A stretch of DNA of 64,000 bases from contig CAJUCX010000009.1 of assembly GCA_910585195.1 (NCBI GenBank), positions 43 through 64,042 on the forward strand. The letters are read 5' to 3'. This document shows, one piece after another, positions 1-64,000 of the stretch. How positions within the stretch are numbered: the first letter of the stretch is position 1; each line of letters starts with the position of its first letter. This stretch comes from an uncultured Christensenellaceae bacterium. Its GTDB lineage: Bacteria; Bacillota; Clostridia; Christensenellales; CAG-314. The notes below the pieces were generated by a model. That model had not been told where the DNA came from, made no database searches, and saw nothing but the letters and a program-made list of their open reading frames with translations. A program made the translations under genes and the position numbers.

Positions 1-12
1 CACGCTCCACCA

Positions 13-49
13 AAAGCAATCTTAACTAGCAGTTTTGATTGCTTTTTTT
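13..49 (+). terminator. Rho-independent terminator of an off-window upstream + strand gene
   Basis: 9-bp stem aaagcaatc (13-21) / gattgcttt (37-45) running into a T7 tract (43-49). The loop is rather large (15 nt). Confidence 0.45.
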
Positions 50-88
50 GTATATATTTTTAACAAAAACGATATATACAACAAAATA

Positions 89-117
89 TTGACTTTTTTT
101 CGCAAAAAGTATAAACT
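89..117 (+). promoter_or_regulatory. Candidate sigmaA-type promoter of the glycosyltransferase gene
   Basis: TTGACT (89-94), 17-nt spacer, TAAACT (112-117). The ATG at 126 lies 8 nt after the -10 and has no Shine-Dalgarno, so a leaderless mRNA is possible. Confidence 0.35.
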
Positions 118-125
118 AATAATAT

Positions 126-1277
126 ATGATAAAAATCGGAATGTTCGTTGATAGTTTCTTTCCTATGGTGGACGGAGTTACCAACGTTGTGGATAATTAT
201 GCAAAACGGTTGAATGACGAAGAATTTGAAGTCGTTGTATTTTGCCCTAAAAATCGTGATAAAAAATACGTAGATAATTTTACTTATCGCGTGGAACGTT
301 GCAAATCTGTCAAAATCTTTTTTCTTGATTATGATATGCCTCTTCCGCGTTTTGACAGACGATACAAAAAAATTCTTAAAGAAAGCAATTTGGATATTGT
401 GCATATTCATTCCCCTTTCGGCGTGGCAAAAAGCGGATTGAGATATGCAAAAAAACATAAAATTCCGGCAATTGCTTTTTTACATTCTCAATTTAAGCAA
501 GATTTTTATGAAGGTTCTAAAAGCAAACTTATTACTGCTATAATGCTTAAATCAGTAATGAACACATTCAATCGTTGTGATGAATTTTATGCTGTAAATC
601 AAACAATTGCCGACGTATTTTTGGATTACGGTGCAAAACACCTTCCTCTTGTACAACGCAACAGCACGGATTTTATGCCAATAACTGATAGAGAGAAAGC
701 AATTTCATTAGTCAATGAAACTTATAATCTGAAAACAGATGAAACTGTATTTTTATTTGTCGGCAGAATTTGTAAATTGAAAAATATATTCTTTTTATGT
801 GATTCTCTTGCAAAGCTTGAAGATAAAAACTTCAAAATGATATTTGTAGGTACGGGGCAATCTGAAGATGCTCTAAAAAAATACGTGGAAAAATTAGGAC
901 TTGTCAATAATGTTATTTTTGCAGGCAGAATCGTTAACCGAGATTTATTGGCTGCACTATATTGCAGGGCAAAATTGTTTCTGTTTCCGTCAATGTATGA
1001 CACAAATTCACTTGTACAGATTGAAGCGGCATCTCAAAGTACACCAACGTTATTTTTGAAGGGCGCGGCAACTGCATCAACAGTTACAGAAGATGTTAAT
1101 GGATTTTTTGCCGATAATTCGCCTGAAGCCTATGCTAAAAAAATCGAAGAAATTTTGAATAATGACGAGTTGTATGAAGCCGTAAGCAAAGGTGCTTTCC
1201 GTGATTTATATATAAACTGGGATGATACGGTTGATATAATGAAAGGCATTTACAAAGAAATGATTAAAAATAAATAA
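126..1277 (+). CDS. Glycosyltransferase, GT4 / GT-B fold family
   Basis: 383-aa ORF. N-terminus MIKIGMFVDSFFPMVDGV and C-terminal FLFPSMYDTNSLVQIEAASQSTP (E-x7-E-like region) are typical of GT4 retaining glycosyltransferases. Confidence 0.85.
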   Translation: MIKIGMFVDSFFPMVDGVTNVVDNYAKRLNDEEFEVVVFCPKNRDKKYVDNFTYRVERCKSVKIFFLDYDMPLPRFDRRYKKILKESNLDIVHIHSPFGVAKSGLRYAKKHKIPAIAFLHSQFKQDFYEGSKSKLITAIMLKSVMNTFNRCDEFYAVNQTIADVFLDYGAKHLPLVQRNSTDFMPITDREKAISLVNETYNLKTDETVFLFVGRICKLKNIFFLCDSLAKLEDKNFKMIFVGTGQSEDALKKYVEKLGLVNNVIFAGRIVNRDLLAALYCRAKLFLFPSMYDTNSLVQIEAASQSTPTLFLKGAATASTVTEDVNGFFADNSPEAYAKKIEEILNNDELYEAVSKGAFRDLYINWDDTVDIMKGIYKEMIKNK

Positions 1278-1281
1278 TAGT

Positions 1282-1314
1282 AAAAACCGTTCCGTATTTA
1301 GCGGAACGGTTTTT
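1282..1314. terminator. Bidirectional rho-independent terminator between convergent genes
   Basis: Perfect 13-nt arms aaaaaccgttccg (1282-1294) / cggaacggttttt (1302-1314) with a 7-nt loop. A-run on one side and T-run on the other. Lies between the GT4 stop (1277) and the permease stop (1326). Confidence 0.8.
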
Positions 1315-1325
1315 ATTTTGTAAAA

Positions 1326-2123
1326 CTATTTGCTTTTATATTTTTTTCGGAAAGACAAAGTAATGCACATTATAAACAACGCCAAATAACATAACCAAAT
1401 TGAATCGGTATATATATCTTTTATTGTCAACGGCAATTCCGGAAATAGTTCATTTCTGTTAAAAATGTTTCCCAACGATGTCAGCCCCCACCGACTTACG
1501 CAAAAAATACTGAAAGTTTTAAGCAGACCGCTGAGTTCAATCGGATATCCTGCCATTACTACTTGCATTATTAAAACCAGCAAGACAGGTAATACTGCAC
1601 TGTCTGAACTTTTTAATATTGACGAAATAAATAAACCCGTTATTGCAGCCGTAAACATTACGAAAAACAAAGTAAACCAATACAGCAACTGAGTAAAAAT
1701 CGGATGCGGATTCGGAAAGTCAATAATCAAATTGCTGCCTATTGATAATATTAAACTTTGAATTAAGCAAACTGACCCCAAAACAAAAAGTTTTGACAGA
1801 AAATATGCCGTGATATCCAGTCCTGCATCATACTCTCTCAATAAAACTTCGCGCTCTTTGCAAACTTCTCTATATGCGTTCAAAAGCCCCATCATTGTTG
1901 ACATTAAGACGATAACAAACATTGCCGTATCGGCTTCGTAAAGAATTTCTGGTGATGAAAAACAATCGCGTCGGCAGACTAACGATAAAATTAACAGCAT
2001 AAGCGGAGCCTGCAGCATAAGCATAACGGCACTCACTTTGTCGCTCAAAATCAATTGATAATATCTGCGTACGCATACCTTAAAATGCGTAAAATTAAAA
2101 TTATTTTTCTTTTTTTTCAACAT
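1326..2123 (-). CDS. ABC-2 type transporter permease
   Basis: 265-aa polytopic membrane ORF. Its start overlaps the stop of the upstream ABC ATPase by 23 nt, the typical ABC-2 exporter arrangement. Confidence 0.75.
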   Translation of the reverse strand: MLKKKKNNFNFTHFKVCVRRYYQLILSDKVSAVMLMLQAPLMLLILSLVCRRDCFSSPEILYEADTAMFVIVLMSTMMGLLNAYREVCKEREVLLREYDAGLDITAYFLSKLFVLGSVCLIQSLILSIGSNLIIDFPNPHPIFTQLLYWFTLFFVMFTAAITGLFISSILKSSDSAVLPVLLVLIMQVVMAGYPIELSGLLKTFSIFCVSRWGLTSLGNIFNRNELFPELPLTIKDIYTDSIWLCYLALFIMCITLSFRKKYKSK

Positions 2124-3573
2124 AACCGTACAATCTTCTGTAACCGTCTATAAGTTTTTTATAATAATCTCCGCTGCGATATTTTTCAGCATACTGCAAT
2201 GCGATGGTTTCATCGCCTAATTTATAAAATATTTTAGAGTAATCTTGCATTTTGAAATATGACTTAATTTTATCAGGGCTGTCATAAAAGCAAAGTTTGC
2301 CGCCTTTACCCAAAAATGCAATTTTATCGCATAAATTTATGTTGTCCATTGTGTGAGTAATAATTATTATCGTTCGCCCGGATTTGCTTAAATCTTTAAG
2401 CAGTGACATAATTTCATAGTCTAAATCCGGACTCAACCCGCTTGTAGGCTCATCAAGATAAATTATTTTGGGGTTGGAAAGCAGTTCCATGGCAATGCTG
2501 ACACGCTTTTTTTGTCCTCCGCTTAAAAAAGATATTTTAAGGTGCTCTTTCCCCTCCAGCTTAACTTCTTTTATCACGCGTTTTACGATATCTTCTATTT
2601 CGCTGCGGGTAATGTCGTTTCTTATACGCATAGACGCGGTGTAACACAACGAATCGAATAATGGTAAATTTTCGTGCAAGATATCTTTTTGCGGAACGTA
2701 GCCAATAATCGGCTGATAGCAATTCATATTTTGATAAAAGTCGTTTGTGTCGTAATAAACGGTTCCGCCAGTCCCGGGTCTTCTGCCGTTTATACAATCT
2801 AGCAACGTACTTTTGCCGGCACCGCTGCCGCCTACTATACCTACAAAACTGCTTTTTTCTATACGAAAAGAAACGTTGTCTACAAGTCTTATTTTATTTT
2901 TCTTGTTTCCCTTGTCATATACGTCTTTTGTAATGTCTACTAAATCAACTTCTATACCGTTTTCGCTTTTACTGGAAAGTAATTTTTGATTAAAATAAAT
3001 GTAAGCGGACGACGGCACTTCTATACGGTCCTCATTTTTCAAAACGGCTTTTTTGATTTTTTTGTTATTTACGTAAGTACCGTTAGTACTTTTTAAGTCC
3101 TCAATAAAATGATGTTCTCCGTCAAAAATTATTCTTGCGTGGTGTCTGTCTGCTTGCGGATTATCTAAAACAATGTCGCAGTTTGCATCTCTGCCTATAA
3201 TAAACTCGGTTTTGCCTGTCAAAGAAATCGTGCGCTTTCTGTCGGTATTTAATTGTTGAGATTTGATTTCGCGCATAACTTCCAAAACCAAAAAATATTC
3301 GTCTTTTGCAAAAGTAATACTGTCCCCTGCGGATAGTTTTTTTGTTGAATTCTTCTTAAAATTTCGATTATTAAATTTTATGTAATCTTCTGCGCCTATA
3401 TTTTCCACATACCAGAATTTTGCTTTATAAAAAAACTTTAATTGTTGCGGACTTATTATTTTTAGTTTGCTTACAATATCGTTATTATGCTTTTTTCCGA
3501 AAGTAAATTCAAATTTATCCTCGCTTCCGAAAAAGTCATAACCGTTTTTATCTATAATCTTTAAGTGCATCAT
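2101..3573 (-). CDS. ABC transporter ATP-binding protein with two N-terminal FHA-like domains
   Basis: 490 aa. Canonical FHA core FIIGRDANCDIVLDNPQADRHHARIIFDGEHHFIEDLKSTNGTYVNNKKI, preceded by a degenerate FHA-like module. Walker A GGSGAGKST, signature LSGGQKKR, Walker B IIYLDEPTSGL. Confidence 0.85.
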   Translation of the reverse strand: MMHLKIIDKNGYDFFGSEDKFEFTFGKKHNNDIVSKLKIISPQQLKFFYKAKFWYVENIGAEDYIKFNNRNFKKNSTKKLSAGDSITFAKDEYFLVLEVMREIKSQQLNTDRKRTISLTGKTEFIIGRDANCDIVLDNPQADRHHARIIFDGEHHFIEDLKSTNGTYVNNKKIKKAVLKNEDRIEVPSSAYIYFNQKLLSSKSENGIEVDLVDITKDVYDKGNKKNKIRLVDNVSFRIEKSSFVGIVGGSGAGKSTLLDCINGRRPGTGGTVYYDTNDFYQNMNCYQPIIGYVPQKDILHENLPLFDSLCYTASMRIRNDITRSEIEDIVKRVIKEVKLEGKEHLKISFLSGGQKKRVSIAMELLSNPKIIYLDEPTSGLSPDLDYEIMSLLKDLSKSGRTIIIITHTMDNINLCDKIAFLGKGGKLCFYDSPDKIKSYFKMQDYSKIFYKLGDETIALQYAEKYRSGDYYKKLIDGYRRLYGYVEKKEK

Positions 3574-3580
3574 TATAAAT

Positions 3581-3609
3581 ATTATAACTTATTAGTTTTT
3601 TTTAGACAA
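3581..3609 (-). promoter_or_regulatory. Candidate promoter of the FHA-ABC operon (possibly a leaderless transcript)
   Basis: Minus strand: TTGTCT (3609-3604), 17 nt, TATAAT (3586-3581). The ATG at 3573 lies 7 nt after the -10 and has no SD upstream. Confidence 0.45.
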
Positions 3610-3634
3610 CAAAAAACCTGCACATGCAGGTTTT
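3605..3634 (-). terminator. Rho-independent terminator of mgtE
   Basis: Minus-strand RNA UAAAACCUGCAUGUGCAGGUUUUUUGUUGU, a GC-containing hairpin directly after the stop codon followed by a U-tract. Confidence 0.7.
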
Positions 3635-5159
3635 ATGTCAACAGCGCCACGGCAATATTGCAATAAATAATCAAAGACAATGCGTCGACGATGGTTGTTA
3701 TAAACGGGCTTGCTACAACTGCAGGGTCAAGATGGCATTTTTTTGCCAACAACGGCAGCGTACAGCCGATTACTTTGGCTATAACAACCGTAATGAACAT
3801 TGCCAAACAAACTACAAAGGCAATTAGTAAGTCGTTGTAGAGTTGATTTATGAGCATCAATTTTGCAAAGCAGGCAATAGATAATGTGGCACCAAGCAAA
3901 ACGGAAACGCGAATTTCTTTCCATAATACTTTTAATATGTCTTTGAATGCAACTTCGTTTAATGCAAGCCCGCGAATGATAGTAACAGAAGCTTGACTTC
4001 CCGCGTTGCCGCCTGTGTCCATAAGCATCGGTATACATGCAGTTAATGTTATGGAAAATGCTAATGTTGCTTCATATGACTCGATAATCATACCGGTAAA
4101 CGTTGCCGAGACCATAAGCAACATCAGCCACGGTACGCGGTTTAACCATAAGCGCCAAACGCTGGTTTTTAAGTAAGGCTTATCGTTAGGCGTAATTGCC
4201 GCCATTTTTGAAATATCTTCGGTGTTCTCTTCCTGCAAAATATCCATTGCATCGTCGATTGTGATAATACCGACCAAGCGATAATCTTTATCAACAACAG
4301 GCAATGCCAAAAAGTCGTATTTATCAAACTGACGGGCAACAACTTCCCTATCTGTATCCGTTTCTACTGAAACAAAGTTTGTTTCCATTATGGAGGAGAT
4401 TTTTGTATCCATATCGCTGAGCATCAAAGTTTTTGCGCTTACAACACCCAACAATTTGCGTTTTTCGTCTGTTACGTAACAGGTATAAACGGTTTCACTG
4501 TCGACACCCGTTCTGCGTATTTTATCAAATGCCTGCGAAACCGTAAATTCTGCTTTAAGACTTACGTATTCGACAGTCATTATACTGCCGGCGCTGTCTT
4601 TTGGATATTTGAGAATTTGATTTATATTTTCTCTTGTGCTTTTGTCCGCCTGCGCCAACATTCTTATTACGATATTTGCAGGCATATCTTCGATTATATC
4701 TACGGCATCGTCGACAAACAGTTCATCCATCATTATTTGTAATTCTTTGTCGCTGAAAGCCTTAATCAATATTTCTTGAAAGTGGCTGTCAAGTTCTACA
4801 AAAGTATCCGCTGCTATATCGCGCGGTAACAACCTGAAAACAAACGGCAACTGTCCTTCCGGTATTTGGGTAAAAAATATAGCAAGGTCGGTAGGCTCCA
4901 TTTCCGCAAGCAACGGTTTTAAGTCAAGAAAATATTTTTCTTCAAATAAACCTTCTGCGAGCAATTCACGGATGTTGATATCCATTTCGATAAAGGCTTC
5001 GAGTGCAAGGTTTTTTGGCAACAATCGAAATACGTCCACTAAGGAATCTTCCGGCAGCAAAGTTAAAAACTCTGCAATATCTTCTGCGGTTTCTTCGCTT
5101 AAAATATGTTTAAGTTCATCAATTTGATTGTTTTCAAGCAAAGTCAACAATTGTTTCAT
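3633..5159 (-). CDS. mgtE: Magnesium transporter MgtE
   Basis: 508 aa with an N-domain, tandem CBS region, and C-terminal TM domain with the MgtE-typical DTGGNAGSQ motif. Preceded by an M-box and SD AGGAGGGG. Confidence 0.92.
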   Translation of the reverse strand: MKQLLTLLENNQIDELKHILSEETAEDIAEFLTLLPEDSLVDVFRLLPKNLALEAFIEMDINIRELLAEGLFEEKYFLDLKPLLAEMEPTDLAIFFTQIPEGQLPFVFRLLPRDIAADTFVELDSHFQEILIKAFSDKELQIMMDELFVDDAVDIIEDMPANIVIRMLAQADKSTRENINQILKYPKDSAGSIMTVEYVSLKAEFTVSQAFDKIRRTGVDSETVYTCYVTDEKRKLLGVVSAKTLMLSDMDTKISSIMETNFVSVETDTDREVVARQFDKYDFLALPVVDKDYRLVGIITIDDAMDILQEENTEDISKMAAITPNDKPYLKTSVWRLWLNRVPWLMLLMVSATFTGMIIESYEATLAFSITLTACIPMLMDTGGNAGSQASVTIIRGLALNEVAFKDILKVLWKEIRVSVLLGATLSIACFAKLMLINQLYNDLLIAFVVCLAMFITVVIAKVIGCTLPLLAKKCHLDPAVVASPFITTIVDALSLIIYCNIAVALLT

Positions 5160-5181
5160 TTACCCCTCCTTTGGCAGGACG

Positions 5182-5218
5182 AAAAAAGACCTTGCCAAAG
5201 CACAAACAATGACAAGGT
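5182..5218 (-). terminator. Expression-platform terminator of the M-box riboswitch
   Basis: Minus-strand RNA ACCUUGUCA-loop-UGGCAAGGU (9 bp) followed by CUUUUUUC, located between the M-box aptamer and the mgtE SD. Confidence 0.75.
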
Positions 5219-5237
5219 TAAACAACAAGTTTAATAT

Positions 5238-5382
5238 TTCATCGTTCAAGCTTTAGCATCACAGGGCAGTGAAATTGCATTAGGTTACGCCTTGTTTTCG
5301 ACATAGCCTGCTGACCAACTCAAAGTGTCTCCACCTCTCTGCGGCAGCAATCCGTATCCCTGTGGTAGCCTTACCTACCGAA
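5238..5382 (-). promoter_or_regulatory. M-box (ykoK leader) Mg2+ riboswitch aptamer
   Basis: Minus strand reads GGTAGGTAAGGCTACCACAGGGATACGGATTGCTGCCGCAGAGAGG...GGTCAGCAGGCTATGTCGAAAACAAGGCG...CTGCCCTGTGATGCTAAAGCTTGAACGATGAA. This matches my recollection of the B. subtilis mgtE M-box (GTTAGGTGAGGCTCCTGTATGGAGATACGCTGCTGCC...GTGCTAAAGCTCTACGATTGAAG). It sits upstream of mgtE. Confidence 0.9.
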
Positions 5383-5401
5383 TTTTTTACTTACATATAT
5401 T

Positions 5402-5430
5402 GTTATATGAAAAATCGTAAATTTTGTCAA
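5402..5430 (-). promoter_or_regulatory. SigmaA-type promoter driving M-box-mgtE
   Basis: Minus strand: TTGACA (5430-5425), 17 nt, TATAAC (5407-5402), about 15-20 nt upstream of the aptamer 5' end. Confidence 0.6.
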
Positions 5431-5451
5431 CAATATAATATAAACTTTAAT

Positions 5452-5478
5452 AAAAAAGTCTCTCAAAAGAGAGACTTT
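5452..5478 (-). terminator. Rho-independent terminator of the ispH-S1 gene
   Basis: 10-bp stem aaagtctctc / gagagacttt with a 4-nt loop. On the minus strand it is followed by UUUUUUAUU. Lies 10 nt after the stop at 5489. Confidence 0.8.
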
Positions 5479-5488
5479 AATTTTTTAA

Positions 5489-7438
5489 TTATTCTTGCTT
5501 AGCGTCCGTATCCTTTGGTTGTTCCATAGTTGCTTTTCTGGAAAGCGTTACGCGTTTGCTTTCAAGATTAAATTCCGTAATGGCAACGTCGATTTCATCG
5601 CCTACTTTAAGAACTTTCTTTATATCGTCGACCCATTCCCACGAAACGTTGGAAACGTGCAGCAAACCGTCGACACCCGGTTCGATTTCCACAAATGCGC
5701 CAAACGGAAGTATTCTCGCGACCTTACCTTTGGTAACGCTGCCGACAGGATATTTTTCAAATGCAAGTTGCCATGGGTCAGGCAAAAGCTGTTTGTAACC
5801 TATCGAAACTCTGTTTGATTCTCTATCAAGTTTAAGAACTACAAATTCATAAGTTTTGTTAAGTTCCAAAACTTCGGAAGGTTCTTTAACAGGCGTCCAA
5901 GACAAATCGCTTATGTGCGCGAGACAGTCAAAACCGCGTACGTTTACGAATGCGCCGAATGATGCAAATCTTACAACTTGACCTTCTACGATTTCGCCAA
6001 CTTCAATGTTTTGCCAGAAATTATCTTCTTTTGCTTTCTTTTCCGCTTCGAGAATTACTTTTTGACTTGCAACGATTTTTTTCTTGCCGTCGTCAATTCC
6101 GTCAGGCAAAGCAACGAGTCTGAGTTTTTTGCCAACGTATTTTGATAAGTCTTTTACAAATCCCGAACGAATTTGAGAAGCCGGTATAAATACCGTATAA
6201 CTGCCGAGTTTTGAAAGTAAACCGCCCTTAACTTCTTTTGTTGCGGTAACCGAAAACTCTTCACCGTTTTTAATGCCTTCTATTAAAGCATCGTCTTTAT
6301 AAAGTTCGTCAATGGCTTTTTTGGAAAGTATGATATCTTTGTCAGCCGACAATACAACAACTTCGATAACGTCGCCAACCTTTAATGATTTTTTTACAGC
6401 CTGATAATCTTCTTCAATGGTGATTTCTTCATTAGGGATAAATCCGCCTTTTTTTGAAGTATCCAAAGTAAGGTTAATTCCGTCGTTGCCTATAAAAGAA
6501 ATTCTGCCTTTGAGTTTTTGTCCTTTACGCAATGCTCTGATGTTCAGATTTTCAATTGCATTTTCAAATAACTGTTTATCGGTTGTGATAGTTTCGACTT
6601 TGTTGTCTTTTGTTTGTTCAGCCATATTCGCTAAAACCTCCTCAATCAACTCTTTGGGAGTTGATGCGCCTGCTATTATTCCTAAATTTTCTGTATGCGA
6701 AAAATCAAAATCAAACAATTCTTCAACACTTTCAATACATACGGTATTTTTGCAGTTTGCCAAGCAAATCTCGGCAAGCCGCTTTGTGTTTGAACTGTTT
6801 TTGCCGCCGACGACAATGACAGAATCACATTGCAATGATATGTCGGAGGCATATTTTTGCCTTTCCGTTGTAGTATAGCAAATTGTATTAAAAATTTCAA
6901 GCGTTTTAACATTATCTTTCACAAGATTTTGTAAAGCAGTTTCCACTTTATCAATGTTAAAAGTAGTTTGAAACATTACAAAAACCTTTTCAAAACTATT
7001 CAATTCGAGTTTATTTTCGCCGTTTGTAATAATAGCCGTATTGTCGCACCATCCGTTTACGCCAATCATTTCCGGATGATTTTCATTTCCTATCAGTACT
7101 ATTTTGTAGCCGTTTTTATAATACTCTAGCGCCTTATCGTGTAAAATTTTTACAAACTGACAAGTTGTGTCTACTACTTTTATTTCATGCTCTTTGCAAT
7201 AATCGAAAACCTGCTTTCCTGCGCCGTGCGCGGTTATAATCAAAATGTCGCCGCTTTTTAGTTTTGACAAATCTTTTTCTATCTTTACACCTTTTTGTGC
7301 CAGTTCGGCAACAACAATCGGGTTATGTACGATTTCGCCGTAACAATAAACGTTTGCTCCGGCATACTTAAAAGCAGTTTGTACGGCTTTATTTACGCCG
7401 GAGCAAAATCCGTTATATTTAGGTTGAAGTATTTTCAA
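5489..7438 (-). CDS. ispH: Bifunctional 4-hydroxy-3-methylbut-2-enyl diphosphate reductase (IspH/LytB) fused to S1 RNA-binding domains (ribosomal protein S1-like)
   Basis: 649 aa. The N-terminal ~280 aa is IspH-like (GFCSGVNKAV, HNP, ITAHG, NTIC). The C-terminal ~370 aa carries repeated S1 motifs (GxVxxxxxFGAFVxI/V, e.g. FASFGAFVNV, LPFGAFVEI). cmk-plsC-S1 synteny. Confidence 0.9.
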   Translation of the reverse strand: MKILQPKYNGFCSGVNKAVQTAFKYAGANVYCYGEIVHNPIVVAELAQKGVKIEKDLSKLKSGDILIITAHGAGKQVFDYCKEHEIKVVDTTCQFVKILHDKALEYYKNGYKIVLIGNENHPEMIGVNGWCDNTAIITNGENKLELNSFEKVFVMFQTTFNIDKVETALQNLVKDNVKTLEIFNTICYTTTERQKYASDISLQCDSVIVVGGKNSSNTKRLAEICLANCKNTVCIESVEELFDFDFSHTENLGIIAGASTPKELIEEVLANMAEQTKDNKVETITTDKQLFENAIENLNIRALRKGQKLKGRISFIGNDGINLTLDTSKKGGFIPNEEITIEEDYQAVKKSLKVGDVIEVVVLSADKDIILSKKAIDELYKDDALIEGIKNGEEFSVTATKEVKGGLLSKLGSYTVFIPASQIRSGFVKDLSKYVGKKLRLVALPDGIDDGKKKIVASQKVILEAEKKAKEDNFWQNIEVGEIVEGQVVRFASFGAFVNVRGFDCLAHISDLSWTPVKEPSEVLELNKTYEFVVLKLDRESNRVSIGYKQLLPDPWQLAFEKYPVGSVTKGKVARILPFGAFVEIEPGVDGLLHVSNVSWEWVDDIKKVLKVGDEIDVAITEFNLESKRVTLSRKATMEQPKDTDAKQE

Positions 7439-8066
7439 TTTTCTTCACCCCTTTTTCTATAAGAATATTATTTAATTTTTTGTGTAAAATTTCAAATTGT
7501 TCTTCAACAATCTTTGTTGCTTCGTCCAGCAATTCGTTATTTACTCTTTGACCGTAATATTGCGATAATTCAAACTCGTCGCCTATTGTGAAGTAATTGC
7601 GTCTCAAAAATTTGGGCTTTCTGTAAAAAAGCGCTACTCGTATAGGCGCTTTCGATTTAATTGCAAGCATTGCCAAGCCGTGCCTTATTTGAAGCATTTC
7701 GGCATCGGCATTTTCTTTATTGCGAGTTCCTTCCGGAAAAAGCGCAAATATTTTTTCGTTTTTAAGCAAAGTCAATGCGGCTTTTACCGAAGAAATATCC
7801 GCTTCGCCTCTTTTTACAGGAACAACACCTAGTCTACGCAAAAACCACCCTAAAAACTTATTTTTGAATAATTCTTGCTTTGCCCAAAAATGCAGTTGCG
7901 GCTTTATATGGCACGCAACGATAATCGGGTCAAAATTTGAATAGTGATTTATCGCAAGCAAAGTTTTTTTATTGTCAAGTTTTTTAGGACCGAGAATCTT
8001 TGTCGGACAAAATAATCTAATTGCCCAACCGAAAATTATCCTCATACAACGATAAAATTTTGTCAT
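7419..8066 (-). CDS. plsC: 1-acyl-sn-glycerol-3-phosphate acyltransferase
   Basis: 215 aa with acyltransferase motifs NHYSNFD (HX4D-type block) and FPEGTR. Confidence 0.88.
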   Translation of the reverse strand: MTKFYRCMRIIFGWAIRLFCPTKILGPKKLDNKKTLLAINHYSNFDPIIVACHIKPQLHFWAKQELFKNKFLGWFLRRLGVVPVKRGEADISSVKAALTLLKNEKIFALFPEGTRNKENADAEMLQIRHGLAMLAIKSKAPIRVALFYRKPKFLRRNYFTIGDEFELSQYYGQRVNNELLDEATKIVEEQFEILHKKLNNILIEKGVKKIENTST

Positions 8067-8068
8067 AA

Positions 8069-8722
8069 TTATTTAATTTTGCTTAATAATTCTTTGACAA
8101 CGTCGTCTATTGACATTGTTGTTGTGTCAAATTCGTAAGCATCGTCTGCTTTTTTAAGCGGAGCAAATTCCCTTTCGGAGTCGTTTTTGTCGCGTACTAT
8201 TATATTTTGTAAAACTTCTTCAAAAGAAATATTTTGCCCTTTTTCCGACAACTCTTTATAGCGTCTTTTAGCGCGTTCTTCCGCCGTTGCGGTAATATAA
8301 AATTTGTATTTGGCATTAGGCAAAACGTAAGTGCCGATATCTCTGCCGTCCAAAATACAGTCGTTGTTTTTTGCAATTTCGCGCTGAATTTCCACAAGTT
8401 TTATTCTTACGGCGGGAATTGCCGAAACATCGCTTGCCGCCATAGAAACGTCGTTCTGTCTTATATATTGAGTTATATTTTCTCCGTCTAAAAATATATT
8501 TTGAACGCCGTCGATATATTTTATTTCAACAGATGTATCTTTCAATATGCTTTCAATTTGTTGGCTGTTTTTGGTGTCAAGACTTTGTTTTAATGCCTTA
8601 AAACCTATTGCTCTGTACATGGCCCCTGTGTCCAGATATAATATACCGAGTTTTTTAGCAACAATTTTAGCAGCGGTACTTTTACCTGCGCCTGCAGGCC
8701 CGTCAATAGCAATATTTTTCAT
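8069..8722 (-). CDS. cmk: Cytidylate kinase
   Basis: MKNIAIDGPAGAGKST P-loop. The start at the internal ATG 8722 has SD GAGGAAAG and avoids overlap with the upstream gene. The track ORF extends to 8791. Confidence 0.92.
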   Translation of the reverse strand: MKNIAIDGPAGAGKSTAAKIVAKKLGILYLDTGAMYRAIGFKALKQSLDTKNSQQIESILKDTSVEIKYIDGVQNIFLDGENITQYIRQNDVSMAASDVSAIPAVRIKLVEIQREIAKNNDCILDGRDIGTYVLPNAKYKFYITATAEERAKRRYKELSEKGQNISFEEVLQNIIVRDKNDSEREFAPLKKADDAYEFDTTTMSIDDVVKELLSKIK

Positions 8723-8744
8723 TAAACTTTCCTCGCTTGTTTTT

Positions 8745-9962
8745 TTATTCTGCACAACTTCTGCCGGCAAGATACGCCGTTGAAAAAGCAACTTGTAAGT
8801 TAAAGCCGCCTGTCAATGCATCTATATCTATAATTTCGCCCGCAAAATATAAATTTGAAAACTTTTTACTTTGCATCGAAGTTGGATTTATCTCTTTTAC
8901 GTCAATTCCGCCGCAAGTTATTATCGCTTCTAAAATATCTTCTGTTCCGAATAAATTAAATTCCAGATTTTTAAGCAATTTTACTAGTTTTTGCCGCTGC
9001 TCTGCCGTTATTTGATTTACCTTTATTGTTGGCGAAATTCCGGATTTTTTAAGTATAACTGAAATAAGACTGCGAGGCAACAATTTATCCAACGAATTTG
9101 AAAATTGTTTATTTAACGTTTGCGAAAAATCTCTTTGAATGCGTAAGTCAAGTTCTTTTTCGCTCAATGCGGGTTTTAAGTCAATTGATAGTTTTAGTTT
9201 GGAAAAATCCTTACGATTGATTTTGCTTGACAACGTCAAAATCGTCGGACCGGAAACACCGTGATGTGTAAATAAAAGTTCACCGAATTCATTCTCGAAA
9301 ACTTTGCCGTTTTCAATAATTTTTACAGTAACGTTTTTTAGCGTTAACCCTGCCAATTCTTTGGGAGTGTCGGCTTTAAGTCCTATAAGACCTGCAACCG
9401 GTTTAATTATTTTATGCCCTATTTTGTCTGCAATTTCGAAACCGTCGCCGGTACTGCCCGTTGTCGGGTAACTTTTGCCGCCTGTACACAAGATATATTT
9501 ATCTGCGATTAATTTACCGCAAGTGGTATTTAAGGCGGAAACAGAGGAATTTTCGACCTCAAAATCCATTGCCGAACAGTTGTATAAAATTTTTACGTTA
9601 TATTGCTTTAATAATTTTTCAAAAACCTTTGTAACGTCGCTTGCCTTGTCAGATGAAGGAAAAACTCTGTTGCCGCGTTCCGTTTTTAACTTCAAACCGT
9701 TAGTTTCAAAAAAATTTATAGTATCACTAGGTGAAAAAGTATGTAATGCACTCAATAGAAATTTTTTGTTTGAAACGACGTTTTCCAAAAATTCGGCTAC
9801 GGCACAATTATTGGTAACGTTGCAACGGCCTTTACCGGTAATGTAAATCTTCTTGCCTAATTTTTCGTTTTTTTCTATTAAAGTAACGTCTGCACCGTTT
9901 TTTGCTGCAACTGTCGCAGACATTAGTCCTGCCGCTCCGCCGCCTATTATTACGACTTTCAT
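8745..9962 (-). CDS. NAD(P)/FAD-dependent oxidoreductase, HI0933/YhiN (BaiN-like) flavoprotein family
   Basis: 405 aa. N-terminal Rossmann motif VVIIGGGAAGLM, GKGRCNVTN motif, C-terminal FAGEIIDIDALTGGFNLQ. Confidence 0.85.
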   Translation of the reverse strand: MKVVIIGGGAAGLMSATVAAKNGADVTLIEKNEKLGKKIYITGKGRCNVTNNCAVAEFLENVVSNKKFLLSALHTFSPSDTINFFETNGLKLKTERGNRVFPSSDKASDVTKVFEKLLKQYNVKILYNCSAMDFEVENSSVSALNTTCGKLIADKYILCTGGKSYPTTGSTGDGFEIADKIGHKIIKPVAGLIGLKADTPKELAGLTLKNVTVKIIENGKVFENEFGELLFTHHGVSGPTILTLSSKINRKDFSKLKLSIDLKPALSEKELDLRIQRDFSQTLNKQFSNSLDKLLPRSLISVILKKSGISPTIKVNQITAEQRQKLVKLLKNLEFNLFGTEDILEAIITCGGIDVKEINPTSMQSKKFSNLYFAGEIIDIDALTGGFNLQVAFSTAYLAGRSCAE

Positions 9963-10693
9963 TTGAAAATTTCCTCTAATTTATGAAAAGACGAAAAGTC
10001 GCTCATAGAATATGTCAGCGGAGTGATTGTAATATAGCCTGCGTCAAGATATTTTACGTCGGTTTCTTCCTTTATATCTGCATAGCATTTAGGCGTGCCT
10101 TTTATATAAAAATCGTTGCCGTTTTGTACATAATGGTCGCCATAATCCCTTATGCCTTGCTTTGCTATTTTTATGCCCTTGATTTTTGTCTTTGTGCTGT
10201 CGGGCAAATTTACGTTTATTACTTTGTCGGGGTGTGCAGCCTGATAAAGTTTGTCAAGGTTTTTTGCAATAAATTCCGCACAATTAAAATAATCGTTGTC
10301 GTCGTAAGAAACGGAAGAAACGGCAATAGACGGCACTCCTAAAATGTTTGCCTCTATCGCGGCGCTTACCGTGCCCGAATATACAACGTCCGAACCGACG
10401 TTTGCCCCTCTATTTATGCCGGAAATTACAATGTCTACGTCTACGCACATATGGCGTATGGCAAATTTAACGCAATCGACAGGCGTTCCTTCGATTGCAT
10501 ATGCCTTTGCGCCGTAATTTTCAATTTCCTCCACACGTATCGGAGTGCGTATAGATAAGTGATGTCCGACGGACGACATTTCCTTCTTTGGGGCTGCAAC
10601 AATTAAATTGTGATTGTATATTGACAGAACTTTTGAAAGTGTTTTAATACCTTCAGCAAAAATACCGTCATCGTTTACTAGCAATATTTTCAT
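9959..10693 (-). CDS. surE: 5'/3'-nucleotidase SurE
   Basis: 244 aa with MKILLVNDDGIFAEGI and GINRGANVG motifs. Confidence 0.92.
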   Translation of the reverse strand: MKILLVNDDGIFAEGIKTLSKVLSIYNHNLIVAAPKKEMSSVGHHLSIRTPIRVEEIENYGAKAYAIEGTPVDCVKFAIRHMCVDVDIVISGINRGANVGSDVVYSGTVSAAIEANILGVPSIAVSSVSYDDNDYFNCAEFIAKNLDKLYQAAHPDKVINVNLPDSTKTKIKGIKIAKQGIRDYGDHYVQNGNDFYIKGTPKCYADIKEETDVKYLDAGYITITPLTYSMSDFSSFHKLEEIFK

Positions 10694-10740
10694 TTTATCT
10701 CTTCTTAAAAATCAGTCAGGTTGTTGCCTGACTGATTTTA

Positions 10741-12138
10741 TTAAACCGGTAATACTTTATTATTTTTATCGTAAATTTTGGAATCTATTCCATATTTTTT
10801 TGCTTGTCGGTACTTAAAGAAGTTTAACGCTACTTGTTGGAATACCGCATAACTTAAAACGTCTTCTTCCTGCTCGTAATATTCTTTAATTTCGTCCTTA
10901 AATTTATCGAGTTCCGGACTTAAATCATCCGCAGGTCTGTGCGTAATACGCGGCGTATCGCCCAAAATTTGTTTTACGATTGCTTTGTCCGGTTCTGCCG
11001 GCAATCTGCCGTATTCACCTTTAAGAACACCCTTTGTTTCGTTTGTAACGGTAGAATAGCGCTTGCCCGTAATTACGTTAAGCACTGCCTGCGTACCTAC
11101 AATTTGACTTGAAGGAGTAACCAGCGGCGGATAACCAAAGTCTTTGCGAACTCTCGGTACTTCTGCAAGAGCTTCTTCCAGTTTATCGCTTTTGCCTTGC
11201 TGTTTAAGTTGACTTATAAGGTTTGAAAGCATACCGCCGGGAACTTGGTACAACAATGCATTTACGTCGACTTTAAGCACTTTGGTAGTCAAGAAACCGT
11301 CGTCTGTAAGACGCTTTGCAACACCCTTAAAGTGGTCGTTAATTTCAGACAGCAAAGCCAAATCAAGCCCTGTATCATATTCTGTACCCTGCAAAACCGC
11401 AACCATTGATTCGGTTGAAGGCTGACTGGTACCGTCGCCCAATGCGGAAATTGCCGTGTCTATGATGTCGACTCCCGCCTCTATTGCTTTCATATAAACC
11501 ATATTGCCTGTTCCTGCCGTATTGTGAGTATGCAAATGAATAGGAACGTTTACGGCTTCTTTAAGCGCTTTGATAAGTTCGTATGCTTCATACGGCAACA
11601 AAATACCTGCCATATCTTTAATGCAAATAATGTCCGCACCCATTTCTACCATTTCTTTGGCAAGGTTTACGAAATATTCTCTTGTGTGAACGGGACTTGT
11701 GGTATATGACATTGCGATTTCACAGGTGCCGCCGAATTTTTTGGTTGCTTTTACGGCTGTTTCGATATTTCTGGTATCGTTTAACGCATCAAAAATTCTT
11801 ATTATATCAATGCCGTTTTTTAAGGAAAGTTCTACAAACTTTTCCACAACGTCGTCGGCATAATGCCTGTACCCCAACAAATTTTGACCGCGCAACAGCA
11901 TTTGAAGCTTTGTATTTGGCAATGCCTTTCTCAATGCGCGAAGTCTGTCCCACGGGTCTTCATTCAAAAACCTTAAACAAGTGTCAAATGTTGCACCGCC
12001 CCAAACTTCCAGAGAGTGGTAACCTACTTTGTCAAGTTTGTCGCAAATAGGCAACATTTCGTCCAAGCGCATTCTTGTTGCCGCTTGTGATTGGTGCGCG
12101 TCTCTTAATATCGTATCGGTAATTAAAACTTTACTCAT
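10741..12138 (-). CDS. Oxaloacetate decarboxylase alpha / transcarboxylase 5S-type carboxyltransferase subunit (no biotinyl domain)
   Basis: 465 aa. ITDTILRDAHQS, HLHTHNTAG and KDMAG motifs of the HMGL-like/5S carboxyltransferase fold. The ORF ends without an AMKM biotinylation domain. Confidence 0.88.
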   Translation of the reverse strand: MSKVLITDTILRDAHQSQAATRMRLDEMLPICDKLDKVGYHSLEVWGGATFDTCLRFLNEDPWDRLRALRKALPNTKLQMLLRGQNLLGYRHYADDVVEKFVELSLKNGIDIIRIFDALNDTRNIETAVKATKKFGGTCEIAMSYTTSPVHTREYFVNLAKEMVEMGADIICIKDMAGILLPYEAYELIKALKEAVNVPIHLHTHNTAGTGNMVYMKAIEAGVDIIDTAISALGDGTSQPSTESMVAVLQGTEYDTGLDLALLSEINDHFKGVAKRLTDDGFLTTKVLKVDVNALLYQVPGGMLSNLISQLKQQGKSDKLEEALAEVPRVRKDFGYPPLVTPSSQIVGTQAVLNVITGKRYSTVTNETKGVLKGEYGRLPAEPDKAIVKQILGDTPRITHRPADDLSPELDKFKDEIKEYYEQEEDVLSYAVFQQVALNFFKYRQAKKYGIDSKIYDKNNKVLPV

Positions 12139-12153
12139 TTTTATAATCTCCTA

Positions 12154-13338
12154 TCAAGCGAAGAATGCAAGCAATACGCCTGCCGCCACTGCGGAACCTA
12201 TAACGCCGGCAACGTTAGGTCCCATTGCATGCATAAGCAAATAATTTTCGGGGTCGGTTTCTTGCCCGACTTTTTGCGCAACACGCGCCGCCATAGGCAC
12301 TGCGGAAACGCCCGCTGCCCCAATAAGCGGATTGATTTTTCCCTTTGTAAGTTTGCACATGAGTTTGCCGAAAAGCACGCCGCTTGCCGTTGCAATACAA
12401 AATGCAATCAAACCCAATGCAATTATACCAAGTGTCTTTGCCTGCAAGAATGTCGGTCCGTAGGCTTTTGCGCCGACGACTATACCCAACATTATGGTAA
12501 TAATATTCATTAATTCATTTTGTGCGGTTTTACTCAGTCTGTCAACTACACCGCTTTCTTTCATGAGATTACCAAGCATCAGCATACCCAAAAGAGGCAA
12601 AGACGACGGTAAAATCAAACCTACGACAAGCGTAACCATTATAGGAAAAATAATTTTTTCTTTTTTGGAAACTGTTCTTAGTTGTTCCATTCTTATTGCG
12701 CGTTCTTTTTTAGTAGTAAGCAACTTCATAATAGGTGGCTGAATTGCAGGAATAAGCGCCATATATGAATATGCAGCAATTGCTATTGCCGGCAATAAAG
12801 CATCTGCAAGTTTAGTTGTAACGTAAATTGCGGTAGGTCCGTCTGCGCCGCCGATAATTGCTATCGAGGCGGCTTCTAAAACGTTAAAGCCAAGCAGTAT
12901 TGCACCTATAAAGGTTACAAAAATACCTATCTGCGCCGCCGCGCCAAGCAAAATACTTTTTGGATTTGCAATCATGGGACCGAAATCCGTCATTGCGCCT
13001 ATACCTAAAAAGATAAGCGGCGGAAAGATAACCAAATCTACGCCTTGATAAAGAAAATAAAGCAAACCGCCCTTTTCGCCAATTTCGGGGTCAGGTGTTG
13101 CAAACAAGATTTCCCTTGCCCCCGGGATATTTATTATAAACATACCGAATGCGATAGGTAAAAGCAACAGCGGTTCAAATTTTTTGACGATTGCCAGATA
13201 AAACAATATAAACGAAATGGCTAACATTACGTAATTTTCCCAGCCGGACGCAACGACGCCCGTACTGTTCCAAAAATTAACCAGTGTCTCGACTATATCG
13301 ATATCAAGCAGTCTTGAACACAAATAATCCATAAACAA
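12154..13338 (-). CDS. Sodium ion-translocating decarboxylase beta subunit (OadB/MmdB/GcdB family)
   Basis: 394-aa polytopic membrane protein with family-typical IGGADGPT and [15 protein letters not shown] segments. Operon context. Confidence 0.9.
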
Positions 13339-13341
13339 CTC

Positions 13342-13701
13342 CTAGCCGATATAAGCCAAAACAGCCCCAGTATCTACGTTGGCACCCTTTTGTGCCGCAA
13401 AGGTAATTACGCCGTCTGCACTTGCGGCAATTTCGTTTTCCATCTTCATTGCTTCAAGCACAATTACTCCTTGCCCTTTTTTAACGCTTGCGCCGTCATT
13501 TACCAAAAAGCGCACAACCATACCAGGCATAGGTGCTTTAAGTTCCGTACCGCTGCCTTTGACGACAGGTTTTGCAGGCACTGGCGACGCCTCAGCCGCA
13601 CTAGATACTGTCGGCGCAGTTGATGCAGAAGCGCTTCCGCCTACTTCTTCAACTTCTACTTGATAACTGTTACCGTTTACGTTTACAACAAATTTTCTCA
13701 T
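13342..13701 (-). CDS. Biotin carboxyl carrier protein (biotinyl/lipoyl domain, 1.3S/MmdC/GcdC-like)
   Basis: 119 aa. Ala/Pro-rich linker followed by the EAMKMENEI biotinylation motif. Confidence 0.9.
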   Translation of the reverse strand: MRKFVVNVNGNSYQVEVEEVGGSASASTAPTVSSAAEASPVPAKPVVKGSGTELKAPMPGMVVRFLVNDGASVKKGQGVIVLEAMKMENEIAASADGVITFAAQKGANVDTGAVLAYIG

Positions 13702-13705
13702 AATA

Positions 13706-14059
13706 TTAACCCCGTTTAATTTTTTCTATTTTTCTTATGACAAATTCCGCGTCGGAATCCACCGTTTCGTCTTCTTCCAACATTGCATATATACAAGCGG
13801 AAATTGCTGCAACCAACTCGTCGTCATTTTCTTGCGGTGCCGAGTTTTTAGCAGGTTGCGGTGATACAACGGCAGGCGACGGTTTTGCTTTTTTATTGTC
13901 AATAGCCTGAAAAATTTTACTTTGCGCCCACAATAAAAAAATGATTATTGACAAAACCGCAAATACGACAAGAATGCCGATTAACGCTACTAACAAAGAG
14001 TCCGTTACGGTAAAATTGTCAATGTCTACTGCATCAAGCAATAAATGTGAATATCTCAT
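13706..14059 (-). CDS. OadG-family small membrane subunit of Na+-pumping decarboxylase
   Basis: 117 aa. Single N-terminal TM helix (LLVALIGILVVFAVLSIIIFLLW) then an Ala/Pro-rich linker. Sits between the carboxyltransferase and the biotin carrier. Confidence 0.7.
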   Translation of the reverse strand: MRYSHLLLDAVDIDNFTVTDSLLVALIGILVVFAVLSIIIFLLWAQSKIFQAIDNKKAKPSPAVVSPQPAKNSAPQENDDELVAAISACIYAMLEEDETVDSDAEFVIRKIEKIKRG

Positions 14060-14073
14060 AACAAATCACCCCG

Positions 14074-15456
14074 TTAATCGTTGCACATTACTTGTAATTT
14101 GGAAATCAAATAAATCCTAGAATTTTTTGCTTCTATCACACTGTTGACAAACCCATTTTGTGCCGCAATATACGGGTCGGAGTCCATCGTCTCATATTTT
14201 TCTATTGCGGCATTTCTTGCCGAAACAGGGTCGTCTGCCTTGGAAATTTCTTCTTGATACATAACCAAACCGCCTACCGATTTTTCAACAGGCGCAATCA
14301 CCGCATTTTCCCATGCAATGACGCTGTGTTGATAACCAAGTGAAGACGATGCAAACAAGGTGTAACCCAACCCTATTGCATTGCCTGTAATAAGTGAAAC
14401 TCTGTCTATCTGTGCAAGTTTTTTTGTTAAATTCGCAATAGCGTAAATTATTGTAGATTGTTCTAAATCGATAGATTTTTCAATGCCTTTGCAATCTACC
14501 AACGAAATAAGCGGCAAGTCGTAGCCAAACACCAAGTCTGCAAATTTATTTAATTTTTTGACTGCATTTTGGTTGATTCTGCCGTCGTCTATTGCAGAAT
14601 TGTTTGCCAAAATTGCAACGCTGTAACCGCCTATTTTTGCAAAACCGGTAATTACTCTGTCGTCAAATTTCTCGTAAATTTCAATAAAACTGTCTTTATC
14701 TGCAAGTAGTTTAACTTTTTCTCTTACGTCTGAGGTTTTTTCTATTTTTGCAACTGCTCTGTTAAGTTCCGCATCGGACGGAGCCACGTACTCTTTTGAT
14801 ACAGTCGTAGCAAGAAGTTTTGCAATATGACTGCCCAATTCGTTTTTGCCGACGATAAAAGAACAAAGTCCCGATTTTTCCTCATTTACTTTTTTACCGA
14901 AAAGGTCGGTTTCTTTTTCGTTTGCGTTTTCGCGTGCCGCAAGCACTGACGGACTGTTTAATGCAATAATACCGTCATCCGTCATATAAACGAAGTCGCA
15001 AAGACCTGCAAATAAAGCCATACTGCCCAAAGCATTGCCCTTTACAATGCAAATGCTAGGCTGTACCATATCTGCCAAAATATCAACTAACTTCGAATAA
15101 CAGTCAAGCAATTCTATCCCTTCGTCGATTTTTCCGCCGCAAGAGTCAAGCACAAATACAACCGGTAATTTATTATAATTGCTTGCAATATTACAAGCAT
15201 TTATAAATTTTTCCGCTTGTCGTTTGCTCATTCCGCCTTGCATAACTTCGCTGTTTTGTGCAACAACATAGACTAAGGTTCCGCCTATTGATGCTTGTCC
15301 GCATACCACGCTTTCACCGTTTTCTTCGTTGGCGAAAAATTCATTGTTTTCCACAAAACTTTTTTCGTCGATAAAAGCGGTTAGGAAGTCCTTTATGCCT
15401 TTAGTGCATTGTTTGTGCCGATTTTGCCTTTCGGCCAGCAACTGTTTCCTGTCCAT
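14074..15456 (-). CDS. Acyl-CoA carboxyltransferase (Carboxyl_trans / 12S-like alpha subunit), divergent and short
   Basis: 460 aa with two crotonase-like halves (VVAQNSEVMQGGMS...DSCGGKIDEG and ILANNSAIDDGRIN...LVDCKGI) resembling methylmalonyl/glutaconyl-CoA decarboxylase alpha subunits. First gene of the operon. Confidence 0.75.
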   Translation of the reverse strand: MDRKQLLAERQNRHKQCTKGIKDFLTAFIDEKSFVENNEFFANEENGESVVCGQASIGGTLVYVVAQNSEVMQGGMSKRQAEKFINACNIASNYNKLPVVFVLDSCGGKIDEGIELLDCYSKLVDILADMVQPSICIVKGNALGSMALFAGLCDFVYMTDDGIIALNSPSVLAARENANEKETDLFGKKVNEEKSGLCSFIVGKNELGSHIAKLLATTVSKEYVAPSDAELNRAVAKIEKTSDVREKVKLLADKDSFIEIYEKFDDRVITGFAKIGGYSVAILANNSAIDDGRINQNAVKKLNKFADLVFGYDLPLISLVDCKGIEKSIDLEQSTIIYAIANLTKKLAQIDRVSLITGNAIGLGYTLFASSSLGYQHSVIAWENAVIAPVEKSVGGLVMYQEEISKADDPVSARNAAIEKYETMDSDPYIAAQNGFVNSVIEAKNSRIYLISKLQVMCND

Positions 15457-15526
15457 AGTTCCTCCCTATGTAATTTACTAGTAATCTCTTAAAAATCTAT
15501 GTAAAAACTACCCAATATATAAATAT

Positions 15527-15555
15527 AGTATAAAGCCTAAAAAAAACTTTGTAAA
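15527..15555 (-). promoter_or_regulatory. Candidate sigmaA promoter of the decarboxylase operon
   Basis: Minus strand: TTTACA (15555-15550), 17 nt, TATACT (15532-15527). The start codon at 15456 has SD GGGAGGAA. Confidence 0.5.
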
Positions 15556-15571
15556 TACCCTTGCGAGTCTT

Positions 15572-15608
15572 TTTTGAAAAAAAATAAAATCGGCATTTTG
15601 CCGATTTT
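15572..15608 (-). terminator. Rho-independent terminator of rluB
   Basis: 10-bp stem aaaatcggca / tgccgatttt with a 3-nt loop, overlapping the rluB stop. On the minus strand it is followed by U8. Confidence 0.8.
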
Positions 15609-16317
15609 ATTTAATCGATTTAAGATAATCTATTTCTTTGTCGTTGAGATATCGCCATTGTCCTCTCGCCAATCCTCCCAAGCGAATATCGCCCATTTCG
15701 GTTCTTTTAAGAAATACTACAGTTTTTCCTATTGTCTCGAACATTTTTTTGACCTGGTGATTTTTACCCTCGTGAATCGTCAATTCCACACGACATTCTT
15801 TGTCGGTTTTTTCCAACAACTTTGCTTTTGCAGGCGCGGTTTTTTTACCGTCGATAATTACACCGTTGCGCAAAGTCGTAAGTTCACTTTCGGAAATTTC
15901 ACCCTCAATCCTTGCGATATATTTTTTTGTTACTTCGTATTTAGGATGCGTAAGTTTATATGTCATATCGCCGTCATTTGTCAACAGCAACAATCCTTCC
16001 GTATCATAATCCAATCGACCGACGGGATAAACTCTTGACTTTATATCGATAAGTTCCATAACGGTTTTTCTGTCTTTATCGTCTTTTACCGTAGTAACGT
16101 ATCCTTTTGGCTTGTGCAACATTAAATAAACATTTTTATTTTTTGGAGTTATTTTTTTGCCGTCTACCGTTACCGTGTCGTTGTCTTCGTTTATCATAAA
16201 GCCAAGTTCGTTTATTAGTTTACGATTTACTCTAACTCGATTTTCGGTGATGATTTTATCGCAGTTTCTTCTGCTGTCAACGCCGCAGTCTGCCATATAT
16301 TTGTTAAGTCTTATCAT
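15607..16317 (-). CDS. rluB: 23S rRNA pseudouridine synthase (RluB/RsuA family)
   Basis: S4 domain (MIRLNKYMADCGVDSRRNCDKII) plus the catalytic GRLDYDTEGLLLLTNDG motif. Start taken at the internal ATG 16317; the track ORF extends to 16350. Confidence 0.9.
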   Translation of the reverse strand: MIRLNKYMADCGVDSRRNCDKIITENRVRVNRKLINELGFMINEDNDTVTVDGKKITPKNKNVYLMLHKPKGYVTTVKDDKDRKTVMELIDIKSRVYPVGRLDYDTEGLLLLTNDGDMTYKLTHPKYEVTKKYIARIEGEISESELTTLRNGVIIDGKKTAPAKAKLLEKTDKECRVELTIHEGKNHQVKKMFETIGKTVVFLKRTEMGDIRLGGLARGQWRYLNDKEIDYLKSIK

Positions 16318-17443
16318 TTGAATTTTTCTCCGAAGGAAAAAGCAAATCAAAAATATTTGCTTTTTTTACTTCGTTAAGTGTAACGATATTTGAAGAAAAA
16401 ATCAACTGATTGTTAAATGAAATTTCAATTTGACCGACTTTTTGATTTTTGCATACTGGTGCTTTAATCGAGTTTTCGATATCTATTGATGTTGAAACTA
16501 AGTTGTCTTCACTCCCGTCTTTTTTGAGCGGATAACTGAAAGTTTGTTCTACATTGACGTTTACAAAATCTTCTTTGCCTTTTACTACACTTACGTAGTT
16601 TGAATTTAAGCAGTTTTCAGTCAAGTTGCGCATTTCGTAATTATTAAAGCAGTTTTCCATAATTGTCATACTGTCTTCAAACATCGGACCGCAATTTAAC
16701 AATACTACTACCAATTGCATTCCTTCGCGCTCTGCCGCGCCGACAAAACATCTGCCAGCTTTTTTTGTATAACCTGTTTTAACGCCGTTTGCGCCGTCAA
16801 ATTGTTTTAGTATCTTATTTTTATTTAATATAACTCTTTGGTAATCATACCCTTCGTTTGAAATTAAAACTTTTTGCGTAGAAACTATTTCTTTTACGAT
16901 ATCATTGTTCATCGCCGCGCAGGCTATCAAGCCCAAATCGTGTGCCGAAGTATAGTGATTGTCGTCAGGCAAACCGTGCGGATTTGTAAAATTTGTATTT
17001 GTGCAGCCAAGTTCCCTTGCCTTTTCATTCATCATATCTGCAAAAGTATCTATACTGCCGCCTGCATGAAGCGCCAACGCTACCGCACAATCGTTGCCGC
17101 TTTGCAACATTAGTCCGTATAATAACTCTTTGACGGTAAGATGTTCTCCCGCACGCAGATATATAGAAGAACCTTCAACCCCCTGCGCTTGTCTTGGTAT
17201 TTCAACAACTTCGTCAATATTGCAATTTTCCGCTACGACTAATGCAGTCATTATTTTTGTAGTACTTGCTTCCGGTAATTGTTGATTTGGATTTTTTTCA
17301 TATAATATACGGCCGGAATTTGCCTCTATAACAACGCACGCTTTTGCCGAAGTATTTACGTCGGTTGCCGCATAAACACCCGACGGAGCCAAAAATAAAA
17401 GGCACAACGGAATTATGAGCAGAAATTTATAAAATTTTTTCAT
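16304..17443 (-). CDS. D-alanyl-D-alanine carboxypeptidase (peptidase S11, PBP5-like), secreted
   Basis: 379 aa. Signal peptide, SxxK motif ASTTKIMT, SGN motif (QSGND), KTG motif (VKTGYT). Confidence 0.9.
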   Translation of the reverse strand: MKKFYKFLLIIPLCLLFLAPSGVYAATDVNTSAKACVVIEANSGRILYEKNPNQQLPEASTTKIMTALVVAENCNIDEVVEIPRQAQGVEGSSIYLRAGEHLTVKELLYGLMLQSGNDCAVALALHAGGSIDTFADMMNEKARELGCTNTNFTNPHGLPDDNHYTSAHDLGLIACAAMNNDIVKEIVSTQKVLISNEGYDYQRVILNKNKILKQFDGANGVKTGYTKKAGRCFVGAAEREGMQLVVVLLNCGPMFEDSMTIMENCFNNYEMRNLTENCLNSNYVSVVKGKEDFVNVNVEQTFSYPLKKDGSEDNLVSTSIDIENSIKAPVCKNQKVGQIEISFNNQLIFSSNIVTLNEVKKANIFDLLFPSEKNSNDKT

Positions 17444-17824
17444 TTAACACCTGTTCATATGCAAAAAAATATCTTTGGCAAGGTCTGCAAATTTATCGAC
17501 TTCGGTCTGATTGTTTTCCGTGCTGATTAATTGCACCTTATCGCAAGTAACTATAAGAAAGCCTATCGGTGTAATAGACGCGCCGCCGCCGGATGCCCCT
17601 GCAAATTGATTTATTGTTCCGTTTGACATAATGCCGGGTTTCTTTCCGCCGTATTCTCCGCCGCCGGCGGCAAAACCAAACGATACTTGCGATATAGGCA
17701 AAATCGTACAGCCGTCGGGTGTTACGAATGGTTTTCCTATTACAGAATCTGCATCAGTAAGCGCTTTCAGATGATAACTCATACCGTCGACGATTTCTTT
17801 AATTTTATTTTGAGTTGCTTCCAT
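17444..17824 (-). CDS. ytfJ: Sporulation protein YtfJ (GerW family)
   Basis: 126 aa. VIGKPFVTPDGCTILPISQVSFGFAAGGGEYG matches the YtfJ/GerW signature. SD GGAG 7 nt upstream of the ATG at 17824. Confidence 0.85.
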   Translation of the reverse strand: MEATQNKIKEIVDGMSYHLKALTDADSVIGKPFVTPDGCTILPISQVSFGFAAGGGEYGGKKPGIMSNGTINQFAGASGGGASITPIGFLIVTCDKVQLISTENNQTEVDKFADLAKDIFLHMNRC

Positions 17825-18291
17825 AAATATACTCCGAATGACGTTATTATTCTAAATATAATGTCTGCAATTGAAGAACAAAATATTCCTTCCGCTGAGA
17901 TGAGTTTTTGGTTGTAGGCATTTTGAAAGTAAACATAAAATTTATCTTGATATATTTGACGGCAAATTGTAACAACGCTGTTAATTGCAGATAAAAAGCA
18001 AGCGGTCTGTCGGAAATCAAAAATAAACATTATGCAAGCGGTTTTTAATTTGAACGCTTTTTTTATATTGATTTTTTTATTTTTGAAACTTACTTCCAAA
18101 GGTTTTTTGTTTTTTCCGTCAATAATTTTTACGCCGTCAATATAAAAATATTTGGTAATTATCTTTACAAAATCAAACAGTTTCACTTGTAAAGATAAAT
18201 GTTTTTTGACAAAATCAACCGAGAGTCCGAAATAAAATTTAAGCGGGCAAAACAACAAAAAAATTATCAATAAAAAAAACAATGCCAACAT
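17779..18291 (-). CDS. DUF2953-like membrane protein (YtfI-like, sporulation associated)
   Basis: 170 aa with an N-terminal TM helix. It sits immediately upstream of ytfJ, as ytfI does in B. subtilis. The family assignment rests on context and architecture only. Confidence 0.5.
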   Translation of the reverse strand: MLALFFLLIIFLLFCPLKFYFGLSVDFVKKHLSLQVKLFDFVKIITKYFYIDGVKIIDGKNKKPLEVSFKNKKINIKKAFKLKTACIMFIFDFRQTACFLSAINSVVTICRQIYQDKFYVYFQNAYNQKLISAEGIFCSSIADIIFRIITSFGVYLWKQLKIKLKKSSTV

Positions 18292-18320
18292 AATGTTAGC
18301 ATTGTGAAAAACAGATTTAA

Positions 18321-18986
18321 TTATTCAATAATTTCTACCTGTTCGTCTTTCAAAAACTCAGGTATCTCTTCTTTTTCCGGTATATCGACACCAATATTTT
18401 CATTTGACTTCATATCGAATAAACTGGTGTCTTCTTCTTTAATCGGTATTGTTTCTATTCTATCGGCAAGAGATTCATAGTCAGGCAAGTCGTCTAAGTC
18501 GTTTAGAGAAAATCTCTTCAAAAATTCGTCGGTAGTACCAAACAATAACGGCTTGCCGACAGCGTCTTTTTTTCCGACTACTTCGATAAGATTCATTTTT
18601 GACAGGTTTTGTACGGCATAAGTACAGTCAACACCGCGAATTTCTTCGATTTCAAGCCTTGTGATTGGCTGCTTGTACGCAATAATCGACAACGTTTCCA
18701 GCATCGCTTTAGTAAGTTCTTTTTCTCTTATAGGGTTAAGCACTTCCGCAACGGCGTCTATGTACTTTGGATTAGTGGCAAATTGCAATTTATTTTTGAA
18801 CTTCAACACGTTTATTCCGCAATCTTCGGAATATTTTTTTTGCAAGTCAGACAGTGCTTTGTCAAATTTTGCGCGTGAGATTTGCAGTTTTTCCAACAAA
18901 AAATCAATTTCAACTTCTTTACCGGAAGCAAATAAAATGGCTTCCAGTTTATTTACTAATTTTTCTTTATCCATTATATTCCTCAT
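18321..18986 (-). CDS. scpB: Segregation and condensation protein B
   Basis: 221 aa. LEAILFASGKEV and LSIIAYKQPITRLEIEEIRGVD winged-helix motifs. Follows scpA. The start could be the ATG at 18974. Confidence 0.92.
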   Translation of the reverse strand: MRNIMDKEKLVNKLEAILFASGKEVEIDFLLEKLQISRAKFDKALSDLQKKYSEDCGINVLKFKNKLQFATNPKYIDAVAEVLNPIREKELTKAMLETLSIIAYKQPITRLEIEEIRGVDCTYAVQNLSKMNLIEVVGKKDAVGKPLLFGTTDEFLKRFSLNDLDDLPDYESLADRIETIPIKEEDTSLFDMKSNENIGVDIPEKEEIPEFLKDEQVEIIE

Positions 18987-19746
18987 TTTCTTCCGACGGA
19001 ATGAATACGTCTATGTAATTTGGATTTTTTTCGATATATATTTCTTCGAAAGCGTCGTCTTGTTTTACGAAAATATATTGAAATTTAAGCAGTTCAAGCA
19101 TAGCGGAAAACGTAACCACGACTTCCATTTTTGTAACTCCGTCGTCAAATAAATTTGAAAACTCCACTTTCTCTTTTTTGTTTAACGCGTCTTGAATGTA
19201 AATTATTTTATCGGCAACGCTGAATTGGTCTTTTAATATGTGCTTTGAGTTGTCTTCCGTACTTCTTGTGTTGACCTTGTGTAAAAGTTTTGCAAACGCG
19301 TCAAGCAAGTTATCAAGCGACATATCTTTTGCAACAAAGCGCGTGCTGATTTTTATATCATCCAGTGGCTTATATAATCTATCGACTGTCTCTATATCTT
19401 TAAGTTTTGCGGAAATTTCTTTGAAGCGCTTATATTCTTCCAAATTGCGAATAAATTCCTTTTCAGGCGAAGATTCCTCGTCTTCGTTAGGAATAACAGG
19501 CAACAGCGAGTGCGATTTTATTTCCATAAGCGTTGCCGCAATTGCCATATATTCGCTTGCCTTATCAACGTCGATTGTAGACAGTTGGTTCATATACAGC
19601 AAAAATTGGTCGGTAACTTGCGAAACGAAAATATCTTTAATTTCTATCTTTGCTTCTTTTACCAAATGCAGTAGCAAATCCAACGGTCCTTCGAAGTTGC
19701 TGAGTTTTAATTCAAGTTCATTCGCTTTGTAAATTTGTTCTTCCAT
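18967..19746 (-). CDS. scpA: Segregation and condensation protein A (kleisin)
   Basis: 259 aa. N-terminal FEGPLDLLLHLV motif typical of ScpA. Confidence 0.92.
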   Translation of the reverse strand: MEEQIYKANELELKLSNFEGPLDLLLHLVKEAKIEIKDIFVSQVTDQFLLYMNQLSTIDVDKASEYMAIAATLMEIKSHSLLPVIPNEDEESSPEKEFIRNLEEYKRFKEISAKLKDIETVDRLYKPLDDIKISTRFVAKDMSLDNLLDAFAKLLHKVNTRSTEDNSKHILKDQFSVADKIIYIQDALNKKEKVEFSNLFDDGVTKMEVVVTFSAMLELLKFQYIFVKQDDAFEEIYIEKNPNYIDVFIPSEENEEYNG

Positions 19747-19752
19747 AGTTTG

Positions 19753-20496
19753 TTATAACCCAAATAATCCCCAAAAACCTGTAAATAACCGCAATAGCAA
19801 GTTGCTGAACGTACTTATATACCAAGTAAACGGTTCGAATATAGGAAGATAACTTAATACAATTATTGCAATAAAAAGAATAAAACTGTATCTTCTTAAA
19901 AATTCTACAAACCTGTTGCCGTAACTGCAAAAACCTTCCAAAACCCTAAAACCGTCAAGCGGATATAACGGTAATATATTAAACAGCGCAAGGCTAATGT
20001 GAATTAAGGTTGAAAAAAATAAAAAGAAATACAGCAAATATATAAGTAAATATAAGAAATTACTGTTTACCAACGTTTCTGCCGGTACAAATGCGCCCAA
20101 CAACATATACAACAAAGTGCATATAAACGCAGAAATTAGGTTCATAAAGATACCCGCCAAAGAAACAAGTATCGTGTCGCGTTTTTGGTTGTTGAGATTA
20201 TAAAAATTGACGGGAACAGGTTTTGCCCAACCGAACCCCACCAAAATAAGCATTATGCCGCCCAACGGGTCAATATGCTTTATCGGGTTAATCGTCATTC
20301 TTCCTGAAAGTTTTGCTGTGCTGTCCCCGCACTTATATGCAACGAAAGCGTGTCCGAATTCGTGGATAGAAAGTGCAAATAGTATCGCCAAAATGTAAGC
20401 AGCAAGGCACAGTATACTTTCTACAGTAGTAGACGCCGTAATATCTGTCCAAGGCAAAGAATATACCCAAGGTCTTTCAAAAAAGTCAAAAATCAT
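19753..20496 (-). CDS. Site-2 protease family (peptidase M50) membrane metalloprotease
   Basis: 247-aa polytopic protein with HEFGHAFVA (HExxH) and a downstream LPLYPLDG motif. Confidence 0.85.
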   Translation of the reverse strand: MIFDFFERPWVYSLPWTDITASTTVESILCLAAYILAILFALSIHEFGHAFVAYKCGDSTAKLSGRMTINPIKHIDPLGGIMLILVGFGWAKPVPVNFYNLNNQKRDTILVSLAGIFMNLISAFICTLLYMLLGAFVPAETLVNSNFLYLLIYLLYFFLFFSTLIHISLALFNILPLYPLDGFRVLEGFCSYGNRFVEFLRRYSFILFIAIIVLSYLPIFEPFTWYISTFSNLLLRLFTGFWGLFGL

Positions 20497-20522
20497 AATT
20501 CACCTAATTCACTTATTTAGAT

Positions 20523-20551
20523 AATATAACAATATTTTTTCTTTCTGTCAA
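20523..20551 (-). promoter_or_regulatory. SigmaA-type promoter of the M50-scpA-scpB unit
   Basis: Minus strand: TTGACA (20551-20546), 17 nt ending in TGT (extended -10), TATATT (20528-20523). Confidence 0.55.
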
Positions 20552-20611
20552 TTTTACGCAGATAATAAAAGTACTTATCTTAAATGATAAGTCTCATTAA
20601 AAATGATATAA

Positions 20612-20639
20612 AAAAAGAAGCGCAAATGCGCTCCTTTTT
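20612..20639 (-). terminator. Rho-independent terminator of the upstream carboxypeptidase gene
   Basis: Minus-strand RNA GGAGCGCAUUUGCGCUUC followed by UUUUUUUAU, directly after the stop at 20640. Confidence 0.75.
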
Positions 20640-21803
20640 TTACCATTGTTTAATTATATTATTTAACGAATCGAAATAATTTGCTTTTTCTATTGTTTCC
20701 GTTGCCACTAAGTTTACTTCTTTCAAAACAGTTTCGCCGTCTTTGATATATGCTTTACCTACGACGTCGCCCTTTGCAACAGGTGCTTTGACATTTTTTT
20801 CGAGTTCAATTACCAATTCGCCTTTTTGTTCGCCCTTTTTGCCAAACAAGTTTAAGTTTTGCTCGGCCTCTGCTTTTACGGTATCGGATTTGCCGCCGCT
20901 TACAGAAACTTCTTCATTTATTTTTTCACCTTTTTTCAAGAACGGTTTAGATTGGTAATTTGCAAATCCATAGTCAAACAGCATTTTGTTTTCGTTAAAT
21001 CTAGTACTACTGTCAGGACCGCCCACTATTACGGAAACAAGTCTCATATCATTTCTCATTGCCGTTGCGGCAAGACAGTGTTTTGCTTCTGCCGTATAGC
21101 CTGTTTTACCTGCATCGCAACCGTTATATTGTCTGATAAGTTTGTTTGTATTTGTAAGTCCGGTTACCCTTCCGCTTGGATGTACGAAATCATCCATCCA
21201 AATTTTAGTATAACGGAAGTAGTCCTGATGTTTAATCAATTCATTAAACATTTTGCCAACGTCTCTTGCGGTAGAAAATTGTCCGACAACGGGCAACCCC
21301 GTACAATTTACAAAGACAGTATTTTCCATACCTAGTTGATTTGCCTTATTGTTCATTTGCTCTACAAAACTTTCAACGCTGCCGCTGATATGTTCTGCCA
21401 TGGCAACACAACTGTCGTTTGCCGAAGCAATCGCTATACTTTTTATCAAATCATCGGCTTTATATTGACTGCCTGCGTCTAAAAATGCTTGCGAGCCGCC
21501 CATCGATGCGGAACGTTGACTTACGGTTACCGTGTCATCATAAGAAATCTTACCTGCGTCGGCATTTTCAAAGCACAGCAATAATGTCATTATTTTTACC
21601 ATACTTGCAATTGGTCTGCGTTCGTCTGCATTCGATTCAAACAAAACTTCACCAGTGTCCGACGACATAAGCACTGCCGATTTCGATTGCAACTGCATTC
21701 CGCTTGCTTGTATTTTTGCTTCAACGGCATTTGCGCTGTTCATTCCGCAAAACAGAAATACAGCCAACATCCCGCTTAAAACAAACAATAATTTTCGTTT
21801 CAT
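20640..21803 (-). CDS. D-alanyl-D-alanine carboxypeptidase (peptidase S11), second paralog
   Basis: 387 aa. Signal peptide, SxxK ASMVKIMT, SAN (ASAND), KTG (GKTGYT). Confidence 0.9.
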   Translation of the reverse strand: MKRKLLFVLSGMLAVFLFCGMNSANAVEAKIQASGMQLQSKSAVLMSSDTGEVLFESNADERRPIASMVKIMTLLLCFENADAGKISYDDTVTVSQRSASMGGSQAFLDAGSQYKADDLIKSIAIASANDSCVAMAEHISGSVESFVEQMNNKANQLGMENTVFVNCTGLPVVGQFSTARDVGKMFNELIKHQDYFRYTKIWMDDFVHPSGRVTGLTNTNKLIRQYNGCDAGKTGYTAEAKHCLAATAMRNDMRLVSVIVGGPDSSTRFNENKMLFDYGFANYQSKPFLKKGEKINEEVSVSGGKSDTVKAEAEQNLNLFGKKGEQKGELVIELEKNVKAPVAKGDVVGKAYIKDGETVLKEVNLVATETIEKANYFDSLNNIIKQW

Positions 21804-21852
21804 ACCCTTTCACCTCGTCATTAGTATTTGTAGGTTTAACCGGTTTAATTCT

Positions 21853-22443
21853 TTAACAAGACAATAAAATGGGTTTTAGAATTACGAAAATTAAAATACA
21901 CTCTGCAAGTGCCAAAATAACGCAAAGAAATGCCAAGAATATAATGAAGTCTTTTGAATTATTTTTTATGCAAATATTATTACAGTAATAGTAAGATGAA
22001 ATTATCGCAATTACCAATAATAAGGCAAGCTGTTGCAGTGAAAAAATCAAAAGCACAAACAAAATCGCAATTATTGAAAAAGTGGCTAAAAGCACTTTTA
22101 CCGAGCATAAAAACGCTATGCCCCTAATTAAAATGAGCAGATAACCCAACCAAAAAGTAAATTTATTTTGCGACAATAAAATAAATATCACGGAAAACAC
22201 TACAAGAGTTAATAAAAATCTCCAAAGCGCCCCAAAAAAATTGCCCATATAAAATAAATCTATAAACCAATTTATCGAGCTATTAAAAAAAATCAACGTG
22301 CTTGCATTGGAAAACAAAATCCCCAGAATTATTCCAAGCAGAAAGGTTGCAACGTAAGATATTGCAACCCATAAGTTTCTTTTGAGATAATATATAGCGT
22401 CAAAAAGATTGTTTTTAATGTTCTGTATTATACCGTTAAACAT
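21853..22443 (-). CDS. Polytopic membrane protein, possibly SpoIIM/DUF95-like
   Basis: 196 aa with ~5-6 hydrophobic helices and no recognisable catalytic motif. Size, topology and position next to spoIVB only suggest SpoIIM-like. Confidence 0.3.
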   Translation of the reverse strand: MFNGIIQNIKNNLFDAIYYLKRNLWVAISYVATFLLGIILGILFSNASTLIFFNSSINWFIDLFYMGNFFGALWRFLLTLVVFSVIFILLSQNKFTFWLGYLLILIRGIAFLCSVKVLLATFSIIAILFVLLIFSLQQLALLLVIAIISSYYYCNNICIKNNSKDFIIFLAFLCVILALAECILIFVILKPILLSC

Positions 22444-22479
22444 ATGACAATATATGTCATAAAAATCTGTTTTATGCTT

Positions 22480-23583
22480 TTATTCCGTAAGCATCCACTG
22501 AGCAAACATTCCGAATCCGCGCGTCGGGTCATTTATAAATACGTGAGTTACCGCCCCTACAATTTTCCCGTTTTGTATTATCGGACTTCCGCTCATTCCT
22601 TGTACTATTCCGCCTGCTTTTTCCAGCAGCTCTGTGTCGGTAACTTTAATTACCAATCCTTTATCGTCTTTTTGCGTTTGATTAGTTACCTTAACAATTT
22701 CTATGTCGTAATATTTAGGCGTTTCACCCAAGATTGTAGAATATATTTGTGCTTTGCCCGGTTTAACTTCTGCAATATTTGCTACTTCAATAGTATTTTT
22801 TGAATCAAAAACCTCTGGATAAGCACTTAATTGACCGTACACGCCGAATTTATTGTTTTTATATATTTTCCCTATTTCTTTTGTATTCAAAAATGCGCCT
22901 TTAAGCTCACCCGCGTCGCCTTTAACGCCTTTGTTTATTCCTAATATCGTGCATTCGTAAACGCTTCCGCCCGTTATTTCAACAATTTCACCGTTTTTTG
23001 TTGTAATAGGATGACCTAATGATGCAAAGTATTTGCCGTCCTTAACAAAGGTAAGAGTGCCTACACCGTTGCTGACGTCTTTTGCCCATAAACCCAACTT
23101 ATAATTGCCTGACAATACGTCGCATTGCGGAGTTATGAAAGTTTCATACTCTTGACCGTTTCTTAAATAAGTAACCGTTAATTCCCCTGTTTTGGAATTT
23201 GTATATTTACTCAAATCGCTTACTCTTGAAACTTTTTTTCCGTTGATTTTAATAATTTTGTCGCCTATCGTCAAACCTGACTCCGATGCAGGACATTTTG
23301 CGCCGTTTTCCGTAATAATTTCTGAAAATCCCATTACTTCTATGCCGTCGTTTTCAAGACTCAGTCCGATAGGTATACCGCCCAAAATTACAGTGCCTAA
23401 GTCTTCGTATTTTTGTTTCGGAGCAAACATATCTGCGATATCGTCGAATAAGTCGGCATTTGACTGTACGGCGTCTTGAGCCGATACGTCAGGCGAAAGC
23501 GCAAAAATGTTGTTTGGCATAATTATAAACAACATTAAAAATGCGCATAAAAACAAAACAAACTTAATCTTTTTCATTTTCAC
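22480..23583 (-). CDS. spoIVB: SpoIVB peptidase (S55) with PDZ domain
   Basis: 367 aa. N-terminal TM/signal, PDZ segment (GLTIGDKIIKINGKKV), and catalytic region GIVQGMSGSPIIQNGKIVGAVTHVF. recN-spoIVB synteny. Confidence 0.92.
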   Translation of the reverse strand: MKMKKIKFVLFLCAFLMLFIIMPNNIFALSPDVSAQDAVQSNADLFDDIADMFAPKQKYEDLGTVILGGIPIGLSLENDGIEVMGFSEIITENGAKCPASESGLTIGDKIIKINGKKVSRVSDLSKYTNSKTGELTVTYLRNGQEYETFITPQCDVLSGNYKLGLWAKDVSNGVGTLTFVKDGKYFASLGHPITTKNGEIVEITGGSVYECTILGINKGVKGDAGELKGAFLNTKEIGKIYKNNKFGVYGQLSAYPEVFDSKNTIEVANIAEVKPGKAQIYSTILGETPKYYDIEIVKVTNQTQKDDKGLVIKVTDTELLEKAGGIVQGMSGSPIIQNGKIVGAVTHVFINDPTRGFGMFAQWMLTE

Positions 23584-23625
23584 CTCATAACAAGATTAGT
23601 TTGATACGTTTTTGCTACATTATGC

Positions 23626-23660
23626 AAAAAAAAAGACGCTTTTGTAAGCGTTCTTTTTAC
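23626..23660 (-). terminator. Rho-independent terminator of recN
   Basis: Minus-strand RNA AGAACGCUUACAAAAGCGUCU followed by U9, 8 nt after the recN stop. Confidence 0.75.
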
Positions 23661-23667
23661 AGTGTAT

Positions 23668-25350
23668 TTACAGAGATTTTTTATAATTATCTGCCCATTG
23701 TATCAGGTCTTTTGCGTGCAGTTGACCGTATTCTCCTATGTCGCCGCCTACTAAGCGGCCTATTTCTTTAAGTTTACCGTCAAAGTTTAACGGTGTTACC
23801 GTCGTTTTTGTTTTATTTTCGGTTACCGATTTTTCTATCAAAAGATGTGCGTCTGACATAGACGCAATTTGCGGCAAATGAGTAATGACAAGACATTGAT
23901 AGTGTTTGGATATTTTTGCCAATTTACATCCAACAACTTCTGCAATTTTGCCGCTTATTCCGCTGTCGATTTCATCAAATACCATAGTCGGTATTTTTTC
24001 TATCGTTGCTGTAATATTTTTTAATGCAAGCATAAAACGGCTCATTTCGCCGCCGCTTATGATTTTCGCAAGCGGTTTTATAGGTTCTCCCTTATTTGCG
24101 GAAAAATAAAATTCTATTTTATCAAAACCGTTTTTACCGCAACCGCAAAAGGCGCTTTGTTGCGGCATATCTGAAAAAACAACGGCAAACGTTGTGTTTT
24201 TCATACCCAAGTCTTGAAGTTCCGTCATAATTTTATTTTCAAATTTTGTTGCGGTTTCTCTTCTGAATAACGATAAATTTTTTGCAGCAGCGTAAAGTTG
24301 CAAAAGAATATTTTCTTTTTTCTCTTTTAATTGCGAAATAATTTCGTCGGAATGCGTAAGCTCGTCCAGTTTTTGTTTTGCATTCTTACAAAAATCAAGT
24401 ACTGCGGCAATACTTCCGCCGTATTTCTTTTTTAACAGTTTAATTTTGTCAAGGCGATTTTCTATCATGTCCATTTCATATTGGTCAAATTTCAACTCGC
24501 TTAAAAAGTTTTCAACCGTTTCGCAAATATCTTGCAATTCATATTTTACAGAACTTAATCTTTGCGATGCGGTTTCATATTTTTTATCTATATTATCTAT
24601 TTGTACGAGATAATTTAAGGCAGAACTTATTTTATCAAGACTGCTGTTTTCACCTGACAGTAAACTCAGCGCAGAAGAACAAGCGTAAGTAATCTTTTCC
24701 ATACTTTTGGCTTTTTGTCTCTGTGCAGATAAATCTTCGTCTTCTCCGTCGAATAATTCTGCAGATTCTATTTCGTTTATTTGAAAAGACAGCATATCTG
24801 CAAGGCGTTCTCTTTCGCTGTCATCTCCGCCGAATTTGTCGAGTTGTTTATTTATATCGTCAAGTTGTACGCTTAAATCTGAAACGATATTTTTTAATTT
24901 TGCATTATCGCCGAAGCCGTCCAAAATTCCTAAATGATTTTCTTGCCTCAACAAATACGTTTGCTCATTCTGACCAAACACGTCCACCAATGACGCCGAA
25001 ATTTGCTTTAAGACAGATTGACTTGCAATTCGCCCGTTTATTCTTATTTCGTTTTTACCGCCAACAGACATGATTCTGGACACCGTAAACAAGTCATCTT
25101 CCGATTCATACCCGTTTTGTTGAAAAACATTGTTTTCTTCGCATTGAAAAACCGCTTCAGCAAATGCGGAAGTTTCTCCTGATTTTATAAGCGTTTTGTC
25201 TGCGCGCGACCCTAAAACAAATATAAGAGAATCGATAACTATGGATTTGCCCGCGCCTGTTTCGCCGCTTAAAATATTAAGTCCATTTGAAAACTCTATG
25301 TTTGCTTCGTCAATAAGAGCAATGTTTTTTATATACAGACTTTTTAACAT
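23668..25350 (-). CDS. recN: DNA repair protein RecN
   Basis: 560 aa. N-terminal Walker A GETGAGKS, long coiled coil, C-terminal ISGGEMSR and FDEIDSGISG. Confidence 0.95.
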   Translation of the reverse strand: MLKSLYIKNIALIDEANIEFSNGLNILSGETGAGKSIVIDSLIFVLGSRADKTLIKSGETSAFAEAVFQCEENNVFQQNGYESEDDLFTVSRIMSVGGKNEIRINGRIASQSVLKQISASLVDVFGQNEQTYLLRQENHLGILDGFGDNAKLKNIVSDLSVQLDDINKQLDKFGGDDSERERLADMLSFQINEIESAELFDGEDEDLSAQRQKAKSMEKITYACSSALSLLSGENSSLDKISSALNYLVQIDNIDKKYETASQRLSSVKYELQDICETVENFLSELKFDQYEMDMIENRLDKIKLLKKKYGGSIAAVLDFCKNAKQKLDELTHSDEIISQLKEKKENILLQLYAAAKNLSLFRRETATKFENKIMTELQDLGMKNTTFAVVFSDMPQQSAFCGCGKNGFDKIEFYFSANKGEPIKPLAKIISGGEMSRFMLALKNITATIEKIPTMVFDEIDSGISGKIAEVVGCKLAKISKHYQCLVITHLPQIASMSDAHLLIEKSVTENKTKTTVTPLNFDGKLKEIGRLVGGDIGEYGQLHAKDLIQWADNYKKSL

Positions 25351-25352
25351 AA

Positions 25353-25805
25353 TTATTCGCTAATCCCCAGCAGTTTTTGATTAAGTATATATGCGTCCTC
25401 ATTTGACTTTGCGATAATCAACAACGTGTCGTCCCCTGCTACGCTACCGAACATTTCAGGAAAGTGCATTTGGTCTATTACCATTGCAACGGCATTAGCG
25501 CTGCCGCTCAATGTTTTTACTATAACCAAATTGTTTGCGGATACTATTGTAATTACCGCTTCGCGAAAAACGTTCAAAAGTTTTTCCGAAATTTTTATAT
25601 CTTTGGATTTTACCGAAGTATATTTATAGGTGTTATTTGCAGACAGAGTTTTTACAAGCCCCAACTCTTTTATATCGCGTGAAATCGTTGCTTGCGTAAC
25701 GGCTATGCCGCAAGCCGACAATTCGGCAACAAGTTCTTCCTGAGTTTCGATATCTTTATTTGTAATAATATCCAATATTTTTGATTGTCTTGTGCTTCTC
25801 GACAT
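25353..25805 (-). CDS. argR: Arginine repressor
   Basis: MSRSTRQSKILDII..., winged helix (VTQATISRDIKELGLVK), C-terminal GSVAGDDTLLI. Internal ATG 25805 chosen to avoid overlap with nadK. Confidence 0.92.
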   Translation of the reverse strand: MSRSTRQSKILDIITNKDIETQEELVAELSACGIAVTQATISRDIKELGLVKTLSANNTYKYTSVKSKDIKISEKLLNVFREAVITIVSANNLVIVKTLSGSANAVAMVIDQMHFPEMFGSVAGDDTLLIIAKSNEDAYILNQKLLGISE

Positions 25806-25810
25806 TGCGC

Positions 25811-26626
25811 TCACCCCTTTTTGAAATTGTTCCATTGAACAAGTTTTGTATATAATTTATCGTAAAAATTGCGGTTGCCTATCTTTATAAATTCTACTGA
25901 TAAATCTGATTTTTGCACGGAAATTTTTGTGCCTTTCTTTAATCCCGTGGCAACTTCTTTGCCATCGATATATATCGAATTGTCGTCGTCTCTGCTTTGT
26001 ACATCAATTTCAATAACTTCATTTTCATTAAAGACTATAGGTCTGTTATGCAACGAGTGTACGCAAAGCGGTGTCAGCACCAACGCATTTATTTTTGGGC
26101 TTAAAATAGGACCGCTTGAAGAAAGCGAGTACCCCGTAGAGCCTGTCGGCGTAGAAACTATAACTCCGTCTCCTTCGTAAGTATCGATAAATACTCCGTC
26201 GCACCTAATATCTATTTTGCTTATGCTGTTTCTTTTTTCTTTTACGACGAGAATTTCGTTTAAGGCATTGAACGTTTTGTCATTAAACAAAATTTTCATC
26301 ATCATTCTGCTTTCGGTGGTATACTTTTTTGCATTTATGTACTTTAATGCAGTTTCAAACTCAAAAAGTTCTATTTCAGTCAAAAATCCCATACGACCGT
26401 TGTTTACCGACAAAATCGGAACGTTTGCCTTTGCCGATTCTTCGCAAACGTTAAGTATCGTCCCGTCTCCGCCTACAACAACCAAAATATCAATTTTTTT
26501 ATCTTGAATTTTTGTGCCGTTTATTATTTCCGCCTCAAAATTGCATTGTGTAGCCGCAGATACAAGATTTGCCGCTATAGACAGCTTTTCGTCTTTGCTT
26601 GTGTTGGTATAAATGCCTAAACGCAT
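25811..26626 (-). CDS. nadK: NAD+ kinase
   Basis: 271 aa with GGDGT motif (VVVGGDGTILN) and STPTGSTGYSLS motif. Confidence 0.93.
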   Translation of the reverse strand: MRLGIYTNTSKDEKLSIAANLVSAATQCNFEAEIINGTKIQDKKIDILVVVGGDGTILNVCEESAKANVPILSVNNGRMGFLTEIELFEFETALKYINAKKYTTESRMMMKILFNDKTFNALNEILVVKEKRNSISKIDIRCDGVFIDTYEGDGVIVSTPTGSTGYSLSSSGPILSPKINALVLTPLCVHSLHNRPIVFNENEVIEIDVQSRDDDNSIYIDGKEVATGLKKGTKISVQKSDLSVEFIKIGNRNFYDKLYTKLVQWNNFKKG

Positions 26627-26693
26627 AATTCCCTCCGCAGTAAGTAATTATACAATATTATTTATAATTATTCAACTTAATTTATAAAAAATA

Positions 26694-26738
26694 TGCAAAT
26701 TTACAAACTAATAAACTATTGTATATTGTAAATTTGCA
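26694..26738. repeat. Perfect 13-bp inverted repeat (probable AT-rich dxs terminator and/or operator upstream of nadK-argR-recN)
   Basis: tgcaaatttacaa (26694-26706) and ttgtaaatttgca (26726-26738), 19-nt spacer. On the minus strand it is flanked by T-runs. Each arm is itself a 10/12 palindrome, TG(C/T)AAATTT(A/G)CA. Confidence 0.6.
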
Positions 26739-26756
26739 AAAAAATAAAGGGTTAAA

Positions 26757-28571
26757 TTACCCTTTATTTTCTATTATACTTATAATATTTTCAACATTAA
26801 AGCCGTTTTCGTACAACTGTTCTTCTATTGATGCGTGTTTTACGAATTTATCTTTAACGGCAATTATTTTTATATCAATATTTAAATTATTTTCACTTGC
26901 AAATAGAGAAATTTTTTCACCCAGTCCGCCGTATATTTGATTTTCTTCCAACACAATCCACTTTTTATCCTTAGAACGCGCTTTCAATATATTTTCGTCA
27001 AGTGGTTTTACAAACCTGGTGTTGATAATATTTATTTTTTTGTCGTAATGCAGCGCCGCATTTTGCGCAAGTTTTATCATATTTCCGCCGACGGCAAATA
27101 TAGAAATGTCTGAGTCGCAATTTGCAATATATTCCCAAGCGAACGGCACAAATTCCGTATCTTGGTACATATCGTCGGTTTCTTTTGGATATCTTATTGC
27201 CAAAGGCGCATTATACTCTGCGGCAAAACTCAAAGCCTTTTTTAGTTCGTTGGTATCTTTAGGCGCAATGACCGTCATATTCGGTATTGTAGTAAGAAAA
27301 CTTAAATCAAACAATCCTTGATGTGTTTCTCCGTCGGCACCAACAAACCCTGCCCTGTCTATACAAAAAACTACGGGTAAATTATCTATACATACGTCGT
27401 GTAAAATTTGGTCATATGCTCTTTGTAGAAACGTAGAGTAAATTGCTACAAACGGTTTCATTCCGCTCTTTGCCAAGCCGGCGGCAAAAGTTACTGCGTG
27501 TTCTTCTGCAATGCCTACGTCAAAAAATCTGTCTTTATGTTTTTCCGCAAAACAATCGAGCCCCGTGCCGTTTGACATTGCGGCGCAAACTGCGCAAATT
27601 TTATCGTTATTGTCGGCAAGTTCCGTAAGAGTTTTGCCAAATGTTTTTGAGTAAGAATAATTTTTCGGTTGGCAGTCTTTACCGTAAATCCCGTGAAATT
27701 TTTCCGGATTTTGCTCGGCTTCTTTGTATCCCTTACCCTTTTGAGTTACTATATGCAACAAGATAGGACGAGAAAGTTCTTTTTTAATGGATGCAAGAAT
27801 TTTTATGAGTTTTTTAAGGTCATTGCCGTTAAACGGACCGATATATTTTACGCCAAAATTGCTGAAAAACGTATTGCTGCCAAACAAAGATTTCAAGAAA
27901 TTTTTTGTGGCGCGGCAAAACTTAACTATAAATTTACCTATAAGCGGAATTGCCGAGAAAAATCTCGTTAAAAAGTATTTGAACTTATTATAACCGTTTT
28001 TAAGACGCAATCTAGATAAAGAAAGCGAAACGCCGCCTACGTTTTTTGAAATAGACATATCGTTGTCGTTTAGAATGACAAGCATATTTTTCTTGTCTAT
28101 ATTATTTAATGCTTCATATGCCATTCCGCCGGTCAAAGCCCCGTCGCCTATAACAGAAATTACGTTGTACGATTTTTTTTGAAGGTCGCGCGCTTCGCAC
28201 ATACCCAAACCTGCTGAAATTGACGTGCTTGCATGTCCCGTCAAAAACGCATCGGCATTGCTCTCTTTTGGGTTAGAAAAACCGCTCAGCCCACCGTTTT
28301 TGCGTAACGTTTTTAATTCGTCTTTGCGCCCTGTAAGAATTTTATGTATATAACTCTGATGACCGACGTCCCAAATTATTTTGTCTTGCTCGTCAAAAAC
28401 GTAGTGCAATGCAACCGTCAATTCTACAATGCCTAAATTTGAGGCAAGGTGCCCGCCGGTTTCCAAAACCGTGTCTAAAAGAAATTGTCTGATTTCTTGG
28501 CACAGTATTTTTAATTGATTTATATTAAGTTTTTTAAGGTCGTCCAAACCTTTAATACTTTCCAAATACAT
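26757..28571 (-). CDS. dxs: 1-deoxy-D-xylulose-5-phosphate synthase
   Basis: 604 aa. GGHLASNLG, thiamine-PP motif GDGALTGGMAYEALN, DVGIAEEHAVTFAAG. Confidence 0.95.
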   Translation of the reverse strand: MYLESIKGLDDLKKLNINQLKILCQEIRQFLLDTVLETGGHLASNLGIVELTVALHYVFDEQDKIIWDVGHQSYIHKILTGRKDELKTLRKNGGLSGFSNPKESNADAFLTGHASTSISAGLGMCEARDLQKKSYNVISVIGDGALTGGMAYEALNNIDKKNMLVILNDNDMSISKNVGGVSLSLSRLRLKNGYNKFKYFLTRFFSAIPLIGKFIVKFCRATKNFLKSLFGSNTFFSNFGVKYIGPFNGNDLKKLIKILASIKKELSRPILLHIVTQKGKGYKEAEQNPEKFHGIYGKDCQPKNYSYSKTFGKTLTELADNNDKICAVCAAMSNGTGLDCFAEKHKDRFFDVGIAEEHAVTFAAGLAKSGMKPFVAIYSTFLQRAYDQILHDVCIDNLPVVFCIDRAGFVGADGETHQGLFDLSFLTTIPNMTVIAPKDTNELKKALSFAAEYNAPLAIRYPKETDDMYQDTEFVPFAWEYIANCDSDISIFAVGGNMIKLAQNAALHYDKKINIINTRFVKPLDENILKARSKDKKWIVLEENQIYGGLGEKISLFASENNLNIDIKIIAVKDKFVKHASIEEQLYENGFNVENIISIIENKG

Positions 28572-28573
28572 AA

Positions 28574-29158
28574 TTAGTCTTTCTTAAACACAGACAGTGT
28601 TTTTGCGACAAAAAATATAATTTTGTTTGATTTTGACATTGCGTACGATTTGCCCAGTGCTTTGCCTGAAACCATAAGTGCGGCAATAACGGCACTGAAC
28701 AATACGCTGATGAATATAGAACCATTGTTTACAAACTGCATCAATACTATAGCGCCGCCGCAAGCACCGCTGACTATGCCGCAAATATCACCGATTATGT
28801 CCGCGCATACCGACGATACTTTTTCTGCATTTTTGACGAGTTTAACAGCCATTTTTGCACCCTTTACTTTGCGTGCCGACATAGATAAAAACGGCTCTAT
28901 ATCGCAAGCGGTTACGGCAGTGCCTATCATATCGAAGAATATCGAAATCAATATGATGATTATTATCAAAACGTATGCAATTACCAAATTTGTATTGCCG
29001 AGTACAAGCTCCGACAATAGACTGAACACGAATGATAAAAAAAGCGTTATAATAAGAGCATACAAAGGCCACAAATTTTTCTTTTTAGCCTTTTTATGCT
29101 TTTCGTCTTCTTTTTTTTGTTTTTGTATAGGTTGTTGCTCGTCTGAATTGTGTTTCAA
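28574..29158 (-). CDS. oapA: OLE-associated membrane protein OapA-like (4-TM, basic N-terminus)
   Basis: ~194 aa with no ATG start. The likely start is TTG at 29158, 6 nt after GAGG (29168-29165); the track ORF uses TTG at 29170. Four hydrophobic helices and a Lys-rich N-terminus (KQKKEDEKHKKAKKK). The stop is 2 nt before the dxs start, immediately 3' of the OLE-like RNA. Confidence 0.75.
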   Translation of the reverse strand: MKHNSDEQQPIQKQKKEDEKHKKAKKKNLWPLYALIITLFLSFVFSLLSELVLGNTNLVIAYVLIIIIILISIFFDMIGTAVTACDIEPFLSMSARKVKGAKMAVKLVKNAEKVSSVCADIIGDICGIVSGACGGAIVLMQFVNNGSIFISVLFSAVIAALMVSGKALGKSYAMSKSNKIIFFVAKTLSVFKKD

Positions 29159-29180
29159 AATTAACCTCAAAAAAATAAAA

Positions 29181-29760
29181 CAGGTGGTGGTAAATTAGGT
29201 AAACCTTACGGCATAGGTTCAGTAGGATTTCCCTGCAAGATACTTCCCGTCGCCGTAGAAGCAGTTTCCTTTTGAATCTTGCATCGCGCCGTTGCCGTGC
29301 GTGAAACTGAATCGCCACTTAGTCCGTACTATAATCCCTAAAATACCTGAAATACAGCCTAGAAGATTTCCTTAACAAAGACCTAAACATCTAGCCTCTT
29401 TTGCAACACATATTTCATCCCGCAATCACCTTATTCCGTTCGCCAACGAAACAAAGGTGTGTTCGGGAATCCCTATGAAATCACTCAAGGCAGGCTACAC
29501 TGTACACAGCAAAATTACCGCATAGCAGGTTAACCTTATTCAGTAACAAGACAACGCCCTGCCACCGAGATAAGCCTCCACGGAAATTGGGAATCGGTCG
29601 TATGCCATTACAACTTACCCAAAAACCTTAACTTCCAGCATCAGCCCCTGTTTGGGCAACAAAAGCCAACACAAGAAACTTCATCGATATGCCCTTTGAC
29701 GATTTTTTACTCCCGTCTTGGATGCATAGGTGTTTGACTAGGATACTGCACCACCAGTTT
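29181..29760 (-). ncRNA. OLE (ornate, large, extremophilic) RNA
   Basis: ~580-nt ORF-poor, visibly GC-richer segment in a tightly packed operon. Nested helices are readable: closing helix 29183-29189 / 29749-29755 (GGUGGUG/CACCACC), 29234-29241 / 29276-29283 (8 bp), 29427-29432 / 29454-29459, 29489-29494 / 29558-29563. The context ispA-[RNA]-4TM protein-dxs-nadK-argR-recN, with nusB-folD-xseAB upstream, is the published OLE/oapA neighbourhood. Confidence 0.85.
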
Positions 29761-29766
29761 CTAATT

Positions 29767-29795
29767 ATTTTAACACATCTTTACAAAATTATCAA
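29767..29795 (-). promoter_or_regulatory. Candidate sigmaA promoter immediately upstream of the OLE RNA
   Basis: Minus strand: TTGATA (29795-29790), 17 nt ending in TGT, TAAAAT (29772-29767). The predicted TSS near 29760 is just 5' of the closing helix. Confidence 0.5.
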
Positions 29796-29805
29796 ATTAC
29801 TGATA

Positions 29806-30639
29806 TTATATTTTTCGCGATATGTTATATTTACACAGTTCTGTAAAAAACTCGCAGTGTTCGAATATTTTTACACTTTCTGTTGCAATAAAATTGTATT
29901 CTTCTATTTTAACTTTCGTTTCTTCTTTTCCCAGTAAATTGGTATAACTTAAATTTTTGTCTGAGTCCGAATCAATCAAATCGTCCGCCGCCTGAAATGC
30001 TTTGCCGAAATTTTCGGCAAAAGTTTGCAATGCTTCAAACTGATTTATGCTGCCGTTGCAATAAATGCAAACAGCGCCGACGCAAGCGGAAATAAGTTTT
30101 GAAGTTTTGTTTTCCGTCAAGAAATCCAAAGTTTCAAAATCGTTTACTTTGTTCTCGTCTATATCGACAGCCTGACCGCCAATCATACCGCCTATTCCGG
30201 AGCAATTAAAAATAAACTTAATTGCGTTGAAATATTCTTGTGAATATTTGCCGTCTAGCAAAATTTCCGCCGCGAGATTAAGCAAACCGTCGCCCGCAAG
30301 CACCGCAACCGCCTCATTAAATTTTTTATGGCAAGACGGCTGTCCTCTGCGGAAATCATCGTCGTCCATACAAGGCAAATCGTCGTGTATTAAAGAATAC
30401 GTGTGTATCATTTCGATAGCGACTGCAATTCTATCGATATTTTCATCGTCTTTATCAAACAGTTTTGACGTCTGGTATACCAACGCGGGACGGAGTCTTT
30501 TTCCGCCGACCGTAAGACTGTATTCAATCGCTTGATTTACTTTGTTGCAGGGCAATGCTTTGATTATTTTTTGCAAGTTTGCTTCAACTCTGTCGCAAGA
30601 TTGTTTTAATGCCGTTTCAAAATCAGTCATTGTTTTCAT
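29806..30639 (-). CDS. ispA: Farnesyl diphosphate synthase (polyprenyl synthetase family)
   Basis: 277 aa. First DDxxD motif region LIHDDLPCMDDDDFRRG and second motif FQAADDLID. Confidence 0.92.
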   Translation of the reverse strand: MKTMTDFETALKQSCDRVEANLQKIIKALPCNKVNQAIEYSLTVGGKRLRPALVYQTSKLFDKDDENIDRIAVAIEMIHTYSLIHDDLPCMDDDDFRRGQPSCHKKFNEAVAVLAGDGLLNLAAEILLDGKYSQEYFNAIKFIFNCSGIGGMIGGQAVDIDENKVNDFETLDFLTENKTSKLISACVGAVCIYCNGSINQFEALQTFAENFGKAFQAADDLIDSDSDKNLSYTNLLGKEETKVKIEEYNFIATESVKIFEHCEFFTELCKYNISRKI

Positions 30640-30817
30640 TCAATTCTTCTTTAATAACTTCAAATTTTCCCTTATATTCTTGAAGATACTGTTTACATTC
30701 CCTTGCAAGAGTTACGCCTTCTTCAAACAGTTTCATACTTTCGTCAAGAGTAACGGAATTTTCGTCAAGCCGTTGCAAAATTTCTTCGATTCTTTTTAAG
30801 TTTTTCTCAAAATTCAT
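30623..30817 (-). CDS. xseB: Exodeoxyribonuclease VII small subunit
   Basis: 64 aa. MNFEKNLKRIEEILQRLDENSVTLDESMKLFEEG is typical of XseB. Follows xseA with an overlap. Confidence 0.92.
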   Translation of the reverse strand: MNFEKNLKRIEEILQRLDENSVTLDESMKLFEEGVTLARECKQYLQEYKGKFEVIKEELNENND

Positions 30818-31992
30818 TTTTTTACCTCTATGTTTTCAACTTTAATGCCAATAGTACCGTCGGACATAATCACGTCTAACTTTTGCCCTCGTTTGACTTG
30901 TCTGACGGATTTTACCGTACTGTCTTTGTCTTTTACAACAGAAAATCCCTTTTCCAAAATTTTCGTCGGATTGTTTTCTCCAAGTTTTGCAATAGACAAC
31001 CCCAATGCATTTTCTGCATTTGTTAATTTATTTTTTAATAAACTCTGCAAAGATAAGCATTGCAAAGAAATTTTATTACTATACTTGTATAATAAATTTT
31101 TGAATTTTTCCGTCAATAAGTTTTCCGATGAAAAAACTCTGTTTTTCTTTTCGTTAATCAAAGTATTTATGTGCGAATACTGTCTGTTTAACCTAAAAAA
31201 CAAATCGTCAATTACTCCGCCGATATTTTGCGTGCATAACTCCGCCGCAACCGATGGCGTTGACGCCCTGCAATCAGCAACAAAGTCGCATAAGGTAAAA
31301 TTTGTTTCGTGCCCTACGGCAGATATAACGGGTTTCTTACATAGAGAAATTGCATAAACCAATTTTTCGCCGTTAAACGACGCCAAGTCCTCATTACTTC
31401 CGCCGCCTCTTGCAATTATAATATTGTCTACGTTGCTGTTATCGAAATATTTTAAGCCTCTTATTATTGAATTTTCACTGTATATGCCTTGTACGCGGCA
31501 GTCATAAACGGAAATATTTACTGTAGGATTTCTGCGTCGGCAAACATTTATTATATCGTGAATGACAGCGCCTTCGGCAGAAGTTACCACGCCTATTTTT
31601 TTGCAGTTGGTATTTATAGGTTTCTTTTTAAGTTCGTCAAACAATCCTTCTTTTTCAAGACGTTCTTTAAGCAGCATTAGTTCCCTAAACTTTTCACCTT
31701 TTACGTCTTTCTTTGTTATTTTGGTAACTAAAAAAGAAAGTTTGCCGCCCTTTACGTAATAGTTTGGTTTACCGCTTACGGTAATTTGGGCACCTTCTTC
31801 CAAATTTATAGCCGGCGGATTGTAGCAAAAACAATCTATGCGCGCATTGCTGTCTTTAAGTACAAAAAAAGCAACTTCGCTATTTCGCCTGTAATTGGAA
31901 ATTTCGCCTTCGACGTTTAAGTCGTAAAGCAAAACTTCACTGTCTACCATGGCTTTAAGAAAGTTGCCTAATTGCGTAACCGAAATTGTCAT
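30814..31992 (-). CDS. xseA: Exodeoxyribonuclease VII large subunit
   Basis: 392 aa. N-terminal OB fold (VSQLGNFLK...EGEISN), central IIIARGGGS and GHETNFTLCDFVAD motifs. Confidence 0.93.
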   Translation of the reverse strand: MTISVTQLGNFLKAMVDSEVLLYDLNVEGEISNYRRNSEVAFFVLKDSNARIDCFCYNPPAINLEEGAQITVSGKPNYYVKGGKLSFLVTKITKKDVKGEKFRELMLLKERLEKEGLFDELKKKPINTNCKKIGVVTSAEGAVIHDIINVCRRRNPTVNISVYDCRVQGIYSENSIIRGLKYFDNSNVDNIIIARGGGSNEDLASFNGEKLVYAISLCKKPVISAVGHETNFTLCDFVADCRASTPSVAAELCTQNIGGVIDDLFFRLNRQYSHINTLINEKKNRVFSSENLLTEKFKNLLYKYSNKISLQCLSLQSLLKNKLTNAENALGLSIAKLGENNPTKILEKGFSVVKDKDSTVKSVRQVKRGQKLDVIMSDGTIGIKVENIEVKK

Positions 31993-32847
31993 TTACTTTG
32001 ATTCTTTTCCTTCTATTGCAGCGGCATAAGTGTTGAACATAAGCATAGTAACGGTCATAGGACCTACACCGCCAGGGACAGGAGTAATCCACTCCGCGAC
32101 CTCGGACACTTCGTCAAATTTTACGTCGCCGACAAGTTTTTTATTCTTAAAATTGATGCCTACGTCTATTACCGTTGCACCCGGTTTAACGTATTCTTTT
32201 GTAATAAGTTCTGCCTTACCTGCAGCAGATATAAGTATATCTGCCTGTCTGCAAATTTCCGGCAGATTTTTGGTATATATGTTGCACACTGTAACCGTTG
32301 CTTGCTCGCGCATAAGCAAAACAGACATAGGCTTGCCTACTATATTGCTTGCGCCGACAATCACGGCGTGCTTACCGAAAAACTCTGTCTTAGTATATTT
32401 TAACAATTCCAAAACACCGGACGGCGTGCACGGTGCAAACGCAGGATAACCGAAATACAAATTTCCTGCCGTATAAGGATTTAAGCCGTCTACATCTTTT
32501 GTAGGCGCAATTGCGCAGGCTACTTTGTGGACGTCTATGCCTTCAGGCAACGGCAACTGCAACAAAATTCCGCTTACCGTTTCGTCTGCATTGAGACCTT
32601 CTATAAGTTTAATAATTTCTTCCTGTGTTGTTTTTGCCGGAAGTTTATGTAAATATGCGCTTATGCCAACTTCTTTGCACATACGCAAATTGTTTTTAAC
32701 ATATGAGGTGGCTGACGGGTTGTCTCCGACCTGTATAATAGCAAGTCCGACCGTATGACCGTATTTCAATTCAAACTGACAGCACAACTCCGCGACCATA
32801 TCGCGCATTTGTTTAGATAGTTCCATTCCGTTTAGAATTTTAGCCAT
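31993..32847 (-). CDS. folD: Bifunctional methylenetetrahydrofolate dehydrogenase/cyclohydrolase
   Basis: 284 aa. ILNG, LLQLPLP, VVGASNIVGKP, TPVPGGVGPMT motifs. Confidence 0.95.
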   Translation of the reverse strand: MAKILNGMELSKQMRDMVAELCCQFELKYGHTVGLAIIQVGDNPSATSYVKNNLRMCKEVGISAYLHKLPAKTTQEEIIKLIEGLNADETVSGILLQLPLPEGIDVHKVACAIAPTKDVDGLNPYTAGNLYFGYPAFAPCTPSGVLELLKYTKTEFFGKHAVIVGASNIVGKPMSVLLMREQATVTVCNIYTKNLPEICRQADILISAAGKAELITKEYVKPGATVIDVGINFKNKKLVGDVKFDEVSEVAEWITPVPGGVGPMTVTMLMFNTYAAAIEGKESK

Positions 32848-32866
32848 AGTAAATCACCTGTCCCTT

Positions 32867-33253
32867 TTATTTTTTGCAGACCTGCGCCAAAATGCCGTTG
32901 ACAAATCCGACGCTTTTGTCCGTTGAAAACTTTTTGGCAAGTTCAACCGCCTCGTTGATACATATTTCCGTAGGAATTTCCGTGTGCGACAATTCGTATA
33001 TTGCCAAAATAAGTATTGCCAAATCTACTTTATAAATTCTGTCTGCTTTGAAGCCTTTGGAATATTTTGCGGCAGTTTCTGATAAATTTTCAAAATTTTC
33101 GATAATGCCGCTATAAGTATTTTTAATATAGTCGACGTCGTCTGCCGTCAAATCTTTACGATGAAATAAATCAAGCTGCAAATCGTTGATATTATTTGTA
33201 AAGAGATATTCATATGTTAAACAAAAAACAACTTCTCTGGCGTACTTTCTCAT
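32867..33253 (-). CDS. nusB: Transcription antitermination factor NusB
   Basis: 128 aa. MRKYAREVVFCLTY..., ILAIYEL, INEAVELAKKF. Confidence 0.92.
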   Translation of the reverse strand: MRKYAREVVFCLTYEYLFTNNINDLQLDLFHRKDLTADDVDYIKNTYSGIIENFENLSETAAKYSKGFKADRIYKVDLAILILAIYELSHTEIPTEICINEAVELAKKFSTDKSVGFVNGILAQVCKK

Positions 33254-33272
33254 AACTTCTTAAATGCACAAT

Positions 33273-33296
33273 AAACCCTTTGTTTTCAAAGGGTTT
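33273..33296 (-). terminator. Hairpin between asp23 and nusB (weak terminator/attenuator)
   Basis: 10-bp stem aaaccctttg / caaagggttt with a 4-nt loop. The minus-strand U-tract is short (UUUAUU). Confidence 0.45.
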
Positions 33297-33308
33297 TTGC
33301 GTCGATTA

Positions 33309-33644
33309 TCAGGAAAACTCAACGTCGACAACGTGAACGTTTACGTCCTTAACCTTAAAGTTTGTTGCCGTTTCAAGTTCGTTTTTAATAACCTGCTGAA
33401 CTTTGTATGCAATTTCTCTGACGCTTTCGGAAAATCTTACCTTAACGTAAACGTCAATGTAAATTAAATCCGAAACGCTTTCGACTCTTATGCCTTGATT
33501 GCGTCTACTGTTGACGGAGCCTTTTTTTGCCGTAGACAACTCTACGCCGTCAATCTTATCCAACGAAAATCTGACAATAGGTTCGATGATGTCGCTGTTG
33601 TATACTACTTTGCCCGAATCACTGGATTTAGAAACAATTTTCAT
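33309..33644 (-). CDS. Asp23/Gls24 family envelope stress (alkaline shock) protein
   Basis: 111 aa. VVYNSDIIEPIVRFSLDKIDGV ... VNVHVVDVEF is typical of Asp23/DUF322. Conserved position upstream of nusB. Confidence 0.85.
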   Translation of the reverse strand: MKIVSKSSDSGKVVYNSDIIEPIVRFSLDKIDGVELSTAKKGSVNSRRNQGIRVESVSDLIYIDVYVKVRFSESVREIAYKVQQVIKNELETATNFKVKDVNVHVVDVEFS

Positions 33645-33702
33645 AAATACTTACTCCTGTATGATGATTATATCATACAAAAAGCATAATTACAACAATA
33701 AA

Positions 33703-34179
33703 TTATTTTGTTGACAATATTTTTACCAAGTCTGACGATACGTTTGTTTGACTCTTTATCGTGTTGTAAATTTTTGAAGTGTCTTCTCTAGTCAGTTCGT
33801 CGGTTTTTACCACTACGTTAATGTTGTCATTTGTAAGCCCTACGCTTACCACAACGTCTTCATAACCTTTTGCTTTAAGCAAACTTTCAAGTAGCAATTC
33901 CTTTTCCATAACTTCTACAAGTTTCAACTTTTGGTTGATTGCCGTTTGTCTTGCGTCTGCAAATTCTTCGCCTTCCATTGCAATAACCGAGTCTAAATAC
34001 AAAACTTCCTGATTGCGTTCGCTCTGTCTGGTTTGACGATAAGTTGTAAAGAAACTTGCAGTAGCCGTAGACGCGTTGTCTGTATTTTTGTTGTCAAGCA
34101 ACGTAAAGTTTAACACAACCGCAACAGCAAGAACCAGCACCATAATTGATAATACCAGAATCTTTTTCTTCTTTGACAT
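33703..34179 (-). CDS. spoIIIAH: Stage III sporulation protein AH
   Basis: 158 aa. N-terminal TM then a YscJ/FliF-like soluble domain. Last gene of an eight-gene spoIIIA operon. Confidence 0.8.
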   Translation of the reverse strand: MSKKKKILVLSIMVLVLAVAVVLNFTLLDNKNTDNASTATASFFTTYRQTRQSERNQEVLYLDSVIAMEGEEFADARQTAINQKLKLVEVMEKELLLESLLKAKGYEDVVVSVGLTNDNINVVVKTDELTREDTSKIYNTIKSQTNVSSDLVKILSTK

Positions 34180-34194
34180 AAAAAACCTCCCTTT

Positions 34195-34692
34195 TTACGA
34201 CCTCTTAAATACTTCTATTTTTCCATTAGGCACTTTCAAAAGTGCTTGAACGGCTCTTATAATTTCCAGTCTTACCGAAGTATCGCCGGCACCGTCTGCC
34301 ACGATGATTATGCCTTGAATTTCAGGCATTTTTTCTTTCAGTAAAACAGGTTTACCCGACACCAAAGTTAAAGTGTTTTTTTCCGTAACGGTACTTCCTT
34401 GTGTAACGGTTTCCGTCGTATATGCATATTCTTGTTCTATACCGCCTGCAAAACTAATCACAATGCTTGCTTTGCCGACACCGTCGATATTTGATATCGT
34501 TGTTTCAATTTTATTTTGCAAAGTGTTTACATATTCCGAAAAACTGTATTCCGACTGATTATCTTTTGCCGAACTTTGTCCGAAACTGCCGAAGAACACC
34601 AACAGAACTATTGCTGCAAGTATAAGTGCAATTACGATTTCAATATTTTTTATGCCTTTCAATCTCTTAAAAATACTCTTTTTTTCACTCAT
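34195..34692 (-). CDS. spoIIIAG: Stage III sporulation protein AG
   Basis: 165 aa. N-terminal TM. C-terminal GIIIVADGAGDTSVRLEIIRAVQALLKVPNGKIEVF matches the AG signature. Confidence 0.85.
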   Translation of the reverse strand: MSEKKSIFKRLKGIKNIEIVIALILAAIVLLVFFGSFGQSSAKDNQSEYSFSEYVNTLQNKIETTISNIDGVGKASIVISFAGGIEQEYAYTTETVTQGSTVTEKNTLTLVSGKPVLLKEKMPEIQGIIIVADGAGDTSVRLEIIRAVQALLKVPNGKIEVFKRS

Positions 34693-35171
34693 AAAAACAC
34701 CACGTTTTCGTCTGAAATATCAAGTAAATTTATCGTAATGCTCAAAACTTTTTCTTTAATATTTATATTCTTATCCGAGCCTACTATTACTGAATTTTTG
34801 ACGTTAATAAAAATTTTTTCTATATTAAATTTCACGTCGGCTTTGTAACTTATTTCAACCTCTACGTTGTCTATTCCGTTTGTTTTATATTCCTTCAATA
34901 ACTCATCTTTAACGACTGCCGCGCGCTCCTGCATAAGGTTTTCTATAAACGCAGTGTCAATAACTCCCGCCTGTTCGTTTTTAAGTACCCCTCCGATGTC
35001 TATATCTCCGTTAAACAATGAAGGTATCGGCAAAGCAATTACAAAAACTGTAATTACCGCAAAAACGCTTTTGATGTATTTATTTGTTTGCCCTTCCGGC
35101 AAAATTATATCGACTATCAAAGTCAATATGACTATGCCGACTATTGACAAAACCCACGCACTGAAATTCAT
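34689..35171 (-). CDS. spoIIIAF: Stage III sporulation protein AF
   Basis: 160 aa. Two N-terminal TM helices (WVLSIVGIVILTLIVDIILPEG). Operon position. Confidence 0.85.
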   Translation of the reverse strand: MNFSAWVLSIVGIVILTLIVDIILPEGQTNKYIKSVFAVITVFVIALPIPSLFNGDIDIGGVLKNEQAGVIDTAFIENLMQERAAVVKDELLKEYKTNGIDNVEVEISYKADVKFNIEKIFINVKNSVIVGSDKNINIKEKVLSITINLLDISDENVVFL

Positions 35172-35182
35172 AATTCACACCG

Positions 35183-36382
35183 TTAAAAAAATGCATTCGA
35201 AGTAAAAATCAACAACATAACGCAAATAAAATACATAAATGCTACGGCAAGTATGGCTACAATAAGCATATTTACGCTTTTTGCAATGCCCGTAAGAAAG
35301 GACGTAATACGACTGTCGGTTATGGGCTCAACAACGGCGGCTACAAATTTCAGCCCCCAACATACGCCCAAAATTTGCAAAACAGGCATAAGTATCGTGC
35401 ACACAAGCAGCAATAACCCCGCAACACCTACGGAATTTTTAATTAAAACACTGCTTGCCAAAATCAAATCGAACCCGTCTGCCAAATAACCGCCTAAAAT
35501 AGGTATATAACTTTTTGTGGCAAACTTTGCCGCCCTTATAGATACGCCGTCAAATGCTCCTCCTGTTAAGCCCTGTATCGATAAAAATGCCGTGAATACG
35601 GTAAACGTTACCACTAAAATCGTAGTAGAACTGCTCTTGAAAAAATCAGTAAGTTTGCTTAACTTTACGTTTTTAGACAAATTGCTTACTACGGAAAAAA
35701 CAAGAGTAAATATAAACAGCGGCAAAACGATGTTTGTTACGATTTCTATAACTCCGCCTGACAATAATGCGACGGCAGGTTGATATACCTGTACGCTTAC
35801 CGTGCCGCCCACCCCTGCCATTAACGTAAGTAAAATAGGAAAAGCAACATTCATTTGGCTTTTGAGCAAGTTTATAGTTCCTTTTGCGGTATCCAGCAAA
35901 TTTACAACGCATACCAGAGTTAAAACTACCACGATAGAAAAGCATACGAAGAATATAATTTGCCCTGTAGACTCCGACATAATGCCTGACTTCATTTGCG
36001 AAATCAATCCGCACAAAATTGAAATCACCGCTATACTGGCAAGAAGCGGAACAATTTTAAGCAACTCACTGAATAATAATTTGAAAAATGCTTCCAAAAA
36101 ACTTCCGCTGTCTTCAATAAATTTTCCGTCAAGAATATCTACAACCTTATCTTGAAAACTGCTGTTGCCGAATATTTCGATACTATCAACGCCCAACTCT
36201 TGCAGCAGTCTGTCAAGTTCTTCCATGTCAAGCATGTCCAACTGATTTTTTATATTTTCATCCAACTGCCTGAAAATTTCGTCTTCTGAATTTTCTGCCG
36301 CGTATACTGTTGTCGGCAATATTACGATTGACAGCACGCAACACAGCAATATTATGAAAGTTAATTTGAAAAAATTTTTCAC
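35183..36382 (-). CDS. spoIIIAE: Stage III sporulation protein AE
   Basis: Polytopic membrane protein with a signal-like N-terminus. The probable start is GTG 36382, overlapping the spoIIIAD stop as GTGA. The track ORF to 36505 would overlap AD by 127 nt. Confidence 0.85.
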   Translation of the reverse strand: MKNFFKLTFIILLCCVLSIVILPTTVYAAENSEDEIFRQLDENIKNQLDMLDMEELDRLLQELGVDSIEIFGNSSFQDKVVDILDGKFIEDSGSFLEAFFKLLFSELLKIVPLLASIAVISILCGLISQMKSGIMSESTGQIIFFVCFSIVVVLTLVCVVNLLDTAKGTINLLKSQMNVAFPILLTLMAGVGGTVSVQVYQPAVALLSGGVIEIVTNIVLPLFIFTLVFSVVSNLSKNVKLSKLTDFFKSSSTTILVVTFTVFTAFLSIQGLTGGAFDGVSIRAAKFATKSYIPILGGYLADGFDLILASSVLIKNSVGVAGLLLLVCTILMPVLQILGVCWGLKFVAAVVEPITDSRITSFLTGIAKSVNMLIVAILAVAFMYFICVMLLIFTSNAFF

Positions 36383-36765
36383 GGAAGTATCTCCACTATC
36401 AACGCCAGCAAACTGTTTATTATAGGCAATGCCAAAATCATAATTATTACTTTTCCTGCAAACAAGATTTTGTCGCCCACGCTTTTGCATCCGGAATCCG
36501 CGCAAACGTTTGAGGCAAATTCCGTTACATAACCGATGCCGATAATTTTAAGCACGGTTGTAAACAGTCCTTCGGCTATTCCGCTTATGCCCGCAATGTT
36601 GTAAAACGACGCTACTACTTCGTATAATTCGTCTACAACCATTATTATGATTATGACGCCAGCTGCAACGCCCAGCAAAATTGCAAGTTCCGGCTTTGTT
36701 TCTTTCAACAGTGAAATAAGCATTGCGGCAATTATGCCGATTGCCACAATTTGCAGTATATTCAT
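36379..36765 (-). CDS. spoIIIAD: Stage III sporulation protein AD
   Basis: 128-aa, 4-TM small membrane protein (MNILQIVAIGIIAAMLISLLKETKPE...). Operon position. Confidence 0.88.
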   Translation of the reverse strand: MNILQIVAIGIIAAMLISLLKETKPELAILLGVAAGVIIIIMVVDELYEVVASFYNIAGISGIAEGLFTTVLKIIGIGYVTEFASNVCADSGCKSVGDKILFAGKVIIMILALPIINSLLALIVEILP

Positions 36766-36767
36766 AT

Positions 36768-36962
36768 CTAAAATGCAAACAAGGCTTTAATCGTATCAAA
36801 CAACTGAACCAACATATCTAGCACGATAAGCAATACCAAAATTAAGCCGGCAAGCGTAGATAGCGTTGCGATTTCGTCTTTGTCCGATTTTTTTAATATA
36901 GTATTTATCATTGCCGTAAGTATGCCTATTGCGGCAATCTTAAAGATTATGTCTATGCCCAT
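36768..36962 (-). CDS. spoIIIAC: Stage III sporulation protein AC
   Basis: 64 aa, two TM helices. IFKIAAIGILTAMINTILKKSDKDE is typical of AC. Confidence 0.88.
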   Translation of the reverse strand: MGIDIIFKIAAIGILTAMINTILKKSDKDEIATLSTLAGLILVLLIVLDMLVQLFDTIKALFAF

Positions 36963-36969
36963 TTTGACC

Positions 36970-37467
36970 TCATAAACAAAGAATTGCTACAAACAATCCT
37001 AAAAATACACCTAATTTACCGTACAAATTACCTTTTGTTTTTGAATCTGCTTTTGCACTTGCTGACAATCCGTCAAAAATCTTTTCGAATCCCGAAATTT
37101 GTTCAGTCTGGTTTTTGCAGTCGCTGCTTCCCAATACAGAAAAAAATTCGCATATAACGGCAGCCTCGTTTTCTGCAAGAAAAAACAGCTGATGCAAATC
37201 TTTGTTTTTAATAATGGGAAAATCATTGTTTTTCAATGAAGTTTGCGCCGTTTTGCAAATATATAAAAAATCTTTGCCGCCGTTTTGTTTGCTTTTTTCT
37301 ATAACGTCATACAACTTTAATTGAAAATAACTTATTTGGCTCTTAACGTTGCCGCAAAAAAGCAGTAAATCGTCATATAAACGAACTCTCCGTCGATAGC
37401 CTTTTGTCAAACCGAAACCGATATATGAACTTCCGCATAAAATTACTACGCACAAAAGAATTTTCAT
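36970..37467 (-). CDS. spoIIIAB: Stage III sporulation protein AB
   Basis: 165 aa with N- and C-terminal TM helices flanking a GspF-like cytoplasmic domain. Operon position. Confidence 0.85.
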   Translation of the reverse strand: MKILLCVVILCGSSYIGFGLTKGYRRRVRLYDDLLLFCGNVKSQISYFQLKLYDVIEKSKQNGGKDFLYICKTAQTSLKNNDFPIIKNKDLHQLFFLAENEAAVICEFFSVLGSSDCKNQTEQISGFEKIFDGLSASAKADSKTKGNLYGKLGVFLGLFVAILCL

Positions 37468-38369
37468 CTGTCAAGCCTGCTAAATTTTTTGTCGTAAATT
37501 CCTACGACCTCGCCTATTTTTCTTTCATTTGACAAAATTACAAACCTGTCAAATATATCCAAGAAACTCGTTATAAAAGCGCTGTGCTTTATATCACATA
37601 TGTCTTGTCCATGTATCGTGCAAAAAAGTTTTACACCGCATTCGGAAACTTGTTTTAACTCTTCTAAGTCATTGCAGCATATTTCATCGCAAGCCAGTAC
37701 GTCGGGAGTCATGGTTCTTACGCCACACCTAAATGCAAATACCTTGTCCGCCATTGAAATTACGTCGCAAAAATTGCCCAAATTGTATTTTATTTTTCCT
37801 TCCGAACTGCCGGATATTTCATTGCGCTCATCGGCAATAAGTACGTTTGGCGGATTTTGCAAAAAAGACGTTTGATAAATTAAGTCGCGCAGAAACGTCG
37901 TTTTGCCTGCCCCCGGCTTGGACAATATCAACACGTTGGCGATAGGATTTGTTAAATGCGGTAACGCGTCTATACTGCAACCTTTGACTTCACGCGGTAT
38001 TCTGATATTGAGTGAAGATATTTCTTTGATAGATACGGAAATACCGTTTTCTATTACAAAAGTTCCGCACAACCCTATTCTGACGCCGTCAAACGCCGCC
38101 AAAAACCCTTTTGACAGTTGTTCGGCAAAACTATGCAAAGAATGCTGACACGCCGTCATAACGAAATTTTCCATATCTTTGTAAGAAACGCTTATCGCAT
38201 TTTTTACGTCGGCAGTTATTCCGTTTGCCGATAAAAAGTATTTTTTACCGTAATACAAAACCGTCGTCGGTCTGTTGGTACGCAGTCGAATTTCCTGCAA
38301 ATTTAATGAATTAAGACTGTCTATGGCTTGCGAAATTTCAACCGGCAAAGCGGCTTTCAAACTTTGCAT
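37464..38369 (-). CDS. spoIIIAA: Stage III sporulation protein AA (secretion-type ATPase)
   Basis: 301 aa. Walker A SKPGAGKTTFLRDL, Walker B-like LIADE. First gene of the operon. Confidence 0.9.
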   Translation of the reverse strand: MQSLKAALPVEISQAIDSLNSLNLQEIRLRTNRPTTVLYYGKKYFLSANGITADVKNAISVSYKDMENFVMTACQHSLHSFAEQLSKGFLAAFDGVRIGLCGTFVIENGISVSIKEISSLNIRIPREVKGCSIDALPHLTNPIANVLILSKPGAGKTTFLRDLIYQTSFLQNPPNVLIADERNEISGSSEGKIKYNLGNFCDVISMADKVFAFRCGVRTMTPDVLACDEICCNDLEELKQVSECGVKLFCTIHGQDICDIKHSAFITSFLDIFDRFVILSNERKIGEVVGIYDKKFSRLDR

Positions 38370-38399
38370 ACAGCATTATATTTTTGACACATAAAAAAT

Positions 38400-38450
38400 A
38401 TGCTCTTTAAGAAAAAGAGCATAAAAAAGGCAAGTAGATTTACTTGCCTT
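38400..38450 (-). terminator. Tandem rho-independent terminators after efp
   Basis: Minus-strand AAGGCAAGUAAAUCUACUUGCCUU + UUUUU, then AUGCUCUUUUUCUUAAAGAGCAU + AUUUUUUAU. Confidence 0.75.
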
Positions 38451-38475
38451 AAAGTTTATAGAATTTACAAAAATA

Positions 38476-39036
38476 TTATTTTGCTCTTTCCATATATTCA
38501 CCGGTTCTCGTGTCAATACGTACAAAATCGCCTTCGTTTATAAACATAGGAACGAGTATTTCATATCCAGTTTCAAGCGTAGCAGGTTTTGTTGCATTTG
38601 TTGCAGTGTTGCCTGCAACGGCAGGCTCGCAAGAAGTAACTTGCAAAACTACGAAATTTTCCGGTTCTACCGAGAACGCTTCGCCCTTATAGAACTTAAC
38701 GAATACCTTCATATTTTCTTTTACAAAAGACAATGCTTCTTCAACTTGAGAATAGTTAAGCGGCAACTGTTCGTAAGTTTCGGTATCCATAAAGTAATAA
38801 AGTTCGCCGTCGGAATAAAGATATTCCATCTCTTTACTTTCAATATGAGCCCTTTCGTACTTATCGGACGGGTTGAAAGTTTTTTCAAGCACTGCGCCTG
38901 TAACTACGTTTTTAATCTTCGTTCTTACAAAAGCCGCGCCTTTGCCCGGTTTTACGTGTTGAAAATCAACAACAACATAAACGTTGCCGTCCATTTCGAA
39001 AGTTATGCCTTTTCTGAAATCTCCTGCTACTATCAT
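38476..39036 (-). CDS. efp: Translation elongation factor P
   Basis: 186 aa. [37 protein letters not shown] is a classic EF-P N-terminus. Confidence 0.96.
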
Positions 39037-39054
39037 AAAAATTCCTCCAGAGTT

Positions 39055-40107
39055 TTACTGAATTATTATAATGTTTTTATTTGACGTTGTCAAATTTTTA
39101 ATATCATCTTGTTGTATCAATATTAAATCTTCTATTCTTACTCCGCCTAACCCCGTAAAATACAGTCCCGGTTCCACGGTAACGAACATCCCTTGTTCTA
39201 AAATTGTATTGTCAAATTTATTGAGCGACGGAATTTCATGAATGTCTATCCCGACGCCGTGCCCCAAACCGTGTGTGAAATATTCTTCTACGTTATGCTT
39301 TTTGAAAATTTCACGCGCAAAACCGTCGGCTTGTTTTGCTGTCATTCCGCATTTAATGCTTTTTAACGCATTCAACTGCGCTTCCAAAACGACATTATAT
39401 ACGTTTAGCATTTTCTCCGACAGATTGCCGTAAAACACGGTTCTTGTCATATCGGAGCAATAACCGTTGTAAGTACAGCCGAAATCCATAAGAATATTGT
39501 CGCCGTGTTTAAGCTTGCGTTCTGTAGGATGCGCGTGAGGTTTGCTTGTATTTTCTCCAAAAGAAACAATCGGGTCGAAAGCATTTTTTTCTCCGCCTAA
39601 CTCCAACAATAAATTTTGAAGTTTTACGCTGAGTTCTTTTTCGCTCATTCCTTCTTTAATAACGCTTAATACGGAAGAAAATGCTTTATCAGTTATTGCT
39701 TGCGCTTTTAATATGCACTTTGTTTCGTAAGCATTTTTATACTTTTTTACTTCTGCCAAATCTTTGCCTATGGATATGAAATTGACGTCAGGCAACATAT
39801 TTTTTAGCATTTCAAATTCCGAAACCGTCAATTCCGTATCTTCGAAACCTACGTTTTTGGCTTTTACTTCCGTCAAAATCTCTTGCAAAAGTTTTGGCAG
39901 TTCTCCACCTGAAACGGCTTTAAGTTCAAAGTCGTTTTTTATTTCCTGCGCCATTTCAAAGTAACGGAAATCTGTCAAAAATATTTTTCTGTCTTTTGTT
40001 AAAATAAGATAACCGAACGTAGAATCGAATTTTGTAAAATATCTTCTGTTTTTTTGAGACACAATCAACAGCATGTCAACCGTTTTATTTATATCGAAAA
40101 CAGTCAT
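39055..40107 (-). CDS. Xaa-Pro aminopeptidase/dipeptidase (peptidase M24B)
   Basis: 350 aa. Creatinase-like N-domain and pita-bread C-domain with the metal ligands (DFGCTYNGYCSDMTRT, HGLGHGVGIDIHE, VEPG, RIED). Confidence 0.9.
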   Translation of the reverse strand: MTVFDINKTVDMLLIVSQKNRRYFTKFDSTFGYLILTKDRKIFLTDFRYFEMAQEIKNDFELKAVSGGELPKLLQEILTEVKAKNVGFEDTELTVSEFEMLKNMLPDVNFISIGKDLAEVKKYKNAYETKCILKAQAITDKAFSSVLSVIKEGMSEKELSVKLQNLLLELGGEKNAFDPIVSFGENTSKPHAHPTERKLKHGDNILMDFGCTYNGYCSDMTRTVFYGNLSEKMLNVYNVVLEAQLNALKSIKCGMTAKQADGFAREIFKKHNVEEYFTHGLGHGVGIDIHEIPSLNKFDNTILEQGMFVTVEPGLYFTGLGGVRIEDLILIQQDDIKNLTTSNKNIIIIQ

Positions 40108-40967
40108 TAAATTTCCTCGTAAATGCGTTTCATTGTCAAAGCGTCTTCTGCCTGCGTGCCTGCAGACTCACATATGACCCTAGGCGTCATATTATATTTT
40201 TTTAATATCTTTGCAAGCGGCTCGAATTGCGGTCCGTAATTCAAATAATCGGTATCGAAAGTCAAATGTTTAACTTCGCCTCCCTTTGAATACTCTATTT
40301 TTGAAAAATGTATATGCATATTTTTCGTGCGTTCTTCTCCTATCGCATCAATAAAACACAAAATAATCTCTTCAAAGTCCGCTTCGGTTTTTAAGCCCCC
40401 GAGCGTACGTGCATTTTGGTGCCCGAAGTCAACGGTAGGCACATAAATTTTGTCTATTCTGCATATTTCCGCAATTTCGTGAAAATCGCCTATCTGATTT
40501 ATTTTCCCCATCGTTTCGGGACAAAAAATCAAATCGTCATTGCCGGTTTCATAAATTTTTTCCGTCAATTTTTTAATATTTTCATGAGTGCGTTTTAACG
40601 CGCTTTCTCTGTCGTTATTTTTCCCGACACTTGCGGAATGAAAAATTATTCTGTTGCCGCCCATAAGTCTAACCTTATGCGCGGTATTCAAAACGTAATT
40701 GAATGATTTTTCAATCATATCGTCGTCCGGATTGGCAAAATTTATATAATACGGTGCATGTCCCGATACGGCGATATTAAACTCTCTCATTTTTTTACTG
40801 ATGGCAATTGCTTTTTCATCGGACATATTGGTCCCTCTGCCGAATGAATATTCAAATGCAGTCAATCCTCTTTTATTAAGCCACTCGGCAACTTGCTCTG
40901 TGCTTTTGTTTCCTTCCGCATAAAAGCTTTCACTGTTGCCGCTGGGACCGAATTTTATTTTACACAT
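40107..40967 (-). CDS. TIM-barrel protein of the xylose isomerase-like / endonuclease IV (AP endonuclease 2) superfamily
   Basis: 286 aa. AVSGHAPYYINFANP, IIFHSASVG, CPETMGK, DFGHQNAR and HIHFSKIEY resemble Nfo-type metal-ligand blocks. The exact function is unclear. Confidence 0.6.
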   Translation of the reverse strand: MCKIKFGPSGNSESFYAEGNKSTEQVAEWLNKRGLTAFEYSFGRGTNMSDEKAIAISKKMREFNIAVSGHAPYYINFANPDDDMIEKSFNYVLNTAHKVRLMGGNRIIFHSASVGKNNDRESALKRTHENIKKLTEKIYETGNDDLIFCPETMGKINQIGDFHEIAEICRIDKIYVPTVDFGHQNARTLGGLKTEADFEEIILCFIDAIGEERTKNMHIHFSKIEYSKGGEVKHLTFDTDYLNYGPQFEPLAKILKKYNMTPRVICESAGTQAEDALTMKRIYEEI

Positions 40968-41857
40968 AATTCTGCAATCCTTATATCTTTGCTTATTTGC
41001 TGTTTCAGATCTTCTGCTGAGCCGAACTTTTTGATTTCTCTCAAATATTTACAAAAATAAACTGTAATTTCTTTGTTGTAAATGTTGCCGTCATATTTCA
41101 AAATATAAACTTCTATTTTATTCTCGTCGTCATCAAATGTAGGTCTGCCGCCGACGTTTATCACGCACGGATATAACGTATCTGAAATACTTACTTTTCC
41201 TGCATATACGCCCAGTTTAGGATACAGCTTGTCTTGCGGTATTTTTAAGTTTGCCGTCGGATAAACCTCTTTGCTGCCTATGCCAAAGCCGTGGCACACG
41301 GCGCCCGACATAAAATATTCGTGCCCTAAACATTGGTTTGCCTTTTCAATTTCTCCGTCGATTAAAAGTTCTTTAATTCTTGTTGCGCTTGCTTTTTTGC
41401 CGTCGTAATCAACTTTATCTACCATTGAAAAAACGATTTTATTTTCTTTGCAAAATTGACGCAAAGTTTCCGCAGTGCCAACGGAATTTTTTCCAAAAGT
41501 ATAATCGTATCCGCAAACAACGCCCACTACGTTTTTTTGCTTTAACAACTCTAAAAATCTATCTGCGCTTTGGCTCATAAAGTCTTTGTTAAATTCCGCA
41601 TACATTACGGCGTCCATACCAAAATTTTCAAATAAAGTCAGTCGTTCGGTAAACGTATTTATCAGTTTGTTTTTCTTTTTAATCAGCCCGCCCAAATTGT
41701 TGGAAAAGGTAAACACCGCACTTAAAACATTTAAGTCCGCGGCAATTTTTTTTGTTTCTTGCAACAATTTTTGATGACCGATATGCAGACAATCAAAATA
41801 GCCTAATGCCAATACCATTTTTTTGTCGTTTTTATTGCTGAAATTTGTCAAAAACAT
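40955..41857 (-). CDS. ribF: Bifunctional riboflavin kinase / FAD synthetase
   Basis: 300 aa. LGYFDCLHIGHQKLL nucleotidyltransferase motif; C-terminal riboflavin kinase (PTANL, GVYA, NVGGRPTF, EVYI). The true start may be the internal ATG at 41818. Confidence 0.92.
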   Translation of the reverse strand: MFLTNFSNKNDKKMVLALGYFDCLHIGHQKLLQETKKIAADLNVLSAVFTFSNNLGGLIKKKNKLINTFTERLTLFENFGMDAVMYAEFNKDFMSQSADRFLELLKQKNVVGVVCGYDYTFGKNSVGTAETLRQFCKENKIVFSMVDKVDYDGKKASATRIKELLIDGEIEKANQCLGHEYFMSGAVCHGFGIGSKEVYPTANLKIPQDKLYPKLGVYAGKVSISDTLYPCVINVGGRPTFDDDENKIEVYILKYDGNIYNKEITVYFCKYLREIKKFGSAEDLKQQISKDIRIAELCVK

Positions 41858-42702
41858 TATTTTAAGTAATACTCCAAATCAAGTAAACCGTTTTTACTTT
41901 TGCCTATACCGAATAATTCTCCGTTGCAATAAATTTTGCGATAATCTTTACACACAAACGGCACCTTGACGCCGTTGTCAAGTTTTCTGCAAAATTCAGC
42001 ATCAAACTCATATCGAGGTATATCGGATATTGCAAAATCAATCGGCAAAATCGCTTTTTCTTTTCGTAAGGAAATTTCATCAAGCGTCAACGCATCTTCT
42101 ATTGAAAACATTCCGCTTTCCGTCCTAATCAATGCCGGCATATAACCGACTGTAGACATTTTTTTTGCCATATCTCTTACAATCGAACGAATATACGTGC
42201 CCGATGAACATACTATGTCAAACATATATGTATTAAAATTGACTTTTTTTAATAATTCAAACTTGAATATTTCGATTTCTCTCGGTTCAAGCTGAACGTC
42301 ATTGCCGTTGCGCGCTAAAACATATGCCCGTGTACCTTTTACGCTTTTTGCGGAATATGCCGGCGGAATTTGCATTTGCTTACCCACCATTTGCTTGCAA
42401 ACATCTGCAACTTCATCAACGGTAACTACTTTGTCGTTTGTTTCTGTAATAATCCCGTCGCTGTCAAGTGTATCTGTAGTGATACCGAATCTAAAAAAAG
42501 CACGGTATGCCTTTTGCTTATTTAACAATAAATTAAATAATTTTGTTCCTTTGCCAACTGCAACAGGCAGTACGCCAACTGCCAACGGGTCAAGCGTACC
42601 CAAATGCCCTACTTTTTTTACATTAAGTATTTTACGCACTTTAACGACTACGTCGCTTGCAGTAAGACCTGACGGTTTTATAACGTTCAAAAATCCGTTC
42701 AT
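41857..42702 (-). CDS. truB: tRNA pseudouridine(55) synthase
   Basis: 281 aa. GFLNVIKPSGLTASDVV, catalytic GHLGTLDPLAVGVLPV. Confidence 0.94.
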   Translation of the reverse strand: MNGFLNVIKPSGLTASDVVVKVRKILNVKKVGHLGTLDPLAVGVLPVAVGKGTKLFNLLLNKQKAYRAFFRFGITTDTLDSDGIITETNDKVVTVDEVADVCKQMVGKQMQIPPAYSAKSVKGTRAYVLARNGNDVQLEPREIEIFKFELLKKVNFNTYMFDIVCSSGTYIRSIVRDMAKKMSTVGYMPALIRTESGMFSIEDALTLDEISLRKEKAILPIDFAISDIPRYEFDAEFCRKLDNGVKVPFVCKDYRKIYCNGELFGIGKSKNGLLDLEYYLK

Positions 42703-43646
42703 AATTCAAACGATACCGTTCTTACAATTTTTTCAATTACTTCTTCAAGCAATCCGCAAACCATACAGCCGGATGCATTTTTATGTCCGCCGCCGCCGAA
42801 CTCAGCGCAAATTTTGCTGACGTCAATTTTGCCGCGACTGCGCATACTTACTTTATAACTGTTTTCGTTATGTTGGCAAATTGCTATACCAACTTCAGTG
42901 CCGATTATATTTGTGGCATAATCGATAAACCCCTCCGTATCGGATTGCTTTGCACAAACTTCTTCCATATCGGAAAGTAACGTATAAAGTAAAGAAACTT
43001 TACCGTCGCAGTACTTTCTAATACGAGAAATTACCTTACCCAAAAGTTTGGTTCTTTCGTAAGAAGTATTTCTATACAAAATAAAGTTCAAATCTGCAAC
43101 GTTTATATTAAACTTAATCAATTCCTCGGCGCATTTGAAGACGTGTTCGTTGGTATTCGAATGCGCAAAATTGCCGGTATCTGTGGATAAACCCACGTAC
43201 AAACACTTTGCAATGTCGTCATTAAACTGCACGTTCATAAATTTCAACAATTCAAAAATAATTTCACAGGTACTTGCAAAATTTTCCACACAATTTATTG
43301 ATGCAAAATTGTCATTTGACAAATGATGATGGTCGATATTTACCGTATTTTTGTTTTGAAAAAATATAGTATTTTCTCCTAGTCTTGCAAGCTCTCCGCA
43401 ATCTATTGCGATATACAAATCATATTTTTGCTGCGGTTTTGCCTTATATGTTTCCGATTGAGGAAGTACCGCAAACTTTTCGCCTATCGCCGTATCGCAA
43501 AAACAGTCGCAGGTCTTGCCTAATGATTGCAAACCTATTTTTAACGCCAAAACGCCCCCAATGGTATCACCGTCGGGGCGCGTGTGAGAAAATATCGCGA
43601 TTGATTTTGAATTATTTATTTTGTCTGAAATTCTGTCAAAAATCAT
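42699..43646 (-). CDS. nrnA: DHH/DHHA1 phosphoesterase (NrnA-type oligoribonuclease / pAp phosphatase)
   Basis: 315 aa. HTRPDGD, DCG, DHH (NIDHHHLS) and GGGH motifs. rbfA-nrnA-truB synteny. Confidence 0.88.
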   Translation of the reverse strand: MIFDRISDKINNSKSIAIFSHTRPDGDTIGGVLALKIGLQSLGKTCDCFCDTAIGEKFAVLPQSETYKAKPQQKYDLYIAIDCGELARLGENTIFFQNKNTVNIDHHHLSNDNFASINCVENFASTCEIIFELLKFMNVQFNDDIAKCLYVGLSTDTGNFAHSNTNEHVFKCAEELIKFNINVADLNFILYRNTSYERTKLLGKVISRIRKYCDGKVSLLYTLLSDMEEVCAKQSDTEGFIDYATNIIGTEVGIAICQHNENSYKVSMRSRGKIDVSKICAEFGGGGHKNASGCMVCGLLEEVIEKIVRTVSFEL

Positions 43647-43993
43647 TTTTTATTTATCTCGCTTAATATATCGTTTATTCTTTGGCTGTACTGCATTGAC
43701 GTATCTAAAATAAACTCAAATTTAGGCACTGTGCGTATATGCATTGTTTTTGACAAAGTTTGTCTTATAAAACCGCTTGCATCGCATATTGCCCGAAAAG
43801 TCAAATCCGACTTTTCTTTATCGGTAGAAAAAATACTGACGAGCACTTTTGCGGTCTGTAATTCTTTATCCGTATCAACCTGTAAAATCGTAAACATTTC
43901 CGTCAATCTTACGTCTTTGACTTTTTTTGTCAAAATTTCATAAATGCTTTTTTGAAATTCAGAATTAAGTTTTTCCGTTCTGGTACCCGCCAT
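43643..43993 (-). CDS. rbfA: Ribosome-binding factor A
   Basis: 116 aa. RTEKLNSEFQKSIYEIL ... VPKFEFILD. Directly downstream of infB. Confidence 0.93.
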   Translation of the reverse strand: MAGTRTEKLNSEFQKSIYEILTKKVKDVRLTEMFTILQVDTDKELQTAKVLVSIFSTDKEKSDLTFRAICDASGFIRQTLSKTMHIRTVPKFEFILDTSMQYSQRINDILSEINKK

Positions 43994-44003
43994 ATTTACT
44001 CCG

Positions 44004-46616
44004 TTATTCTTTTACTTCTTCGACAAGATATGCTTCAAATACGTCTCCGACCTTAATATCGTTGTAATTTTGGATTGAGACGCCGCATTCAAAACCTTGC
44101 GCAACTTCTTTAACGTCATCCTTAAAACGCTTCAAAGCCAAAATTTCGCCGTCATAAACGATTACATTGTCTCTGTACACTCTTACTTTGCAATTTCTAT
44201 TGATTTTGCCGCTGGTTACGTATGCGCCAGCAACGGAACCGACGCCGGTAATTCTAAACACTTCGCGTACTTCAACCTGACCTAATATAGTATCTCTGTA
44301 TTTAGGCGCAAGCATACCTTTCATTGCGCTTGTAATATCGTCCACCATATCGTAAATGATATTGTAAAGTCTTATGTCAACCTGCTCTCTCTCTGCTGCA
44401 GTTCTTGCCTGAGCGTCTGCCCTGACGTTAAAGCCTATTACGATAGCGCCGGAAGCTTTTGCAAGCATTATGTCGGTTTCGTTTATCGCGCCTACGCCAC
44501 CGTGAATAGGATTGACTTTTACTTCTTCATTCGAAATCTTTTCAACAGTACCTTTCAATGCTTCCAACGAGCCTTGAACGTCTGCCTTGATAATAAGATT
44601 GAGAGTCTTTAACTGACCTTCGCTGATTTTGCCAAATATATCGTCCAATGATACTTTTGAAGATGCATTAAGCTTGTCAAGACGCTCTTTATTCTTTCTT
44701 TCGTCTGCAACTTGTTTTGCAAGTTTTTCGTCAACGGCATTCATCATATCGCCTGCATTAGGCACATCTGAAAAGCCCAAGACTTCAACAGGCATTGACG
44801 GACCTGCCGTTTTGACGCTCTTGTTTTTGTCGTTAAACATAGCGCGGATTTTGCCGACCGCTGTACCGGCAACGACGTTGTCGCCAACGTGTAAAGTACC
44901 GTTTTGCACAAGTACCGTTGCAACGGGTCCGCGGCCTTTGTCAAGTTTTGCTTCTATTATTGTGCCCCTTGCACGTTTTGACGAGTTTGCTTTAAGTTCT
45001 TTAATTTCAGACACAAGCAACACCGCTTCGAGAAGTTTATCAAGACCCTCTCCCGTTTTAGCAGAAACAGGAACAAAAATAGAATCTCCGCCCCATTCTT
45101 CCGGCAAAATGCCGTGTTCGGTAAGTTGCTGTTTTACTCTGTCTTGATTTGCTTCAGGCTTATCTATCTTGTTGACTGCAACAACGATAGGCACTTCCGC
45201 CGCTTTTGCATGGTTTAACGCTTCTATGGTTTGCGGCATAACTCCGTCGTCTGCAGCAACAACCAATATTGCCACGTCGGTAACTTGGGCACCCCTTGCA
45301 CGCATTGCAGTAAACGCCGCGTGTCCCGGTGTGTCGATAAACGTAATAGGCTCGCCCTTTGCCTCTACGGTGTAAGCACCGATATGCTGCGTAATCCCTC
45401 CGGCTTCTCCCGCCGTTACGCTGGTTTTTCTTATAGCGTCAAGTAAGGAAGTTTTACCGTGGTCAACGTGTCCGAGAACGGTAACTATAGGGGGACGCTT
45501 TTCGTTATCTGCGATATTTCCGTCGTCATCCTCAAAAGAACTCATCATTACTTCTTCAAACGATTTGCTGAGTTCCAAAGTCAACTCCACACCGAAATTT
45601 GATGCAATGATTGCGGCATAATCGAAATCAACGGCATCGTTGATGGTTTTTATTATGCCTTCTTTGAAAAGCTGCTTAATAATTTCCGCAGCAGGTACGC
45701 CGATTTTTTCGCTCAAAACTTTAATTTGTACGTCTTGAGTGTTTACCACCGCTTTTTCTATTTTTACGGTTTCCTTTTTAACTTCCTGCTTTTTACTCTT
45801 TAATTTTCTGGTAACAAACTCATTGTCAAATTCGCTGATATTGTCTTGTGCAATATAGCCTTTTTTGAGCAATGCCTTTGTCGACATTTGTTTTTTAGAC
45901 TCTGATTTTTCAGGCGTTTTGTTTTTGTTTCCGAAATTTTTGCCTTGCTGTTCTTTTTGAATAACAGGCATATCACCGAAAGTTTTCGGTTTCGATTGTC
46001 TTTGCGCGGAAGGTCTTGCTGCTGCGTTATCTCCGTCCTTTTGTGCAAAGTTTTTATTGCGGTCAAACTGCTGACGCGGTTTGTTAGGGTCAAAAGGTTT
46101 ACGCTGTCCTTGCCCCTGCTGTCTGTTTTGATTGCCGTAAGCCCCGCCGCGTTGTTGCGTTTGAGTGGACGGCTTAGGCGGAAATCTGTCCGTAATAAAC
46201 TTTCTTACAATTTTGTTGCCCTTTTCGTCAATGAAAACTTTTTGGTCTTTTTGCGGTTGCGCAATCAACGGCTCTACGCGCGTGATTTCAATATTGACGG
46301 AACTTTTCGGTTTTTCGGACTCGCTTTTTTGTTTAGGTTCTTCACTTTCAACTACCGGTTTTACCGTCGTTTCTGTCTTTTCAACCTTTATTTCATTACC
46401 GGTTTTGTCTTCCTTTTTTTCCGCCGCTTTTAATTGCTCCGCAAATAATTTTTGTTTTTGCTCAACAGCCTGATTTATGTTATAAATCTTCTTTTTAACG
46501 CCTCTTACGTCCAAAAGCAGAGCGCTTGCTTCTTTGATAGTAGACGCTCTCATTGCTTTTAACGCATCAAAACTTTGGCTTGTTTGAGTGTTTTGTGTAA
46601 CGTTTTTAGTTGTCAA
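44004..46616 (-). CDS. infB: Translation initiation factor IF-2
   Basis: G-domain [21 protein letters not shown]. Lys/Gln-rich low-complexity N-terminal region. The likely start is TTG 46616, 7 nt after GGAGG, overlapping the ylxQ stop as TTGA. The track ORF starts at GTG 46634. Confidence 0.95.
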
Positions 46617-46936
46617 TTGACTACCTCCACACACTTGAAATCTTTGTCTGAATTTTGTAAAATGGCTTTGACTAAATTTTCATCAGTCAGTGCGATTATT
46701 TTTACTCCCTTTTTAGAAACTAATTCTTCAACGGGAATAGCAGATTCTATCAGTTGAATTTCTTTTTTTGCACAATAATGCTTAATTTCTTTTTTTGATT
46801 TTTCGCTCGCAGTTTTGCACAATAATACTAGCCCGGGTTTTTTCTTTGATACCAAAATATTATCTAAACCAAAAATAGCAGCACCTTTATTTATGGCAAA
46901 TCCTACATAACTTTTTATTTTAGAGTTCATCGGCAA
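46613..46936 (-). CDS. ylxQ: L7Ae-family RNA-binding protein YlxQ
   Basis: 107 aa. Position between ylxR and infB. GFAINKGAAIFG...LVLLCKTASEKSKK is typical of the L7Ae/YlxQ fold. Confidence 0.8.
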   Translation of the reverse strand: MPMNSKIKSYVGFAINKGAAIFGLDNILVSKKKPGLVLLCKTASEKSKKEIKHYCAKKEIQLIESAIPVEELVSKKGVKIIALTDENLVKAILQNSDKDFKCVEVVN

Positions 46937-47186
46937 TATCTTTTAACGCTTTATACGTAACGTCGCTTACTTGACACTCAAATTGTCTGTTAAGCATTTT
47001 TTGTTTTAAGCATTTTTCTATGCATACTTTACATTTGCAAAGATAGGCACCGCGTCCGTTTGCCTTAAACGTATCGTCGACAAATATATCACCCTGCGGA
47101 TTTTTTACAATACGCAGCAGTTCTTTTTTCGGTTTCATTTCGCGACAACTTAAACACATTCGCAACGGTATTTTTTTTGTCGTCAT
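46920..47186 (-). CDS. ylxR: YlxR family RNA-binding protein (DUF448)
   Basis: 88 aa. PLRMCLSCREMKPKKELLRIV ... GRGAYLC is the DUF448 signature. Downstream of nusA. Confidence 0.9.
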   Translation of the reverse strand: MTTKKIPLRMCLSCREMKPKKELLRIVKNPQGDIFVDDTFKANGRGAYLCKCKVCIEKCLKQKMLNRQFECQVSDVTYKALKDIADEL

Positions 47187-47200
47187 TTTTTTACCCCTTA

Positions 47201-48349
47201 TTATTCGGAAATAATATCGTTCATTTCCGCAAGAAGGTCTTCCGCCGAAGATGCAATGTCATCTTCTGCAACTTCGCTTTCACCTTCAATTAACCCGAGT
47301 TTTACCGCATTTGAATATGATTTGACGTCAATCTTCCAATTTGTAAGGCGAGCGGCAAGCCTAGCATTTTGCCCCTCTCTGCCGATTGCCAAAGACAATT
47401 TATCATCAGGAACAATTACTTTTGCTTCTTTCGATTCTTCGCTGCCTTGAACCATATATACTTTTGCAGGGCTGAGCGCGCTTGCAATAAAGTCAAGACT
47501 GTCTTCGCTCCACGGTATAACGTCGATTTTTTCGCCGTTAAGTTCGTTGTTGCTGATGGCGTTTATTCTTACGCCCTTCGCACCGACACAAGCGCCGACT
47601 GCGTCTACATCGGGGTCGGTTGAATAAACGGCTATTTTAGTTCTGTAACCTGCTTCACGCGCAATCGATTTTATAACGACTATGCCTGCACGAATTTCAG
47701 GCACTTCGCTTTCAAACAATCTTTTTACAAAACCGGTGCAAGTACGAGACAGAACAACTTGTACGCCCTTCGTACCGTCTTTAACGCGTTTGAGATACAC
47801 CTTAATTTTATCGCCGAATTTGAACTTTTCACCGGGGATTTGGTCTGCCGGCATCAATACGCCTTCCATTTGATTTTTACCGATTTCAACGTAAACAGTG
47901 CCGTCATCCTTGACTCTGCTGACTACTCCGATAAGCATTTCGTTTTCTTTTTCGGAATATTGGTCGTATATCTGATTTTTTTCAATTTCTTTCAAAGTCT
48001 GCATTATGACTTGTTTTGCCGTTTGCGCGGCAATTCTGCTGAATTCTTTAGGTGCGATTTCTTTTGCAACTTTGTCGCCTAATTCATAAGACTTTTTGAT
48101 TTCTCTTGCTTCTTCCAAAGAAATTTCTTTGTCAGGGTCTTCCACTGTTTCTACAATGTTTTTATATGAATAAACTTTTATAGTTGCTTTTTCGGGATTG
48201 AGTTTTACTTCTACGTTGGTTGCTTCTCCAAAATGTTTTTTGCACGCAAAAGTCAGTGCATTTTCAAGCGCCTGAATAAATACTTCTTTTGAAATGCCCT
48301 TCTCTCTTTCCAAATCGTCAAGAGCCAAAAAGAAATCTTTGCTAATCAT
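47201..48349 (-). CDS. nusA: Transcription termination/antitermination factor NusA
   Basis: 382 aa. N-terminal domain, S1 domain, two KH domains (AVGACVGAKGVRI, LAIGREGQNARLAARLT), acidic tail. Confidence 0.96.
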   Translation of the reverse strand: MISKDFFLALDDLEREKGISKEVFIQALENALTFACKKHFGEATNVEVKLNPEKATIKVYSYKNIVETVEDPDKEISLEEAREIKKSYELGDKVAKEIAPKEFSRIAAQTAKQVIMQTLKEIEKNQIYDQYSEKENEMLIGVVSRVKDDGTVYVEIGKNQMEGVLMPADQIPGEKFKFGDKIKVYLKRVKDGTKGVQVVLSRTCTGFVKRLFESEVPEIRAGIVVIKSIAREAGYRTKIAVYSTDPDVDAVGACVGAKGVRINAISNNELNGEKIDVIPWSEDSLDFIASALSPAKVYMVQGSEESKEAKVIVPDDKLSLAIGREGQNARLAARLTNWKIDVKSYSNAVKLGLIEGESEVAEDDIASSAEDLLAEMNDIISE

Positions 48350-48365
48350 AAATTTTCCTCCGAAA

Positions 48366-48827
48366 TTAAAATCTAATCAATGGTTCTATTAAAGCGGTTT
48401 TGTCTTTTTCAAAAGTAAAACAACCGTCTTTATTTTTTATTTTGAAAGTTTTTTCGTCAAACTCGCACAACACGCCTTCATAAATCTTTTTGCCGTCTAT
48501 CGGTGCAAAAAGTTTGACGACAATTTCCTTGTTTTCATTCCGTTGAAAATCACGAAACGTTTTCAGCGGTCTGTCTATACCTAAGGAAGAAACGTTTAGA
48601 ATATATGACTTACCTTGCGTAGGGTCAAGAACATCAAGCGGCTCGTCGATAAGCCTATGCAATTTTTCACAATCATTTATATCGACACCGCCGACTTTAT
48701 CTATAAAAATCGTTAAATTCATACCGTTGGCTTTTTTTGCATATTCAACTTCTACAAGTTCCACCCCGCATTCTTCGGCATAAGGTAAAACCAACTTTTC
48801 AACAATTTCGCAAACTTTTCCAGCCAT
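48366..48827 (-). CDS. rimP: Ribosome maturation factor RimP
   Basis: MAGKVCEIVEKLVLPYAEECGVELVEVEY... Start at ATG 48827 with SD AAGGAAGG. The upstream extension of the track ORF runs through a leader hairpin. Confidence 0.92.
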   Translation of the reverse strand: MAGKVCEIVEKLVLPYAEECGVELVEVEYAKKANGMNLTIFIDKVGGVDINDCEKLHRLIDEPLDVLDPTQGKSYILNVSSLGIDRPLKTFRDFQRNENKEIVVKLFAPIDGKKIYEGVLCEFDEKTFKIKNKDGCFTFEKDKTALIEPLIRF

Positions 48828-48846
48828 TGCGCCTTCCTTAAAATGA

Positions 48847-48876
48847 CTTGAGAGCAGGGACAACCCTACTCTCAAG
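48847..48876 (-). promoter_or_regulatory. 5' leader stem-loop of the rimP-nusA-infB operon
   Basis: 8-bp stem CUUGAGAG / CUCUCAAG with a 14-nt GC-rich loop, between the predicted TSS and the rimP SD. On the minus strand it is followed by UCAUUUU. Confidence 0.5.
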
Positions 48877-48900
48877 TAAACTTATCTTTATGCTGTTATG

Positions 48901-48929
48901 AGTATAGCACAATCTTTAATTTTTTACAA
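48901..48929 (-). promoter_or_regulatory. SigmaA promoter of the rimP-nusA-infB operon
   Basis: Minus strand: TTGTAA (48929-48924), 17 nt ending in TGC (extended -10), TATACT (48906-48901). Confidence 0.55.
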
Positions 48930-48937
48930 CAATTTTT

Positions 48938-50491
48938 TTACATTTCTGCGCCCATTTCTATAAGTTTCAAAAATATATCGGCAGTCATCAACGAATCGTC
49001 GACAGCCCTATGCGCATTGTCTCGTTTAACGCCCAAAAAATCGGCAATTGTACCCAATTTATAGTTGTGCGGAACTTCTTCCCCGTTATGCAAAGACTTG
49101 AAATACTTTCTTGCCATTGACAAAGTGTCGACTTGCTGATGATTAAAAATAAATCCGCTGTCTTTTGTATTAAACTTCAAAAACAATCCGTCAAAGTCAA
49201 CAATGTTATGTCCTACCAACGCCGCACCATTGCAATATTTATAAAAATCCGCAATAATTTCAGGAAAGGTTGGTGCAGACTCTACCATGGCATCGATTAT
49301 GCCTGTCAACTCTGAAATTTCGTTTGGTATTTTACATTCCGGATTAACGAAAGTTGAAAATGTATCCACAATTTTACCGTTGACTATTCTTACGGCACCG
49401 AGTTCTATAATTTTATTTGTAATATAACTTTTACCCGTAGTTTCAAGGTCAAAAACCACAAACGTCTTGTCTTGCAATCTCTTATCAACCTTTTTTTCTT
49501 CAAACAAATTACCTTGTTTATTGGCGATAAAAATCTGCGGTTTGATTACCGCGTATTCCTCCGGCACAGGTCTGCTTACTTGCTTTTCATATTCGTCGTC
49601 GCAAATTTTGCATTTGCAAATTCTGTACGCACGGAGTTCCAACTCTTGCGTATAGGTATTTTCAACCGCCTGACCGCCTATAAGCAATTCATCCCCGATT
49701 TTCAATTCTTTCAACTTTATGTACTTTGTTTCGTCGGAAAAAACAACCACTCCTATCCGACCGGTAAAATCAACCAAATCAAATTTGAAAAGCGTCAACC
49801 CTTTTGGTGTAACCACTTCACGCATACTTTCTATACGTCCGCATACCGTAACCGCTTTTTCCGGTTGAATTAAATCGACTATATACTGCGGTCTGTCGTT
49901 TATTACTTTATCGATAAATGACTCTACGTTCTCTACGTTGATTTTTCTTTGTGGTTTATACAAAACCTTCGTTATTTGAGATTCACGCATAACATCTGTT
50001 TTTTTCATAAGTTCGTTAACGTCAACAGAATTTTCTATCACGTCGAATTTCACTTTGATATCATAATTGCTTATAGATTTGAAGTAGTTTGAAACTTTTT
50101 CTAAAAATTCGTTTTGCTCCAACATTTGACGAAGTTCAGGCGTTACGGTAACTATGACAGTAAATATATCCTCACTTTCTTCCACGACGGTTTTTTCCGT
50201 GTCAAACTTGGAGGCAAAAAAGAAAAACTCTCTTTTAACATAATTTATAAAGGTATTTTTTAATATATCTTTATCAAAATAGTCTTTGATATATTTAATT
50301 TTAAGATTGAATTTGTTTTTTACCGCCTCCTGACAAACGGCTTCTATTTGCTGTTTTTGCTGCTCGGTCAAGTCTTGTTTTGTTGAAAAACATAATTCAA
50401 GAATACGGCTCTTTTTTTCAACAACCGCACTGTACAATTTCAAATCATCAAACTGTCCCCGACCTGTTTGTCTTACGTCATCTAAAAGCAT
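48938..50491 (-). CDS. PolC-like N-terminal domain + OB fold + DEDDh 3'-5' exonuclease protein (no PHP or polymerase domains)
   Basis: 517 aa. The N-terminal ~200 aa and OB segment (VTVCGRIESMREVVTPKGLTLFKFDLVDFTGRIGVVVF) resemble the PolC N-terminus. Exo motifs are FVVFDLETTG, LVGHNIVDFDGLFL and HRAVDDSLMTADIF. The ORF is bounded by ispG (4-nt gap) and the rimP promoter. Confidence 0.75.
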   Translation of the reverse strand: MLLDDVRQTGRGQFDDLKLYSAVVEKKSRILELCFSTKQDLTEQQKQQIEAVCQEAVKNKFNLKIKYIKDYFDKDILKNTFINYVKREFFFFASKFDTEKTVVEESEDIFTVIVTVTPELRQMLEQNEFLEKVSNYFKSISNYDIKVKFDVIENSVDVNELMKKTDVMRESQITKVLYKPQRKINVENVESFIDKVINDRPQYIVDLIQPEKAVTVCGRIESMREVVTPKGLTLFKFDLVDFTGRIGVVVFSDETKYIKLKELKIGDELLIGGQAVENTYTQELELRAYRICKCKICDDEYEKQVSRPVPEEYAVIKPQIFIANKQGNLFEEKKVDKRLQDKTFVVFDLETTGKSYITNKIIELGAVRIVNGKIVDTFSTFVNPECKIPNEISELTGIIDAMVESAPTFPEIIADFYKYCNGAALVGHNIVDFDGLFLKFNTKDSGFIFNHQQVDTLSMARKYFKSLHNGEEVPHNYKLGTIADFLGVKRDNAHRAVDDSLMTADIFLKLIEMGAEM

Positions 50492-50495
50492 AATA

Positions 50496-51533
50496 TCAAA
50501 TAATTAAATCAATCTCTTTTTTGAATTCTTCCAAAACATTCGAAGAATCAACCGTTCTATATACTTCCCCTTTTTTGAAAAACACGACTTTTCCATTGCC
50601 GCCGGCAAGTCCCAAATCTGCCTCTTTTGCCTCACCGGGGCCGTTAACGACACAGCCCATTACTGCAATTTTAAGCGGTTTTTTTACATTTGCTACATAT
50701 TGCTTAACTTGTCTCGCTACGCCGATAAGGTCAAATTTACAGCGTCCGCAAGTAGGACACGAAACCACTTCGCAATAATTGCCGTCTTTGCCTATTGCTC
50801 GCAAAATTTCTTTGGCAAACAAAACTTCTTCAATCGGGTCTTCCGTCAACGATACTCTTATTGTATCACCAACGCCATCCAAAAGCAAACTTCCTATACC
50901 TATTGCGGATTTTGCCTTTGCCGAGTCCCCCGCTCCGCTTTCCGTAATGCCGACGTGTTGCGGATAGTCGGTTTTTTGCGCCAACAACCTGCACGCGTCT
51001 ACCGTCTTTTTTACCGAACTTGATTTTACCGATAAGACTATATTGAAAAAGTTGCTGGACTCAAAAAACTTAACGTAATTCAGCGCACTGTCGACTAACG
51101 CTTCGGCAGTATTGCCGTATTTGTCAAGCGAAGATTTATTTAGAGAACCGCCGTTTACGCCTATCCTGATAGGAATATTATATTTCTTTGCAGTGTTTGT
51201 AACTTCTTTCAAATGCTCGTCGGAGTCTATATTGCCTGGGTTAATTCGTATTTTATCGGCGCCGTGTTTAATGGCAGAAATTGCAAGACGGTAATCAAAA
51301 TGAATATCAGCAACCAAGGGAATATTTATTTGCTTTTTGATTGCTTGTATTGCAGAAGCGTCTTCTTCAGAAGTTACGGCAACTCTTACTATTTCGCAAC
51401 CGACATTTTCAAGACTGCTTATTTGTTTTACCGTTGCGCAAATATCACAAGTAGCAGTATTAGTCATTGACTGTACTGCCACTTTATTTGAACCGCCTAT
51501 AAAAACATTTCCTATCTTAATTTCTTTAGTCAT
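50496..51533 (-). CDS. ispG: 4-hydroxy-3-methylbut-2-en-1-yl diphosphate synthase (flavodoxin)
   Basis: 345 aa. VQSMTNT, RVAV, RINPGNI, and the C-terminal Cys cluster CPTCGRC ... MGCVVNGPGE. Confidence 0.95.
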   Translation of the reverse strand: MTKEIKIGNVFIGGSNKVAVQSMTNTATCDICATVKQISSLENVGCEIVRVAVTSEEDASAIQAIKKQINIPLVADIHFDYRLAISAIKHGADKIRINPGNIDSDEHLKEVTNTAKKYNIPIRIGVNGGSLNKSSLDKYGNTAEALVDSALNYVKFFESSNFFNIVLSVKSSSVKKTVDACRLLAQKTDYPQHVGITESGAGDSAKAKSAIGIGSLLLDGVGDTIRVSLTEDPIEEVLFAKEILRAIGKDGNYCEVVSCPTCGRCKFDLIGVARQVKQYVANVKKPLKIAVMGCVVNGPGEAKEADLGLAGGNGKVVFFKKGEVYRTVDSSNVLEEFKKEIDLII

Positions 51534-51537
51534 ATAT

Positions 51538-52596
51538 CTAACCGAATAATTTTAATAAATCAATCAAAATTACAAAACCGAACAATAATAGCAACCCGAT
51601 AAAATGAATGTAACTTTCTACCTTTCTGTTGACAGGCTTACCTCTTATCCACTCAATAATTACAAACACCATTTTTGAGCCGTCAAGCGCGGGAATAGGC
51701 AATAAATTAAATACCGCAAGATTTACTGAAATAAGCGTAATCAACATGAGTATATTTGCAAAACCGCTGCGTGCAACTTGGCTTGTTATATCTATTGTCG
51801 TTATAGGCCCGCCTATTTGGTCAAGCCCTATAAGCCCAGTAACAAGTCCGCCCAACGTTTCCAACACGTAGCCGGCAGTTCTGAAACAATACGGTAGGCA
51901 TCTGCCGAGCGCCTCGCCGAAACTGAACCGAGTTCTTTCCGTTCCGCCGTATGCTATGCCGACGCCCCAACCGAAATATTCCGCTGTATTCCCTTGTTCA
52001 TCGGTTACGGTATACTTTCCCTTTTCAACACCGCTCAGCATTACTTTTTCGCCGTTGCGCAACACAAGTACGTCGGCGGTATTTCCTGCATTGGAAATCA
52101 TTTTAGTAAGGTCTACGGAAAGCAAAACATCTTTGCCGTTTATACTTAAAATAGTATCGCCTTGTTGAAGAGAATTTTCCGCCGTCTGCTCTATATTTTC
52201 TTTAGGATAAACCGTTTGAATATACGGCAGATAATCTCCGAAACAAGAAAAAGCAATAACAACAATCACCACAGCCGAAATAAAGTTCATAAATGCGCCT
52301 GAAAACAATACAATCAGACGCTTCCACGGCTTTTGATTGTTAAACGCCTGTGGATTTGGATTTTCTTCATCTTCGCCTTCGAAAGCGCAAAAACCGCCGA
52401 GCGGCAGCCATCTTAATGAAAATATTTGACCGTTTTTTAGCGGCTTGGAAAAAATTTTTGGTCCCATACCTATTGAAAACTCATTTATTTTGAAACCTAA
52501 AACTCTCCCTGCAATGTAATGTCCCAACTCGTGCACGGTAATCATAAACATCAGCACGACCAAGGCAATTAAAATATATATAATATTTTCAAGCAA
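51538..52596 (-). CDS. rseP: RIP zinc metalloprotease RseP (M50) with PDZ domain
   Basis: 352 aa. HELGHY near the N-terminus, central PDZ (GDTILSINGKDV), C-terminal NLLPIPALDG. Confidence 0.93.
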   Translation of the reverse strand: MLENIIYILIALVVLMFMITVHELGHYIAGRVLGFKINEFSIGMGPKIFSKPLKNGQIFSLRWLPLGGFCAFEGEDEENPNPQAFNNQKPWKRLIVLFSGAFMNFISAVVIVVIAFSCFGDYLPYIQTVYPKENIEQTAENSLQQGDTILSINGKDVLLSVDLTKMISNAGNTADVLVLRNGEKVMLSGVEKGKYTVTDEQGNTAEYFGWGVGIAYGGTERTRFSFGEALGRCLPYCFRTAGYVLETLGGLVTGLIGLDQIGGPITTIDITSQVARSGFANILMLITLISVNLAVFNLLPIPALDGSKMVFVIIEWIRGKPVNRKVESYIHFIGLLLLFGFVILIDLLKLFG

Positions 52597-52597
52597 A

Positions 52598-53692
52598 TTA
52601 AATTACTCCGTCAATGATATTTTCGGTATAAATTTTAACCAATTTGTCTGTAGTTAAAAGACTGTCTGCCGAAATTTCGCTTTCAGTTTTATATTCGTTC
52701 AATACGCGTTCTATTATACTTGCAATATCCCAAAAACCGATTTTATTCTTCAGATATTTTTCCACACAGACGTCGTTTGCCGCGTTTAATACCGCAGGGT
52801 ATAAACCGCCGCGAGAAAATGCCTGTCTGCAAAGATTGATACACTTAAATTTATTATAGTCCGGCAAATAAAATTCTAACTTTTTATCGGCAAGACTAAG
52901 CGGTGCTGCTTTTGACGGCAATCTATCCGGATAAGTCAGCGCATACTGTATAGGCAAAGTCATATCGGGATTTGACATTTGCGCCATAACCGCACCGTCG
53001 CAAAACTCAACCATAGAATGAACTATGCTTTGCGGATGAATCAAAACTTCTATTTGCTCCTGCGGAATATCAAACAAATACGACGCTTCTATAATTTCAA
53101 GTCCTTTATTCATCATAGTCGCGGAATCTATCGTAATTTTTTGCCCCATAGACCAAGTGGGATGTTTTAACGCTTCCTTGGCTTTTGCGGTTTTCAACTG
53201 TTCTGTAGTAAAATTTTTGAACGCTCCGCCGCTTGCTGTCAAAATAAGTTTATTTATTTGTGAATGCTTATTACCCTCTATGCACTGCCATATTGCCGAG
53301 TGTTCGCTGTCTACGGTTATCAACTTGCCTTTATAGCGTGAAAGATAGTCTTTTACCAACTCTCCGCCGCACACAAGTGTTTCTTTATTTGCAAGCGCAA
53401 CCGTCCGACCGTCTTTTATCGCCTGCAATACTGCGTCAATCGCTACGATGCCTCTGGTTGCTACTACCACTATATCAGCGTCTTTTATCGCGCTGGTTAA
53501 GCATTTTGCTCCATCATCTTTTATCGTGAAGTAATTTAACGGATGAAAGCCCTCTGCTTGTTTATTTAATTTTTTCTTGTCGGAATAGGCAACCAGACTT
53601 TTGACCTGAAATAAATTTTCATTGTTTTTAATAACTTGTAAAGTTTGAGTTCCTATTGACCCCGTACTGCCAAGTATTGCAATTTTTTTCAT
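52598..53692 (-). CDS. dxr: 1-deoxy-D-xylulose 5-phosphate reductoisomerase
   Basis: MKKIAILGSTGSIGTQTL; LANKE, DSEHSA, HPTWSMG motifs. Start ATG 53692 overlaps the cdsA stop as ATGA. Confidence 0.95.
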   Translation of the reverse strand: MKKIAILGSTGSIGTQTLQVIKNNENLFQVKSLVAYSDKKKLNKQAEGFHPLNYFTIKDDGAKCLTSAIKDADIVVVATRGIVAIDAVLQAIKDGRTVALANKETLVCGGELVKDYLSRYKGKLITVDSEHSAIWQCIEGNKHSQINKLILTASGGAFKNFTTEQLKTAKAKEALKHPTWSMGQKITIDSATMMNKGLEIIEASYLFDIPQEQIEVLIHPQSIVHSMVEFCDGAVMAQMSNPDMTLPIQYALTYPDRLPSKAAPLSLADKKLEFYLPDYNKFKCINLCRQAFSRGGLYPAVLNAANDVCVEKYLKNKIGFWDIASIIERVLNEYKTESEISADSLLTTDKLVKIYTENIIDGVI

Positions 53693-54528
53693 ACAACTAT
53701 AAACGTAAAGACCAACGAAACAAAGCACGCATTAAGCATTATGCCGTCAACTCTGTCAAGCATACCGCCGTGGCTGCCCAACATCTTGCTGAAATCTTTT
53801 ATACCTAAACTTCTTTTGATTAAACTTGCAACTAAATCGCCTATTTGCGTCAGGCACGAACCGCAAACCGCTATTAATGAATATGACAAATAGGTGTAAA
53901 TCTTTCTCAACCCCCACGTCAAGAACCCCGGTCCCAACAAGCCCGTAACTTCAAATATGATAAACACCAAGAGCGAGCCGAGCACTCCGCCGAACAATCC
54001 GCCGACTGCCCCCTCTATTGTCTTTTTTGGGCTTATTTCAGGCGCAAGTTTATGTTTACCGAAAAGCAACCCGAATACAAGCGCAAAAACGTCGGTAAAC
54101 GTTGAAACGAGAATTACAAACGCCAAGCCCAAATATGCCAACTTAGAGTTATTGATAAAGAATAATGACGAAAGCGTCAATCCCGGGTATATCAAAATAA
54201 AGGCAAAAGGCATTAAACCGTCAAGGTGTATGTTTTTGAACACTGCGATAGTTGCGCCTATGGCAAAAATGAGCAGCGTATAATAAACTACACCCATAAA
54301 GTCCAATTTGATATACGGCAAACCTACCGTCAAAGAATATATAATCAGCAGCAGATTAAATTCTTTAGGCAATTTATCTTTAAGAGCCTTACGCATTTCA
54401 TTTACGGCAAAAAAGATAACCAACATTATAAGCGCATCCATAAAGAACTTGCTTATAAAATAACCTAAAAAATAAAATCCAACTAAAATGATAGCAATTG
54501 CTATCGCAACGAGAACCCTGTTTCGCAT
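53689..54528 (-). CDS. cdsA: Phosphatidate cytidylyltransferase
   Basis: 279-aa polytopic protein. C-terminal signature SLIKRSLGIKDFSKMLGSHGGMLDRVD. Confidence 0.93.
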   Translation of the reverse strand: MRNRVLVAIAIAIILVGFYFLGYFISKFFMDALIMLVIFFAVNEMRKALKDKLPKEFNLLLIIYSLTVGLPYIKLDFMGVVYYTLLIFAIGATIAVFKNIHLDGLMPFAFILIYPGLTLSSLFFINNSKLAYLGLAFVILVSTFTDVFALVFGLLFGKHKLAPEISPKKTIEGAVGGLFGGVLGSLLVFIIFEVTGLLGPGFLTWGLRKIYTYLSYSLIAVCGSCLTQIGDLVASLIKRSLGIKDFSKMLGSHGGMLDRVDGIMLNACFVSLVFTFIVV

Positions 54529-55218
54529 TTAGTCTTTAATATCTCCAAATTTTCTTTCTCTCTTGTTAAAACTTGACAACATAAGCACAAACTGCTGCTC
54601 GTCAAAATCAGGCCACAATACGTCTGTAAAATACAATTCGGCATATGCGGCTTGATACAGCATAAAGTTTGACAAACGCAATTCTCCGCTTGTGCGCACT
54701 ATTAAATCCAAATCGGGTAATTGCTTATATAAATAACTTTCAAAAGTTGTTTTGTCTGCACAAGCAACTCCGTCTTTAAGCATAGCGTTTACCGCGTGTA
54801 TAATTTCATTTCTTCCGCCGTAGTTTATACATAAATTCAGCGTCAGAGACTTACAGTTTTTTGTTTTTGTTTCAACGGTTTTTATTGCGTCTGTTAAATC
54901 TTCGGGCAAACCATCGGAACTGCCGGAAACTACAACTCTTATGTCTTTCTTCAAAAAAGTGTCAATTTTTTTTAGATACTTTCTGGCAAGGTCAAACAAG
55001 TTGTCTACTTCTGCCTTAGGGCGCGAAATGTTTTCGGTAGACAAAACGTAAAGGCTGACGCACTGTATCCCGTATTTTTTTGATAAATCAATAACAGACT
55101 CTACGGTTTTAATGCCTGCACGATGCCCCTTGATACGCGGATAACCGCGCATTTTAGCCCAGCGACCGTTGCCGTCCATTATAAAACCTATATGTTTGGG
55201 TACAGTTGAAAATTCCAT
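54529..55218 (-). CDS. uppS: Isoprenyl transferase (undecaprenyl diphosphate synthase)
   Basis: 229 aa. HIGFIMDGNGRWA, IRTSGELRLSNFMLYQAAYAELYF. Confidence 0.95.
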   Translation of the reverse strand: MEFSTVPKHIGFIMDGNGRWAKMRGYPRIKGHRAGIKTVESVIDLSKKYGIQCVSLYVLSTENISRPKAEVDNLFDLARKYLKKIDTFLKKDIRVVVSGSSDGLPEDLTDAIKTVETKTKNCKSLTLNLCINYGGRNEIIHAVNAMLKDGVACADKTTFESYLYKQLPDLDLIVRTSGELRLSNFMLYQAAYAELYFTDVLWPDFDEQQFVLMLSSFNKRERKFGDIKD

Positions 55219-55424
55219 TACAAAACCTCTGTGTCTACGTTAAACTTAAAATCGCCGACGATAAGCTCCACAGGAACCGTATCGCGTACTGCAATTATAA
55301 GTTGAGTATCAAAATCTTTTCTTTTATCCGCCCCATAAAAAGTAAGCCTGAAGTCAACACCCAGGTCATTCAAAATTTTGACCGCTTCGTCAACCCCAAG
55401 CCCTACTAAATTTCTCATTTGCAT
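55218..55424 (-). CDS. Small conserved-looking protein, PASTA-like alpha/beta fold suggested
   Basis: 68-aa ORF. The start lies 1 nt after the frr stop (TAATATG) and the stop overlaps the uppS ATG (TAATG). LVGLGVDEAVKILNDLGVDF resembles the start of a PASTA-type domain. No SD of its own. Confidence 0.5.
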   Translation of the reverse strand: MQMRNLVGLGVDEAVKILNDLGVDFRLTFYGADKRKDFDTQLIIAVRDTVPVELIVGDFKFNVDTEVL

Positions 55425-55425
55425 A

Positions 55426-56001
55426 TTATACAGACATTATGTCTTTTTCTTTTTCCGAAGTCATTGCGTCAATGGTTTCAATAAATTTCGATATTGACTT
55501 ATCCACTTCTTTTTCCGCATTGCCCGCAATATCTTCAGATATTTGTTTGTCATTTTTTAATTTTTTTATACCGTCAATGGCGTCTCTTCTTGCGTTCCTT
55601 ACGGTAACCTTACAATCCTCCGCCATTTTTTTGACTTGCTTGACCAAATCTTTTCTTCTCTCTTCGGTAAGTTCCGGAAAGACAAGTCTTATGACGTTGC
55701 CGTCGTTTGTAGGCGTCAAACCCAAATTAGCAGCCAAAATTGCTTTTTCCGCAGCGCCCAAAGCAGACTTGTCCCACAACGTAATGACAAGCATACGCGG
55801 TTCAGGTGTGGAAATATTGCCCATTTGAGTAATCGGCGTCATTGTACCGTAATAATCTACAGAAACCTTTTCCAACAATTTTGAGTTTGCTCTACCTGCT
55901 CTCATAAGACCGAATTCGTTTTTTGTAAAGTCAATAGCCTTATTGCATTTTAACGGCAAATCGTTACAAATCTTTTGTAATTGTTCATTTTCAAATACCA
56001 T
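55426..56001 (-). CDS. frr: Ribosome recycling factor
   Basis: 191 aa. RAGRANSKLLEKVSVDYYG, NLGLTPTNDGNVIRLVFPELTEERRKDLVK. Confidence 0.96.
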   Translation of the reverse strand: MVFENEQLQKICNDLPLKCNKAIDFTKNEFGLMRAGRANSKLLEKVSVDYYGTMTPITQMGNISTPEPRMLVITLWDKSALGAAEKAILAANLGLTPTNDGNVIRLVFPELTEERRKDLVKQVKKMAEDCKVTVRNARRDAIDGIKKLKNDKQISEDIAGNAEKEVDKSISKFIETIDAMTSEKEKDIMSV

Positions 56002-56054
56002 ATCTGTACCTCGTTTTCCACATTTTACTAAATTTTACGGCTTTTTTCAAGTCT

Positions 56055-56750
56055 TTATTTAATAATTGTACCGATTTTCTCGCCTTTTACCGCTCTGATT
56101 ATACTGTCTTTGTCATTTACGGCAAACGCAAGTATTGGTATGTTATTATCCATACACATAGAAATTGCCGTAGTATCCATTGCCTTTAACCCTTTTTGGA
56201 TAATATCCATATAACTCAACTCGTCATATTTTTTTGCAGTCGGGTCGACTTTGGGGTCAGCGCTGTAAATACCGTCTATGTTTTTTGCCAAAAGCAAAAT
56301 GTCCGCATTTATTTCAGCCGCACGCAAAGCCGCGCCGGTGTCGGTAGAAAAATAAGGATTGCCCGTTCCGCAGGCAAAAATGACTATGCGCCCTTTTTCG
56401 AAATGTCTTATCGCACGGCGAAGTATATAAGGCTCTGCGACTCTGTTTATGTTTAACGCAGATTGCACTCTTACCGGCACCCCTTGACTTTCCAACGCAT
56501 CTTGAAGCGCCAATGCATTGATAAGCGTTGCCAACATACCCATATGGTCGGCAGTGCTTCGGTCCATATGGTCGCCTTGTCTGCCGCGCCAAAAATTACC
56601 TCCGCCTATTACTATGCCTACTTCTATTTTTTGCTCATTTAACACTTTAAGTTGAGCAACCAAATCGTTTATGGTTTTTGTTCCGATGCCAAACCCGCTT
56701 TCATCTGCCAACGCCTCGCCGCTGACCTTTATTAAAATGCGTTTATACAT
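56055..56750 (-). CDS. pyrH: UMP kinase
   Basis: [14 protein letters not shown]; [11 protein letters not shown] 56750 lies 8 nt after AAGGAGAG. The track start is GTG 56756. Confidence 0.95.
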
Positions 56751-56774
56751 AAGCACTACTCTCCTTTTATAAAA

Positions 56775-56800
56775 AAGGGAACAAGAAACCTTGTTCCCTT
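56775..56800 (-). terminator. Rho-independent terminator/attenuator between tsf and pyrH
   Basis: Perfect 11-bp stem aagggaacaag / cttgttccctt with a 4-nt loop. On the minus strand it is followed by UUUUUUAU. Confidence 0.8.
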
Positions 56801-56806
56801 TTTGGG

Positions 56807-57472
56807 TTACTTAACTTGATTTACTTGCTCCATAATTTCTTGAGCGAAATTATTTTCTCTCTTTTCCAAACCTTCGCCGACTTCGTATCTGACGAATCTT
56901 CTTACCGAAATCTTCTCACCTATTTTTGCGACGGTTTCGTTAATCAAAGTCGAAACTGTTTTTGAAGGGTCTTTTACGTAATCTTGCTCTAACAAGCAAA
57001 CTTCTTTGTAGTATTTTTTGATACGACCTTCAACCATTTTTGCGATAACCGCCTCAGGCTTAGGTTTAGGTTCGTTTTTAGCCTGTGCAGTCAAAATTTG
57101 TCTTTCTGCTTCTATTTTTGCAGGGTCAACGTCGTTTACGGACACAACTTCCGGTTTAGCGGCAGCAATTTGCATTGCAATGTCGTGAACCAACTCTTGG
57201 AAAGCGTCGGAACGCGCTACAAAGTCTGTTTCACAGTTTACTTCGAGCAATACGCCGATTCTTCCGCCCATATGAATGTAACTCGATACTATACCTTCGG
57301 AAGCAATTCTTCCTTGTTTTTTTGCCGCGCTAGCCATACCCTTTTCTCTGAGGATTTTTACAGCCGCTTCGAAATTGCCGTCGGCTTCTACCAAAGCCTT
57401 TTTGCAATCCATCATACCTACGCCTGTCTGCTCGCGGAGTTTCATTACGTCAGCACTTGTAAAATTTGCCAT
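56807..57472 (-). CDS. tsf: Translation elongation factor Ts (short form)
   Basis: 221 aa. [37 protein letters not shown] (UBA-like N-terminus) and [17 protein letters not shown]. Confidence 0.95.
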
Positions 57473-57486
57473 GATATATTCTCCTA

Positions 57487-58260
57487 TTATTCTACAACTT
57501 CGCTTTTTTCTTCAACAGGAGCAGCAACAACTGCATCTGTCATTGCGATCGGTTCATCGTCGGTTACGTTTACAACGATACCTTCTCTTGCCTCGATAAC
57601 GGCGTTTGCAATTATCGAAGAAATGATTTTAACTGCGCCGATTGCATCGTCATTGCCTGGGATGACGTAATCTACGTCGTCAGGGTCGCAGTTGGTATCT
57701 ACGATTGCAACGATAGGAATGTTAAGATTTTTTGCTTCTTTAACCGCAATCGCTTCTTTTTTAGGGTCAACTACAAACATACATCCAGGCAAACCGCGCA
57801 TATCTTTAATGCCGCCGAGATTGAGTTGAAGTTTGTCTCTTTCTTCTTTAAGTTTTGCAACTTCTTTTTTAGGCAACAAATCGAATTCGCCCATTTTTTC
57901 CATTTGATTGATTTTATTCAATCTTTCGATACGGGTACGAATAGTTCTGTTGTTGGTAAGCGTACCTCCGAGCCAACGGTTGTTGATGTAGTACATACCG
58001 CATCTTTCCGCTTCTTGTTGAATTGCCGCTTGCGCTTGTTTTTTAGTGCCTACAAACAAAACGGATTTTCCGCTTGCCGCAACGTCTCTTACAAACGCAT
58101 AAGCCTCTTCTGCAAGTTGTACGGTCTTTTGCAAGTCGATGATATGAATATCGTTTCTTGCAGAGTAGATGTACTTCTTCATTTTAGGGTTCCATCTTCT
58201 TGTTTGGTGTCCAAAGTGAACGCCTGCTTCAAGAAGTTGTTTCATTGAAACTACTGCCAT
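57487..58260 (-). CDS. rpsB: 30S ribosomal protein S2
   Basis: [30 protein letters not shown] 58260 is preceded by SD GAGGAG. The 53-codon upstream extension in the track ORF crosses the promoter and leader. Acidic C-terminal tail. Confidence 0.95.
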
Positions 58261-58390
58261 TTTTCTTTTCTCCTCGTTTTTTACTTTTTGGTTAAAAAGT
58301 CCTCCCTTGCTCTTGTTTGCTCCGACTGCGACCGCAAAAGTACGGCAACTGCAAATCGAATAGACGCAAGGTGCGTAATAAACCTTGCAT

Positions 58391-58419
58391 AGTATATCAC
58401 AGACAAATAACTTTGTCAA
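58391..58419 (-). promoter_or_regulatory. Consensus sigmaA promoter of rpsB-tsf
   Basis: Minus strand: TTGACA (58419-58414), 17 nt ending in TGA (extended -10), TATACT (58396-58391). Leaves a ~125-nt leader. Confidence 0.7.
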
Positions 58420-58451
58420 AAATTTTTACTGCTAAAAAAATTTACTTCAAT

Positions 58452-58483
58452 AAAAAAAAACTTGCGCTCGCACACAAGTTTTT
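58452..58483 (-). terminator. Rho-independent terminator after the DUF1292 gene
   Basis: Minus-strand AAACUUGUGUGCGAGCGCAAGUUU followed by U-rich UUUUUUUAUU, 10 nt after the stop at 58493. Confidence 0.7.
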
Positions 58484-58492
58484 CACTCAAAA

Positions 58493-58894
58493 TTATTTTT
58501 TATGACAATCGCAATTATGTTCGTGATGATGTTCTTCCCCGCAGTGGCAATCGCCTTCGCAATGACAGTCGTCATCACCGCAACTGCAGCCTTCTTCTTC
58601 CATAAGGCGGTTGTATTCTTCAAACACTTTGTCAAGCAACTCGTCGTCTTCGATAGGCACAAACAAATCCTCGCCGTCTTCATCTGTTTCGAGTTTGAAG
58701 ATGACGACTTCTCCTTCGTCAATGTCGGCAAGTTCTTCTGCCGGTTCAAAAAATACATACCAGTTGTCTTCGTATTCTATCGTAGCAACGTGATAAAAAT
58801 CTACCGTTTCGCCGTCTTCGTTTACTAGTTGAATGATATCTTCTTCTATAATATCATTTTCTTCTTCATTTACCTTTTTTTCGAGTTCTTCCAT
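58493..58894 (-). CDS. DUF1292 (YrzB-like) protein with a C-terminal Cys/His-rich extension
   Basis: 133 aa. The acidic core (LVNEDGETVDFYHVATIEYEDNWYVFFEP...FKLETDEDGEDLFVPIEDDEL) is typical of DUF1292 and follows ruvX as yrzB does in B. subtilis. The tail is GCSCGDDDCHCEGDCHCGEEHHHEHNCDCHKK. Confidence 0.8.
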   Translation of the reverse strand: MEELEKKVNEEENDIIEEDIIQLVNEDGETVDFYHVATIEYEDNWYVFFEPAEELADIDEGEVVIFKLETDEDGEDLFVPIEDDELLDKVFEEYNRLMEEEGCSCGDDDCHCEGDCHCGEEHHHEHNCDCHKK

Positions 58895-58903
58895 AAAACC
58901 CTC

Positions 58904-59317
58904 CTATTTTTTTATTTCCAAATAAGTCTGCAAAATAATTGTTGCAGCAACCTTATCTACAACCTTTTTTCTGTCTCCGCGCCGCACGTTGCCTTCAAGC
59001 AAAACTCTTTGCGCAGACGCAGTAGTAAAACGCTCGTCTACAAATACGACTTTTTTGCCCCACGCTTCTTCAAGTTTATCAACAAACTCTCTGACCTTTT
59101 GCGTTTGTAAACTGTCTTGGTTGTTTAAGTTTTTAGGCAAACCGCTGACTATTGTGTCAACTTCCATTTCTTTTGCAAGATTGACAATATAATCAATGTC
59201 TTTGACAAAATCTTTTCTAACGTAAGTTTCAAGCGGATTTGCAATGATTCCCATTAAATCTGAAACCGCAAGACCGATTCTAACGTCTCCGACGTCCAAA
59301 GCAAGAATTCTTCCCAT
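58904..59317 (-). CDS. ruvX: Holliday junction resolvase-like / pre-16S rRNA nuclease RuvX (YqgF)
   Basis: 137 aa. MGRILALDVGDVRIGLAVSD, VDERFTT, AATIILQTYL. Confidence 0.93.
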   Translation of the reverse strand: MGRILALDVGDVRIGLAVSDLMGIIANPLETYVRKDFVKDIDYIVNLAKEMEVDTIVSGLPKNLNNQDSLQTQKVREFVDKLEEAWGKKVVFVDERFTTASAQRVLLEGNVRRGDRKKVVDKVAATIILQTYLEIKK

Positions 59318-59380
59318 AAATTACCAATAACAGTATAACACATTTGTCTCGATAATAAAAGAGTTTTAATTAAAAATAAA

Positions 59381-59399
59381 GGCAAAGAAATCTTTGCCC
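59381..59399 (-). terminator. Small terminator hairpin after the 46-aa ORF
   Basis: Minus-strand GGCAAAGAUUUCUUUGCC followed by UUUAUUUUUAAUU. Confidence 0.5.
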
Positions 59400-59400
59400 G

Positions 59401-59541
59401 TTATTTTGTCAAGTTTTGCACTTGTTGACTTATTGCATCCTGCCCTTTTTGAGCAATCTTTTTTGCCTGTGGGTTAAGTTCTAAAATCATTGCACCCATC
59501 AGCGCGCCCAATGCAATTCCCGCAAAAAATCCGCCTTTCAT
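59401..59541 (-). CDS. Small YtxH-like/Gly-zipper membrane-associated protein
   Basis: 46 aa, MKGGFFAGIALGALMGAMILELNPQAKKIAQKGQDAISQQVQNLTK. ATG 59541 lies 2-3 nt... rather 4 nt after GGAGGTGG. The longer track ORF has no SD. Confidence 0.5.
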   Translation of the reverse strand: MKGGFFAGIALGALMGAMILELNPQAKKIAQKGQDAISQQVQNLTK

Positions 59542-59616
59542 AGCCACCTCCATATAATTATAGTATCGGCTAACGAAGAGTTTTAATGTGAAAATTTCAT
59601 TTACAAAAATTACCAA

Positions 59617-59994
59617 TTATTTTTGTTTCGAGCGATAATCTTTTATTGCTTCTCTTATTGCTTCTTCCGCAAGTACGGAGCAATGCATTTTTTGAGCAGG
59701 CAACCCGCCAAGGCTGTTTACTACGTCTGCGTTTGTAAGTTTTTCAGCCTCTTCAACCGTTTTGCCGATAATCATTTCCGTAGCGGTAGAACTTGTTGCA
59801 ATTGCAGCGGCGCAACCGAAAGTCTGAAATTTTGCGTCAACAATAACGTTGTTTTCTATTTTGAGATACATCTTCATTATATCTCCGCAAGTGGCGTTAC
59901 CGACAGTACCTACGCCGTCGGGATTTTCTATCGTGCCGATATTTTTAGGGTTTGTAAAAACTTCCAAAACTTTTTCGTTATACATATTAGACAT
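59617..59994 (-). CDS. nifU: Fe-S cluster assembly scaffold protein (NifU/IscU type)
   Basis: 125 aa with three conserved Cys contexts: GNATCGDIM, FGCAAAIATSS, KMHCSVLA. Confidence 0.93.
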   Translation of the reverse strand: MSNMYNEKVLEVFTNPKNIGTIENPDGVGTVGNATCGDIMKMYLKIENNVIVDAKFQTFGCAAAIATSSTATEMIIGKTVEEAEKLTNADVVNSLGGLPAQKMHCSVLAEEAIREAIKDYRSKQK

Positions 59995-61171
59995 TTTGAA
60001 TTTCTCCTTCTTTCCAATTAAACAACGGCGACATTTTTCTTAAAAAGTCTATCGTTTCTTTAAGTTTATCTACCGCGTAATCTATTTGCTCCATAGTGTT
60101 GCTCATACCGAATGAAAACCTTATAGAGCCGTGCCCCAACACTATATCAACACCCATTGCAAGCAATACGTGCGACGGCTCTAACGAACCGCTGGAACAA
60201 GCCGAGCCGCTTGATACGGCTATTCCCGCCAAATCCAGACGATATAAAATGCTTTCGCCCTCTATATACTCGAAAGAAAAGTTTGCGTTATTAGGCAGTC
60301 TGTCCGTCCTGGAACCGTTGAGTTTTACGTTGGGAATTTCTTTTTCTACTCTCTCTATAAATCTATCTCTTAGTTTCATGCAATGCTCGGAATAAACTTC
60401 CAAATTATTTACGGCGTCTTCTATTGCTTGTCCCAAACCTACGACTGCAGGCGTATTTGTCGTGCCGCCGCGCATTGCTCTTTCCTGACCGCCGCCGATA
60501 ATAAGTTTGTCTATCTTTAAGCCGTTTCTTATATACAGCGCGCCGACGCCTTTAGGTCCGTAAAATTTGTGTGCCGACAGTGTAAGCAAATCGCAACCTA
60601 TGTCTTTTACGTCAACTTTTATACTTCCGACTGCCTGCACTGCATCTACGTGAAAAATGCTGTCGTTTGCTTTTACTAATTTTGCAATTTCTTTATACGG
60701 TTGAATCGTGCCGACTTCGTTATTTGCAAGCATTATGGAAACAAGTATTGTATCTTTGCGCAAAGCTTTTTTCAATTCTTCCAACAAAACTTTACCGTCG
60801 CGGTCAACAGGAAGTATTGTTACTTCAAAGCCTTGTTTTTTAAGCCAACTGCAACTGTTAAGCACCGACGGGTGCTCTATTGCCGAAGTAATTATATGTT
60901 TACCCTTCGATTGCTTTGCCCAAGCAGTGCCTTTTATTGCCCAGTTGTTGGCTTCCGTTCCGCTGCCTGTAAAATATACTTCATTAGGTAAGCAGTTTAT
61001 TGCCTTTGCGACCTGACTTCTTGCCAAGTCAACTCCTTTTATCGAACTGCGCCCGAAAGTATGCTGAGAATGGGCATTTCCGAACATATCGGTAAAATAC
61101 GGCATCATTTTTTCCAAAACATTTTTCGATACAGGAGTTGTCGCCGCGTGGTCAAAATATATTCTATCCAT
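59987..61171 (-). CDS. nifS: Cysteine desulfurase (NifS/IscS class I)
   Basis: 394 aa. PLP lysine context SAHKFYGPKG; active-site loop SSGSACSSGS. Confidence 0.94.
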   Translation of the reverse strand: MDRIYFDHAATTPVSKNVLEKMMPYFTDMFGNAHSQHTFGRSSIKGVDLARSQVAKAINCLPNEVYFTGSGTEANNWAIKGTAWAKQSKGKHIITSAIEHPSVLNSCSWLKKQGFEVTILPVDRDGKVLLEELKKALRKDTILVSIMLANNEVGTIQPYKEIAKLVKANDSIFHVDAVQAVGSIKVDVKDIGCDLLTLSAHKFYGPKGVGALYIRNGLKIDKLIIGGGQERAMRGGTTNTPAVVGLGQAIEDAVNNLEVYSEHCMKLRDRFIERVEKEIPNVKLNGSRTDRLPNNANFSFEYIEGESILYRLDLAGIAVSSGSACSSGSLEPSHVLLAMGVDIVLGHGSIRFSFGMSNTMEQIDYAVDKLKETIDFLRKMSPLFNWKEGEIQNV

Positions 61172-61571
61172 TATTTTCCCCCTTTATCAGACTATCTAAG
61201 GTAACCGAATCTAAAAAGTCGTTTATAGTTTTGTGCAAATTTGACCAAACATAATACGACCTGCACGACTTTGTGCATTTATGTTCTGTATCAAGACAGT
61301 CTATAATTTGCAAATTGTCTTCCACTGAACGTAAAATTTCACCTACGGTAGTTTTATCTGGAGACTTTGTCAAAACATAACCGCCGAATGCACCCCTTGT
61401 GCTGGTTACCACGTCGGACTTTTTAAGCATTGACATAATTTGCTCTAAAAATTTGTCCGTAGTGCCGACCATTTCACTCAGTTGGGAAACGGTAAGATTG
61501 CCGTTTTCATAATTTTCCGCCAAATAAATGCAAGCAGACAAACCGTATTTAGCCTTTACTGATAACTTCAT
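61164..61571 (-). CDS. Rrf2 family transcriptional regulator (IscR/CymR-like)
   Basis: 135 aa. MKLSVKAKYGLSACIYLA, wHTH, and a three-Cys cluster (CLDTEHKCTKSC) compatible with Fe-S ligation. First gene of the nifS-nifU operon. Confidence 0.88.
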   Translation of the reverse strand: MKLSVKAKYGLSACIYLAENYENGNLTVSQLSEMVGTTDKFLEQIMSMLKKSDVVTSTRGAFGGYVLTKSPDKTTVGEILRSVEDNLQIIDCLDTEHKCTKSCRSYYVWSNLHKTINDFLDSVTLDSLIKGENNG

Positions 61572-61608
61572 AAATTCCCTACTTTTTAATTCCGACTAAT
61601 TCAATAGG

Positions 61609-61637
61609 ATTTTAACACTTAATATTTATATTGTCAA
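61609..61637 (-). promoter_or_regulatory. SigmaA promoter of the rrf2-nifS-nifU operon
   Basis: Minus strand: TTGACA (61637-61632), 17 nt ending in TGT (extended -10), TAAAAT (61614-61609). Confidence 0.6.
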
Positions 61638-61640
61638 CAG

Positions 61641-61673
61641 AAAAAGCCGAAATCATAATGATTTCGGCTTTTT
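61641..61673. terminator. Symmetric rho-independent terminator after glyA
   Basis: 16-nt perfect arms aaaaagccgaaatcat / atgatttcggcttttt, with A/T runs on both sides, 17 nt after the glyA stop. Confidence 0.8.
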
Positions 61674-61689
61674 ATTTTTGAAATTAAAT

Positions 61690-62943
61690 TTATCTCAAAA
61701 TATCGTTTTCGTAAAGCGGGAAGTCTTGCGTAAGTTTCAATACTTTGGCAGAACTTCTTTCAAGAGCGGCTTCTTTATTTTTGATAAGGTCGGCAATAAT
61801 TTCGCCGATGATTACCATTTCTGCCTCTTTCATACCCCTTGTCGTAACTGCAGGCGTACCGATACGAATGCCGCTTGTTACAAACGGACTTTCCTTGTCA
61901 AACGGAATGCCGTTTTTATTTACAGTAACGTGTGCTTCGTCAAGCAAATGCTCAAGCTCTTTACCGGTAATATCATCTTTTGTAAGGTCAACCAACATCA
62001 AATGATTGTCGGTGCCGCCGGTAATGATATTTACGCCGTTTTTAATAAGAGTATCAGCCAAAGTTTTTGCATTTTTTACAACTTGCTTTTGATATTCTAC
62101 AAACTCGGGTTGCATTGCTTCTTTTAAGCAAACTGCCTTCGCTGCAATAACGTGCATCAAAGGACCGCCTTGCGTACCAGGGAAAATTGCTTTGTCAATT
62201 GCTTTTGCGTGTTTTTCTTTACACAAAATCAAACCGCCGCGAGGTCCGCGAAGTGTTTTATGCGTAGTAGTAGTAACAACGTCCGCATATGGAACAGGGC
62301 TTGGGTGAATGCCTGCGGCTATAAGTCCTGCAATATGGGCAATGTCAACCATCATAATTGCACCGACTTTGTCACAGATTTCTCTGAAACGCTTAAAGTC
62401 AATGGCTCTGCCGTATGCGCTTGCACCTGCAATAATCAATTTAGGTTTGCATTCGATTGCAGTTTTTTCCAAAGCGTCGTAATCTATACGATAGTCTTTT
62501 TCAGAAACGAAGTAAGGAACAACGTTAAACCAAGTTCCTGAAACTGCAACAGGACTGCCGTGGGTCAAGTGTCCGCCGTGTGCAAGGCTCATACCCATAT
62601 AAGTATCACCGGGTTTCATAAATGCATAAAATGCCGCGAGATTGGCGTTTGCACCACTGTGCGCCTGTACGTTTGCGTGCTCTGCACCGAACAATTTTTT
62701 TGCTCTTTCTATTGCAAGTTTTTCTGCAATGTCAACGCATTGGCAGCCGCCGTAATATCTCTTGTCTGGCAAACCTTCTGCATATTTGTTGGTCAGGTGC
62801 GACCCCATAGCTGCCATAACGGCAGGCGAGACGATGTTTTCGCTGGCAATCAATTCGATGTTTTGTCTTTGGCGGGTAAGCTCCAACTCAAAACTTTCGT
62901 AAATTTCCGGGTCAGCGGCTTTAAGAGTTTTGAAATCAATCAT
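61690..62943 (-). CDS. glyA: Serine hydroxymethyltransferase
   Basis: 417 aa. LIASEN, PLP site [14 protein letters not shown]. Confidence 0.96.
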
Positions 62944-62957
62944 TTTTTTAATCTCCT

Positions 62958-63275
62958 TTATTTTTCTAAATGTTTATTCAAAAATTTTTCCAAATCTTTT
63001 TTAGGCTTAAAACCTACGCTGTTTGCGGCAAGTTCTCCATCCTTAAAAAGACAAACGTTAGGTATACTGAAAACTTTATACTTAAATGCGATTTCTTGAT
63101 TTTGGTCGATATCGACTTTTGCAAAAAGCACTTTATCTCCGTAAACACTTTCGAGTTCTTCAAGCAACGGCGCAAGATTTTTGCAAGGTCCGCACCAAGG
63201 CGCCCAAAAATCAACTAAAACAAATTTTGACGACTTTAACGTATCTTCAAAATTTTGAGCGGAAACTTCCAACAT
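62958..63275 (-). CDS. trxA: Thioredoxin
   Basis: 105 aa with the WCGPC active site ([10 protein letters not shown]). Confidence 0.95.
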
Positions 63276-63277
63276 AA

Positions 63278-63703
63278 CTATTCCTCCGAATCTGAAATAA
63301 TCCTTACCAAATAAGGTTTACCCTTTTTACTTAGCGCATATCTCTTATCTATAAGTTTAAGTACCAAAAATCCCAATGCCAAAGCAACTATAAAAATGCC
63401 GAATTGCCAAAACTCAGATAAATTAAGCAAATATGCGGTTAAAAAGCCCACAAGACCGATAAACAACGGCAGAGTATAAATAAGCAAAGACATCTTTAAG
63501 ACCGTTCCGTTTGAAATATTGACCTCTACCTTATCTCCTACTTTTCCTCCAAGCGTGTTTTCCATCGTCATATCAACGTGTGCTGCGTTAGGTTTTATGG
63601 CGCACATATTACAATGTTCGCAACTGGATTTCCTTGGAAATCTTACGGTAATTAAATTTTTTTTTGTGCGGACAATCTGCCCGACTTCTTTCATTTCATT
63701 CAT
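63278..63703 (-). CDS. RseC/MucC (SoxR-reducing system) family protein
   Basis: 141 aa. N-terminal Cys cluster (SSCEHCNMC) beta-domain followed by two TM helices, matching the family architecture. Confidence 0.75.
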   Translation of the reverse strand: MNEMKEVGQIVRTKKNLITVRFPRKSSCEHCNMCAIKPNAAHVDMTMENTLGGKVGDKVEVNISNGTVLKMSLLIYTLPLFIGLVGFLTAYLLNLSEFWQFGIFIVALALGFLVLKLIDKRYALSKKGKPYLVRIISDSEE

Positions 63704-64000
63704 ATAAGTTTATTTACAACAAAAGCGGCAATAACCGACGCACAAGCCGCGGGATAATAAGAAATACTGCCTATCACACCCTCGGACTTATTTGCAATGC
63801 TTTTTGCGCATACGCAAGGAACGTCCTTAACACCTGCTTGGCGAAGATTTTTTCTTATAATTTTTGCCAACCCGTCATTTTCAGTTTTGTAAACGTCTTT
63901 GACTTCAAACGACGGCAAATCGTATCTGTTGCCTGCGCCCATTGCGGAAATAATTTGCAAATTTCTGTTTTTTGCTTCGATAATCAATTCTGTTTTGTCT
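63700..64000 (-). CDS. tcdA: tRNA threonylcarbamoyladenosine dehydratase (TcdA/CsdL, ThiF family), C-terminal part, truncated by the window edge
   Basis: IISAMGAGNRYDLPSFEVKDVYKTENDGLAKIIRKNLR...VPCVCAKS matches the TcdA C-terminus. The reading frame stays open to position 64000. Confidence 0.8.
   Translation of the reverse strand, partial: DKTELIIEAKNRNLQIISAMGAGNRYDLPSFEVKDVYKTENDGLAKIIRKNLRQAGVKDVPCVCAKSIANKSEGVIGSISYYPAACASVIAAFVVNKLI

Follow-up and report, generated by a model that had tools for sequence, protein, structure and literature searches.

The window, as we call the whole 64,000-nucleotide stretch of DNA analysed here, carries on its minus strand the gene order nusB-folD-xseA-xseB-ispA-[OLE]-oapA-dxs-nadK-argR-recN, which the NCBIfam and Pfam models confirm as it had been proposed in an earlier, sequence-only reading of the same DNA. 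This cluster is preceded by a yqhY-like Asp23 gene and the spoIIIA operon and followed by spoIVB, the endospore genes found in the window being spoIIIAA-AH, spoIVB and ytfJ. An exact counterpart of the window sequence exists in the metagenome-assembled genome GCA_948984165.1 and in a Logan assembly. Between ispA and oapA, a greedy ORF map leaves a gap of 635 nt (29171-29805), which is the largest intergenic gap of the window and corresponds to the ORF-poor stretch of about 635 nt that had first drawn attention to the locus; the second largest, of 329 nt, is an M-box leader. Only two ORFs of at least 50 aa touch the 635-nt gap, one of 74 aa on the minus strand (29094-29318) and one of 82 aa on the plus strand (29689-29937). 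The element was also said to be richer in G+C than its surroundings and indeed it is, with 0.42-0.45 against 0.381 for the window and 0.30-0.34 for the immediate flanks, an enrichment that has to be regarded as only modest because some coding stretches equal these values. The coordinates of the genes, of the promoter and of the RNA substructures discussed below are collected in Table 1.

Table 1. Genes, promoter and RNA substructures of the OLE locus, with the basis of each assignment (window coordinates).
Feature	Coordinates	Strand	Basis and remarks
ispA, farnesyl diphosphate synthase	29806..30639	-	NCBIfam NF045485, 234 bits; stop TAA 29808-29806
Sigma-A-type promoter, extended -10	29767..29795	-	Consensus scan; predicted start near 29760
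OLE RNA gene	29168..29770	-	Full RF01071 match, consensus pairs, conserved positions
P1, 5' strand GGUGGU	29750..29755	-	Pairs with 29188-29183; covariation, MFE fold
P2-like helix, 5' strand CAGU	29745..29748	-	Pairs with GCUG 29358-29355; MFE fold
P3/P3.1, 5' strand	29721..29736	-	Pairs with 29391-29376; 14 bp, two mismatches
P4 hairpin	29698..29717	-	Rfam alignment; A-rich loop AGUAAAAA 29711-29704
J4a/5 region	29679..29688	-	Same as invariant consensus
Rest of domain 1, P5-P9.3	29394..29678	-	Rfam pairs, covariation
P5	29678-29632	-	Loop GCCCA 29657-29653
P6	29627-29582	-	Loop AUGGCA 29608-29603
P7	29574-29535	-	Rfam pairs, covariation
P8	29528-29500	-	Rfam pairs, covariation
P9-P9.3	29491-29394	-	Rfam pairs, covariation
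P9.3 loop GGCG	29441..29444	-	Self-complementary GGCC in 93/108 OLE RNAs among the matches listed
P3/P3.1, 3' strand	29376..29391	-	Covariation, RNAduplex, MFE fold
Domain 2	29189..29373	-	Rfam pairs; helices 19-24 88-99% paired
P10	29373-29363	-	Domain 2
P12-P15 multi-helix region	29347-29189	-	Domain 2
P13	29304-29284	-	Single-nucleotide bulge and GNRA loop GCAA 29295-29292
P14/P14.1	29283-29234	-	GCGA loop 29253-29250
P1, 3' strand ACCACC	29183..29188	-	Covariation, MFE fold
oapA	28574..29158	-	194 aa, TTG start 29158; Pfam CNNM, phmmer, invariant residues
dxs	26757..28571	-	TIGR00204, 688 bits; starts 2 nt after oapA stop

A scan of the whole window with Rfam 15 (cmscan) returned two above-threshold matches, one of which is to the OLE RNA family, RF01071, on the minus strand from 29770 to 29168. 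This match, which answers the check proposed with the sequence-only reading, namely to run the Rfam OLE covariance model on the region, is not truncated and covers model positions 1-616 of 616, and its 462 bits far exceed the gathering score of 50 (E 2e-132). Five other OLE loci that were scanned scored 434-469 bits, a range within which the window copy falls. When the Rfam consensus is mapped onto the window copy, 154 of the 159 model pairs have both residues present, and 141 of these 154 (91.6%) are canonical and 13 non-canonical. GOLLD and ROOL are, like OLE, large, highly structured, self-assembling noncoding RNAs, but they are unrelated to it in sequence and fold, form nanocages and are phage-associated (PMC12286853); the Rfam 15 scan found neither of them in the window. 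The OLE family is not new, as more than 2,800 of its representatives have been published, and the window copy is a known member of its commonest type.

For comparison, an OLE sample was gathered by searching GTDB species genomes for exact occurrences of the 5' motif GTGGTGCAGTATNCTAGTCA, which gave at least 120 loci, and the window copy was aligned by MAFFT with 107 full-length OLE RNAs among the matches listed (108 sequences in all). Pairing of the Rfam structure together with P1 amounts to 86.9% on this alignment, column shuffles give 70.2%, and sliding the partners by 1-3 columns lowers it to 41-45%; furthermore, both sides have changed in 129 of the 160 pairs, and none of 500 shuffles equalled any observed measure. 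The consensus structure and the terminal helix are thus both supported by covariation, as the earlier reading had anticipated. MAFFT performs weakly in the distal, variable portion of P9, and the 7-69% pairing of helices 13-17 is uninformative because the alignment there is poor. About a quarter of OLE nucleotides are near-invariant. Of the 165 positions conserved at 97% or more in the other 107 sequences among the matches listed, the window copy keeps every one, and at the 90% level it keeps 214 of 215. Only two of its positions deviate from columns conserved at about 90% or more, position 330, to which we return below, and 29274, a C where 92% of the aligned sequences have a U. The overall identity to the nearest OLE RNA among the matches listed is only about 71%, and the nearest OLE and OapA relatives among them come from gut and rumen Clostridia genomes. 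OLE RNAs are expected in anaerobic or extremophilic members of Bacillota, a point on which the window offers the endospore genes named above and the origin of these relatives.

The many nested helices that had been suspected in the stretch are borne out by its folding energy: 29760-29181 reaches a minimum free energy of -192.3 kcal/mol (z = -3.83), lower than that of any of 100 shuffles. The unconstrained minimum-free-energy fold has 142 of the 174 reference pairs in common and recovers P1, CAGU/GCUG and P3/P3.1 exactly. The individual helices listed beforehand fared unequally. The terminal one (29755-29749/29189-29183) contains, in its six pairs 29755-29750/29188-29183, the published P1, which is 98.6% paired across the 108 OLE RNAs among the matches listed and whose outermost pair, lying outside the search pattern, covaries (G-C in 66, A-U in 33 and G-U in 4); the seventh pair, G29749-C29189, competes with G29347-C29189 of the consensus, and P1 was therefore tested as a helix of 6 bp since this additional pair collides with one of P12. 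The second helix (29283-29276/29241-29234) belongs to the Rfam consensus in the P14 region, is 94% paired and covaries heavily, with many double changes. In the third, CACCUU/AAGGUG, the four pairs CACC/GGUG are those of the Rfam consensus and the other two are displaced by a one-nucleotide bulge. The fourth, GGCAGG/CCUGCC (29563-29558/29494-29489), had to be abandoned as a conserved helix, being paired in 49% of the 108 sequences, a value that 500 of 500 shuffles reach and that is no better than in the slid controls; it conflicts moreover with P7 and P9 and is a chance complementarity.

P1 and P3/P3.1 are long-range helices that lie outside the Rfam structure and belong to the current published model, and the alignment supports both. 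P3/P3.1 is 81.7% paired, while shuffles give 61.6% and slid partners 32-53%; double changes are seen in 393 cells, and in RNAduplex the pairing of its two strands beats that with shuffled partners in 108 of the 108 aligned sequences. This helix encloses P4-P9 and was proposed to be the one that crosses the membrane (PMC12265935, PMC12286853). The CAGU/GCUG pairing, which we tentatively call P2, lies in columns that barely vary and thus offer little to covariation; the only variable one is 29358, where the A or G that is found can in both cases pair with U. Two CUAG palindromes (29741-29738 and 29362-29359) adjoin this P2-like helix.

The substructures to which functions have been attached in other OLE RNAs can be followed one after the other in the window copy. 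The loops L4, L5 (GCCCA) and L6 (AUGGCA) agree with the consensus, and U62 and A63-A65 of the P4 loop do not vary across the aligned sequences. The OLE cryo-EM structures show L4 as a dimer bridge (PMC12286853), and the loops that make up such bridges are the A-rich L4, L5/L6 and a self-complementary L9.3. J4a/5 holds the palindrome AUCGAU (29688-29683) as well as GAUGAAG, the partner of which, GUGGAG, is found at 29581-29576. According to published work, AUCGAU is near the mapped OapA site and GAUGAAG is one side of the OapC k-turn (PMC12265935, PMC9723947, PMC12286853). In P13, the bulge precedes the GCAA loop by two or three nucleotides, depending on the register, and the determinants of OapB binding are the GNRA loop and the single-nucleotide bulge of this helix (PMC7936274). 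A candidate OapB site in P13 and a predicted OapC k-turn (GAUGAAG/GUGGAG, identical to the consensus) are thus present in the window OLE RNA. On the protein side, the published pattern is for oapB (ybzG), oapC (ybxF) and rpsU to be present elsewhere in the genome and for mpfA to be absent. The search for oapB and oapC among the small ORFs of the 64-kb window gave only a sub-threshold YlxQ-like protein of the L7Ae type. This ylxQ-like ORF (46613-46936), which the sequence-only reading had put forward as an OapC-like candidate, sits inside rimP-nusA-ylxR-[ylxQ]-infB-rbfA and does not count as evidence for OapC since it is below threshold for both L7Ae models.

The only real deviation of the window OLE RNA is found in the loop of P9.3, at the above-mentioned position 330, where GGCG stands in place of GGCC. 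The same base is present in an NCBI contig (L121) that is identical to the window over 7.8 kb. Some aligned members without GGCC carry other self-complementary tetramers in this loop, and several members of the sample are, like the window copy, without a palindrome, so that a self-complementary L9.3 does not define the OLE family. A scan of JGI metagenomes with the window's own P9.3 stem, the loop being left free, yielded no match. In the OLE cryo-EM structures the P9.3 loop acts as a kissing-loop bridge between the two halves of the dimer (PMC12286853), and the non-palindromic GGCG may make this contact weaker in the window OLE RNA. It seems to us unlikely that the lineage of this RNA has lost the self-complementarity of L9.3 and that the kissing-loop bridge of the homodimer is weakened or dispensable there; if this were true, nature would have provided in the window RNA a way to ask whether OLE can dimerise and function without its arch-like third bridge. 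This single-base break of a palindrome is a minor point, perhaps useful to laboratories working on OLE dimerisation.

As regards its size, the window copy had been described as compact, and this does not stand. Its Rfam span is 603 nt for a sample median of 611.5, and its P1-to-P1 span of 573 nt, for a median of 581.5, ranks 40 out of 108 among the matches listed. None of the substructures departs far from the median length of the sample among the matches listed, including P7, P8 and P9 with 40, 29 and 98 nt (medians 43, 31 and 98), and these segment lengths place the window OLE RNA in the full-length type and not in variant 1 or 2. Both variants likewise occur in gut organisms of the Clostridia type that are uncultured and represented by metagenome-assembled genomes (PMC11332333). 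In variant 1, P7, P8 and P9 are shortened and the OapB site at P13 is often missing, whereas P13 and its GNRA loop are intact in the window; variant 2 is devoid of P7 and P8, both of which the window OLE RNA possesses (PMC11332333). With the full-length OLE RNAs of H. halodurans, C. acetobutylicum and C. botulinum the window copy shares helices P1-P15 and the highly conserved nucleotides, the L4/L5/L6 loops, the k-turn sequences, the GNRA loop and bulge of P13 and the GCGA loop of P14.1, together with the proximal promoter, the downstream oapA and the ispA...dxs neighbourhood. It differs from them in the hairpin between P10 and P12 (model positions 424-437), which is cut to AUUUCA by the deletion of four residues per side, in a P10-P12 linker that ranges from 3 to 33 nt across the sampled OLE RNAs among the matches listed. 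The window copy is typical in every measured respect.

The gene downstream had been described as encoding a basic protein with four transmembrane segments and as abutting dxs, and both statements are correct. The product has 194 aa, a pI of 9.56, about four hydrophobic spans and 24 K+R for 13 D+E, and only 2 nt separate the end of its gene from the ATG of dxs at 28571. Numbered on the 198-aa ORF, the hydrophobic spans are at about 28-55, 57-87, 121-143 and 142-169, and 11 K/R are found in the first 35 residues. The TTG start is also the one called in the NCBI annotation of GCA_948984165.1, and a ribosome-binding site, GAGG (29168-29165), stands 6 nt ahead of it and within about 15 nt of P1. 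Residues 68-196 match the Pfam CNNM family (PF01595) with 32.0 bits for a cut-off of 28.4, and no further domain was found. This above-threshold match is shared with the CNNM domains of the Mg2+ transporters MpfA and CorB, distant relatives that carry in addition CBS/CorC domains, whereas OapA is devoid of both. A search of PDB sequences at E up to 1 returned nothing and no NCBIfam model matched. The predicted fold of an OapA is expected to superpose on CorB (PDB 7M1U); for the window protein, a single-sequence AlphaFold2 model (mean pLDDT 58.5, pTM 0.37) was too poor for a fold search.

Among the matches listed, a phmmer homologue of the window protein directly follows OLE in 93 of the 98 other loci with downstream room, the homologous ORFs starting a median of 28 nt after the RNA; in the sample as a whole, oapA homologues were found downstream of OLE at 101 of the at least 120 loci. 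The motif D124-I-I-G127-D128 (198-aa numbering) has its D, G and D invariant in 94/94 OLE-adjacent homologues among the matches listed, and S134-G135, K170 and K174 are also invariant among the homologues; all these residues are present in the window protein. DxxxD is the distinctive motif of OapA, and the window protein shares with published OapA, besides this motif, a length of about 200 aa, about four transmembrane segments, a basic N-terminal region and a place after ole (PMC11332333). By these features of its sequence, the 194-aa protein is OapA. The wider neighbourhood is shared as well and agrees with the published OLE context; among the matches listed, 81 of 98 eligible loci have ispA upstream of OLE and 58 of 66 have dxs downstream, always on its strand. 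Taken together, the end-to-end match to RF01071, the covariation, the OapA neighbour and the synteny all agree with the proposal of an OLE RNA between ispA and dxs, and the stretch 29770-29168 is almost certainly an ordinary, full-length OLE RNA gene, after which comes oapA, encoding its partner in the membrane.

The gene appears to have a promoter of its own. An extended -10 promoter had been predicted ahead of it, and the consensus scan recovers it, with TTGATA (29795-29790), a spacing of 17 nt, TG (29775-29774) and TAAAAT (29772-29767). The promoter-like site begins 10 nt past the ispA stop and ends 11 nt ahead of P1. An equivalent site, defined by a -10 box ending 3-20 nt before P1, occurs at 77 of 119 OLE loci among the matches listed; a control position gave 6 and shuffled sequences 9 +/- 3. 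It corresponds to the proximal promoter of B. halodurans, which experiments showed to be active, with a start site at the foot of P1 (PMC3413148). The OLE transcript probably begins near 29760 and stops near 29181, for a length of about 580 nt. The search for terminator-like sites in 28400-30100 found none, and since there is no such site between OLE and oapA, oapA and dxs are probably co-transcribed with the OLE RNA.

This arrangement, in which the RNA is on the same strand as oapA and directly upstream of it, with no terminator-like site in between and the ribosome-binding site of oapA only some 15 nt past P1, would also suit a cis-acting 5' leader of oapA-dxs, that is a riboswitch or an attenuator rather than a free-standing RNA. 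We hold this to be very unlikely, because RF01071 is a family of the 'Gene' type in Rfam and not a cis-regulatory one, and because about 580 nt and about 25 helices are far more than in known leaders. Furthermore, the OLE RNA of B. halodurans is a single, stable (half-life of about 3 h) and highly abundant species that acts from a distal locus too (PMC3413148). Nor is the U-tract after P1 conserved, T-runs being found at 36/108 loci against 20/107 at the control position, among the matches listed, and P1 with the following U-run was for this reason rejected as a conserved terminator.

One could also ask whether this OLE RNA gene is a decaying, non-functional remnant in the reduced genome of a gut bacterium, given that the source is a metagenome-assembled Clostridia-like genome, that reduced OLE variants occur in such lineages (PMC11332333) and that the P9.3 palindrome is broken. 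Such decay is extremely unlikely for a copy in which the 165 strongly conserved positions and 91.6% of the pairs are intact, the substructures have kept their usual lengths, the neighbouring oapA is intact with all its invariant residues and a good promoter is present. Finally, that the stretch encodes one or more small proteins is effectively refuted already, for although the 74-aa and 82-aa ORFs overlap it, neither matches a Pfam family, the 82-aa ORF is antisense and runs into ispA, and the substitutions seen in homologues keep base pairs and not reading frames.

If the OLE RNA gene of the window works as its studied counterparts do, the genetic and biochemical work on H. halodurans and the structural work on C. 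acetobutylicum and C. botulinum allow the following picture to be drawn. An RNA of about 580 nt would be transcribed both from a promoter of its own and by polymerases reading through from ispA, and would be stable and abundant. It would fold into domain 1 (P4-P9) and domain 2 (P1, P2 and P10-P15), linked by P3/P3.1, and by analogy with the cryo-EM structures of the C. acetobutylicum and C. botulinum RNAs would pair up as a homodimer bridged by contacts between loops. OapA, a putative transporter of divalent cations that resembles CNNM/MpfA, would hold the RNA at the membrane, and the RNA would likewise bind OapB through the GNRA loop and bulge of P13, OapC through the J4a/5 k-turn, and bS21. 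The resulting particle may help the cell to withstand excess Mg2+, cold, short-chain alcohols and poor carbon sources. Our guess as to the most likely role is that the OLE RNA would serve as the regulatory or sensing module of OapA and replace the CBS and CorC domains of MpfA.

Among the conserved bacterial RNAs still lacking an assigned biochemical function, OLE ranks with the largest, and recent cryo-EM work suggests that it may span the membrane as a dimer. To the question of its function the window copy adds little, being one more full-length representative with the standard partner, promoter and neighbours. Its practical value lies in annotation, by which a seemingly empty gap of 635 nt becomes an RNA gene and a 'hypothetical' protein with four transmembrane segments becomes OapA, and in the additional sequence that it brings to comparative alignments of the family.

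In dimers of OLE RNA, the self-complementary GGCC of the P9.3 loop forms a bridge between molecules, whereas the corresponding loop of the window OLE RNA reads GGCG. The palindrome occurs in 93 of 108 OLE RNAs among the matches listed, and is also absent from loci L004 (GGCG), L030 (GGCA), L068 and L084 (both GGCU), sampled like the other numbered loci from GTDB species genomes. At L068, where OLE lies at 4744-5327, the first long ORF downstream encodes 863 aa and displays no similarity to OapA by phmmer, in contrast with the 93 other loci tested.

Other members of the comparison set are unusual in length or in provenance. The OLE RNA of L079 (3875-4719, plus strand), from a Clostridia metagenome-assembled genome of roe deer rectum, reaches 845 nt, the extra length coming from about 240 nt inserted into the P7 region. 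Its score is nonetheless 468 bits; the insert matches no other Rfam family, and only the first 715 nt of this RNA are included in the 108-sequence alignment. Two OLE RNAs of ordinary appearance, L045 and L114, lie on contigs whose genomes bear names from outside Bacillota, 'Deltaproteobacteria bacterium' and 'uncultured Bacteroides sp.', a type of occurrence put down in the literature to mis-binning or horizontal transfer.

The sequence-only reading had pointed to a ylxQ-like ORF as a possible paralogue of OapC, the L7Ae-family partner that binds the k-turn of OLE. This ORF falls below threshold with both the Pfam L7Ae model (20.4 bits versus 22.1) and the NCBIfam L7Ae/YlxQ models (35 versus 77 and 18 versus 113). 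Judged by its position in the operon it is YlxQ, and the same position led us to reject OapC as its identity.

Features of the window outside the OLE RNA and oapA, with the P9.3 loop
Feature	Position	Strand	Remarks
MgtE-type Mg2+ transporter gene	3633-5159	-	MgtE_N, CBS and MgtE domains
M-box (Mg2+) riboswitch	5231-5389	-	RF00380, 111.6 bits
dxs-nadK spacer	26627-26756		130 nt, very AT-rich; G+C about 0.23 over surrounding 300 nt
P9.3 loop of OLE	29441-29444	-	GGCG
Complete spoIIIAA-AH operon, then yqhY-like Asp23-family gene and nusB	33309-38369	-	directly upstream of OLE cluster
efp	38476-39036
Small L7Ae-like ORF	46613-46936	-	between ylxR and infB in rimP-nusA-ylxR-ORF-infB-rbfA
ORFs without family match	17779-18291, 21853-22443, 36548-36799, 55218-55424, 59401-59616, 63700-63987	all -	68-196 aa

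The dxs-nadK spacer is unusually long for the tightly packed gene string around it and may harbor an internal promoter or terminator. Six ORFs of the window have no match in Pfam or NCBIfam, and some of them may not be genes.

Downstream of recN are found spoIVB, ytfJ, scpA/scpB and a pair of paralogous D-Ala-D-Ala carboxypeptidase genes; taken together with the spoIIIAA-AH operon, this gene content indicates that the host is a predicted endospore former. Furthermore, the MgtE-type gene is located directly downstream of the M-box riboswitch, and thus a second Mg2+-homeostasis element resides within the same 64 kb as OLE and OapA.

Follow-up and report, generated by a model that had tools for sequence, protein, structure and literature searches.

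PolC counts as the hallmark replicase of the Firmicutes, and in the gene order of B. subtilis and Clostridium its gene normally lies upstream of rimP-nusA. In the stretch of 64,000 nucleotides from an uncultured Christensenellaceae bacterium that we analysed (the window), this slot holds a gene for a protein of 517 aa, compared with ~1430–1520 aa for PolC. Which parts of PolC does this protein represent, and what could they do in the cell? The open reading frame is intact and begins with ATG. The gene, the parts of its product and the neighbouring features, all on the minus strand, are as follows.

50,496 to 51,533, minus strand: ispG (gcpE), the upstream neighbour (open reading frame list and public assembly).
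48,938 to 50,491, minus strand: the whole gene, for a 517-aa polymerase-less PolC-like protein with the order N-terminal domain (NTD), OB fold, linker, exonuclease (open reading frame list).
50,027 to 50,491, minus strand: NTD, aa 1–155, predicted as two tandem small alpha/beta subdomains and assigned as a homologue of PolC NI+NII (AF2, hhalign).
49,907 to 50,026, minus strand: long helix and lead-in to the OB fold, aa 156–195, with the nearly invariant R182 (AF2, conservation).
49,604 to 49,906, minus strand: OB fold of the PolC type, aa 196–296 (Pfam, profile matches).
49,466 to 49,603, minus strand: linker between OB fold and exonuclease, aa 297–342, in place of the ~105-aa PHP-N of PolC (column counts, alignment).
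49,502 to 49,516, minus strand: QGNLF, aa 326–330, candidate beta-clamp-binding motif (translation checked, conservation).
48,941 to 49,465, minus strand: DEDDh 3'-5' exonuclease of the PolC/DnaQ type, aa 343–517 (Pfam, NCBIfam, structures).
48,901 to 48,929, minus strand: promoter-like site before rimP, TTGTAA-17-TATACT with an extended -10 TG (consensus scan only).
48,366 to 48,875, minus strand: rimP, the downstream neighbour, followed by nusA-ylxR-ylxQ-infB (open reading frame list and public assembly).

The order of genes is uppS-cdsA-dxr-rseP-ispG-X-rimP-nusA-ylxR-ylxQ-infB, where X is the 517-aa gene. The initial annotation had called this the syntenic polC locus, and on the upstream side the comparison bears this out: in five Lachnospiraceae loci the same run uppS-cdsA-dxr-rseP-ispG leads into a PolC of 1460–1520 aa. 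The downstream side of the claim was not reproduced in these loci, where genes other than rimP-nusA follow polC. In the window, 4 nt (TATT) separate the ispG stop codon from the ATG of the 517-aa gene, and the end of the gene lies 62 nt from the longest rimP open reading frame and ~110 nt from the rimP start of the public assembly. With gaps this short, the second of them containing the promoter-like site, there is indeed no room for remnants of a polymerase, as had been noted. Promoter-like sites are no more frequent in this region than in shuffled sequence.

A short gene at a polC locus could be the product of an assembly deletion or of a recent truncation of polC that is now decaying, and the carrier genomes seen are all metagenome assemblies. 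However, this 517-aa protein recurs on contigs of independent assemblies (NCBI, Logan, ENA), and therefore a deletion made in assembly, the outcome that would have overturned the earlier reading of the locus, is not the explanation. The protein belongs, what is more, to a family of at least 150 full-length clusters at 50% identity, all of 480–577 aa, and no long or intermediate forms occur among the best 150 family clusters. When related genomes were surveyed for the ~500-aa architecture at this locus, a family member was found to occupy the slot ispG/rseP-X-rimP-nusA in 71 of the 80 retained GTDB species loci, and nearly all carriers are uncultured gut Clostridia; the phage collection yielded no full-length member. 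The catalytic residues of the exonuclease are invariant, and all domains are under purifying selection (dN/dS 0.035–0.09 per domain, with 0.068 for the NTD). Independent assemblies, family size, conservation and selection rule out an artefact or a pseudogene, to which the small intergenic space also leaves next to no chance.

The C-terminal part of the protein is a complete DEDDh exonuclease of the PolC type. Its motifs FVVFDLETTG, HNIVDFDGLFL and HRAVDD, on which this assignment had originally been based, are all found in the translation. Pfam RNase_T matches aa 345–507 (E 5e-33), and the protein ends 4–5 residues past the domain. Among NCBIfam models the exonuclease matches the PolC model PRK00448 best, and among solved structures it comes closest to the exonuclease of T. 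maritima PolC (2p1j; profile match at 1.5e-60) and to E. faecium PolC (9qpc). The cut-off of the dnaQ family model TIGR00573 is passed (103.7 bits versus 71.5), with motifs Exo I, II and III present (D-x-E, D and H-x4-D), and the catalytic residues D348, E350, D434, H494 and D499 are identical in 118 of 118 family sequences. Other detectable DEDDh matches are RNase T, oligoribonuclease, ExoX and the DinG exonuclease. In a neighbour-joining tree of the exonuclease domain the branching of the family relative to PolC was unsettled, the groupings tested having bootstrap values of at most 12%.

The OB fold was likewise correctly recognised as PolC-like. It matches the Pfam tRNA_anti-codon OB family PF01336 at aa 214–291 (E 1e-7); with the family profile, the OB of PolC 3f2b is the best match among solved OB folds (4e-7), and the OB folds of Lachnospiraceae PolCs were matched in a local search with values from 3e-10 to 1e-4. 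The preceding segment, aa 156–195, aligns with the pre-OB segment of PolC. It contains a helix at aa 158–177 that AF2 models with lower pLDDT (52–63), and R182 is shared by at least 90% of the family sequences.

The NTD required a more sensitive comparison. It was left unassigned when the protein by itself was scanned with Pfam and NCBIfam, PF14480 was matched by one of 50 family members (E 0.012), and an NTD-only HMM gave no match among PDB sequences and reached only E ~1 against Lachnospiraceae PolCs. When an NTD-only family profile was aligned by hhalign with 15 diverse PolC NTDs, a match was obtained with Prob 85% and P 5.8e-6 over 132 columns, colinear from query aa 15–156 to PolC 29–169, while neither the reversed query nor any of 30 column-shuffled queries did better than P 0.11. 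The signal is clear only with the more diverse PolC set; against just 6 closely related PolCs the Prob was 23%. The AF2 model of the NTD (pLDDT ~83–91) is beta-beta-alpha-beta followed by alpha-beta-beta-alpha-alpha-beta. Foldseek with an AF2 model of the NTD alone gave generic matches to tandem alpha/beta domains (dual-BON, NusA KH, PrgH; E ~3e-4); no PolC NTD was among them, nor was tau domain V. Because the structures checked do not resolve the PolC NTD, such a search cannot decide the homology. The profile comparison, with its negative controls, upholds the earlier suggestion of a PolC-like N-terminus, and at the level of sequence profiles we regard the NTD as homologous to PolC NI/NII.

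The protein thus has NI/NII, the OB fold and the DEDDh exonuclease in common with PolC, in the same order and at the same position downstream of uppS-cdsA-dxr-rseP-ispG. The whole family profile is colinear with PolC residues 13–630, except that PHP-N is skipped; in the alignment the PHP-N segment, including its HxH motif, is missing from the 517-aa protein. A Pfam scan detected no PHP domain (PF02811) on either side of the exonuclease, and neither the Pol3 palm, thumb and fingers nor (HhH)2 was found in the 517 aa by Pfam and NCBIfam, in agreement with the initial annotation that both PHP halves and the polymerase core are absent. Full-length PolC models are missed by a wide distance (PRK00448, 176 bits versus a cut-off of 873; TIGR01405, 146 versus 1043). 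The PolCs of the Lachnospiraceae loci end in QLSLF, whereas the 517-aa protein does not.

In place of PHP-N the protein has a linker that is variable and of low pLDDT. Column counts over 118 sequences show conserved positions at Y313, V/I316 and P318, and a pentapeptide, QGNLF in the present protein, is conserved within the otherwise variable segment. The pattern Q-x-x-[LMFIV]-[FLM] is present in the linker of 110 of the 118 family sequences, with variants including QADLF, QTDMF, QVDLF and QADMF; AF2 models the QGNLF segment as coil (pLDDT ~74). Position 2 is small or polar (T/A/G/S/D), as opposed to the L/I/V/M typical of strong clamp binders, and the likeness is to the weaker QADMF/QTSMAF type. 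The pentapeptide is a candidate sliding-clamp-binding motif. In PolC the clamp motif is at the extreme C-terminus, at positions 1416–1452 (Timinskas 2013, table), whereas the candidate motif of the 517-aa protein is internal, in the new linker at the site of PHP-N. The initial annotation had not mentioned this clamp-binding-like motif. It would strengthen the role that had been proposed there, that of a dedicated proofreading or processing subunit.

The longest open reading frame of the window, of 876 aa, is infB, and therefore neither polC nor dnaE lies within these 64 kb. Extension past both ends of the window led to the end of the contig on one side and to dprA-topA-trmFO-hslVU-aspS on the other, again with no polymerase. 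Polymerase genes were sought near the gene in ~90 loci, and at ~70 loci none lay within 10 kb; the large open reading frames beside the family loci encode BspA/InlB-repeat surface proteins, beta-lactamase-family proteins, PurL, SMC and InfB. When the exonuclease domain by itself served as the query of a protein search, all matches were short proteins or fragments, with no full-length PolC among them.

On balance we lean, by a modest degree, towards a PolC-derived exonuclease, tethered to the clamp, that serves a DnaE-type replicase as a proofreader in trans. The protein would descend from a PolC that lost both PHP halves, the palm, thumb and fingers, (HhH)2 and the C-terminal clamp tail but kept NI/NII, the OB fold and the exonuclease, PHP-N having been replaced by a short exposed linker with a conserved Q-x-[D/N]-[L/M/F]-F of the beta-clamp-binding kind. 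It could then dock on the beta clamp at the primer terminus, in the manner of E. coli epsilon and mycobacterial DnaQ, while the OB fold, and perhaps the NTD, would hold DNA or touch other parts of the replisome and the exonuclease would strip mismatched 3' ends for the DnaE-type polymerase. Since the ancestral polC locus has ceased to encode a polymerase, the partner in this lineage would be DnaE1 in the role of the replicase. Clamp binding, proofreading, the partnership with DnaE1 and the loss of PolC from the whole genome are all steps that we infer. Clostridial DnaE1 shows the traits of a replicase that can work by itself, and there are Clostridia with DnaE1 only (PMC3919608). On the other hand, an active PHP proofreader is usually present in clostridial DnaE1 (PMC12926913), and therefore an extra proofreader is not obviously required, which counts against the proposal.

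A polymerase-competent PolC, for instance an exonuclease-less variant, might be encoded elsewhere in the genome, with the 517-aa protein serving as its exonuclease in trans or as a sub-functionalised paralogue. Exonuclease-less PolCs (NTD-OB-PHP-Pol3-HhH) occur only in Clostridia and Negativicutes (PMC3919608), which makes a complementary stand-alone exonuclease conceivable. In addition, 55 of the 56 large open reading frames of the window share a strand, and PolC has a statistical association with strong strand bias of genes (PMC11040001). Analysis of strand composition was uninformative; the purine excess of the coding strand vanishes at 4-fold degenerate sites. Yet it is the ancestral polC slot itself that the short gene fills, in ~70 species, with no polymerase gene within 10 kb at any of the ~70 loci, and neither long nor intermediate forms are present among the best 150 clusters. 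Exonuclease-less PolCs, moreover, keep their own NTD and OB fold, and the 517-aa protein would therefore duplicate both. We consider such a split or duplicated PolC unlikely.

We give even less credence to a repair or processing exonuclease that acts apart from replication fidelity, either in clamp-recruited end trimming or, with rimP-nusA-infB, in RNase-T-like trimming of RNA 3' ends. The DEDDh superfamily does include RNase T, oligoribonuclease, ExoX and the DinG exonuclease, all among the detectable matches, OB folds bind both RNA and DNA, and the neighbouring genes serve ribosome maturation and transcription. This neighbourhood was inherited from polC, however, and is therefore uninformative on function; on one side only 4 nt lie between the gene and ispG, and on the other a promoter-like site stands between it and rimP. 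The PolC proofreading domains are the closest relatives by a wide margin, and the candidate clamp-type motif points to DNA transactions.

The proposed trans-acting proofreader can be compared with several known arrangements. Like E. coli Pol III epsilon (DnaQ), the 517-aa protein is a stand-alone DEDDh proofreading-type exonuclease, and epsilon has a weak clamp-binding motif, QTSMAF, adjoining its exonuclease domain. The 517-aa protein differs in having ~300 extra N-terminal residues (the PolC-type NTD and OB fold) and in lacking a C-terminal alpha/PHP-binding tail, since it terminates directly after the exonuclease domain. That domain resembles PolC more than epsilon, and the cut-off of TIGR01406 (dnaQ_proteo) was not reached (76 bits versus 222.7). 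The non-canonical mycobacterial DnaQ is also a DnaQ-family exonuclease with a clamp motif (a candidate in our case); it binds the clamp via Q[Y/L]ALF and proofreads beside the PHP proofreader of DnaE1 (PMC11348249), the very situation that would be expected with a clostridial DnaE1. The mycobacterial protein carries a BRCT domain and a C-terminal clamp motif, whereas the 517-aa family has the PolC NTD and OB fold and an internal motif, and Pfam scans of 50 family members gave no BRCT match. The two are of independent origin.

Exonuclease-less PolC is likewise a variant of PolC architecture confined to the group with PolC and DnaE1 (PMC3919608). It is the reciprocal case, having kept the polymerase and lost the exonuclease, and shows that these two modules of PolC are separable in evolution. 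In Bacteroidetes DnaE1 an exonuclease is fused N-terminally (PMC3919608), so there too a DnaQ-type proofreader has been rearranged relative to a C-family polymerase, by fusion there and by fission in the 517-aa family.

Each domain of the protein is known, but a conserved and widespread protein consisting only of the non-polymerase half of PolC and encoded at the polC locus appears to be undescribed. A text search of two comprehensive surveys of C-family polymerases gave no mention of a polymerase-less PolC family, and literature searches on PolC with Christensenellales or Christensenellaceae, or on PolC loss, found nothing relevant. A broader scenario, which we put forward tentatively and hold somewhat more doubtful than not, is that a lineage of gut Clostridia (Christensenellaceae-like MAGs, CAG:314, Ca. 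Scatosoma, Ca. Coproplasma and Ca. Gallimonas) abandoned the PolC polymerase, replicates with DnaE1 alone and converted polC in situ into a clamp-tethered DnaQ proofreader. Among clamp-tethered DnaQ proofreaders this would be the third kind to have evolved independently, and a third independent route to a clamp-bound proofreader, here one that keeps the enigmatic NTD and OB fold of PolC. If the carriers truly have no PolC polymerase, they would form a natural experiment in support of a clostridial DnaE1 replicating the chromosome alone. As a corollary, these abundant gut commensals would not have the target of PolC-directed antibiotics such as ibezapolstat and would presumably be intrinsically insensitive to them. 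The family could also offer a direct handle on the function of the PolC NTD and OB fold: both are under purifying selection in the 517-aa family with no polymerase attached, and under DnaE1-alone replication they would have a polymerase-independent function in the replisome.

The 517-aa gene lies exactly where the initial annotation had placed it, in the order uppS-cdsA-dxr-rseP-ispG-X-rimP-nusA-ylxR-ylxQ-infB (X being the 517-aa gene). It starts 4 nt beyond the ispG stop codon, and rimP follows 62-110 nt downstream, depending on the choice of rimP start. The features of the locus are:

48938-50491, minus strand: 517-aa ORF with an ATG start
gap between the 517-aa gene and rimP: candidate promoter-like site, TTGTAA-17-TATACT

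Examination of ORF lengths revealed no C-family polymerase within the 64-kb window, since its longest ORF is infB, at 876 aa. An antisense ORF of 133 aa inside the gene (49472-49873, plus strand) is without support and probably spurious. Of the 56 gene-like ORFs with 150 aa or more, 55 lie on the minus strand, and they cover 84% of the window (1-64000). Over the same span G and A are enriched on the coding strand (GC skew +0.13, AT skew +0.11). The skews all but vanish at 4-fold degenerate sites (GC -0.01, AT -0.04), so the strand asymmetry is coding-related and not mutational.

The same protein was found on contigs of independent assemblies (an NCBI MAG, a Logan assembly and an ENA assembly), and an assembly artefact is excluded as the source of the gene. 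An initial protein search gave a family of ~500-560-aa proteins sharing the OB and RNase_T architecture. When 1.84 billion cluster representatives were searched exhaustively with a family profile, the best 150 matches were all full-length (480-577 aa, E <=1e-125), showing that the family is large, and no long forms were among them; no full-length member was found in a phage collection. Between the window gene and an 80%-identical orthologue, dN/dS is ~0.07 in the N-terminal domain (NTD), ~0.07 in the OB fold and 0.035 in the exonuclease; dS is close to saturation in this pair, with pN far below pS in each domain. The independent assemblies, the large full-length family and the low dN/dS show that this is not a pseudogene, in line with the earlier view.

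The exonuclease is complete, as had been claimed from its motifs, all of which are found in the protein. Pfam RNase_T matches aa 345-507 (5e-33), and the DEDDh residues D348, E350, D434, H494 and D499 are invariant in 118/118 family sequences. Among NCBIfam models PolC PRK00448 fits best, and the score against the dnaQ-family model TIGR00573 exceeds its curated cut-off; the closest solved structures are those of the PolC exonuclease from T. maritima (2p1j) and of PolC from E. faecium (9qpc). Mean identity of this domain is 50% within the family, 43% to clostridial PolC and 38-39% to Thermotoga/Enterococcus PolC, and a neighbor-joining tree of exonuclease domains did not separate the branching order of the family and PolC. 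The exonuclease-domain search also returned a separate family of ~221-aa proteins (P0219-P0291) from Lachnospiraceae and Eubacterium MAGs, which join a C4 zinc finger (topoisomerase-type, PF01396) to a DEDDh exonuclease 36-43% identical to that of the 517-aa protein.

The OB fold (Pfam match at aa 214-291, 1e-7) is PolC-like as proposed: with the family profile, Geobacillus PolC 3f2b scored ahead of all other solved OB folds (4e-7), and matches to Lachnospiraceae PolC OB folds reached 3e-10. The least secure claim of the initial annotation was the PolC-like N-terminus. In the AF2 model the first 155 residues form two small alpha/beta subdomains in tandem (pLDDT ~83-91). PolC NTDs are poorly conserved in sequence (PMC3919608). 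HMM-versus-sequence tests gave no PolC match to the NTD alone, and Pfam PF14480 (PolC N-terminus I) touched one of 50 family members (E 0.012). Foldseek matched the NTD model to generic tandem alpha/beta domains only and gives no decision, because cryo-EM of E. faecium PolC did not resolve the NTD (PMC12592400). Profile-profile comparison of the NTD with six closely related PolCs gave Prob 23% (P 9e-4); adding nine diverse PolC N-termini, listed in a supplementary table by Timinskas et al. (2013), lifted this to Prob 85% (P 5.8e-6), with 132 colinear columns aligned in unchanged register (query 15-156 to PolC 29-169). The real query scored 45.8, versus at most 17.8 (P >=0.11) for one reversed and 30 column-shuffled queries. 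Because of this P value and the negative controls we accept the NTD as homologous to PolC NI/NII, and the earlier claim holds.

Alignment to PolC bears out the reported absence of both PHP halves and the polymerase core. The 517-aa protein is colinear with PolC residues 13-630, skips the ~105-aa first PHP half that separates OB and exonuclease in PolC, and ends 4-5 residues past the exonuclease; PHP, Pol3 and (HhH)2 are absent from it, as is the clamp-binding QLSLF of the extreme PolC C-terminus. Between OB and exonuclease runs a linker of 46 aa, conserved at three positions (Y313, V/I316, P318). In 110/118 family sequences the linker carries a pentapeptide, Q-x-x-[LMFIV]-[FLM], which lies in coil of lower pLDDT in the AF2 model and reads QGNLF in the window protein and QADLF, QTDMF, QVDLF or QADMF in others. 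Its form is broadly that of the beta-clamp-binding motif. Among such motifs QLSLF is the strong type, and QADMF (E. coli alpha) and QTSMAF (epsilon) are weaker; the pentapeptide is closer to these two than to QLSLF. Judged from this resemblance, the candidate motif may bind the clamp.

A synteny scan in which a single genome stood for each GTDB species retained 80 loci, 71 with the short protein and 9 with full-length PolC. Nearly all carriers are MAGs of uncultured gut bacteria. Their labels are Clostridia, Christensenellaceae, Christensenella, Subdoligranulum sp. CAG:314 or one of the Candidatus genera Scatosoma, Coproplasma, Gallimonas and Onthoplasma, which NCBI places in class Clostridia. 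Same-slot members also occur in MAGs labelled Spirochaetales, Lachnospiraceae and Thermoanaerobacterales (loci L013, L019 and L020), labels that probably reflect submitter misclassification or binning and not a truly wide distribution. In almost all loci the short gene lies between ispG (or rseP, in loci that lack ispG) and rimP-nusA-ylxR-infB. A few have a wider gap before rimP, with inserted surface-repeat or beta-lactamase-family genes; no polymerase gene was found in these gaps, and the remaining large ORFs nearby encode PurL, SMC and InfB. The inserts (locus L039, 4964-8512; L081, 11411-14962; L040, 11472-12638; L043, 11490-12689) encode 1182-aa BspA-LRR/InlB-B-repeat surface proteins and beta-lactamase-family proteins. 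The nine PolC loci come from eight Lachnospiraceae and one Cellulosilyticaceae MAG, with PolC of 1460-1520 aa in the six extracted complete. In five Lachnospiraceae loci PolC follows the uppS-cdsA-dxr-rseP-ispG run. The genes downstream of polC in Lachnospiraceae are unlike those of the short-gene loci, so the polC-rimP-nusA adjacency rests on Bacillus and Clostridium, for which it is established.

The best-supported reading of these sequences is that the 517-aa protein would be a PolC-derived 3'-5' exonuclease, tethered to the beta clamp through the candidate linker motif and proofreading in trans for a DnaE-type polymerase. The nearest precedents for such a function are epsilon of E. coli and the non-canonical DnaQ of mycobacteria, which uses Q[Y/L]ALF to bind the clamp and acts beside the PHP proofreader of DnaE1 (PMC11348249). 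The usual clostridial polymerase set is PolC plus DnaE1. This DnaE1 carries an intact PHP site, a clamp motif and a putative epsilon-binding surface, and in some Clostridia it is the sole member of the set (PMC3919608), which makes loss of the PolC polymerase plausible in class Clostridia. The 517-aa protein might instead complement a polymerase-competent PolC encoded elsewhere in the genome, an alternative kept alive by the reciprocal variant, PolC without an exonuclease, which is likewise confined to Clostridia and Negativicutes. A role in repair or RNA processing is a weaker rival to in-trans proofreading. The importance of the family hinges chiefly on whether the genomes that carry it are truly without a PolC polymerase.

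All domains of the protein are already known. It passes the dnaQ-family threshold and fails as PolC, lacking the PHP and polymerase features that define it; public records name the family's proteins only as 'ribonuclease H-like domain-containing protein', 'hypothetical protein' or 'epsilon subunit family exonuclease'. As a large conserved family at the polC locus, the NTD-OB-(clamp-motif linker)-Exo arrangement appears undescribed: a text search of two systematic C-family polymerase surveys, one of which excluded sequences without a polymerase active site, found no mention of the NTD-OB-linker-Exo architecture.

Elsewhere in the window, an M-box (Mg2+) riboswitch (5231-5389, minus strand) lies upstream of an mgtE-type transporter gene (3633-5159), and a 649-aa ORF (5489-7438, minus strand) is an ispH-S1 fusion with LytB/IspH and S1 RNA-binding domains (Pfam). 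A full-length OLE (ornate large extremophilic) RNA (29168-29770, minus strand; 462 bits, E 2e-132) directly abuts, upstream, a 198-aa ORF at 28574-29170; its occurrence in a gut Clostridia MAG may merit recording.
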